Of a stretch of DNA of 32,000 nucleotides, positions 1-32,000 are shown in pieces. A program made the position numbers and the translations under genes. The DNA is taken from NCBI RefSeq assembly GCF_001945605.1, contig NZ_MPKA01000021.1, positions 30,001 to 62,000 on the forward strand, written 5' to 3'. The stretch's first letter is position 1; the number at the start of each line of letters is the position of its first letter. This DNA comes from Dubosiella newyorkensis (GTDB taxonomy: Bacteria; Bacillota_I; Bacilli_A; Erysipelotrichales; Erysipelotrichaceae). The notes under the pieces are model-generated. The model was not told the origin of the DNA. It searched no databases and saw only the letters and a list, made by a program, of their open reading frames with translations.

Positions 1-25
1 TTGACAATAATCTTTTTGATATAAA

Positions 26-1489
26 TTATAGGCTTTCTTCAACTTCTGCGTTCATCGCGTCCAATTTTGATTTGATTTCTGTCATTTTCTTTTTCGAAAG
101 TGGATACCAGAAGATCAAGATCAAGGCGATCACGATATAACCAACAGCAGGAACACCAGTTGTTACTGAGTAGATCGCGCTCGTTACCGCTTCGCTTTGA
201 ACGATTGCTTGTCCGCCTGTGCTCACTTGGTACCCGATCGCACTGATCACGAAACCACCAAGACCACCAGCCAAGGCTTGTCCGATCTTACGAGAGAAAG
301 AGTAGACTCCATAAACCGTTCCGCCGTCGCAAGAACCTGTTTCAACCGTTTGATAGTCGATCACGTCCGAGATGAACGCCCACAACATCAAGTTGAAGAT
401 TCCAGATCCAATATTGGCGAAGAACAAGATTCCACAGTAGAGCCATGCATTTTGAATGCGAGCGAAGAACAAGAATGCGTAAATTGCGGCTGAGAATAAC
501 AAACCGAACGCGGACGCTTCTTTTTTACCGAACTTGTCGGCGATCTTACCAGCGAATGGAGCTAAAAGCAGCGTACAAGCAGTCATCATCATTCCAGCTA
601 CCGACATCGCTCCGATGTTTTTGAAGTAGTCCATGTAGAGATACATATTCATCGATTGTGCCAAAAGCATTGCAAGAAGCGATACGATAGCAGCTGCGAT
701 CATCGAAACAAGCGCGCGGTTCGTTACAAGCGCCTTAACAAGGTCTTTTGCAGACAATTGTTTTTGGTTCGAGTTGTCGACGATGATTCTTTCTACCGAC
801 CATTTGTAGCAGATCGTGTAGCAGATCAGTGCGAGAACAGCGAAGATGCAGGCAACCATGAATACACGGTTTCCTTGAAGCACTTGGTTTCCGGCTGCAT
901 CTGTCGTATATACGAAGAGTGGTGTCAAAGAACCAACAAACAATCCTGCTAGCGATGCGCCGATCGAGCGGAATGTCGAAAGCATAGCGCGCTCTCCTGG
1001 TTTATCCGTGATCGCCGATGCCATCGAACCGTAAGGAATGTTGATTCCAGTGTAGCAGAAGCTTCCCCATAAAATATAAGTCACGAAGATATATACGATT
1101 CTAAACGTGTATGGTAGATGAGCGACCCAAGGCACGAACATCATAACACCTGCAGCAACTACTGGAAGCATCATTCTTTTGATCCATGGACGATAGCGTC
1201 CTGCAGCATTCGGTTTAGATTTATCGACGATCCGTCCCATTCCAATATCCGTGAACGCATCAACGCAGCGGCTTACCAAGAAGAGCGTTCCGACTAGAGC
1301 CCCTGGGATCCCAAGAACGTTCGTGTAGAATACCATCAAAAAGCTAGAGGCAAGAATGAAGAAGAAGTCGTTTCCGAAATCTCCGCACATATAGGCGATT
1401 TTGTCTTTCCATCCAAAAGGTCTATGAGCCGCGCGTTCTTCTTCTTGTTGAAGAGCCGCTTTGGCTTTTACATCTGAAACATTGATCAT
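26..1489 (-). CDS. GPH-family (MelB/YicJ-like) glycoside-pentoside-hexuronide:cation symporter
   Basis: 487-aa ORF with about 12 hydrophobic segments. The N-terminal KDKIAYMCGDFGNDFFF...SRCVDAFTDIGMGRIVD loop is typical of GPH/MFS sugar symporters. AAGGAG lies 8 nt upstream of the ATG at 1489. Confidence 0.8.
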   Translation of the reverse strand: MINVSDVKAKAALQQEEERAAHRPFGWKDKIAYMCGDFGNDFFFILASSFLMVFYTNVLGIPGALVGTLFLVSRCVDAFTDIGMGRIVDKSKPNAAGRYRPWIKRMMLPVVAAGVMMFVPWVAHLPYTFRIVYIFVTYILWGSFCYTGINIPYGSMASAITDKPGERAMLSTFRSIGASLAGLFVGSLTPLFVYTTDAAGNQVLQGNRVFMVACIFAVLALICYTICYKWSVERIIVDNSNQKQLSAKDLVKALVTNRALVSMIAAAIVSLLAMLLAQSMNMYLYMDYFKNIGAMSVAGMMMTACTLLLAPFAGKIADKFGKKEASAFGLLFSAAIYAFLFFARIQNAWLYCGILFFANIGSGIFNLMLWAFISDVIDYQTVETGSCDGGTVYGVYSFSRKIGQALAGGLGGFVISAIGYQVSTGGQAIVQSEAVTSAIYSVTTGVPAVGYIVIALILIFWYPLSKKKMTEIKSKLDAMNAEVEESL

Positions 1490-1560
1490 AGTATTGTCTC
1501 CTTTTCTTTGTTTCTCTCACTCACCTTGATAAGCGTTTTCAAAAGAAGCTGGCTTTCCTT

Positions 1561-1574
1561 TGAAAGCGCTATCA
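1561..1574. promoter_or_regulatory. cre-like CcpA operator in the leader of the symporter gene
   Basis: TGAAAGCGCTATCA (+ strand reading) fits the 14-nt cre consensus TGNAARCGNWWWCA at every constrained position. It lies about 70 nt upstream of the symporter start codon. Confidence 0.45.
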
Positions 1575-1777
1575 CGTGAGCACATGAATAGAATACTCGA
1601 TAATCCAAGAAAATAATACACCATTTCTTGTTATGTACATTGCATAAATTGTTATTGTATTCCTCTCATATATATAATAAAGTTCTTTATTTATAGGAAT
1701 TTGTCCTTTTTATTAAGTTATCATAAAACAATATTAACAATGTCAAATTCTTTGTTGAAAAGCCTTTTCATCCACCC

Positions 1778-1804
1778 AAAAAAAAAGGAAGCACTTAAGC
1801 TTCC
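1778..1804 (-). terminator. Rho-independent terminator of the Na/Pi cotransporter gene
   Basis: Minus-strand GGAAGCTTAAGTGCTTCC hairpin (6-bp GC-rich stem) overlaps the TAA stop and is followed by T9. Confidence 0.75.
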
Positions 1805-3420
1805 TGAAGGGTGTAGCGAGCTAATCGCTCCGCATGATCTGAAATACTTTCATAATAATCGATCACATCTAAAAACAAGATCCCATTTTCAATGCCTTGT
1901 CGATTATCGAGCATCCGCTTCATATATCGGCTACGAAGGTCGGTTTCGATCGCGTCGACGCTGTCTTCATGTTTTTCGACTTTTTCAAACACTTCAACAT
2001 CCCCTTCTTCACGCAATCTCAAGGCATATTTTAATGTCTTATACGCGTGATGGGAGATCGTATTGATGTCTTCGCGTTCGTTTTCGCTGATCTTGATGTC
2101 TAACATATCCTTCGCTCGATCCATGATATGCGAACAATACACAGAGATTCGTTCGATATTATTCAAGGCCAAGATCGAGTGCTGCATTTGCAGCTGCTGT
2201 TCTGGGGTTAAATACGATGCGTCAAATTTTTCAAGATAGGTCGTGATTTCATTTTTGTATTCTTTGATTTTAGCCTTGTTTTTACTCAGCTTCTCAAAAG
2301 CGCTCTCGTCAAAGAACAGATCCCGTGAATAGGTAATGGATTCGAGCGCCATCGATCCTAGATTCAAGATTTCTTGAAAGACAGTCTGCAGCGCGATCAG
2401 AGGCGTTTCTAAAAGGCGGTCGTCTAGAATTGGACGTCTTGCGCTCTCTTCTTCGTGGGCAGGTATGATCCGTTTTGCGATCTTTACTAAAAGATTCGCG
2501 AATGGGAACAATAACACTGTAGTCACAATATTAAAGCCTGTATGGAAAAGAGCTAATGAGGTTCCGCTCACATTGCTAGCGGCCACAGCAGGATTTAGCG
2601 CAAAATAAATCCAAATTACAGTTCCTACGATCAAAGATCCTATGATATTGAACAATAGATGAAGAGTAGCCGCCCGTTTCGCATTCTGATTGGCTCCAAT
2701 ACATGATAAAAGCGCTGTGACGCACGTTCCGATATTTTGACCTAAAGCGATAAAAGCAGCCGCTCCCCAATTCACAACTCCATTGAAGGCCAATGTTTGT
2801 AAGATTCCCATGGATGCGGATGAGGATTGGATCACAGCCGTGACGATCGCTCCGACCAAAAGCCCGAAAATCGGATTCGAACCAATGATCGTAAACGCTT
2901 GGTAAAAGATCGGCTCTTCCGAATACGGCTTGATCGCTCCCGACATTGTCCCTAAGCCAATAAACAAGATCCCAAAGCCAACTAAGATCCCGGCGACTTC
3001 CTTCACTCTATCTTTTTTAGAAAACAGAAATAAGATCGTTCCGATGATCAATAAGATCGGCGCGAAGAAATCCGGTTTGAAGATGCTTCCCCACTCTGAC
3101 ATAGATACGAGCCAGCCTGTCATCGTCGTTCCGATATTAGCTCCCATGATGACACCGATCGCTTGGGAAAGATTCATCAAGCCGGCGTTCACAAATCCTA
3201 CGACCATGACCGTTGTCGCAGACGAAGATTGAATGATGGCTGTGATCAGGGCGCCTACTAAGACTCCGATCAATCGATTGTTCGTTAAGATTCCTAGTAA
3301 ATTCCGGGTTTTGGCGCCAGCGGCTTTTTGTAGACCATCGGCCATGAGCTGCATGCCATAAATAAACATACCGAGTCCTCCGCCAAAGGCCAGGACGCTT
3401 TTTACTATATCCAAATTCAT
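1795..3420 (-). CDS. Na/Pi cotransporter family protein with C-terminal PhoU-like helical domain
   Basis: 541 aa. It has duplicated membrane halves, each with a QSSSAT/QSSSAS motif (IIQSSSATTVMVVGF, VIQSSSASMGILQTL). A soluble helical C-terminal region of about 200 aa follows, as in NptA/YjbB-type proteins. Confidence 0.85.
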   Translation of the reverse strand: MNLDIVKSVLAFGGGLGMFIYGMQLMADGLQKAAGAKTRNLLGILTNNRLIGVLVGALITAIIQSSSATTVMVVGFVNAGLMNLSQAIGVIMGANIGTTMTGWLVSMSEWGSIFKPDFFAPILLIIGTILFLFSKKDRVKEVAGILVGFGILFIGLGTMSGAIKPYSEEPIFYQAFTIIGSNPIFGLLVGAIVTAVIQSSSASMGILQTLAFNGVVNWGAAAFIALGQNIGTCVTALLSCIGANQNAKRAATLHLLFNIIGSLIVGTVIWIYFALNPAVAASNVSGTSLALFHTGFNIVTTVLLFPFANLLVKIAKRIIPAHEEESARRPILDDRLLETPLIALQTVFQEILNLGSMALESITYSRDLFFDESAFEKLSKNKAKIKEYKNEITTYLEKFDASYLTPEQQLQMQHSILALNNIERISVYCSHIMDRAKDMLDIKISENEREDINTISHHAYKTLKYALRLREEGDVEVFEKVEKHEDSVDAIETDLRSRYMKRMLDNRQGIENGILFLDVIDYYESISDHAERLARYTLQEA

Positions 3421-3541
3421 AAAAATCCTTTCTAGTTATTTCCTTTGTATCATATCAAACCCTTAACTCTGGGATGTAAAACGTTTGTTAAGGAGTTGAG
3501 AAATAATTTACATAGAATTAACATAGAAAGGATTGTTTTGT

Positions 3542-4810
3542 TTATCGGAACAATTTATGTTTTACATTTCGAAGCATCGTATACATTCTGAACTCCGAAG
3601 GCTTCGCCGTATAGGTGAAATCGCCAACCAATTCCGCCACACACGCATTAAAGCTGCGTTTGAATGTAAAGACGCCATAATCTTCCGCGCTTTCATGGAA
3701 GTTTCCGCTGATTCCATAAAAGTTATAGCGAGAGCAATGATGATCGATCGCCATCTGGATCATATGCCATTGGATCATGAATGAACCCGCAAAGCGGTTG
3801 AGGTCTTTATTGGAACCAGAAAATAAGTACAGAGTTTCATAATCCGTCAACATAAAGCAAGCGGCTGCAAGATTAAGAACGGTTCCATATTTTTCTTTAT
3901 ATTCCTTGATTTCCTTTAATTTGCGATGGCACCCTTCGATCGCGTATTCGGCTTCTTTCTTGCGGTTGATCTTCTTTTGGGAATCGGGCGTTTTTTTAAG
4001 GTCTTCAAGTGCTTTAGCTAAGATTTTTTCTTGACGCGCTTGATCGTTCAAGACGTTTCGTTCGTATTCGTCTAGATCGATATACGCCAAGCACGCTTTA
4101 AAATGATCTTGGAAGTTGTCGTAATAGGCTTCGTACTTGGAAATGTTTGGCGACTCAAAGTCGCGGATCTCACCAGCGATATCGACGAGCTCTTTTAATA
4201 TATAAAGTTCTTCGCGTTTGAGTTCTTTGACTTTGACGCCCATTTTTTCAGCATTTCTAATACTTTGGCGCGTATTGGTATGCATCGCTTTAAAGATGTC
4301 TTGATTTGTTTTTCCTTCTAGGTCGAGAATGGACATCCAACGAGGTTCAAAGTTCGGATCGTGTCCATTACGAAAGCCTGAATGGATAAATCCTTCTCGT
4401 TCAAAGAGCTGGATGAGTTCGTCTCTTTTCTTTCCTTCCACGACATAACCGTTCAAATCGTGATCTTGATAGTCGATATAGGGATCCGTTCTGAAATATA
4501 AACAATCATGTTCATTTAAATAAATCTTCAGCTCTGTCAAAAACGCTTCGACTAGATCCAAAGCATCGTAGTCGATCAAAAAACCACGTAAAGACATATA
4601 TAATTTTTTTCCCATAAAAACAGGCAGCGAAACGAGTACAGCGCTTGCTTTGATCGTATCGCCATCTTTGAGCGCGACGCATTGATAATCCCAGCTCGGA
4701 TTGGAATTTTTTCGCATCTTCGCCATTTCGAGAGATTGCCAAAAGTTTTTTTCTTTATATTGATCTCGGAATTTTGTATATTCCTCTTCACTGATTTCTA
4801 AAAATTCCAT
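3542..4810 (-). CDS. FemAB-family peptidoglycan interpeptide-bridge aminoacyltransferase
   Basis: 422 aa. Length and layout fit FemA/FemX/MurM: two GNAT-like halves split by a Lys/Glu-rich coiled-coil insert (KILAKALEDLKKTPDSQKKINRKKEAEYAIEGCHRKLKEIKEYKEKY). The C-terminal YNFYGISG...GVFTFKRSF block is also consistent. Confidence 0.8.
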   Translation of the reverse strand: MEFLEISEEEYTKFRDQYKEKNFWQSLEMAKMRKNSNPSWDYQCVALKDGDTIKASAVLVSLPVFMGKKLYMSLRGFLIDYDALDLVEAFLTELKIYLNEHDCLYFRTDPYIDYQDHDLNGYVVEGKKRDELIQLFEREGFIHSGFRNGHDPNFEPRWMSILDLEGKTNQDIFKAMHTNTRQSIRNAEKMGVKVKELKREELYILKELVDIAGEIRDFESPNISKYEAYYDNFQDHFKACLAYIDLDEYERNVLNDQARQEKILAKALEDLKKTPDSQKKINRKKEAEYAIEGCHRKLKEIKEYKEKYGTVLNLAAACFMLTDYETLYLFSGSNKDLNRFAGSFMIQWHMIQMAIDHHCSRYNFYGISGNFHESAEDYGVFTFKRSFNACVAELVGDFTYTAKPSEFRMYTMLRNVKHKLFR

Positions 4811-4836
4811 ATGAAACCTCCATCGAAAGATTATAG

Positions 4837-4863
4837 CATAAAAAAGCCGTCCAAGGACGGCTT
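4837..4863 (-). terminator. Rho-independent terminator after gpmI
   Basis: Minus-strand AAGCCGTCCTTGGACGGCTT hairpin followed by TTTTTAT, 17 nt past the gpmI stop. Confidence 0.75.
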
Positions 4864-4879
4864 ATGCGTGTTTTTCGAT

Positions 4880-6460
4880 TTACTTCGCTTTTTCGATCAA
4901 CGAAGGATTCCAATGTTCGTTTGGTTTTACATCAAGAAGCTGGCAAACTGTTGCCGCGATATTGGAAAGTCCAAGATCGTCTCCTTGTTTCAATTCAACA
5001 TCGGCGTTGTAGACGATGAAAGGCACTTTATTCAAAGTGTGCGATGTTTTCGCTTTATGGACAGCCTCGTCTGGTTTTGGTTTATCGTACATTTCATCCG
5101 CGTTTCCGTGGTCAGCCGTGATCAAAAGGATCGCGTTGGCTTGATCGACCGCTTTGAGCACACGGCCCAACGCGAGATCGACCGCTTCTACACCAATGAT
5201 CGTCGCTTCAAGATTACCTGTATGTCCGACCATGTCCCCATTTGGATAGTTTGTACGTAAGAATTGGTATTCGCCAGATGTGATCGCTTCGCAAAGCTGA
5301 TCCGTGATCTCTGCGGATTTCATCCATGGACGTTGTTCAAATGGAATCACATCGCTAGGGATCTCCACATATGTTTCAAGCGTGTCATCGAATTTTTCCG
5401 AACGATTTCCATTCCAGAAATAAGTGACGTGTCCGTATTTCTGCGTTTCGGAGATGGCGTATTCGTTGATACCTTCTTTAACGAGTTGTTCTGTCAATGT
5501 GTATTTGATTTTTGGAGGTTCCGTCAAATACTTTTTAGGGATATTCAAATCCGCATCGTATTGAAGCATTCCAGCGAATTTAACATCGGGTTTACGAACC
5601 CGATCGAACTTATCGAATTCTTCTTCATCGAACGCTTTGCAGATTTCTTGCGCGCGATCACCTCTGAAGTTGAACAAGATCACACTATCGCCATCTTCGA
5701 TCGTTCCAACAGGCTCTTCTCCATCTACGATCACAAAGCCAGGTAGGTCTTGGTCGACTACGCTAGTTTCTTTACGGTACGTTTCGATCGCTTCTGTGGC
5801 GGATTTAAATTTTCTTCCTTCCCCTAATACGTGGATCTTCCAGCCTTCTTCGACCATAGGCCAATTGGCTTCGTAACGGTCCATCGTGATTTGCATTCTT
5901 CCTCCGCCCGATGCGATACGAGCATCGAACGTGTCGTCGTTGAGATCATTCATGAAGTTTTCGATTTCATCGACATATTGAAGTGCGGATGTTTCTGGTA
6001 CGTCGCGTCCATCTAATAAGGCGTGTACGCGAACTTTATGGACACCTTCTTCTTTGGCTTGCTTGATCAAAGCTTCCAAGTGTTTGATGTGCGAATGCAC
6101 GTTTCCATCCGAGAGAAGGCCGATAAAGTGCATTGTATGATCTTTTGCTCCTTCAACGAGTTCCTTCCAAGTGGCAGAATTGAATAATTCTTTCGAATCG
6201 ATATTTTCATTGACAAGCTTAGCGCCTTGCGAATAGATTTGTCCGCATCCGATCGCATTATGTCCAACTTCTGAATTTCCCATATCTCCATTTGTTGGAA
6301 GTCCAACAGCGAGGCCGTGCGCTCTTAATTCTGTATGAGGGCATTCTTTCCATAGTTTGTCTAGATGAGGTGTATAGGCCATTTTTACGGCATTCCCTAA
6401 AGTATTATCACTTAATCCAACGCCATCCATGACAACTAGGACAACAGGTCTTTTTTCCAT
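4880..6460 (-). CDS. gpmI: 2,3-bisphosphoglycerate-independent phosphoglycerate mutase
   Basis: MEKRPVVLVVMDGVGL N-terminus, GNSEVGHNAIG, and the metal-site ITADHGNADEM motif. I moved the start to the ATG at 6460, which has AGGAGG 6 nt upstream. The 14-codon extension to 6502 in the ORF track has no SD. Confidence 0.9.
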   Translation of the reverse strand: MEKRPVVLVVMDGVGLSDNTLGNAVKMAYTPHLDKLWKECPHTELRAHGLAVGLPTNGDMGNSEVGHNAIGCGQIYSQGAKLVNENIDSKELFNSATWKELVEGAKDHTMHFIGLLSDGNVHSHIKHLEALIKQAKEEGVHKVRVHALLDGRDVPETSALQYVDEIENFMNDLNDDTFDARIASGGGRMQITMDRYEANWPMVEEGWKIHVLGEGRKFKSATEAIETYRKETSVVDQDLPGFVIVDGEEPVGTIEDGDSVILFNFRGDRAQEICKAFDEEEFDKFDRVRKPDVKFAGMLQYDADLNIPKKYLTEPPKIKYTLTEQLVKEGINEYAISETQKYGHVTYFWNGNRSEKFDDTLETYVEIPSDVIPFEQRPWMKSAEITDQLCEAITSGEYQFLRTNYPNGDMVGHTGNLEATIIGVEAVDLALGRVLKAVDQANAILLITADHGNADEMYDKPKPDEAVHKAKTSHTLNKVPFIVYNADVELKQGDDLGLSNIAATVCQLLDVKPNEHWNPSLIEKAK

Positions 6461-6523
6461 GATTTTTCCTCCTATTTTCCTATAAAAGTGTATCACTTTC
6501 ATAGATTTGATTCAATTAGCCGA

Positions 6524-6553
6524 TGAAAAAAGGACAGAATTACTCTGCCCTTT
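6524..6553 (-). terminator. Rho-independent terminator after the PPi-PFK gene
   Basis: Minus-strand AAAGGGCAGAGTAATTCTGTCCTTT hairpin (one A.C mismatch) followed by TTTTC. Confidence 0.6.
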
Positions 6554-6559
6554 ATTGAA

Positions 6560-8218
6560 TTATTCTTTTTCTAAAGCAAGCGTGCGTGTCGTTAGATCGC
6601 AAACTTCGCTTGGTCCATAATATTGGATCGCTCCTGGGAATACGAATGCTGTTTCCACTGCCCATTTGTCGCGGTTATCTTCGAAGAACTTGAATGGTTT
6701 TCCATCGAGTTCAACAAGCGCCTTGCGAATAACTGGCTTATCCTCTCCATGACGGCGTTCGATGTTCATCATTTTCGTGATCGGCATTCCGCCAGCTACC
6801 CATTCTTCTGCAGGCTTAGACAAGTTGGAGATCTTTGAAAGATATCCATTGAAACCATATTGAATAAGCATCGCTGCGTTATAGCCTAACGAATAGCAAT
6901 AGTCGGCGTCAAAGTTCGATGGGAACGCGCAGCGTCCTTCGTATCCGAAGAAGTGATGCAGCGGATTGAATTTACCCGTGTATGTTCCTTTTTCTTTGCG
7001 TTCTTTCAATTTATCCGCAACAAGAGCCGAGAAAAGCTTTTCGGATTCGATCAAAGAAACTTGAACGTTTCCATGTGGATCGCGTTCCAAGAAGAGCTGT
7101 TGCTGGATCGTTTCAGGTAAGATCTTGAACACATCCATCGCTTCTTTGCTCAAGCCGTTTTCGATAAATTCATATTTCTCTTTCCAAGTCGGTAGCGCGT
7201 TGAACGCTTCCGCTTTTTCTCCAGCCAAGAGCTCGTTGATCTCGGCGATCAAAGCGGAGAATTCCGGAACGAATTCAACAACACCTTCTGGAATGATCGC
7301 AACACCAAAGTTTTCGCCATTGGCAGCGCGTTTTTCTACTGAATCCGCGATATAATCAGCGATCTGCGAAAGCGACATCTTCTTGGCAGCGACCTCTTCG
7401 GAAATCAAGCAAATATTTGGTTGCGTTTCAAGCGCGCACTCTAAAGCTACGTGAGAAGCCGAACGACCCATCACTTTGATAAAGTGCCAATACTTTTTCG
7501 CCGAATTGGCATCCCGTTCGATGTTCCCAATCAATTCGCTATATGTTTTTGTCGCAGTGTCAAAACCGAACGAACATTCGATATCTTCGTTTTTCAAATC
7601 GCCATCGATCGTTTTTGGACAACCGATTACTTGCACACCACTGTTGTTGGCCGCGAAATATTCCGCCAATACGGCAGCGTTCGTATTGGAGTCATCCCCA
7701 CCGATGATCACGATCGCGTCAATACCATGTTTTTTGCACACTTCAGCGGCAATCGCGAATTGTTCTGGCGTTTCAAGTTTTGTACGTCCAGATCCGATGA
7801 TATCAAATCCGCCTGTATTGCGGTATTCATCGATATAATCATCAGTAAAGACGATAAAGTCATCTTCGATCAGACCGCTTGGACCATTCTTGAATCCGAT
7901 CAACTCATTTTCAGGATTAGAAGCTTTCAAAGCGTCATAAAGACCGCTGATGACATTGTGTCCGCCTGGGGCTTGGCCACCAGAAAGAATAACTCCGACT
8001 TTGCGTTTCTTCGTTTCAGCCGTGTTCTCTCCTTTTTCAAAAGTGATCTCGTTCTTTCCATATGTGTTCGGGAAGAGAGCTTGGATCTTTTCTTGATCCG
8101 CTACACTTTGTGTAGGTTCCCCTTCTTTCACACTGATTTCTGAAATACCGTTTCTCAGCATCCCAGGCAGCTTTGGTTCATACTCGTACCGTGCCTTTTG
8201 CAAAGGTGAAATTTTCAT
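6560..8218 (-). CDS. pfp: Diphosphate (PPi)-dependent fructose-6-phosphate 1-phosphotransferase, long type
   Basis: 552 aa. The [10 protein letters not shown] motif (Asp where ATP-PFKs have GGDGS) and [10 protein letters not shown] (Lys) are the PPi-specificity signatures. The N-terminal [18 protein letters not shown] is typical of long PPi-PFKs. Confidence 0.9.
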
Positions 8219-8246
8219 AGTAATATCTCCTCTTTTTTTCGTCTAA

Positions 8247-8275
8247 ATTATAAAATAGCCAATCCAAAATGTAAA
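8247..8275 (-). promoter_or_regulatory. Sigma-A type promoter for pfp
   Basis: Minus strand reads TTTACA, a 17-nt spacer, then TATAAT (-35 at 8270-8275, -10 at 8247-8252). It sits about 30 nt upstream of the pfp SD (AGAGGAG). Confidence 0.45.
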
Positions 8276-8299
8276 TGATATCTGAAATCGAAGCGCTCC

Positions 8300-8330
8300 C
8301 AAAAAAAAGAAACGCGAAATTTCGCGTTCC
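8300..8330 (-). terminator. Rho-independent terminator after the amino-acid ABC operon (hairpin is symmetric)
   Basis: AACGCGAAATTTCGCGTT palindrome followed on the minus strand by TCTTTTTTTT, 4 nt after the ATPase stop. Confidence 0.7.
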
Positions 8331-8333
8331 TTT

Positions 8334-9089
8334 TTACGCTTCCGTTTGTCTTGAAGAAGCAAATCTTGATAAAAACTGACGTGTTCTTTCTTGTTTAGGG
8401 TGCTCGAACAATTCATTCGGATTCCCTTGTTCGGCGATCACACCCTTATCCATAAAGATCACACGGTCGCTGACATCTTTGGCAAACTGCATCTCGTGAG
8501 TGACGATCACCATCGTCAACCCTTGCTTCGCTAAAGATTTCATGACATCCAGCACGTCCCCGACCATTTCTGGGTCAAGGGCGCTTGTCGGTTCATCGAA
8601 TAGAAGGACTTCCGGATCCATGCAAAGTGCTCTAGCGATCGCCACCCGTTGTTTTTGTCCACCCGAAAGACGCGTGCTGTCCGCATTGGCGAACGCTTCC
8701 ATTCCGACTTGCTTCAAGGCAGCCATCGCTCTTTGTTTCGCTTCTTCCTTCGATCGTTTCAAAACTTTCGTCTGCCCGATCATACAGTTTTGGAGCACGC
8801 TCAAATTATTGAATAAGTTAAACGATTGGAAGACCATGAGCATCTTGGAACGATACTTCCCAAGATCCATCTTGGTATCAAGAATATTTTGTTTGTCAAA
8901 TTTGATTTCGCCACCATCCGGGATCTCAAGCAAGTTGATGCAGCGCAGAAGTGTACTTTTTCCTGAACCCGAAGAACCAATGATCGTAACGACTTCTCCT
9001 TTATTGACATTAAAATCGATATCGTGTAACACGTGCAGATCTCCAAAGTGCTTTTGAAGATGGCGGATCTCAATGATTGGTTGTTCCAT
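8334..9089 (-). CDS. Polar amino-acid ABC transporter ATP-binding protein (GlnQ/HisP-like)
   Basis: 251 aa. Walker [10 protein letters not shown], signature [15 protein letters not shown], Walker [12 protein letters not shown], and a C-terminal FLSRF tail typical of the PAAT family. Confidence 0.9.
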
Positions 9090-9101
9090 ATTTCCTCCTT
9101 G

Positions 9102-9830
9102 TCAAGCACTCATATCCTTATGAGAGACTGTACTTGTCTTATTGATCTTACGTTCAGCGAAATTCAAGAGCGCGGTCGCGCCAGTCGTCAAGATCAAATA
9201 CAAGATCGCGGTCACAAAGTATACTTCAATATAACGGAATTGAGAACCCGCTACTGAAACGGCCTGGAAATATAATTCCGTTACCGCGATGGCGTTGAGC
9301 ATACAAGAATCCTTGATATTGACGATCAGCTGGTTTCCAATCGATGGGAACGTATTTTTGATCGCCTGCGGCAAAATGATATGCATCATCGCTTGATAAT
9401 TGGATAAGCCAAGCGATTTCGCCGCTTCGATCTGTCCACGATCGATCGACTGGATCCCTGAACGAATGATCTCCGCCATATAGGCTCCTGTATTGATCGA
9501 GATGATGATCATGCCCGCGCTAATTGGCGTCCAATTAAAGACAGGACGCAGCAGATAGTAGATAAAGAGCGCTTGGACCATCATTGGCGTCCCACGGAAC
9601 ACCCAAATATAAAAGCCAGCGATCGCTTGAAAAAATTTGATTATTGCTTTTTTCCATGGCTTATCTAGCGGATCTTCAGGAAGGCCGCGGATCGCTCCTA
9701 CGATCAAACCAATGATCAAGCCCCCGATCGTACCAACGATCGCAAACGATACTGTGATCTTGATCCCATACCAAAACATTGGCCAGTTTTCGAGGAACAT
9801 CTTCCAGCAATAGGCAAAATCGAGACGCAT
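9102..9830 (-). CDS. Polar amino-acid ABC transporter permease (HisM/GlnP-like)
   Basis: 242 aa with 5-6 TM segments. The EAA-loop-like IEAAKSLGLSNYQAMMHIILPQA is the PAAT permease signature. Confidence 0.85.
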   Translation of the reverse strand: MRLDFAYCWKMFLENWPMFWYGIKITVSFAIVGTIGGLIIGLIVGAIRGLPEDPLDKPWKKAIIKFFQAIAGFYIWVFRGTPMMVQALFIYYLLRPVFNWTPISAGMIIISINTGAYMAEIIRSGIQSIDRGQIEAAKSLGLSNYQAMMHIILPQAIKNTFPSIGNQLIVNIKDSCMLNAIAVTELYFQAVSVAGSQFRYIEVYFVTAILYLILTTGATALLNFAERKINKTSTVSHKDMSA

Positions 9831-9835
9831 CGAGC

Positions 9836-10663
9836 TTATTCTCCTGCTGGCGCAGTTTCAACCGCTTTTTTCATATAGTCGTTGCGTGTATCTTTCGAGA
9901 TCTTATCAAGAGCATCCTGCACGCTATCGAACGACTCAGTTCCTTTCGTGTTGTTTTTAAGACCGATCGAAACGGTTGTATCGACATCGAAGCCTTTTCC
10001 ATCTTCGAATTTGACGATCGTAAGATCAGGGTTGCTCGCTACCACGCCTTCAGCCACAGGCATTTCAGCTGTGATCCCGACAGCATCCCCATTTTGTAAA
10101 GCAACGACAAGTTCAGGGTACGTAGCCTTCGGTGTAACATGATCAACGTTTTCAATTTGGTCGATCACATCGTCATAGTTCGTATTCTTTTGTCCGATCA
10201 CTTTCTTGCCGGCAAAGTCTTGGATCGAGGTCGCTTTTTCTTCTTCGCTTCCTTTTTTGACGATCATGACCATTCCATCGGATTCATAGTATGGTGTCGT
10301 AAAGTCGATTCCTTCTTCACGCTCTTCGTTGGCTGTCATTCCCGCGATGATCGCGTCGATCTCTCCAGATTCGAGCGCTGGCTGCAAGCCATCCCAAGCG
10401 ATCTTCTTGACAACGAGCTCTTTTCCCATGTTGTCGGCAATGTCTTTGGCCATCATGATATCGTATCCATCGCAATAGCCCATACCGCTGCCTAGATCCA
10501 CACTTGTTTCGGTCTCGCTCGATGTCTGCCAGTTGAATGGCGCGTAGCCACATTCCATTCCAACTTTGAATTGATCATTCGAATTTGAGGATGCATCAGA
10601 AGATGAAGAGCATCCCGTCAAAAGAAGCGCGAGCGCTCCTGCGCTGAGTAAAGCTTTTTTCAT
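9836..10663 (-). CDS. Amino-acid ABC transporter substrate-binding lipoprotein
   Basis: 275 aa. Signal peptide with lipobox LLTGC. Type-3 SBP blocks FKVGMECGYAPFNW and DAIIAGMTANEEREEGIDFT. Confidence 0.85.
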   Translation of the reverse strand: MKKALLSAGALALLLTGCSSSSDASSNSNDQFKVGMECGYAPFNWQTSSETETSVDLGSGMGYCDGYDIMMAKDIADNMGKELVVKKIAWDGLQPALESGEIDAIIAGMTANEEREEGIDFTTPYYESDGMVMIVKKGSEEEKATSIQDFAGKKVIGQKNTNYDDVIDQIENVDHVTPKATYPELVVALQNGDAVGITAEMPVAEGVVASNPDLTIVKFEDGKGFDVDTTVSIGLKNNTKGTESFDSVQDALDKISKDTRNDYMKKAVETAPAGE

Positions 10664-10683
10664 ATTTTCTCCTCCTAAAACGA

Positions 10684-10717
10684 TAAAGAAAAAGCTGCGT
10701 GTTATCCAACACCCAGC
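10684..10717 (-). terminator. Terminator hairpin (expression platform) of the lysine riboswitch
   Basis: Minus-strand AGCTGGGTGTTGGATAACACGCAGCT followed by TTTTTCTTT. Its GATAAC segment can alternatively pair with GTTATC at the 3' end of the aptamer. Confidence 0.65.
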
Positions 10718-10730
10718 TACTGCAATTCAT

Positions 10731-10893
10731 GTTGATAACGCCTCTTCATGATTGAAGGAGTGCATCAGGTCTTTCCTGATGCCCCAAGAAACAAAACCGC
10801 CACTTTGATTCTTTCGGCGATGGTTGCCTTTCCGTTTTTTCTTCGCATGCCTGCTCGAAAACGTACTCATCTGCATCGCTACCTCTATCTTTA
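10731..10893 (-). promoter_or_regulatory. Lysine (L-box) riboswitch aptamer
   Basis: The minus-strand RNA AAGATAGAGGTAGCGA..TGAGTA..CGGAAAGGCAACCATCGCCGAAAG..CTTGGGGCATC..GATGCACT..GAGGCGTTATCAAC reproduces the conserved L-box blocks. I am comparing with the B. subtilis lysC leader from memory (AGAGGTGCGA, GAGTA, GAAAGGGG, GTCGCCGAAG, CTGG, GGCTGTCAAG). Confidence 0.7.
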
Positions 10894-10925
10894 TCTGTTC
10901 ATAATATACAAACAATTATAAGAGT

Positions 10926-11366
10926 CTATATTTTTGAAGTCAACACTTTCCACGCTTTTCCAAGCAACGAATCAAGATCGTACACCATAGGGATCGATGG
11001 AAAGATCGTGATCATTCGCCAAATATAGTAGACCAACATTCCAATGACCCAAACCCATAGCAAGAAGTTGAACGCTTTTTTTAGATCCATGCAATAAAAG
11101 CAAGTCAACAGCAAGAAACAAAAAATCGTAGGGATCAACATCGCATGATAGGTCAATGAGCTTTCCAGATTTCCATTCATGAAATAATAGAGCGCCGTGG
11201 TCATATTGCATCCAGGACATGGTAAACCTGTCAACGACTGAAATGGACACGAATAATGGAAAAACAAGATCATCAGTCCTAAGGCGCCATAAGCGACCAC
11301 GATCATTTTTATTTTTTTTTGCATAATGAAAAGAGAATATCTTTGGATACTCTCTTTATTCTCCAT
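10926..11366 (-). CDS. DUF2752-family membrane protein
   Basis: 146 aa with 4 TM segments. The CPFQSLTGLPCPGCNMTTA motif (CP..G.PCPGCG.TRA-like) is characteristic of DUF2752. It overlaps the upstream gene by 11 nt. Confidence 0.7.
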   Translation of the reverse strand: MENKESIQRYSLFIMQKKIKMIVVAYGALGLMILFFHYSCPFQSLTGLPCPGCNMTTALYYFMNGNLESSLTYHAMLIPTIFCFLLLTCFYCMDLKKAFNFLLWVWVIGMLVYYIWRMITIFPSIPMVYDLDSLLGKAWKVLTSKI

Positions 11367-12099
11367 AACGTACGATCGAATTGATCGAATCTTGAAGGAT
11401 CGCCATCGAAATGATCGGGGCCAAGCAGCCTAAAATCGCAAGCAAAGCGGAATTGTCTCCAACTGGATACTTGGAATGAAGGCGAGAAACACTTTTTCCC
11501 GCTTTATAGAAAAAGTAGATTTGATATAACCCGCAGGTCACGATCGTCAGCAAGACAGCCATCATTGGATCCATGCTCATCGGCTCGTTTTGAGAAACCT
11601 CGAGTTCGTTGATGTCTTTTGCCATCAAGTAAAGCCATACAAATTCGTAGATCCCGCATGTAACGATCGTCAACAAGATATTCAAGACAATGCTTCTTTC
11701 TCTAATCGGCGCGATTCCACCATTTGTTCCATAATTCGTATTAGCACTATACGAATACGATTCTTGACTTGTCGTTTGCGGCAAATAAGAAGACAATTCG
11801 CTGTTCTTCAACAAGATCCAATCTTCCATTCCTGTTTTCCAAACATACGTTGTCGCTTTTAATGTTCCATTTTGAACAAATTCGATCATCTGCGACTTTG
11901 GGAATGGTCCTGTCGAAGCGTTATTGGATACATAATACCAATCCGCTTCTTCTTGAACGCTATCTTCCTCGATCACATCGACGCTTGGCTCTTCGGCTAC
12001 GATCACTTCTTTTTCCTCTGTATCTTGAAGATTCGCCCCGCAATTGGTGCAGAATTTAGCTCCTTCTTCATTTTCATGATTACAATTGTTACAAATCAC
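11356..12099 (-). CDS. Zn-ribbon / GYF_2 (DUF4339) / DUF4234 membrane protein
   Basis: 247 aa. N-terminal CNNCNHENEEGAKFCTNCG zinc ribbon. WYYVSNNASTGPF...VWKTGMEDW is a GYF-like domain. Two ILLTIVTCGIY / VLLTIVTCGLYQIYF TM repeats are typical of DUF4234. Confidence 0.7.
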   Translation of the reverse strand: MICNNCNHENEEGAKFCTNCGANLQDTEEKEVIVAEEPSVDVIEEDSVQEEADWYYVSNNASTGPFPKSQMIEFVQNGTLKATTYVWKTGMEDWILLKNSELSSYLPQTTSQESYSYSANTNYGTNGGIAPIRERSIVLNILLTIVTCGIYEFVWLYLMAKDINELEVSQNEPMSMDPMMAVLLTIVTCGLYQIYFFYKAGKSVSRLHSKYPVGDNSALLAILGCLAPIISMAILQDSINSIVRYGE

Positions 12100-12168
12100 A
12101 ATGAATCCCCCTTTTCGTCATAAAAATATTATACACACAAATACAATTTCTTACAAATATAGAAGAAA

Positions 12169-14157
12169 TTAATCTTTTTTGTGGGAACGTTTAAGTTTGA
12201 AAGCGAACAAGAGGATCGCAGCAAGCGCTACAAACCCGATCGTGATGTACAGACCTTCGTTCGTTTTTGTAGCCGTGTTGGCCGCATCGACTTTTGTAGG
12301 ATCCTTTTTCGAATCGTCCTTATTCGTATCGGCAGATCCTTTAGAATCTTTTTTATAATAGACATTGATCGTGACATCTTGAGCGATTGCATCGCCTTTG
12401 ACTTGTCCTTCCGTCTTCACGTGCGTATAGCCGTTGATCTTGATTTGATCAAATCGAGAAGCATCCCAATCGCTGCCTTGGACAAGACCAGCGATCTTAT
12501 TGGCATAATGGATCGACTTATTCGTTTCCTCATCAAGATAATTGACACGTACATAATATTCATTGATTGGCTGAATATAGATATCAACACTTTCATCCTG
12601 CTTCATCACAAGACTCTCCTCTTTTGGAAGCTCTACGATTTTATATCCTTCAGGAAGATGTGCTAAAGCGATCGTTTTCAAATCGACTTCTTCATTTTCC
12701 TTTTGATCTTTTAAAGGAACCGTCGCGATATCTTCTTCATTCACCGCGTTGATATATCGAAGCGACAACGTATATAGATTGACTTCTGGCTCTTTCTTTT
12801 GTTCCTGCTGTTTCATCACTTGAATGACAAATTCAAGATCCTGCTGGATCGTTCCACTCGTTCCTTGTTTGTTCGTTTCCGTGATTTCCTGGATCTCATA
12901 GCCTTTTGGAAGCATCGCTTCGATCTCCGGTTCAATGTCGTATTCAGCCTTTTCATCGAGCGGTCCCACACTTTTTTGAACGAGATCCTCATTATTTTCA
13001 GCATCGATCATCCGAATCGAGATCGTATACTGTTTCGTCTTGGCCTCTTCTTGGCTGGATTCTCCTTCATTGGAATTTTCTGACGTCTCTTCTTTTTGGG
13101 CTACATCGAGTTTGGTTCCGATCTCAAATCCATTTTTTTCTAGATCGATCTTGGAATCCAGATCGACATAGCTGCCCAATACGACATTTTCCGTGTTGCG
13201 GACCGTGATATTAGAGGTATCTAAAACCGTATTGACATCTGTAAGGTTTTGATAGGCGCCTTGATTTCCATTGACTTCAAGAGTGGAGCTATCGATCTTC
13301 ATCGTATTGTTTTTCAATGAAAGACCAAGTCCTTGGTTGTCGTTCAATGTCGCGCTGCCTTCGTTTGTGATCTGCCAGTTTCCGCCCTCGATCCCTGCTT
13401 GATTGCCTTTCACTTCCAGTTTCGAATCCTTCAAAGCGATCGGTGTCGCGTTGAGAACCATCGCTGTGCCCGCATTGTTTTCGATGACAATATCACTCGA
13501 GTTTTCAAAATAGATCGATCCCGTGCTTTGTCCGTTCGCGAAGAGCATCCCTTCTTCGCTTTGTCCTTCTTGGATATCGATTTTCGTTTCGTCCATGACA
13601 ACTTTTGCTTCATAGACACTCAAAACAGGCGCTTTTTTTGTTTTGACTGCTTGTATAGTGGATTTTAAGAACGTCACATCGCCTTGATAAGCGCCGATCG
13701 CTCTTCCTTGATACCCATCGATTTCAAAATCGCAGCCATCAAATTCAATCATTCCATCCTCTAAATAAAGCTCGCAATCCATCGGGGAGTTTTCTCTTTG
13801 TTCGCCTTGAATCTTGAACGTGCAATTTTCAAACGTGACGTTTCCGTTAACAAGCACTTTTGAATAGGTCTTCATTTCTCTTGAATTGGGATCGGCCTCC
13901 GTATTGGTCTTTCCGGACAATTCAAATGTGCAGTTCTTTATCGTGATCGGGTCTTTCTCGCTTCCGATCTTGAGAAGCGATTTCTCGTCGAGCTTGAATG
14001 TCTTATCTTGCATATCTTGCGCGATCTGCTCGATCGATACCGACTCCTTTGTTTCCTCTTGTTTTGGATCTTCGCCATTCTCTTTGGCGTATAAATACGC
14101 TGTATTCGGTAAAAGCATAGATAAAGCGACCATAGATGCTATCATTTTTCTATACAT
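12169..14157 (-). CDS. Secreted surface protein: N-terminal beta-helix-like repeats plus three MucBP-like repeats and a C-terminal membrane anchor
   Basis: 662 aa with a signal peptide (MYRKMIASMVALSMLLPNTAYLYA). Degenerate repeats of the type VTFENCTFKIQG / IEFDGCDFEIDG / LKDSKLEVKGNQ. Three units of about 75 aa (YTISIRMIDAENNEDL.., YTLSLRYINAVNEEDI.., YYVRVNYLDEETNKSI..) resemble MucBP. The C-terminus is a hydrophobic helix plus a KRSHKKD tail. Confidence 0.75.
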   Translation of the reverse strand: MYRKMIASMVALSMLLPNTAYLYAKENGEDPKQEETKESVSIEQIAQDMQDKTFKLDEKSLLKIGSEKDPITIKNCTFELSGKTNTEADPNSREMKTYSKVLVNGNVTFENCTFKIQGEQRENSPMDCELYLEDGMIEFDGCDFEIDGYQGRAIGAYQGDVTFLKSTIQAVKTKKAPVLSVYEAKVVMDETKIDIQEGQSEEGMLFANGQSTGSIYFENSSDIVIENNAGTAMVLNATPIALKDSKLEVKGNQAGIEGGNWQITNEGSATLNDNQGLGLSLKNNTMKIDSSTLEVNGNQGAYQNLTDVNTVLDTSNITVRNTENVVLGSYVDLDSKIDLEKNGFEIGTKLDVAQKEETSENSNEGESSQEEAKTKQYTISIRMIDAENNEDLVQKSVGPLDEKAEYDIEPEIEAMLPKGYEIQEITETNKQGTSGTIQQDLEFVIQVMKQQEQKKEPEVNLYTLSLRYINAVNEEDIATVPLKDQKENEEVDLKTIALAHLPEGYKIVELPKEESLVMKQDESVDIYIQPINEYYVRVNYLDEETNKSIHYANKIAGLVQGSDWDASRFDQIKINGYTHVKTEGQVKGDAIAQDVTINVYYKKDSKGSADTNKDDSKKDPTKVDAANTATKTNEGLYITIGFVALAAILLFAFKLKRSHKKD

Positions 14158-14194
14158 AAGTAGACCTCCGTTCTATCTCCATTATAGCATCCCC

Positions 14195-14224
14195 ATAAAA
14201 AAAGGATGCTTGTGAACATCCTTT
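14195..14224 (-). terminator. Rho-independent terminator after the hexapeptide transferase gene
   Basis: Minus-strand AAAGGATGTTCACAAGCATCCTTT hairpin followed by T-run TTTTTAT; it overlaps the stop codon. Confidence 0.7.
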
Positions 14225-14879
14225 ACTTTTCTTTGATCACGATTTCTTCTTGGCTTTTGAAGATCGTGTGTTCTGGAACTTGACCGCGTACTCGAGAAAG
14301 TGGATACACATTCGTATTTCTTCCGATGATCGTTCCTGGATTCAAAACACTATTGCAGCCCACTTCGACATGATCGCCCAACATGGCTCCCATTTTTTTC
14401 AATCCCGTTTTGATTTCCTCTTTCCCATTTTTCATCACTACAAGAGTTTTATCCGATTTTACATTGGATGTAATAGAACCAGCCCCCATATGAGAATAAT
14501 ACCCAAGAATGCTGTCGCCTACATAATTATAATGCGGTGTCTGTACATGATCGAATAAGATCACGTTTTTCAATTCTACCGAATTGCCGACCACGCAGTC
14601 AGCCCCCACTAAGGCACTCCCTCGAATAAAAGCGCAATGGCGAACCTCCGTGTTCGGACCGATAATACAAGGCGCTCCTAGAAAAGCGGTTGGCGCGATC
14701 TTAGCGCTAGGATGGACCCAAACATGCTCCTGAACTTCTTCATAGTCTTCGAGCGTTTTTCCTAGATCCAAAATGAGCTGCTTGATTCCTGCAAGCGCTT
14801 GCCATGGGTAGGTGAATTGTTGAAGATACTCTTTTGCGAGAGTGTGGTTTAAATCGAATAAATCATTGATCGTATACAT
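14223..14879 (-). CDS. Left-handed beta-helix (hexapeptide-repeat) transferase family protein
   Basis: 218 aa. Hexapeptide-like imperfect repeats run through GAPCIIGPNTEVRHCAFIRGSALVGADCVVGNSVELKNVILFD and GDHVEVGCNSVLNPGTIIG. The start shares one base with the PP2C stop (TAATG). Confidence 0.7.
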   Translation of the reverse strand: MYTINDLFDLNHTLAKEYLQQFTYPWQALAGIKQLILDLGKTLEDYEEVQEHVWVHPSAKIAPTAFLGAPCIIGPNTEVRHCAFIRGSALVGADCVVGNSVELKNVILFDHVQTPHYNYVGDSILGYYSHMGAGSITSNVKSDKTLVVMKNGKEEIKTGLKKMGAMLGDHVEVGCNSVLNPGTIIGRNTNVYPLSRVRGQVPEHTIFKSQEEIVIKEK

Positions 14880-16069
14880 TATTGTTCCTCTTTCTTTTGT
14901 TCTTCGAGCGACATGAGAGAGCGTACGAAGCGCCCATTCGCTTCGTCTAAGCTATGTTGCGCGTCTTTGCATGCGTTGACTTGTTTGGAATGCAGCATTT
15001 CCAGCGCATCCAAGTTTTTACGGAGCTCGATTTTTTCTTCTTGGAGAGCCTCGATTTCTTTTTCGATCTTTTGAACACGCGATTCGAGCTTGCCTTTTTC
15101 CATGTCAAAATGTTTTTTTGCGTTCTTTTCGTGATGGAGCCTGTTTTCAGCGGATTTTAACCGATCCATATTATGTGCGACCTGTACATAATGTTCGAGT
15201 TCTTTTTTGACCGCTTCGATCTTGCTTGGATCGATCCAGCCCGCTAAACTCGTATCGTCTTTGCTTCCCCGCTTCGAGATCTCAGGAAGAAGATGAGCGA
15301 AATAGCTTTGGATCTTTTCTTGATCGAGATCTTTGATCTCTAAACAAAGCTCGCCAAAAAAGGCTTGCAGATGAATAAGATCTTGGAACGATTTATCGAT
15401 CCCGTCGCTCGCGATCATGATCGCGACCGGATCGGCTTGTCTTCGATCGATCCATACATAGCGCATTCGTCTGCTCGCATCCTTGTCGCATAAAGAAGTA
15501 GTGATATTACGAATACATAAAGCATCGTCAGGCATTGGTTGGTATAAAAAGCCGTTTTGATCCACGCAAATACAGACCCCATCCCCTTGTTGGAGGATCA
15601 AAATATAGTTTTCGGTGATCAAAGCGCTTAGAAGAGTTGTTCCATAAATATTGGTCAAATACATTCCCTTTTGATAAATGGAAGAGAGCGTCTGGGCTCT
15701 TTGATACTCTTCTTCCCGGATCGGGAACGCTTGAATATCCGCATAGACATATTGATTCCAATTGTCGACGATATCTTGAATCAAAGAACGAATCAGCGCT
15801 TCACGGTCTTCCTCGTTCTGAAGCACATGATCAAGATCGTATTTGTCCACAGTTTGTGCAAAGAGCTTTAGATTTTGGATCGCGACATCGACTGCCAAGC
15901 TCGATCCTACTTCGCTTCTAAAGCATTCTCGCGCTCCATGTCCATCGGCGATCGCGATGATTTGATATGGATCATTCTGCCAAAGATCGACGGAATCTTC
16001 GTTCGCGAGATCCATTTGGATATGTTTATATCCCGTTGTCGTATGCGCAAAAAGGGTGTTCTTATTCAC
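14879..16069 (-). CDS. PP2C-family Ser/Thr phosphatase domain protein with C-terminal coiled coil
   Basis: 396 aa. NEDS...IIAIADGHGA and IASDGIDK metal-site motifs indicate the PP2C_2-type fold. The last ~100 aa are heptad-rich (KIEKEIEALQEEKIELRKNLDALE). GTG start at 16069 with AAGGA 8 nt upstream. Confidence 0.75.
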   Translation of the reverse strand: MNKNTLFAHTTTGYKHIQMDLANEDSVDLWQNDPYQIIAIADGHGARECFRSEVGSSLAVDVAIQNLKLFAQTVDKYDLDHVLQNEEDREALIRSLIQDIVDNWNQYVYADIQAFPIREEEYQRAQTLSSIYQKGMYLTNIYGTTLLSALITENYILILQQGDGVCICVDQNGFLYQPMPDDALCIRNITTSLCDKDASRRMRYVWIDRRQADPVAIMIASDGIDKSFQDLIHLQAFFGELCLEIKDLDQEKIQSYFAHLLPEISKRGSKDDTSLAGWIDPSKIEAVKKELEHYVQVAHNMDRLKSAENRLHHEKNAKKHFDMEKGKLESRVQKIEKEIEALQEEKIELRKNLDALEMLHSKQVNACKDAQHSLDEANGRFVRSLMSLEEQKKEEQ

Positions 16070-16154
16070 AATATCATCCTTTCTTCAATTTTTATCGCAT
16101 CTATCGTATTATACTTGATTATGAAAAATTGTGGAAACAAAATCAAATCCCATG

Positions 16155-16186
16155 AACAAAAAAAGCACTTTTTTTTCAGTGCTTTT
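16155..16186 (-). terminator. Rho-independent terminator closing the T7SS-like operon
   Basis: Minus-strand AAAGCACTGAAAAAAAAGTGCTTT hairpin followed by TTTTGTT; it overlaps the lipoprotein TGA stop. Confidence 0.7.
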
Positions 16187-16832
16187 CATTCGTATTTTCA
16201 ATATTATTGATTTTCCATTGTCCATCTTCTTGTTTTAGAGTGAACTTTAGATTTGTTTCAGTGTCTGGAAGATCCTCTAACGACTTTGTCATATTCCCGA
16301 AAACGAGCGCAGAAAGATCTTTATAGAGCTTCGCCTCCAATTCCTCTTGGGTATGTTCGGTCGCATACGCTTCTAAGCTTTCAGCATTTTCTTCCATATA
16401 CGTTTGGACGCTGTTCATCAATTCCGTCTGCAAGGAATTCACATCGAAGGCTTCGCTGTCCTTTCCTTTTAACGTGATCAGAGCCGTAGCTTCCTTATTA
16501 TCGATCTGAGTGGAGTCGATCTTATATTGATCAAAGGTCTTATTCATAAAAGCGCTCACGAATTTTCGAGCCTCTTTGTCAAAATCCTCTCCTAGATCCA
16601 TGTTGACGAGCTGATCATCGAGCTGTTCATAAAACGCGGTGAGATTCATGCTCACATCCGCATCCTCAGAAAGGAGGGCGTCCGCCTCTTTATAGTCTCC
16701 ATTTTTACAATCGGTCAAATAAGACTGCACGACTTCTTGAACCGCTTTTTGTTCCTCTTCTTGATTGGAGCATGCGCTCAAAGTAATGATCATAGCAAAA
16801 AACAATAAACACGATAACAATCTCTTTCCCAT
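16176..16832 (-). CDS. Lipoprotein of unknown function (last gene of the T7SS-like operon; candidate immunity/accessory protein)
   Basis: 218 aa. Signal peptide with lipobox LSAC; acidic soluble domain. AAGAGGT SD. Confidence 0.7.
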   Translation of the reverse strand: MGKRLLSCLLFFAMIITLSACSNQEEEQKAVQEVVQSYLTDCKNGDYKEADALLSEDADVSMNLTAFYEQLDDQLVNMDLGEDFDKEARKFVSAFMNKTFDQYKIDSTQIDNKEATALITLKGKDSEAFDVNSLQTELMNSVQTYMEENAESLEAYATEHTQEELEAKLYKDLSALVFGNMTKSLEDLPDTETNLKFTLKQEDGQWKINNIENTNEKH

Positions 16833-16868
16833 ACTGTACCTCTTTTCGAGCTCAGTATAGCATAGTTT

Positions 16869-17153
16869 TTAACGGTTCCGGCCAACTTTTTCATATTCTT
16901 CTTCCAAAACAAAGCGGAAATTGAATTCTTCTTCGTTTTGAAGGCCAATATAATAAAGAACACGGATATCTTTATGATCGAACAAATACATTTTTGTCGA
17001 ATCGATCATCCCTTCCGGCCACAATACGGCAGCATAATCATAGATCTTGCCACTTTCCTTGCTTCTTTGAAAACGACCGATGATCATGATCTTCTTATCC
17101 CCATTCTTTAATGTGACGACACTCCCTAAAGGTAATAATTCTGGCATCTTCAT
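16869..17153 (-). CDS. DUF4176-family protein (T7SS-associated)
   Basis: 94 aa. The LPLGSVVTLKNGDKKIMIIGRFQ...YDYAAVLWPEGMIDSTKMYLFDHKDIRVLYYIG pattern matches DUF4176 as I know it from Firmicute Ess loci. Strong AAAGGAGGAAG SD. Confidence 0.75.
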   Translation of the reverse strand: MKMPELLPLGSVVTLKNGDKKIMIIGRFQRSKESGKIYDYAAVLWPEGMIDSTKMYLFDHKDIRVLYYIGLQNEEEFNFRFVLEEEYEKVGRNR

Positions 17154-17169
17154 CGTCTTCCTCCTTTCA

Positions 17170-17982
17170 TTAATATTTGATGTTGATCTTCCAGCCTAGA
17201 CCTGCGATAAAGCCAAGCTTACTCCCAAATTCCCATTCCCGGTTTTTATGCGAATAGCTCACATCCGCTCCTGCGCTCATTAAAGAAGCGCTGCCAGATA
17301 ACGTGATCGTCGCTCCAAACAAATGAAAGCCTAACTCCGCTTCTCCTTCCAAAGCCGCAACATGACCTGAAAGCTTTAAGGTTTGCTCTTTTGCGCTCAG
17401 ACACACTTGGCCGACTGCTTTCGCGCTTCCTACATTGACGCTCGCTTTGCTTGTTGCATACACTTTTCCTTTCCCTAGCTTCGCATGGCTTGTTAAAGAA
17501 AGGAGCGAAAGCGAAATCTGTCCACGCAGATCTAAGGACGGATCGAATTTCTTATCGTTCCAGATCCCTAACTCAAATTCACCTTCCACTTTCGCATTCC
17601 CTACATTCGCTTCTAAGCTATGCGATAGAAATTCATTCGAGTATTTATTTTCAACTTGCATATAGTGGATGGAGGCGCTCGCTTCACCTTCGATCGGTCG
17701 GCCCCCTTTGCGAAGCAAAGAAGACATATGCGGATCAAACGAGGCGCTCGTGCCCGTCTTGAACACGTTCGAGCTCACGCTCACTTTAGGAAGCGATCTT
17801 CCTTCAAGCGCTTCCGCTTCATTTGCAATCGTTAAAAAATATTGTCTTAAGCGCTCGATTGCCGCCAAGATTTCTTGATGCCTTTGAGCTAGAGAAGGAT
17901 GCAGAAAATAAAGATAGGTCCGCACTTGATGGATTTGGCTTGCGAATTGTCTAGAAGAGTTTGTCTCGATATCCAAGAGCAT
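17170..17982 (-). CDS. Hypothetical protein with a helical N-terminus and a Gly/Ala/Ser-rich beta-repeat C-terminus; candidate T7SS cargo
   Basis: 270 aa. Residues 1-60 are predicted helical. The rest has repeating units (ANVGNAKVEGEFELG, ASVNVGSAKAVGQV, GHVAALEGEAELGFHLFG, GSASLMSAGADVSYS, GSKLGFIAGLGWKINIKY). It has no signal peptide. Start ATG with GGAG 4 nt upstream. No family recognised. Confidence 0.55.
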   Translation of the reverse strand: MLLDIETNSSRQFASQIHQVRTYLYFLHPSLAQRHQEILAAIERLRQYFLTIANEAEALEGRSLPKVSVSSNVFKTGTSASFDPHMSSLLRKGGRPIEGEASASIHYMQVENKYSNEFLSHSLEANVGNAKVEGEFELGIWNDKKFDPSLDLRGQISLSLLSLTSHAKLGKGKVYATSKASVNVGSAKAVGQVCLSAKEQTLKLSGHVAALEGEAELGFHLFGATITLSGSASLMSAGADVSYSHKNREWEFGSKLGFIAGLGWKINIKY

Positions 17983-18139
17983 CCATCTCCTGTCTTTGTA
18001 ACACGATCAAGCCTTGGATCTTAGCGAACGATTTCGATACATACCATCGCTCATTATCGCTTAAAAAACTAGGAATCGATTGAGCGAGCCGATCCAGCTG
18101 ATTGGCCATTTGATCATAGACAAAATATCCCCTATGCAT
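17951..18139 (-). CDS. Small helical protein (62 aa), possible chaperone/targeting partner or 5' part of the next gene
   Basis: The ATG at 18139 overlaps the upstream WXG stop (ATGCATAG). The ORF-track start at 18181 would overlap the WXG gene by 50 nt. The 3' end overlaps the 270-aa ORF by 32 nt. Confidence 0.4.
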   Translation of the reverse strand: MHRGYFVYDQMANQLDRLAQSIPSFLSDNERWYVSKSFAKIQGLIVLQRQEMDALGYRDKLF

Positions 18140-18422
18140 GGAAAGCATTCTCCATGATCGTTTCATTTTCCTCGTAAGCAAGGGCTGTCTGGCTTAAATA
18201 ATTCGCGTGATTTTCGATTGTCTGCACATAGGTGTCAAACACTGGATGCAGTCTAGAAAACTCTTCCATCAATCTTGAGGAAGCCGGCGAAGTCCAAAAC
18301 GATTGAACGTCGTGCATTTTAGCTTCGATTGAGAGAAAGATCGCGTTCATCTCTTGTTCCATATTTTTGAGCTGGGCTGCGTATTGTTGTAGATCGGCCG
18401 CGCTGATTTTTAATTGTGACAT
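18132..18422 (-). CDS. WXG100-like small helical protein (W-T-S variant)
   Basis: 96 aa with a predicted helix-turn-helix. The central SFWTSPAS occupies the WXG position. Same length as, and adjacent to, the canonical WXG100 gene. Confidence 0.7.
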   Translation of the reverse strand: MSQLKISAADLQQYAAQLKNMEQEMNAIFLSIEAKMHDVQSFWTSPASSRLMEEFSRLHPVFDTYVQTIENHANYLSQTALAYEENETIMENAFHA

Positions 18423-18437
18423 CGTTTTCTTTCCTTT

Positions 18438-18728
18438 CTACAGATTCCTTGCTTGAGCAAGACGATTTTGTTGGAGCTGTTCATAACTCGAAGCGCATGT
18501 CTTCAACACATCGCTATAAGACTGTATAACGTAGACTAACTTTTTTAGCTCTGGCTGAAGCGCTTGAACGTGTTCAATAAAAGCATCGTTGTCGCTTCCC
18601 GACCATATAGAAGAGGTTGAAAGCATGTGCTGATTGATCCTTTGGATCATAGATTCGTACTCCAAAGCTTGGCTCGCTAAGCTTTGGCCCGCTTGATGAA
18701 GTTCTTGATAGTTGACTTTGATATTCAT
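18438..18728 (-). CDS. esxA: WXG100-family protein (EsxA-like)
   Basis: 96 aa. Central SIWSGSDNDAF contains W-S-G. The N-terminal VNYQELHQAG and C-terminal YEQLQQNRLAQARNL are typical of WXG100 helical hairpins. GAAAGGG SD. Confidence 0.8.
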   Translation of the reverse strand: MNIKVNYQELHQAGQSLASQALEYESMIQRINQHMLSTSSIWSGSDNDAFIEHVQALQPELKKLVYVIQSYSDVLKTCASSYEQLQQNRLAQARNL

Positions 18729-18737
18729 AGTACCCTT

Positions 18738-18959
18738 TCAATAGACGATCAAATGATCGCCATGCTGCACGACTTCTTCATGAAATGAAGAATACAAGAT
18801 TTGAGTCGTCTCTAAAACGACTACATTTTTAAAAACCGATGTCTCATAGAGACGATTCCATTCAAGAAGAAAGTGCTGGATCTTTAGCTTTGGATCGATC
18901 AAAACAAGCTGATATTCTTGTTCATAGACGCACTTGATCCACACATAGAGCTCATTCAT
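18738..18959 (-). CDS. YukD/EsaB-like ubiquitin-fold protein
   Basis: 73 aa, in the position directly adjacent to essC. The C-terminal HGDHLIVY resembles the GDxLxI(L) terminus of YukD/EsaB. The start overlaps the essC-like stop (ATGAATGA). Confidence 0.6.
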   Translation of the reverse strand: MNELYVWIKCVYEQEYQLVLIDPKLKIQHFLLEWNRLYETSVFKNVVVLETTQILYSSFHEEVVQHGDHLIVY

Positions 18960-21900
18960 AAATATGAAGACATGCTCCGCAATCGATCGACTCCTCTTGA
19001 AACAAGATCATTTCATACGGTTCTAAGATCGATCGCTTATGAAATGTATACGCATAGTCATTGAAGCCAGCTCCAAACCAAGCTAGATCCATGTTTTCGA
19101 CCAATTTCGTATCCAAAAGCGTTCCCTCTTGGATCTGGATGATCGAAACGTCCGCCCTTTCATCGATTCTGCCAACACAAATGTCCAGGACCGGATCTTG
19201 AGCGCGCCAGATCTGCATCAAATAGAACAGATCCTCTTCTTTTTTTGCTTGAGCATAGGCGATCAAGAGCGGTCGCTTACGCTGCCATACGAGAGGAAGA
19301 CAATCGCTTCCATAGCCCAGCACGTAGCTGGAGAAATAGTTCTTCGCCTGGGAAAGCGTAAACATTTGATCGATTTGAGGATACGGCGCGGCAAGGCTGT
19401 TTTGGTTTTCAGCTTGGCTCCAGATCCCGCTGCAGATCGTCTGTTTATACGCTAGATTCATCATTGGAAACTCCTTTCTAGAGATCTTATAGGTTTGCAT
19501 GAAGGCGCGAGCGTGATCGATATCATAAAACGAGGACAAGATCCGGTATGTGAACAATCGATAAAGCTCTTCGTTTCGCGCTTCGTACGAGGAAGTCAAG
19601 CAATATATTTTTAAGAACGGAATATTAACGATTCGTTCTACGTCTTTTGTGCCAAATACGACCAGCGTGGCTCGTTTCTTCTCCTTGAGCAAAAAATAGA
19701 GCGATTTCCATTCAAAGTTTTTGTGCAGGATATAGACATCTGTTTCATGTGCGCAAATCGAATCGACGATCTTTTCTTGCGCTTCATGACATAAAATCAG
19801 AGCCGATTGTCCATAGGTCAGCTTCGCTTCATAGACTTTTTTTTGCTTCGGCCAATCCAATAGCCAAAGCGAAGAAAAGGAACATTCGCCTAACATCGGC
19901 ATTACGATCGATATAGAGTCTTCTTGGCGCGCCTCGACTTTCTTTCTGACCCAGTTAAGAAGGCTTTCTTGTTTGAGGTCTTGATTTACGTAGCGGATCG
20001 AATCGAGACAAGACGAAGATGAATGGATATAAAAACTTCTTCCTTTCACTTCCTTGTCCCGACTTCCTTCTTGAAGAATAAATTCTCCGGCACGATTTAA
20101 ACGACTCGCCCCCTCATGCATGAGCATTTCCCGGGAGTCGGCTGCTGTGTGTACTTTTAAACAGATCCGATATTTAGAATTGCTCACGATTTGTTCATCC
20201 ACGATCCCAGCTGGCTTTTGCGTCGCCAGGATCAAATGGATCCCTAAGGAACGGCCAATGCGAGCAAATTCCTTCAAATCGCTCATCGCATCGGGGAAAC
20301 GAGATTTTAATTGAGCGAACTCATCGACTACGATCCATAAATGGGCCATTTTATTTCCTTGTTCTCGATACGCATGAATATTGGCCGGCTTCCCGCTCTC
20401 TTCTTGAAAACGTGCCAACGCGACTTGCCTTTCCTCGATCTCTGCTTGCAAGGAAAGTAGAAAGCGTTCCATCCCCTCTGTCTCAAGATTGGTGATCTTT
20501 CCAGCGCAATGCGGAAATCCATAAAAAGCCTGACCGAAAGCGCCTCCCTTGAAATCGATCAAAATATATTGGAAATCCAAGGAAGAATACGTGTAGGTAC
20601 CAAAAAGAAGGAGGCTGGAGATGAATTCAGATTTTCCCGAACCGGTGGTTCCCGCGATCAATAGATGCCCTTCCTGCAGATCGATCCAAATAAGTTTTCC
20701 TTTTTCAAGACCAACCGGAAACGAGTATGAACGGTTGGAAGAGCGAATATAGGCGTCTTTGATCGAGTCGTTCAACGGCAGAACGTCTCTAGCGTGTGTT
20801 TTTTTTTGAAGGAAGAAAGGTCTAGAGATGATGGAATCAAAAGGAAACTCGCTCTTTTTTAAAGAACAATACAGAAGGGTCCAATGTTCTTCTTGACAAA
20901 ATCGTTCATCGAGAAGCGCTTCATCACTAGTCACGATCCAATACGATTCTGTTTTGGATAAAAGGATAGTCGCTTGTTCATAAGATCGTATCGAAAGATA
21001 ACCCTCCTCGATGCAGAAGGAATCTAAAACCGAATAGGCAGGTTCTCTTTCTAAAAACACCCATTTGCTCGTCCGATTCGAAAGCGTGGAAAGATGATCG
21101 AACAAAGGCTCGATTTTTTCGCATTGGATCCAGACGCTTTGGCCTTTTTGAATTTCGCGAAAGATCGGAAGCTTCAAGTCAAGCTGGAGCAGCTGTTCTT
21201 TAGCATACGAGTACAACGGATCGTTTCGAGTTTGATAATTGACCTTCGGAAGACTTGGAAGAGAAAGAGGGATCCATTCAATTTGGATCGGGATCGTTTC
21301 TTGTTCAAGAGGATAGAGAGATAATTCTTCTTTAAAAGAATCGAAAGATTGTATGTATTGATGGAACGCTTTTTGGATTTCTTGGATCCTTTCTTCGATA
21401 TAGTTCTGGTACATCGTATTACGATGTTCTTCTTGTTGTTTTCGCTTCCGTTTTTGAAGGCGGACGTTGAAGAATCCAAGGCTCAAAAAGGAAAATGACA
21501 TGAGAAGTGTCGTGATCGACGAAAGAAGGATCGATGTGATCGTTTGTTTTTGAGCGAACACTTGGATCAAGATAGAGATCGTTGTCGAGAGAAAGATCAT
21601 GATTGAAGGCGCGATCGATTGGATCAGGGAAATCGATTCAGACTCTATCTTTTGAAGAAAAGCTTCAAGAGGAGAAAAAGAAGGAAGTACAGGAGGCGAG
21701 ATCGTCTGCTTCATAGGGATCGATTGAATCGTCAATGTGGAGAAAAGCTCTTTGGGATCCTTGAAAGAAAGATCGCTGATCAAAAATTTTGGATAATAAA
21801 AGATTGTGTGGATCGCAAAACAAATTTGATCGCCTTCATGAAGAGGTACGTTATGAACCACTCGTTTGCCATTGACATACGTTCCGTTTTTAGAATAATC

Positions 21901-22131
21901 GTAAAGAATTCCATTTTCGATCGTGAAATGGAGCAACGAGATCGTAGGATCGAGTTCGCAAAAGCTTTCTCGACCAATTTCGATTCGGTGTTCGAAAGCG
22001 CACAGAAAGAAAGATTCTACTTTTTTTTGATAGGAATAAGTGGTCGGTTCGGGTAGTTTTGTTTTTGATTTAGTATGGGTGCGATAGTATACCGTATGAA
22101 TGTCGTTGTTTATTTGCCCCAATTTATCCAT
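18952..22131 (-). CDS. essC: EssC-like FtsK/SpoIIIE-family T7SS ATPase, short form (one FHA, two TM, one intact P-loop)
   Basis: 1059 aa. N-terminal FHA (IEIGRES..ISLLHF..SKNGTYVNGKRV). Two TM helices (SIAPSIMIFLSTTISILIQVF, ILLSSITTLLMSFSFLSLGFF). Walker A LLIAGTTGSGKSEF and Walker B HLWIVVDEFAQL, with an IHLILATQKP block. There is no second or third Walker A. Confidence 0.85.
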   Translation of the reverse strand: MDKLGQINNDIHTVYYRTHTKSKTKLPEPTTYSYQKKVESFFLCAFEHRIEIGRESFCELDPTISLLHFTIENGILYDYSKNGTYVNGKRVVHNVPLHEGDQICFAIHTIFYYPKFLISDLSFKDPKELFSTLTIQSIPMKQTISPPVLPSFSPLEAFLQKIESESISLIQSIAPSIMIFLSTTISILIQVFAQKQTITSILLSSITTLLMSFSFLSLGFFNVRLQKRKRKQQEEHRNTMYQNYIEERIQEIQKAFHQYIQSFDSFKEELSLYPLEQETIPIQIEWIPLSLPSLPKVNYQTRNDPLYSYAKEQLLQLDLKLPIFREIQKGQSVWIQCEKIEPLFDHLSTLSNRTSKWVFLEREPAYSVLDSFCIEEGYLSIRSYEQATILLSKTESYWIVTSDEALLDERFCQEEHWTLLYCSLKKSEFPFDSIISRPFFLQKKTHARDVLPLNDSIKDAYIRSSNRSYSFPVGLEKGKLIWIDLQEGHLLIAGTTGSGKSEFISSLLLFGTYTYSSLDFQYILIDFKGGAFGQAFYGFPHCAGKITNLETEGMERFLLSLQAEIEERQVALARFQEESGKPANIHAYREQGNKMAHLWIVVDEFAQLKSRFPDAMSDLKEFARIGRSLGIHLILATQKPAGIVDEQIVSNSKYRICLKVHTAADSREMLMHEGASRLNRAGEFILQEGSRDKEVKGRSFYIHSSSSCLDSIRYVNQDLKQESLLNWVRKKVEARQEDSISIVMPMLGECSFSSLWLLDWPKQKKVYEAKLTYGQSALILCHEAQEKIVDSICAHETDVYILHKNFEWKSLYFLLKEKKRATLVVFGTKDVERIVNIPFLKIYCLTSSYEARNEELYRLFTYRILSSFYDIDHARAFMQTYKISRKEFPMMNLAYKQTICSGIWSQAENQNSLAAPYPQIDQMFTLSQAKNYFSSYVLGYGSDCLPLVWQRKRPLLIAYAQAKKEEDLFYLMQIWRAQDPVLDICVGRIDERADVSIIQIQEGTLLDTKLVENMDLAWFGAGFNDYAYTFHKRSILEPYEMILFQEESIDCGACLHIYE

Positions 22132-23537
22132 GTTCTAAACCAAGTGAAGAATGATTCGAAGGCGGCTTGCACTTGTTCCTTCCAAGTTGGTTTTCTTAGA
22201 ATCAAGTTTTTCGAAACCACTTCTGTCGTTTTGTCATCATCATAGGTGACTTTGATCGTATTTTTAGCTTTCTTTGCCTTCACTTCAATATAAGGCGAGT
22301 TTATCGTGTCATATTGAATGTCCTCCTTTTGAATCACTTGATCGTTCCACTTCACGTTTTTGATTTCCTTCCCTTCTTTATAAGGTAAACGGACGCGGAG
22401 AGTCTTAGCCCCGTCTCCATCCTCGATCCGCTCCATTTTTTGATCAAAAAATAGAATCTCTTGTTTCGGTTCTGTTTTGTTCGGGATCTCTAGGAGCTTT
22501 TGAGGAATTTTGGGTTTTTGAACAGACGGGGGAGTCAAAACAAGGGGTGCAATCTTCGGTTTTTCGATCGAATCCTCTTTTACGATGGGCAGATATTCGG
22601 ATTGTGGTGTTTCTTGCACGATTGGTTCTGGAATCGTTGGACGTTGTTCAAGAGGAAGAATGAATAGCCGTTGAGAAGATGTCCAAGTATTTCCATCCAT
22701 ATCGATCATTTCTATTTGTATATCGAATTCCTGGGATTCTGTCGTTGCTGGCAATGGAATCGAGAGCATATCCGAATACACTCGCTCATTGATTTTTACT
22801 TGAAAAGATTGAGGTGTTTGGCTTGTTTGAACGAATAATCGATCGTTTTCCCAATCGATGCTCGCATCCAGAGGGATAGGATCATAGCTGAGATTGATCC
22901 ACTCGACTTCTTCAAGCAAATGCTTGGAGCGCAGTGTAAAAGAATTGATTCCATTTTCAAGCGTGGTCGTTTCCTCTTTGATCGGGTTTCCATTCTTCAA
23001 GATTTCAAGATCCTCTTGCTGCGTGATCGATATATTGTTTCCAGTCTGTTCATAGTCCGGAAAAATGAGAGGCCTGATCTCGAGAATCTTACTGCTTTCA
23101 TTCCCGGCTTGATCTTTCAAATGCCATCGGACTGTTTTCATTTCTGGCTCGACGATCAATTCGTCGTTTTCATAAAGCACATCGTCGATATAGATCGCAC
23201 ACTCTTTCAGATCCGTATCTAAGATCGAATATGGAAGCGAAGTAGAACGATTTATATAAAGATAATCTTGGACGGGTAAAATAAGTTGAGGAGCCGATCG
23301 ATCGCCAGTGATCGTTTGCACACCTTGTTCAAGGAGCTGATCTTGTTTGTCTTTGAGTAAAAATTCGAGTTCGAATGTTTGTGAAAGATGGATATCGATC
23401 CAATCTTGATCCCATTCTTTTCCATTGATCAAGATTTGACTTTTTTCGCGATCGACTTTTTCATGAAATTTTAGATCGATCCTTTCTTCACTCGTTTCGA
23501 CTTCAATATACGTTGGTGGTGGAAGTGTTGGTTGCAT
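22110..23537 (-). CDS. Hypothetical beta-rich protein with Pro-rich linker and Trp-rich C-terminal amphipathic helix
   Basis: I trimmed the ORF to the ATG at 23537 (AAGGAGGT SD 6 nt upstream), giving 475 aa. No signal peptide or TM segment. Pro/Lys/Glu linker (PLEQRPTIPEPIVQETPQ...KPKIAPLVLTPPSVQKPKIPQK). The C-terminus is WKEQVQAAFESFFTWFRTWINWGK. No family recognised. Confidence 0.6.
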   Translation of the reverse strand: MQPTLPPPTYIEVETSEERIDLKFHEKVDREKSQILINGKEWDQDWIDIHLSQTFELEFLLKDKQDQLLEQGVQTITGDRSAPQLILPVQDYLYINRSTSLPYSILDTDLKECAIYIDDVLYENDELIVEPEMKTVRWHLKDQAGNESSKILEIRPLIFPDYEQTGNNISITQQEDLEILKNGNPIKEETTTLENGINSFTLRSKHLLEEVEWINLSYDPIPLDASIDWENDRLFVQTSQTPQSFQVKINERVYSDMLSIPLPATTESQEFDIQIEMIDMDGNTWTSSQRLFILPLEQRPTIPEPIVQETPQSEYLPIVKEDSIEKPKIAPLVLTPPSVQKPKIPQKLLEIPNKTEPKQEILFFDQKMERIEDGDGAKTLRVRLPYKEGKEIKNVKWNDQVIQKEDIQYDTINSPYIEVKAKKAKNTIKVTYDDDKTTEVVSKNLILRKPTWKEQVQAAFESFFTWFRTWINWGK

Positions 23538-23548
23538 AATTACCTCCT

Positions 23549-24787
23549 TCATGCAAATTCGGATGTAAAGAGCTGGAGCTGATCGCAAAGATCGATCAAT
23601 TCTCGCCCTTCTTCATCCATCGTTTGGATTCTATCAAATGCGTCTGGTAGATACGTTTCTTTTTCCATGCTCGCGTACAATAAGATCAATTGAATATATC
23701 GCTTGATTGCTCGATCATGGACCTCTATTTTTTGGGCAAGTTCTTTTTGTTGATCGATTGATAAAACGATTTGATGTTCGATGCATATTTCGATCAAACG
23801 AATGAGATCATCTTCTTGCCCGAGCTCTTTTAAAAGAAGAAAGAGTTCACTGGGTTCGAAATCTTCATCTTTCCCTGCCTGCCATTTTAAAAATAAGACG
23901 TTTTGGGCATCGATCGAATGGGTGTCGATTTTTTCCAACCAATATCGGCAAAGGAGCGGATCTTTTGTACGGATCACTTCGTTTGTGAAATAGTTTTGTT
24001 CTTTTTCTTCAAGAAGGGATCGTTCGAGCTTTCCTTCTTCGATCCAGTGATAGAGCGGACGTCCTTGAGCGATATATTGATCAATCAAATTCCGCGGCTG
24101 AAATTGGCACAGTCCAAAAAACAAGACAGACAGAAGAAGGAACAGTGCCAAGATCTTTATTTTATTTCGACGTTGTTTATAACGCTTGCGGATCGCGTTG
24201 GTGCTCGTAAACTGCTTTTTGATCCAGGATCGTTGAACGATTTGATAAAAAAGCGGGCTAGCATAGGCTAGATCGTCTTTTATCGACTTTAAAGCCTTCG
24301 ATTGGGAGGGAAGTTCTTGAGAGAAAACATAAATGGAAGAAGTTTTGGAAGGAATACAGCCATTGAAATCGATCAGTACAGGACTTCCATTCAAAACGAG
24401 TACATTGGAGGGTTTCCAATCGATATATAAGTACCCTGTTTGATGGAACGAATCGATCGCATCGAGCAATTCTAAAAGAAATCGGATCCGCGTTTTATAG
24501 GCTGGATTTTTTTCGAGCCACGTTTCGAGCGACTGGCCTTCGATCTTTTCTTCAATGATCGCAAGTGTGTTTTGTTCTTCGATCACATCGATCAAATGCG
24601 GATAATAGACACCTCTAAGTCTCGACAAGATTTCGATCTCCTGCAAATATTGATGCCTTAAGACAGGATCTTCTGTTTTGAGCATCGTTTTTTTTATCAA
24701 TTCATTGCCTGTTTTTTCATCTTCTACGATCTCGACTTTTGAAAAATTCGTAAAGCAAACGATTTCTTTCGTTTTATAGCGGTTCAT
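23549..24787 (-). CDS. EssB-position single-pass membrane protein with N-terminal protein-kinase-like domain
   Basis: About 412 aa from the ATG at 24787; a TTG at 24811 is an alternative start. Kinase-like strings are IIEEKIEGQSLETWL, YLYIDWKPSNVLV and VLIDFNGC. One TM (ILALFLLLSVLFFGLCQF) lies near residue 220, followed by a helical C-terminal domain. This is the EssB/YukC topology. Confidence 0.65.
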   Translation of the reverse strand: MNRYKTKEIVCFTNFSKVEIVEDEKTGNELIKKTMLKTEDPVLRHQYLQEIEILSRLRGVYYPHLIDVIEEQNTLAIIEEKIEGQSLETWLEKNPAYKTRIRFLLELLDAIDSFHQTGYLYIDWKPSNVLVLNGSPVLIDFNGCIPSKTSSIYVFSQELPSQSKALKSIKDDLAYASPLFYQIVQRSWIKKQFTSTNAIRKRYKQRRNKIKILALFLLLSVLFFGLCQFQPRNLIDQYIAQGRPLYHWIEEGKLERSLLEEKEQNYFTNEVIRTKDPLLCRYWLEKIDTHSIDAQNVLFLKWQAGKDEDFEPSELFLLLKELGQEDDLIRLIEICIEHQIVLSIDQQKELAQKIEVHDRAIKRYIQLILLYASMEKETYLPDAFDRIQTMDEEGRELIDLCDQLQLFTSEFA

Positions 24788-25742
24788 GAAATTCAAGCTG
24801 CTTGTTCCCAAAGACGATCTTCATTCCATTCTTTAAGCGCATCTTACGGATAACGCGCTTCTCGCCAAGAAACGTTCCATTCGCGGACTTGAGATCTTGA
24901 AGATAATACCGTTCGTTGGTTTTCGTGATCTTAGCGTGTTTTAATGAGACGCTCGCTTCTTGTAGGCGTATTTCACAGCTCATCGCTCTACCCACTATCA
25001 TTTGTTCGAACATTAATTCGTATCGATCTTGGCCATCATACAAATATGCGCTTGTCTCTTGTTGAGGATGAAAAAGGATTTGAGTATGTTCGAATTCTGG
25101 TGTTCTAGCTTCTTCTTCTATAAATTCGATCGCTCGAGAACAATACGTTCCAATTTCTTCGCGAGCGATAAAACCGCTTTCACGCTTTTGAAGGTGATAC
25201 CACTTCTTTGGAAAGTATTTTTTTTGAAGCATCTTCAAGCCAATGATCACATTGGGGATGGAAAATTCTTTTTGGCGCAGGCTTTGATATAAATAGCCGC
25301 TAATTTCATAGGCGCTGTTCGTTCGATAGCGTCTTGCAAGATCTTGGATGAATTCTTTGCATTCATCATGGCGGTACATCCAGCAGTCGAGCTGCAAAGG
25401 CAAAACGATAAATCCAAACTCTGTACCCTTTGAAGACACATAGATCGATTCTGTATCGAGAAGAACAGGCTTGTTCCGATTGACATTGATCGCTCTTTCT
25501 AATAGATCGATCAAAAAACAATAGCCTTCCTCTTCTTGAAAAATATATTGCTCCAAAAAATAAGAGAGCGGAACCAAATTTTGAAAAGAATAAGAGAGAA
25601 TATTGGCCTCTAGGTTCGCCTCGATGCAATAGGCATCGGATCGGATCTTCTCAAGGATCGATGGATCGATCATTTCTTTTTGTTTGAGATGAATATAAAG
25701 TGTTTGATCGCGTTCAATTTTTTTGAGAATTTGTTCTTTCAT
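24774..25742 (-). CDS. FHA-domain protein with N-terminal domain of unknown function (first gene of the operon)
   Basis: 322 aa. C-terminal FHA with the canonical triad (MIVGRAMS, SVSLKHA, SANGTFLGEKRV). The N-terminal ~230 aa are unassigned. AAGGGG SD. Confidence 0.8.
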   Translation of the reverse strand: MKEQILKKIERDQTLYIHLKQKEMIDPSILEKIRSDAYCIEANLEANILSYSFQNLVPLSYFLEQYIFQEEEGYCFLIDLLERAINVNRNKPVLLDTESIYVSSKGTEFGFIVLPLQLDCWMYRHDECKEFIQDLARRYRTNSAYEISGYLYQSLRQKEFSIPNVIIGLKMLQKKYFPKKWYHLQKRESGFIAREEIGTYCSRAIEFIEEEARTPEFEHTQILFHPQQETSAYLYDGQDRYELMFEQMIVGRAMSCEIRLQEASVSLKHAKITKTNERYYLQDLKSANGTFLGEKRVIRKMRLKNGMKIVFGNKQLEFHEPL

Positions 25743-25996
25743 AACGTCCCCTTTCTATGTGCCTCTTATTAAATACGACAAAAATTCAAAAAATGGTCCC
25801 AATTTCTAAAATTTTTTTATTTTTTTGTCTTATGCATACGTACCTATTTATTAATCTATATCTTATATGTTATTAAAATATATTTTTTTCATATAATGTA
25901 TAGACAAATAAAAAGAATTCGTATATTATGAAGACGTAAAAAATGTATACCCTTTCAACTAGGATCCATTGGAAGGAAAGAATAAGGAGAGAATTT

Positions 25997-27298
25997 ATGA
26001 AAAATTTGGATCGCTTTACCGAACCTTTGATCGAATTCGGTGCGAAACTTAACAACTTTAAACCTTTAGAGATTCTTCGCGACGCCTTCATGCTTGCGTT
26101 CCCGCTTACGATTTTTGGTTCGATCACGTTGATCATCGCCAATTTCCCATTCTTATCTCAATTGATCGGAGAAACGAATGCCGCAACATTGAATACGATG
26201 CTTGGGCCTGCTTCGACAGCAACGATGAGTATCGCAGCCGTCTTCCTATGCATGGGTATTGGGTATTATTATTCAAAATCAAAAGATTGTGATCCAATTT
26301 TTGGAGCCGCGATCGCACTTGCAGCCTTCTTGCTTGTCACTCCAATGTTCATGAATGTAGATTTGGAAAGCGGTGAGCAGCTTCTTGTCAGCAACGTCTT
26401 CAATATCGACCGCTTAGGTGCAAGAGGAATGTTCGTCGCTATGATCGGTTCTTATCTTGCCGCCTTCATGTATTGCTGGGTTACAGAGAAAAACTGGACG
26501 ATCAAGATGCCTAGTTCCGTACCTCCTGCTGTTTCGAAATCATTCTCTGCATTGATTCCTGCTGTATTGACATTGACTGTCTTCTTATTGATCCGCATTG
26601 GTTTTGAATTCACGCCTTGGGGCAACGTGCATGATTTTATTTACCAAGTCGTTCAAGCGCCATTGACAAATTTGGGAAAAGGTCTTGGTGCTACGATCTT
26701 AGCGATCTTATGTATCCAGCTTTTATGGTTCTTTGGTTTGCATGGACAAATCATCGTCAACTCTGTGCTCGATCCAATCTGGAACACATTGACACTTCAA
26801 AACTTGGAAGCTTTCCAAGCAGGAACTCCAATTCCGAACATCGTAACAAAGCAATTCATCGAAATCTTCACTGTAGGTATTGGTGGTTCTGGTATGACAT
26901 TGGCTGTCGTGATCATCTTGATGTTCTTCTGTAAGTCGCAACAATTGAAACAAATTGGTCGCTTAGCAGCGCCTGCTGGCATCTTCAACGTCAACGAACC
27001 CGTCATCTTTGGTATGCCGATCGTAATGAATCCTATGATCTTCATCCCGTGGATCGTAGCGCCAGTCATCAACGTGATCATCGTTTACTTCGCAATGTCT
27101 TCAGGACTTGTACCATATACAACAGGAATCACCGTTCCTTGGACGACGCCGATCTTCTTGTCTGGATGTCTAGCGACAAACTCTGTAATGGGTGGAGTGA
27201 TCCAGCTAGTCGAACTCGTTGTGGTCGGAATTTGCTGGTTCCCATTCTTGAAGGCTTTGGATCGTCAAAACGTCAAATTAGAAGAAGAAGCAGAATAA
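25997..27298 (+). CDS. PTS lactose/cellobiose-family EIIC permease (orphan: no EIIA/EIIB nearby)
   Basis: Start moved to the ATG at 25997 (AAGGAGA 6 nt upstream), giving 433 aa. MKNLDRFTEPLIEFGAKL..LEILRDAFMLAFPLTIFGS and FGLHGQIIVNSVLDPIW..NEPVIFGMPIVMNP blocks are typical of CelB/LicC-type EIIC. Confidence 0.85.
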   Translation: MKNLDRFTEPLIEFGAKLNNFKPLEILRDAFMLAFPLTIFGSITLIIANFPFLSQLIGETNAATLNTMLGPASTATMSIAAVFLCMGIGYYYSKSKDCDPIFGAAIALAAFLLVTPMFMNVDLESGEQLLVSNVFNIDRLGARGMFVAMIGSYLAAFMYCWVTEKNWTIKMPSSVPPAVSKSFSALIPAVLTLTVFLLIRIGFEFTPWGNVHDFIYQVVQAPLTNLGKGLGATILAILCIQLLWFFGLHGQIIVNSVLDPIWNTLTLQNLEAFQAGTPIPNIVTKQFIEIFTVGIGGSGMTLAVVIILMFFCKSQQLKQIGRLAAPAGIFNVNEPVIFGMPIVMNPMIFIPWIVAPVINVIIVYFAMSSGLVPYTTGITVPWTTPIFLSGCLATNSVMGGVIQLVELVVVGICWFPFLKALDRQNVKLEEEAE

Positions 27299-27299
27299 A

Positions 27300-28205
27300 A
27301 TGACCTCAGTTGTTTGCTTTGATATCGGAGGAACCGCAATTAAATATGGCTTGATCCAAGATGGAACGATCATCGATCAAGGAAAATTTGCAACAGACTT
27401 AACGAATGGATCGCTCATGTTGAGCCGCATGGGCGATATCATTCAAGACTACAAAAAAGCTCATGAGCTAGATGGGATTTCCATCAGCTCCCCAGGCTTT
27501 GTAGATAATCGATCCGGCATGATCATTTCGGGAAACATCATTGACGGATTCAACGGACTCAATATCCGGGATTACTTTCAAAAACATTACCAATTAGATA
27601 CAGCTATCGAAAACGATGCCAACTCGGCTACGATCGCCGAACACGCTTTAGGCAACGGAAAAGGCTATGAGAACATGGTTTGCATGACGTTGGGTACAGG
27701 TGTTGGCGGTGGTATCATCATCAACAATAAGCTTTATACCGGAAACGCGAAAATGGCTGGAGAATTTGGTTTCATGTTCATCAACGGCATTCAAACGGAT
27801 CGCCCAGAAGATGAGATCCTTTCTGGCTACGCGTCGACAAGAGCGCTTGTCGAATCCGTGAATAAAGAACTCGAAGAAGAGATCGACGGGATCGAGGTTT
27901 TTGATCGCGCCAATCGTGGAGATGCTTTGTGCAAGCAAAAAACTTCCGATTTCTTCGATGCGATCGCGATGGGCATCTACAACATTGCCTATACGATCAA
28001 TCCTGATATCGTTTTGATCGGTGGAGCTGTTTCCATGCAGCCTCAGCTCATCGATGAAGTTAAAAAGCGGATCGAATACTTAACACCATCTTTTTCTCTC
28101 AACTTACTGGATATTATGAAGATCGATCGCTGCAAATTCTTAAACGATGCAGGACTCTATGGAGCCTATGCCAACTTTATAGAGTCAAGAAAAGTCGAAG
28201 CGTAG
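27300..28205 (+). CDS. ROK-family sugar kinase
   Basis: 301 aa. N-terminal ATP motif VCFDIGGTAIKYG. ROK signature CMTLGTGVGGGIIINNKLYTGNAKMAGEFG. The ATG lies 1 nt after the EIIC TAA stop. Confidence 0.85.
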   Translation: MTSVVCFDIGGTAIKYGLIQDGTIIDQGKFATDLTNGSLMLSRMGDIIQDYKKAHELDGISISSPGFVDNRSGMIISGNIIDGFNGLNIRDYFQKHYQLDTAIENDANSATIAEHALGNGKGYENMVCMTLGTGVGGGIIINNKLYTGNAKMAGEFGFMFINGIQTDRPEDEILSGYASTRALVESVNKELEEEIDGIEVFDRANRGDALCKQKTSDFFDAIAMGIYNIAYTINPDIVLIGGAVSMQPQLIDEVKKRIEYLTPSFSLNLLDIMKIDRCKFLNDAGLYGAYANFIESRKVEA

Positions 28206-28223
28206 TCTTCGGCTTTTTTTTTT
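28194..28223 (+). terminator. Rho-independent terminator of the EIIC-ROK operon
   Basis: GTCGAAGCGTAGTCTTCGGC hairpin (7 bp including one G.U pair) followed by T10; it overlaps the TAG stop. Confidence 0.75.
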
Positions 28224-28269
28224 GCGAATAGATATGTTACGATAATCAAAATTCTGCCGCCGGGTAGTG

Positions 28270-28317
28270 CTCACGTTTGTCATAAGGCCTTTGAAGACAA
28301 ACGGGAGTGTTTTTTTT
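28270..28317 (+). terminator. Second terminator-like hairpin immediately upstream of the PNPOx-gene RBS (possible attenuator)
   Basis: CTCACGTTTGTC..14-nt loop..GACAAACGGGAG followed by TGTTTTTTTT, then TAGGAGG and the ATG at 28331. Confidence 0.5.
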
Positions 28318-28330
28318 AGGAGGAAATAAA

Positions 28331-28810
28331 ATGTATCATTCAATGCGCCGTTCAAGGCAACAGCTTTCTGAACAAGAGACGATCAAGATCTTAGAAAACG
28401 CAACTTCAGGCGTGCTTGCTCTTTTCGATGCGGATGATTATACGTATGCCCTTCCCATCAGCTATGTGTACCATGGAAACGAGATCTATTTTCACAGCGC
28501 CTCTTCTGGACATAAGATCGAAGCGATCAAATATCATCAAAAAGTGTCTTTTTGCGTAGTTGCGCAAGACAAGATCGTTCCGGAAAAATTTACGACCTTT
28601 TTTAAAAGCGCGATTGTCTTTGGAACAATCGAGATCATCGAAGATGAAGCAGAAAAAAGAAAAGCGATCGAATGTCTTTCTAAAAAATATTCTCCCCATG
28701 AAACCGAGGAAAGAACTCAACAAGAGATCGATCGGTTTTGGAAGCAGCTGACGATGCTAAAGCTCAATATTGAAAAGATAAGCGGGAAACAATCGATCGA
28801 GCTTGTTTGA
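28331..28810 (+). CDS. Pyridoxamine 5'-phosphate oxidase-family (FMN-binding split-barrel, Nim-like) protein
   Basis: Start at the ATG at 28331 (AGGAGG SD), giving 159 aa. MRRSRQQLSEQETIKILENATSGVLAL...YALPISYVY.GNEIYFHSA..GHKIEAI is the typical N-terminus of PNPOx/NimA-like proteins. Confidence 0.75.
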   Translation: MYHSMRRSRQQLSEQETIKILENATSGVLALFDADDYTYALPISYVYHGNEIYFHSASSGHKIEAIKYHQKVSFCVVAQDKIVPEKFTTFFKSAIVFGTIEIIEDEAEKRKAIECLSKKYSPHETEERTQQEIDRFWKQLTMLKLNIEKISGKQSIELV

Positions 28811-29377
28811 ATGATGTTAAAAAACAACACTTGGATCTTAGGATATGGCTTTGTTTTCAATCCATTGATCAATCTTCCCGTCTTCTTTTGGATCGATGTT
28901 TCTTATGAGAATTTAAGCTATATTGGAACGACCCTTCATCATCCGCTCTACCTTGTGCTTTGGGCCATCTCAAGCGTATTCGGATTGTATTTCTTTTCAA
29001 CCGCTATTTGGAGCGCGTATTCGATTCCGTATCGTCGATGGCTCCACGCCCTATTTTGTATCGGCATGATCCTTTCCTGTCTCATTCCCTATTCAGCCGA
29101 TATGCCAGGTTGGATCAACGATCTGCATGTGTGGATCGCGATCGTTTGTGTGTCGGGATTTATCTTTTCTTGGCTTAAAACGATCCTATATTCTTGGCTT
29201 CCCTCTTCGTTTTGGATCCTTTATAAAGCGTTGCTCATTATCTTCGCGCTAGGATTTCTAGCGATCTGTTTTGCGGGATCGATCAATGGTTTGAGCGAAA
29301 TCATTTTCTCGATTGGCGTCAACGCGATCTTGAGCCTTACCCTCTTCAATTTAAGCAAGAAGGATAAAAAAAAATGA
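28811..29377 (+). CDS. Polytopic membrane protein of unknown function
   Basis: 188 aa with 5-6 hydrophobic helices and a Lys-rich C-terminus. The ATG abuts the upstream TGA (TGAATGATG). No family recognised. Confidence 0.55.
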   Translation: MMLKNNTWILGYGFVFNPLINLPVFFWIDVSYENLSYIGTTLHHPLYLVLWAISSVFGLYFFSTAIWSAYSIPYRRWLHALFCIGMILSCLIPYSADMPGWINDLHVWIAIVCVSGFIFSWLKTILYSWLPSSFWILYKALLIIFALGFLAICFAGSINGLSEIIFSIGVNAILSLTLFNLSKKDKKK

Positions 29378-29386
29378 TCGAACTTT

Positions 29387-30850
29387 TTAAGCTGGATCAT
29401 TTTTTAATACCACTCGTTTTGTAGCGATATTTTGACAAAAGAGCGCATCGTGCTCCACAAATAATAGCGTATACTGACTTTCTTGAAGCATTTGTTCGAT
29501 TTGCACCCGACTCTGCAGATCTAGATCGTTCAAAGGTTCATCCCAAATATACAAATGGGCTTCTTCGCAAAGGCTTCGCGCAAGCATGATCTTTCGTTTT
29601 TGACCATTGGATAATTCAAGAAGTGGGTGAGCGAGCTCTTCACGGGAAAAGCCGAGTTTTCTAAGCAACGTCATGATTTTTGTTCGATCGATCGCATATT
29701 GCTCGATATAGTTTCGCAAAGAGCCTTTGACTTCCTCGAGACTTTGGGCAACATACGAGATTTTGAGTCCGCTAGCAAGATCCAATTCGCCTGTATATTC
29801 CACTTGTCCTAGGATTGCTTTGAGCATGCTGCTTTTGCCGCTCCCGTTTGGACCTGCCAGCAAGACGTGTTCTCCTTGCTCGATCGAAAAGCTGACTTTA
29901 TTCGTTTGCCAACCATCATAAAGAACACTTACATTCAAGAAGCTGATGAGTTTTGCTCGCTTATATGGGATCGTTTTAATTTGTAGCTGTTCAAGCTTGA
30001 TATCGCTTTTGAGAAGCTTTTGTTTTTGAGCGATCGCTTTTTCTTTACGTGCTTCGATCGTCTTGGAGCGTTTCATGAGCTTGACTGCTTTATGTCCGAT
30101 AAATCCTTTATCGGCTGCTCCGATCTTTTCTTTTTCTTTAGAATGGGACCATTCGCTATTTAGGCGTGCGGATGAGGAGAGTCGTTTGATTTCTTTCTGT
30201 AGACGGATGTTTTCAGCTCGATCACGTGCAAGCTTATGTTCGTGATCGATTTGCCAAGCTGAATAATTCCCTTGTCGAACCGTAATTCCATGATCGATCA
30301 CGACTAAATGATCGATACAGGCATCCAACAGCACTCGATCATGACTGACAAGCAAGAAACCTTCCTTCGAGCTTAGATATTGGGCGAGGAGCTTCTTTCC
30401 TTCAAGATCTAAATGGTTGCTCGGTTCATCTAACAAGATATACGCTCCTTCTTTCAAAAACATAGCACCTAGCATGCTTCGCATCCTCTCCCCATACGAA
30501 AGAGTCTCAAAGGGATGCCAAAGAATATCGTTTCTAAGATGGAGCTTCGCGCATTCTTTTTCGATCTGCCATGCTTGAGCACCAGAAATTTCTTCTAAAA
30601 GTTCGATCGTCAATAAAGCTGGGTCTATTCTCTGACAAGGAAAGATTTCTGCAGATACAGGTTGAATCAATGTTCCACTTCCTTCAAGTTCTCGAGCAAG
30701 GATCTTCAAAAGTGTCGTCTTTCCGCAGCCATTGGCGCCGATCATGCCGCATTTCCATCGGGTATCCAAGGAAAATGAGATATGATCCAGTATGGGATCA
30801 TCAATCGATTCATATTGAAAGGTATATTTATTGAATGTGATCATCGCCAT
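29387..30850 (-). CDS. lsa: Lsa-type ABC-F ribosomal protection protein (two ABC domains, no TMD)
   Basis: Start at the ATG at 30850 (GGAGGTG SD), giving 487 aa. The 28-codon extension in the ORF track runs through a terminator hairpin. It is collinear with Lsa(A) as I recall it: LDTRWKCGMIGANGCGKTT, WQIEKECAKLHLRNDILWHPFETLSYGE, a basic interdomain linker, and LYIWDEPLNDLD. Confidence 0.85.
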   Translation of the reverse strand: MAMITFNKYTFQYESIDDPILDHISFSLDTRWKCGMIGANGCGKTTLLKILARELEGSGTLIQPVSAEIFPCQRIDPALLTIELLEEISGAQAWQIEKECAKLHLRNDILWHPFETLSYGERMRSMLGAMFLKEGAYILLDEPSNHLDLEGKKLLAQYLSSKEGFLLVSHDRVLLDACIDHLVVIDHGITVRQGNYSAWQIDHEHKLARDRAENIRLQKEIKRLSSSARLNSEWSHSKEKEKIGAADKGFIGHKAVKLMKRSKTIEARKEKAIAQKQKLLKSDIKLEQLQIKTIPYKRAKLISFLNVSVLYDGWQTNKVSFSIEQGEHVLLAGPNGSGKSSMLKAILGQVEYTGELDLASGLKISYVAQSLEEVKGSLRNYIEQYAIDRTKIMTLLRKLGFSREELAHPLLELSNGQKRKIMLARSLCEEAHLYIWDEPLNDLDLQSRVQIEQMLQESQYTLLFVEHDALFCQNIATKRVVLKNDPA

Positions 30851-30862
30851 CGTTTTCACCTC

Positions 30863-30899
30863 CAAATAAAAAGACCGCAAAGAAAACTTCCGCGGTCTT
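30863..30899 (-). terminator. Attenuator terminator in the ABC-F leader
   Basis: Minus-strand AAGACCGC-GGAAGTTTTCTTT-GCGGTCTT hairpin followed by TTTATTT, directly abutting the GGAGGTG SD of the ABC-F gene. Confidence 0.65.
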
Positions 30900-30981
30900 G
30901 ATTGATTTGGCGTTGATAAAAATGGACCGATCAATTGGTCCCGTGTTTAAACATGATTAAAAGATGGAAGTTTTCTGTTTT

Positions 30982-31014
30982 CTAGTCGTTTGTATAAACA
31001 GAAACATTCAACAT
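30982..31014 (-). CDS. Putative 10-codon leader peptide (MLNVSVYTND) of the ABC-F attenuator
   Basis: ATG preceded by AGAGGTGA, 5 nt upstream. Codons 4-7 form one arm of a 9-bp hairpin. Such uORFs are the established sensor in ARE ABC-F leaders. Confidence 0.4.
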   Translation of the reverse strand: MLNVSVYTND

Positions 31015-31035
31015 CTTCTCACCTCTTTCTCGAAT

Positions 31036-31064
31036 ATTATATGCTTCTGCTTTCAAAAAGACAA
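31036..31064 (-). promoter_or_regulatory. Sigma-A type promoter of the ABC-F leader
   Basis: Minus strand reads TTGTCT (31059-31064), a 17-nt spacer, then TATAAT (31036-31041), about 20 nt upstream of the uORF. Confidence 0.5.
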
Positions 31065-31175
31065 GTTTTCACAAAATTCCTTTAAAACAGCCACTTTTTC
31101 CAGTTGCTTGTTTTTAGTTTCATGCCTTGTTAAGATGAAGATGCCAAAAGAAAAGGTATTAAAAATTGGTTTAAA

Positions 31176-31242
31176 CATAGAGAAGATCTATGCGGGATCA
31201 AAAAGCGTTCTAGCAAATTGGACACAAAAGTCGTTAAAATGA
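31176..31242 (+). repeat. Direct repeat copy 1 (conserved flanks, variable core)
   Basis: CATAGAGAAGATCTATGCGGGATC..21 nt..GACACAAAAGTCGTTAAAATGA. The 5' end forms a CATAGA/TCTATG hairpin. Confidence 0.6.
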
Positions 31243-31367
31243 GCAAAATAGACTCGAAGAAATTGAGAATAAGATGAGGGAAAGCTCTCTCGTTACAACA
31301 AATCAAAAGAAATCAATCGATTCGAGCGATCAGTCAATAGCTAGACGAAAGAGATACGATCCTAAAG

Positions 31368-31435
31368 CATAGAGAATCTATGTCGGATCGAATGCATCTC
31401 GTCAAGCTTTCGCGACACAGAAGTCGTTAAAATGA
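31368..31435 (+). repeat. Direct repeat copy 2
   Basis: CATAGAGAATCTATGTCGGATC..24 nt..GACACAGAAGTCGTTAAAATGA, starting 192 nt after copy 1. Confidence 0.6.
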
Positions 31436-31644
31436 AATGTCAACAACGGTCAAATAAAACATGGTTATGGCAGCAAGCGGAAATGAACGGTCAAACCTAG
31501 ATCGATCATCACAAGCGAAAACATCTGAAAGGAAAGATGGACGCAGGACCGAGCGAAAAGAATAAGTCCAAATCATAATGAATAGGAAGCATAGAACCAC
31601 TCGATATGTGGTCAAATAGATAGACGAATTCATTCATCCAAAAC

Positions 31645-31672
31645 ATAAAAAGAGTCCGAAAGGACTCTTTTC
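31645..31672 (-). terminator. Rho-independent terminator after the TPR-like gene (bidirectional hairpin)
   Basis: AAAAGAGTCCGAAAGGACTCTTTT: a 7-bp stem with a GAAA loop, flanked by an A-run on one side and a T-run on the other. Confidence 0.75.
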
Positions 31673-31675
31673 ATA

Positions 31676-32000
31676 TTATTCGACATCTAAATTGAGATTG
31701 TTGATCTTTGTAAGATACGATTCTGCTTTTTTGACAAAATACATCGTATTGCCAAGCTGAACCACTTTTTCAAAATACATCTTTGCGATGTTGTAGTCTT
31801 CCTGTACAAAGCTGATCAAAGCGATATAGTAAGATGCGTCCACTTGCTGAAACGGAAATGGCGAATGCTTCAAAGAAGCGAGATAATACTTTTTGCATTC
31901 ATTGAAATCGCCATTCATCAATCGGATCTTGTTTTCGATCGAAGCGATCTCTTCAGAACGGATCATCACGCCCGTTGGGCCAAAATTCATGCGAACTTTG
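31676..32000 (-). CDS. TPR-like helical-repeat protein, probably 5'-truncated by the window edge
   Basis: 104-aa ORF from the ATG at 31990, but the frame stays open to position 32000. YYIALISFVQEDYNIAKMYFEKVVQLG looks like a TPR-type helix pair. Confidence 0.45.
   Translation of the reverse strand, partial: KVRMNFGPTGVMIRSEEIASIENKIRLMNGDFNECKKYYLASLKHSPFPFQQVDASYYIALISFVQEDYNIAKMYFEKVVQLGNTMYFVKKAESYLTKINNLNLDVE

What the first reader, a model, noticed from the sequence alone, without database searches (positions are those of the whole stretch)
16176..25742. Stripped-down T7SSb-like secretion operon (11 co-oriented genes) without EsaA/EssA
From 25742 down to 16176, eleven minus-strand ORFs are packed with gaps of 9-36 nt or outright overlaps. 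The overlaps include ATGAATGA at 18952-18959, ATGCATAG at 18132-18139, 22 nt at 22110-22131, and 14 or 38 nt at 24774. The run ends at a strong terminator (16155-16186). The gene order is: FHA protein, EssB-position kinase-fold single-pass membrane protein, TM-less 475-aa protein, EssC-like FtsK/SpoIIIE ATPase, YukD/EsaB-like protein, two 96-aa WXG100-type proteins, 62-aa helical ORF, 270-aa beta-rich protein, DUF4176, lipoprotein. This is the WXG100 plus FtsK/SpoIIIE core of Firmicute T7SSb. However, the large polytopic EsaA/YueB and the small EssA/YueC are absent from the locus, and unfamiliar proteins occupy those positions. All ORFs are intact, so this looks like a distinct minimal architecture rather than a decayed canonical locus.
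Basis: partly seen in the sequence, partly recalled or inferred. Interest (0 to 1): 0.7.

Follow-up and report, generated by a model that had tools for sequence, protein, structure and literature searches.

The report
Kinase-regulated type VII secretion variant
This is an intact protein-secretion machine (a type VII secretion system) of the mouse-gut bacterium Dubosiella newyorkensis, in a stripped-down form shared by about 35 Erysipelotrichaceae species, which seems to be switched by protein phosphorylation and carries a conserved, unusual all-beta cargo protein.

Summary
In detail: eleven tightly packed minus-strand genes (25742-16176) with the stated overlaps and terminator. The locus is a real, non-canonical T7SS, not a decayed T7SSb. 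But T7SS variants with a membrane kinase, FHA proteins and a PP2C phosphatase were already described (T7SSc-j, Garrett et al. 2024), and this locus is closest to T7SSe/j.

The organism is Dubosiella newyorkensis. The same cassette, in the same order, occurs in about 35 Erysipelotrichaceae species.

New relative to the paper:
- The EssC-like ATPase is short (1003-1268 aa). It has one FHA domain, one catalytic D1, and a shrunken tail without Walker motifs, where canonical EssC has D2 and D3.
- A conserved 62-aa / 270-aa / DUF4176 module follows the WXG100 pair. The 270-aa protein is predicted with confidence as a helical hairpin plus eight very long beta strands, with no significant PDB match. 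Its family has 566 clusters.
- A DUF998-like polytopic membrane protein is always encoded divergently. In the window it lies at 28811-29377, outside the finding.

The kinase keeps its catalytic residues and both FHA domains keep their phosphothreonine-binding residues. Verdict: a new variant of a known kind, of moderate interest.

The parts
28811..29377 (+). up1: 188-aa polytopic membrane protein (5-6 TM; UniRef label DUF998). It is the conserved divergent neighbour of the cassette. In the window it is separated from the cassette by inserted PTS EIIC/ROK/PNPOx genes (25943-28810).
   Evidence: An HMM of 34 orthologues hits this ORF at E 3.7e-55. The gene sits next to J, divergently, in 34 related loci. 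TM count; source label; no Pfam hit.
24774..25742 (-). TsxJ-like cytoplasmic FHA protein (322 aa): a DUF6382-related N-terminal domain plus a C-terminal FHA domain.
   Evidence: Pfam FHA at residues 249-312, E 1.3e-17. DUF6382 is hit in 20 of 26 orthologues, though not in the window protein itself. The G-R, S-x-x-H and N-G/K-T/S residues are conserved in all orthologues.
23549..24787 (-). TsxD-like single-pass membrane Ser/Thr kinase (412 aa from the ATG start; TM at 210-228), in the position EssB occupies in T7SSb.
   Evidence: Pkinase E 1.7e-14. All 18 orthologues hit Pkinase, none hits YukC or TPR. The beta3 Lys, alphaC Glu, D-x-K-x-x-N and D-F-N motifs are conserved; there is no glycine-rich loop. 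TM.
22110..23537 (-). X475: fast-evolving Ig-like-repeat protein (TsxI-like). In this species it has no signal peptide and no TM helix, only a Trp-rich amphipathic C-terminal helix.
   Evidence: The database search returned only self-hits. Against an HMM built from non-window orthologues it scores E 2e-25. Big_3_3 and other Ig-like Pfam families hit 8 of 22 orthologues. Orthologue termini vary between a TM helix and an amphipathic helix.
18952..22131 (-). TsxC: short EssC-type ATPase (1059 aa). Layout: one FHA domain, 2 TM, D0-like region (225-443), catalytic D1 (444-692), and a degenerate 367-aa tail without Walker motifs.
   Evidence: NCBIfam EssC 263 bits against TraB 21.6 bits. PDB: YukB residues 639-894 match residues 444-692, E 5.9e-50. 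hhalign domain mapping. Family alignment. Segment lengths across 38 orthologues.
18738..18959 (-). TsxB candidate: 73-aa small protein in the YukD/EsaB position.
   Evidence: Conserved in 26 loci. Only weak ubiquitin-like signals: the top PDB profile hits are UBL domains at E 0.4-1, and Pfam YukD is hit in 2 of 20 members at E 0.039.
18438..18728 (-). TsxA1: WXG100 protein with a canonical W-x-G motif.
   Evidence: Pfam WXG100 E 1.9e-11. The WxG motif is conserved in orthologues.
18132..18422 (-). TsxA2: second WXG100 paralogue (W-x-S-P-A) with a C-terminal YxxxE motif (YEENE).
   Evidence: Pfam WXG100 E 1.6e-10. A1 against A2 hhalign probability 98.9%. Motifs seen in the alignment.
17951..18139 (-). 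s62: conserved 62-aa small protein, a candidate partner of the 270-aa protein.
   Evidence: Found in the same position in 26 loci and in metagenome locus L049. No significant similarity to WXG100.
17170..17982 (-). Y270: conserved 270-aa protein with an N-terminal helical hairpin (8-19, 29-63) and eight 18-27-residue beta strands. Candidate T7SS substrate.
   Evidence: AF2 pLDDT 85.5. No significant PDB fold match. 566 clusters in the profile search. The N-terminus against WXG100 A2 gives hhalign probability 70.8%. A YxxxD/E-type motif with an invariant Glu is present.
16869..17153 (-). DUF4176 protein (94 aa), candidate cognate chaperone of Y270.
   Evidence: Pfam DUF4176 E 7.2e-30. It lies directly downstream of a Y270 homologue in all but one related locus that reaches that far; it was not detected in L041. 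Its chaperone role for LXG effectors is published (PMC12482557).
16176..16832 (-). Lineage-specific lipoprotein (218 aa; LSAC lipobox). Last gene before the terminator. Not conserved in other species.
   Evidence: ORF and signal sequence. Absent from all other loci. Only weak Pfam hits. Source label DUF5105.
16160..16187 (-). Intrinsic-terminator-like hairpin ending the 11-gene unit.
   Evidence: 10-pair stem followed by a T run; sequence shown.
14879..16069 (-). PP2C_2-family phosphatase (396 aa, with a coiled-coil C-terminal extension). Candidate TsxF. Separate promoter-like site; overlaps the next gene (a hexapeptide-repeat transferase) by 1 nt.
   Evidence: Pfam PP2C_2 E 6.7e-31. A PP2C follows DUF4176 in non-Erysipelotrichaceae loci L047 and L049. 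No PP2C lies within 10 kb in the 39 other related loci searched, L007-L045. Promoter-like site at 16137-16108.

Best explanation
The locus encodes a complete, functional type VII secretion system of Dubosiella newyorkensis. It belongs to the kinase/FHA/phosphatase class of T7SS variants, in a reduced form specific to Erysipelotrichaceae.

Shown:
- The motor is an EssC-type membrane ATPase with a single intact P-loop domain (D1).
- It is encoded together with a single-pass membrane protein kinase that keeps its catalytic residues, a DUF6382+FHA cytoplasmic protein, an Ig-like-repeat protein, a small YukD-position protein and a WXG100 pair. One member of the pair carries WxG and the other a C-terminal YxxxE motif.
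- A conserved trio follows: a 62-aa protein, a 270-aa helical-hairpin-plus-long-beta-hairpin protein, and DUF4176.
- A polytopic membrane protein is always encoded divergently next to the cassette.

Inferred mechanism:
- The kinase phosphorylates itself or a partner on threonine.
- The FHA domains of the ATPase and of the FHA protein, which keep their phosphothreonine-binding residues, dock on the phosphorylated sites. This drives assembly or activation of the ATPase channel.
- A PP2C phosphatase, adjacent in this species, resets the switch. The logic resembles the PpkA/PppA/Fha1 control of type VI secretion.
- The A1/A2 heterodimer is exported.
- The 270-aa protein is a conserved co-substrate. 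Its N-terminal hairpin, perhaps completed by the 62-aa protein, acts as the targeting signal. DUF4176 holds its beta domain in the cytoplasm before export.
- Outside the cell the beta-hairpin domain acts on a membrane or the envelope, as a pore or conduit. This last step is the least certain.
For: T7SS identity:
- Pfam and NCBIfam identify the parts. EssC is the best model for the ATPase (263 bits against 21.6 for TraB). YukB D1 is the best PDB match.

Not decayed:
- The same 10-gene order plus the divergent membrane gene occurs in 21 fully covered species loci and in several partial ones, although the ATPases are only 28-32% identical.
- The Walker A motif GTTGSGKSE and the Walker B motif VVDEF are invariant in D1.

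Phospho-switch:
- The kinase Lys, Glu, D-x-K-x-x-N and D-F-N residues are conserved.
- Both FHA domains keep G-R, S-x-x-H and N-G-T across about 38 orthologues.
- The FHA protein is DUF6382-related.
- A PP2C_2 gene is adjacent. PP2C holds the same position after DUF4176 in the distant loci L047 and L049.
- The same component logic is published for T7SSc/e/f/j (PMC11217815).

Substrate module:
- DUF4176 is a published effector chaperone encoded just downstream of its client (PMC12482557).
- Y270 is confidently modelled.
- Its N-terminus resembles WXG100 (hhalign 70.8%).
- The wider family carries YxxxD/E after helix 2, with an invariant Glu.
- The order A1-A2-s62-Y270-DUF4176 recurs outside Erysipelotrichaceae.
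Against: - There are no expression, secretion or phosphorylation data.
- The kinase lacks a glycine-rich loop, and in the window protein the C-lobe is reduced, so activity is not assured.
- PP2C is absent within 10 kb in all 39 other related loci searched. In the window it lies behind a terminator and is translationally coupled to an unrelated transferase. It may therefore not belong to the system.
- A Merdibacter clade has the cassette without the kinase, without X and without a detectable B. The kinase is therefore dispensable in some lineages.
- In the window Y270 the Tyr of the YxxxE motif is replaced (AEALE).
- The Y270 beta strands are only weakly amphipathic, so membrane insertion is not evident.
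- The conserved sequence and fixed position of Y270 are unlike polymorphic toxins. It could be a structural part rather than cargo.
- The domain assignment of the ATPase tail rests on one hhalign hit at 90% probability. The AF2 model of the tail had low confidence (pLDDT 41.8).
Confidence: 0.75

Rival explanations
1. It is simply a member of an already published subtype (T7SSe or T7SSj of Garrett et al. 2024). On this view nothing is new except the host family.
For: Shared parts: two WXG100 proteins, a small B protein, an FHA-bearing ATPase with a conserved phosphothreonine motif, a 1-TM kinase, DUF6382+FHA, a PPM phosphatase and an Ig-like protein. The best full-size D1 match, P0007, lies in a T7SSj/f-like locus.
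Against: - The paper states that every TsxC has four NTPase domains. This family is 1003-1268 aa with a 319-423-aa degenerate tail.
- No TseH or TseK single-TM genes fit in the 9-36-nt gaps.
- The kinase has no TPR tail, unlike TsjD.
- The Ig-like protein is 383-609 aa and often lacks a signal peptide or TM helix, against 1654 aa for TsdI.
- In a rough NJ tree the D1 domains lie apart from all sampled full-size EssCs.
- No Erysipelotrichaceae names occur in the paper or in its held supplements.
Confidence: 0.2
2. The 270-aa protein with DUF4176 is an antibacterial pore-forming toxin, and the divergent polytopic membrane protein (up1), or in this species the lipoprotein, is its immunity factor. 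On this view the cassette is mainly an interbacterial weapon.
For: - DUF4176 partners with toxin domains, including a pore-forming LXG toxin.
- The long Ser/Gly/Ala-rich beta hairpins give weak Foldseek echoes of MACPF and gasdermin pore forms.
- One family member is fused to a lipase.
- A polytopic membrane protein is always present.
Against: - The C-terminus of Y270 is nearly invariant across genera and its position is fixed, unlike polymorphic toxins.
- up1 lies at the far end of the cassette, not next to Y270. It was not detected in non-Erysipelotrichaceae loci that carry Y270, although three of these are short contigs.
- No Foldseek hit is significant.
- The strands lack a clearly hydrophobic face.
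Confidence: 0.3
3. It is a silent or decaying remnant of a canonical T7SSb that lost esaA, essA and part of essC.
For: The ATPase tail is short and degenerate. EsaA, EssA and EssB family hits are absent from the locus.
Against: All ORFs are intact with coupled starts and ribosome-binding sites. The same architecture is maintained in about 35 species at 28-32% ATPase identity, with invariant catalytic motifs.
Confidence: 0.03
4. The FtsK-like ATPase is a conjugative DNA translocase (TraB/TcpA type) and the locus is a mobile-element transfer module.
For: Weak hits to TrwB_AAD_bind and TraB.
Against: EssC and EccC models score about ten times higher. The best PDB match is YukB. The WXG100 pair and DUF4176 are adjacent. 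The flanks are housekeeping genes with no relaxase or integrase. GC content shows no island.
Confidence: 0.01

Closest known systems
T7SSe (Garrett, Higginson & Palmer 2024, microLife; PMC11217815)
   Same: Two non-identical WXG100 proteins. A small B protein. An ATPase with an N-terminal FHA domain that keeps the phosphothreonine motif. A 1-TM Ser/Thr kinase. A DUF6382+FHA protein. A PPM/PP2C phosphatase. An Ig-like-repeat protein.
   Different: The ATPase is about 30% shorter, with one FHA domain and a degenerate tail instead of D2 and D3. There are no TseH or TseK genes. The Ig-like protein is 3-4 times smaller and in this species has neither a signal peptide nor a TM helix. The phosphatase is present only in the Dubosiella lineage. 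A fixed s62-Y270-DUF4176 module and a divergent DUF998-like membrane protein are added.
T7SSj / T7SSf (same paper; example locus L046)
   Same: The D1 domain of the ATPase is most similar to that of P0007, whose locus has a kinase, DUF6382+FHA, PP2C_2, YukD and WXG100.
   Different: TsjD has a TPR tail, and this kinase does not. T7SSj and T7SSf have a single core WXG100. T7SSf has no kinase and has a TadZ-like ATPase. Their ATPases are about 1500 aa.
T7SSb (Ess/Yuk system of S. aureus and B. subtilis)
   Same: An EssC-type ATPase with an FHA domain and 2 TM. A WXG100 substrate. A small YukD-position protein. A kinase-fold single-pass protein upstream of the ATPase. A DUF4176 chaperone next to a substrate.
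   Different: There are no EsaA, EssA or YukC/EssB-family proteins. The kinase keeps its catalytic residues and the FHA domains keep their phosphothreonine residues, both of which are lost in T7SSb. There are two WXG100 paralogues rather than a homodimer. The ATPase scores 263 bits against a cut-off of 778.
Threonine-phosphorylation control of type VI secretion (PpkA-PppA-Fha1/TagH)
   Same: A membrane Ser/Thr kinase, a PP2C phosphatase and an FHA adaptor are encoded with a secretion machine. This is an analogy in regulation only.
   Different: The secretion apparatus is unrelated. Here the FHA domain is also fused to the motor ATPase itself.
LXG toxin + Lap partners + DUF4176 chaperone modules of T7SSb
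   Same: A small partner gene upstream, a substrate with an N-terminal helical targeting region, and DUF4176 immediately downstream.
   Different: There is no LXG domain. The helical region is only about 60 aa. The C-terminal domain is a conserved long-beta-hairpin fold rather than a polymorphic toxin. The module sits at a fixed place directly after the core WXG100 pair.

Membership tests
Type VII secretion systems (general) | Membrane-bound FtsK/SpoIIIE-family EssC/EccC ATPase | tested here: met
   Pfam FtsK_SpoIIIE E 3.3e-18. NCBIfam EssC 263 bits and EccCa 156 bits, against TraB 21.6 bits. YukB D1 in the PDB, E 5.9e-50. 2 TM.
Type VII secretion systems (general) | WXG100 protein(s) encoded next to the ATPase | tested here: met
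   Two WXG100 hits above the Pfam cut-off. WxG and YxxxE motifs present.
T7SSb | EssB/YukC-family pseudokinase membrane protein | tested here: not met
   The protein in that position hits Pkinase, never YukC. It retains the catalytic Lys, Glu, Asp, Asn and DFN-Asp residues.
T7SSb | EsaA/YueB polytopic protein and EssA/YueC in the locus | tested here: not met
   No such Pfam or NCBIfam hits on any of the 11 cluster genes. The Pfam-only scans of window flanking ORFs also showed none. The rest of the genome could not be searched.
T7SSb | Full-length EssC (two FHA domains, D0-D3; NCBIfam TIGR03928 cut-off 778 bits) | tested here: not met
   263 bits. One FHA domain, which aligns to FHA2. The post-D1 region is 367 aa, against about 610 aa, and has no Walker motifs.
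T7SSb / most T7SS | YukD/EsaB ubiquitin-like small protein | tested here: inconclusive
   Right position and size, with a conserved GDHLIL C-terminus. Only weak UBL and YukD hits (E 0.04-1).
T7SSe (Garrett 2024) | Pair of non-identical core WXG100 proteins | tested here: met
T7SSe (Garrett 2024) | TseC with an N-terminal FHA domain that keeps the phosphothreonine motif | tested here: met
   G-R, S-x-x-H and N-G-T are conserved in nearly all of 38 orthologues.
T7SSe (Garrett 2024) | TsxC with four NTPase domains | tested here: not met
   D0 and D1 are recognised. The tail aligns to D2 plus the start of D3 only at 90% hhalign probability, with large deletions and no P-loop. The whole family is 1003-1268 aa. 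AF2 on the tail gave low confidence.
T7SSe (Garrett 2024) | TseD membrane Ser/Thr kinase with a conserved active site | tested here: met
   The glycine-rich loop is absent.
T7SSe (Garrett 2024) | TseJ: DUF6382 N-terminal domain plus C-terminal FHA domain | tested here: met
   FHA in all 26 orthologues. DUF6382 in 20 of 26 (best E 3.6e-5), though not in the window protein itself.
T7SSe (Garrett 2024) | TseF PPM phosphatase as a constant component | tested here: inconclusive
   A PP2C_2 gene is adjacent in D. newyorkensis but absent within 10 kb in 39 related loci. It is present after DUF4176 in L047 and L049.
T7SSe (Garrett 2024) | [quoted passage not shown] | tested here: inconclusive
   Ig-like Pfam hits in 8 of 22 orthologues. 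Size is 383-609 aa. The signal peptide and TM helix are present in some lineages and absent in the window protein.
T7SSe (Garrett 2024) | TseH and TseK small single-TM proteins | tested here: not met
   No room in the 9-36-nt gaps. No single-TM small ORF in the cluster.
T7SSj (Garrett 2024) | TsjD kinase with a TPR C-terminal domain; single core WXG100 | tested here: not met
   No TPR hits in 18 orthologues. Two WXG100 proteins.
Conjugative FtsK-like translocases (TraB/TcpA) | The ATPase is best matched by TraB/TcpA/coupling-protein models | tested here: not met
   TraB 21.6 bits and TraD 13.5 bits, against EssC 263 bits.
DUF4176 chaperone-effector pairs | DUF4176 encoded immediately downstream of its client substrate | tested here: met
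   DUF4176 lies 16 nt after Y270. The same adjacency occurs in all but one related locus that reaches that far; DUF4176 was not detected in L041. Physical interaction was not tested.

The most novel reading that the evidence does not exclude
This would be a further, undescribed T7SS subtype (a 'T7SSk') typical of gut Erysipelotrichaceae. Its motor ATPase has lost the canonical D2-D3 substrate-recognition module. Its constant cargo would be a new all-beta, long-hairpin protein family, which after export assembles into a pore or envelope-spanning conduit. That role would replace EsaA or the large Ig-like TsxI proteins. It would be the first beta-structured core substrate of any T7SS.
Probability: 0.25. 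Interest if true: 0.8.

Novelty: new variant of a known kind. Interest (0 to 1): 0.55.

Why it matters
Erysipelotrichaceae such as Dubosiella, Holdemanella, Faecalibaculum, Absicoccus and Merdibacter are abundant gut commensals that are studied for effects on the host. In the public records for this species, the ATPase, the DUF998-like membrane protein and the lipoprotein are labelled only as 'FHA domain-containing', 'FtsK/SpoIIIE domain-containing' or 'hypothetical' proteins.

- A compact T7SS with a single catalytic ATPase domain would be a natural minimal system. It could show which EssC domains are really needed for export.
- The kinase and both FHA domains keep their key residues. This makes the proposed phosphothreonine control of T7SS directly testable in cultivable strains.
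- The 270-aa beta-hairpin family (566 clusters) is always paired with DUF4176 and sits next to the core WXG100 genes. It is an uncharacterised candidate T7SS substrate, and its fold differs from the helical cargo known so far.

Tried and rejected
- AF2 on the ATPase tail (residues 680-1059, a 5-sequence alignment) gave pLDDT 41.8. It was used only for its alpha/beta pattern and not for fold search.
The protein was characterised by Pfam hits on its orthologues instead.
- Profile searches of the PDB found nothing significant for the ATPase tail, the 475-aa family or the 73-aa family.
- The 62-aa protein showed no significant similarity to WXG100.
- The metagenome scan for the wider Y270 family returned only three short loci.
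- Cluster look-ups of distant Y270 relatives gave no names.
- The supplementary files of the Garrett paper list accessions without organisms, and their OCR alignments are unreliable. Direct comparison with labelled TseC/TsjC sequences was therefore not possible.
- The idea that PP2C is a constant component was rejected. No PP2C lies within 10 kb of any other Erysipelotrichaceae locus.
- The idea that the window lacks the divergent membrane gene was rejected. It is present 3 kb further upstream.

Full report
**Observation.** The eleven minus-strand ORFs from 25742 to 16176 are present as described.
- ATGAATGA at 18952-18959
- ATGCATAG at 18132-18139
- a 22-nt overlap at 22110-22131
- a 14-nt overlap at 24774-24787, or 38 nt if the TTG start is used
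- a further 32-nt overlap between the 62-aa and 270-aa genes

Every other gap is 9-36 nt, and most starts have a recognisable ribosome-binding site. A terminator-like hairpin lies at 16187-16160.

Profile searches confirm the identities:
- FHA (322-aa protein)
- Pkinase (412 aa; one TM at 210-228)
- FtsK_SpoIIIE plus FHA (1059 aa, two TM)
- two WXG100 proteins
- DUF4176

The 475-aa, 73-aa, 62-aa and 270-aa proteins have no Pfam or NCBIfam family. The last gene encodes a lipoprotein with an LSAC lipobox.

**Organism and surroundings.** Exact-sequence look-ups identify the source as Dubosiella newyorkensis, of the family Erysipelotrichaceae. In public records the ATPase is annotated only as an 'FHA domain-containing' or 'FtsK/SpoIIIE domain-containing' protein.

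The flanks are housekeeping genes: PTS EIIC, ROK, PNPOx, ABC transporters, FemAB, iPGM and PFK. Base composition shows no island.

Two relevant genes lie outside the finding:
- A PP2C_2 phosphatase at 14879-16069. It lies 106 nt beyond the lipoprotein gene, behind the terminator, with its own promoter-like site. It overlaps a hexapeptide-repeat transferase gene by one base.
- A 188-aa membrane protein with 5-6 TM at 28811-29377 on the plus strand (see conservation below).

**The ATPase.** EssC is the best NCBIfam model, at 263 bits. This is far below the equivalog cut-off of 778, but TraB scores only 21.6. The best PDB match is B. subtilis YukB, whose residues 639-894 (D1) match residues 444-692 here. 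This removes the conjugation rival.

In a search of 5.8 billion proteins, only four distant proteins (28-32% identity, 1089-1148 aa) matched along the whole length. Every other hit covered only D1.

Local hhalign against a canonical EssC profile gave the following mapping:

| Region of the window ATPase | Best match in canonical EssC | Probability |
|---|---|---|
| FHA domain | FHA2 | 98% |
| 225-443 | D0 | 94% |
| 444-692 | D1 | 100% |
| 693-1000 | D2 plus the start of D3, with large deletions | 90% |

The tail has no Walker A or B motif. It is 319-423 aa in all 38 family members, against about 610 aa in EssC. An AF2 model of the tail had low confidence (pLDDT 41.8) and showed only an alpha/beta pattern. 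A PDB profile search found nothing. The conclusion is that the family has one catalytic NTPase domain and a shrunken, degenerate C-terminal region. The exact domain count remains open.

**Conservation.** The loci around the four distant ATPases show the same gene order. A scan of one genome per GTDB species with the 270-aa family returned 35 loci. All came from Erysipelotrichaceae genera (Holdemanella, Absicoccus, Faecalicoccus, Floccifex, Faecalitalea, Merdibacter, Faecalibaculum, Ileibacterium) or from bins that are probably mislabelled.

HMM mapping shows this order in 21 complete loci and several partial ones:
- up1 (divergent), FHA protein, kinase, Ig-like protein, ATPase, small B, A1, A2, s62, Y270, DUF4176

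Other points from the mapping:
- A Merdibacter clade (8 loci) has up1, FHA protein, a longer ATPase, A1, A2, Y270 and DUF4176, but no kinase, no Ig-like protein and no detectable B.
- The lipoprotein occurs in no other species.
- No PP2C lies within 10 kb in any of the 39 other related loci searched, L007-L045.
- The window does contain up1 (E 3.7e-55). It has been separated from the FHA gene by an insertion of PTS EIIC, ROK and PNPOx genes.

**The signalling parts.** All 18 kinase orthologues hit Pkinase. None hits YukC/EssB or TPR. The beta3 Lys, alphaC Glu, catalytic D-x-K-x-x-N and D-F-N residues are invariant or nearly so. A glycine-rich loop is missing, and the window protein has a reduced C-lobe.

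Both FHA domains, in the separate FHA protein and in the ATPase, keep G-R, S-x-x-H and N-G-T in essentially all orthologues. The N-terminal domain of the FHA protein is DUF6382-related in 20 of 26 orthologues.

These are the features that Garrett, Higginson and Palmer (2024, PMC11217815) describe for TsxD, TsxJ, TsxF and FHA-bearing TsxC in their T7SSc-j variants. They also draw the parallel with threonine-phosphorylation control of T6SS.

The best full-size D1 match, P0007, lies in a T7SSj/f-like locus with a TPR-kinase, DUF6382-FHA, PP2C_2, YukD and WXG100.

**The unfamiliar proteins.**
- *The 475-aa protein* evolves fast, and the database search returned only self-hits. It nevertheless scores E 2e-25 against an HMM of the other species' proteins. 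Eight of 22 orthologues hit bacterial Ig-like families such as Big_3_3. Some orthologues have a signal-peptide-like N-terminus and a C-terminal TM helix. Others, including the window protein, have neither and end in an amphipathic Trp-rich helix. It therefore looks like a small relative of the Ig-like TsxI component, with uncertain topology.
- *The 73-aa protein* has only weak ubiquitin-like signals.
- *A1 and A2.* A1 carries WxG. A2 carries WxSPA and a C-terminal YxxxE. This resembles an EsxA/EsxB-type heterodimer.

**The 62-aa / 270-aa / DUF4176 module.**
- The 270-aa protein gave a confident AF2 model (pLDDT 85.5). It has helices at 8-19 and 29-63, followed by eight beta strands of 18-27 residues.
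- Foldseek against the PDB found nothing significant. The best E-value was 2.4e-3 with TM-scores below 0.25, and the hits were pore-form MACPF proteins and outer-membrane barrels.
- The strands are rich in Ser, Gly, Ala and Leu and are only weakly amphipathic.
- A profile search of 1.84 billion representatives found 566 clusters (224 at E ≤ 1e-10). The beta domain is always at the extreme C-terminus, behind helical N-terminal regions of varying length. One member is a lipase fusion.
- The N-terminal hairpin resembles WXG100 weakly (hhalign 70.8%).
- The wider family has a YxxxD/E motif after helix 2. Its Glu is invariant, but in the window the Tyr is replaced (AEALE).
- DUF4176 is a published chaperone that stabilises T7SS effectors and is encoded just downstream of them (PMC12482557).
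- In a Paenibacillus locus and in metagenome contigs the order is again WXG100, WXG100, small protein, Y270-like, DUF4176, PP2C. This supports two points. The module is an old, conserved unit of kinase-type T7SSs. And the PP2C downstream of DUF4176 in Dubosiella sits in an ancestral position.

**How it most likely works.**

Shown: the parts list, its conservation, and the retention of catalytic and phosphothreonine-binding residues.

Inferred:
- The membrane kinase creates phosphothreonine sites.
- These sites recruit the FHA domains of the ATPase and of the FHA protein, which controls assembly or activity of the channel.
- PP2C reverses this where it is present.
- A1/A2 and the Y270 complex are exported.
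- DUF4176 stays behind.
- The beta-hairpin domain acts at a membrane or in the envelope.

The role of the DUF998-like membrane protein is open. It could be a core membrane subunit or an immunity factor.

**Comparison and novelty.** The locus is not T7SSb:
- there is no EssB/YukC-family protein
- there is no EsaA or EssA in the locus
- the ATPase is far below the EssC cut-off
- there are two WXG100 paralogues

It is closest to T7SSe, and partly to T7SSj. It fails several of their stated features: four NTPase domains, TseH and TseK, a large TseI with signal peptide and TM helix, a constant phosphatase, and the TPR tail of TsjD.

In a rough, unbootstrapped NJ tree of D1 domains, the Erysipelotrichaceae proteins lie apart from all sampled full-size EssCs.

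No paper in the searchable library links T7SS with Erysipelotrichaceae or Dubosiella. The Garrett paper and its held supplements do not name these genera.

**Verdict.** I rate it a new variant of a known kind. The concept of non-canonical, phospho-regulated T7SSs is published. The short ATPase, the fixed Y270-DUF4176 module and the divergent membrane protein in a major family of gut commensals are not.

**Limits.** There are no functional data. The rest of the genome could not be searched for a second ess locus. Subtype assignment lacks a proper phylogeny with labelled references. The domain structure of the ATPase tail and the topology of the Ig-like protein are unresolved.

Noticed in passing
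window 25943-28810 (+): PTS EIIC, ROK-family and PNPOx-like genes are inserted between the FHA gene and the divergent DUF998-like membrane gene. These two genes are direct neighbours in 34 other Erysipelotrichaceae loci. The insertion appears specific to the Dubosiella lineage.
   Followed up: partly
L028, L033, L038-L043 (Merdibacter and relatives): A clade carries the cassette without the kinase, without the Ig-like protein and without a detectable 73-aa B protein. Its ATPase is longer (1172-1268 aa). The extra residues are spread over the FHA, D0, D1 and tail segments.
   Followed up: partly
L045 (Ileibacterium valens), 9096-16006: The A1-A2-s62-Y270-DUF4176 block is followed by a convergently oriented, longer ATPase (1343 aa). 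No FHA protein, kinase, Ig-like protein or up1 was detected within the fetched locus (about 9 kb upstream and 2.7 kb beyond the ATPase).
   Followed up: no
L015, L016, L029: Contigs carrying this Erysipelotrichaceae-type cassette are filed under Bacteroidaceae, Segatella copri and Waltera intestinalis 'cleanbin' assemblies. They are probably mis-binned contigs.
   Followed up: no
window 14223-16069 (-): The PP2C phosphatase has a C-terminal coiled-coil extension of about 120 aa. It overlaps a hexapeptide-repeat (LbH) transferase gene by one base. A 662-aa MucBP-domain surface protein follows at 12169-14157.
   Followed up: no
window 11356-12099 (-): A 247-aa zinc-ribbon + GYF_2 + DUF4234 membrane protein lies about 4 kb downstream of the cluster. 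TseK of T7SSe is described as a zinc-ribbon-like single-TM protein. The resemblance may be coincidental.
   Followed up: no
P0256 (metagenome protein, 731 aa): A distant member of the 270-aa family fuses an N-terminal lipase domain (Mbeg1-like / Lipase_3) and glycine/alanine-rich hydrophobic segments to the C-terminal long-beta-hairpin domain.
   Followed up: partly
L007 and L008, downstream of DUF4176: Two conserved opposite-strand genes (about 305 and 344 aa; a lipoprotein and a membrane-anchored protein with no Pfam hit) and a Suf operon follow the cassette in these species. This looks like shared chromosomal context rather than part of the system.
   Followed up: no
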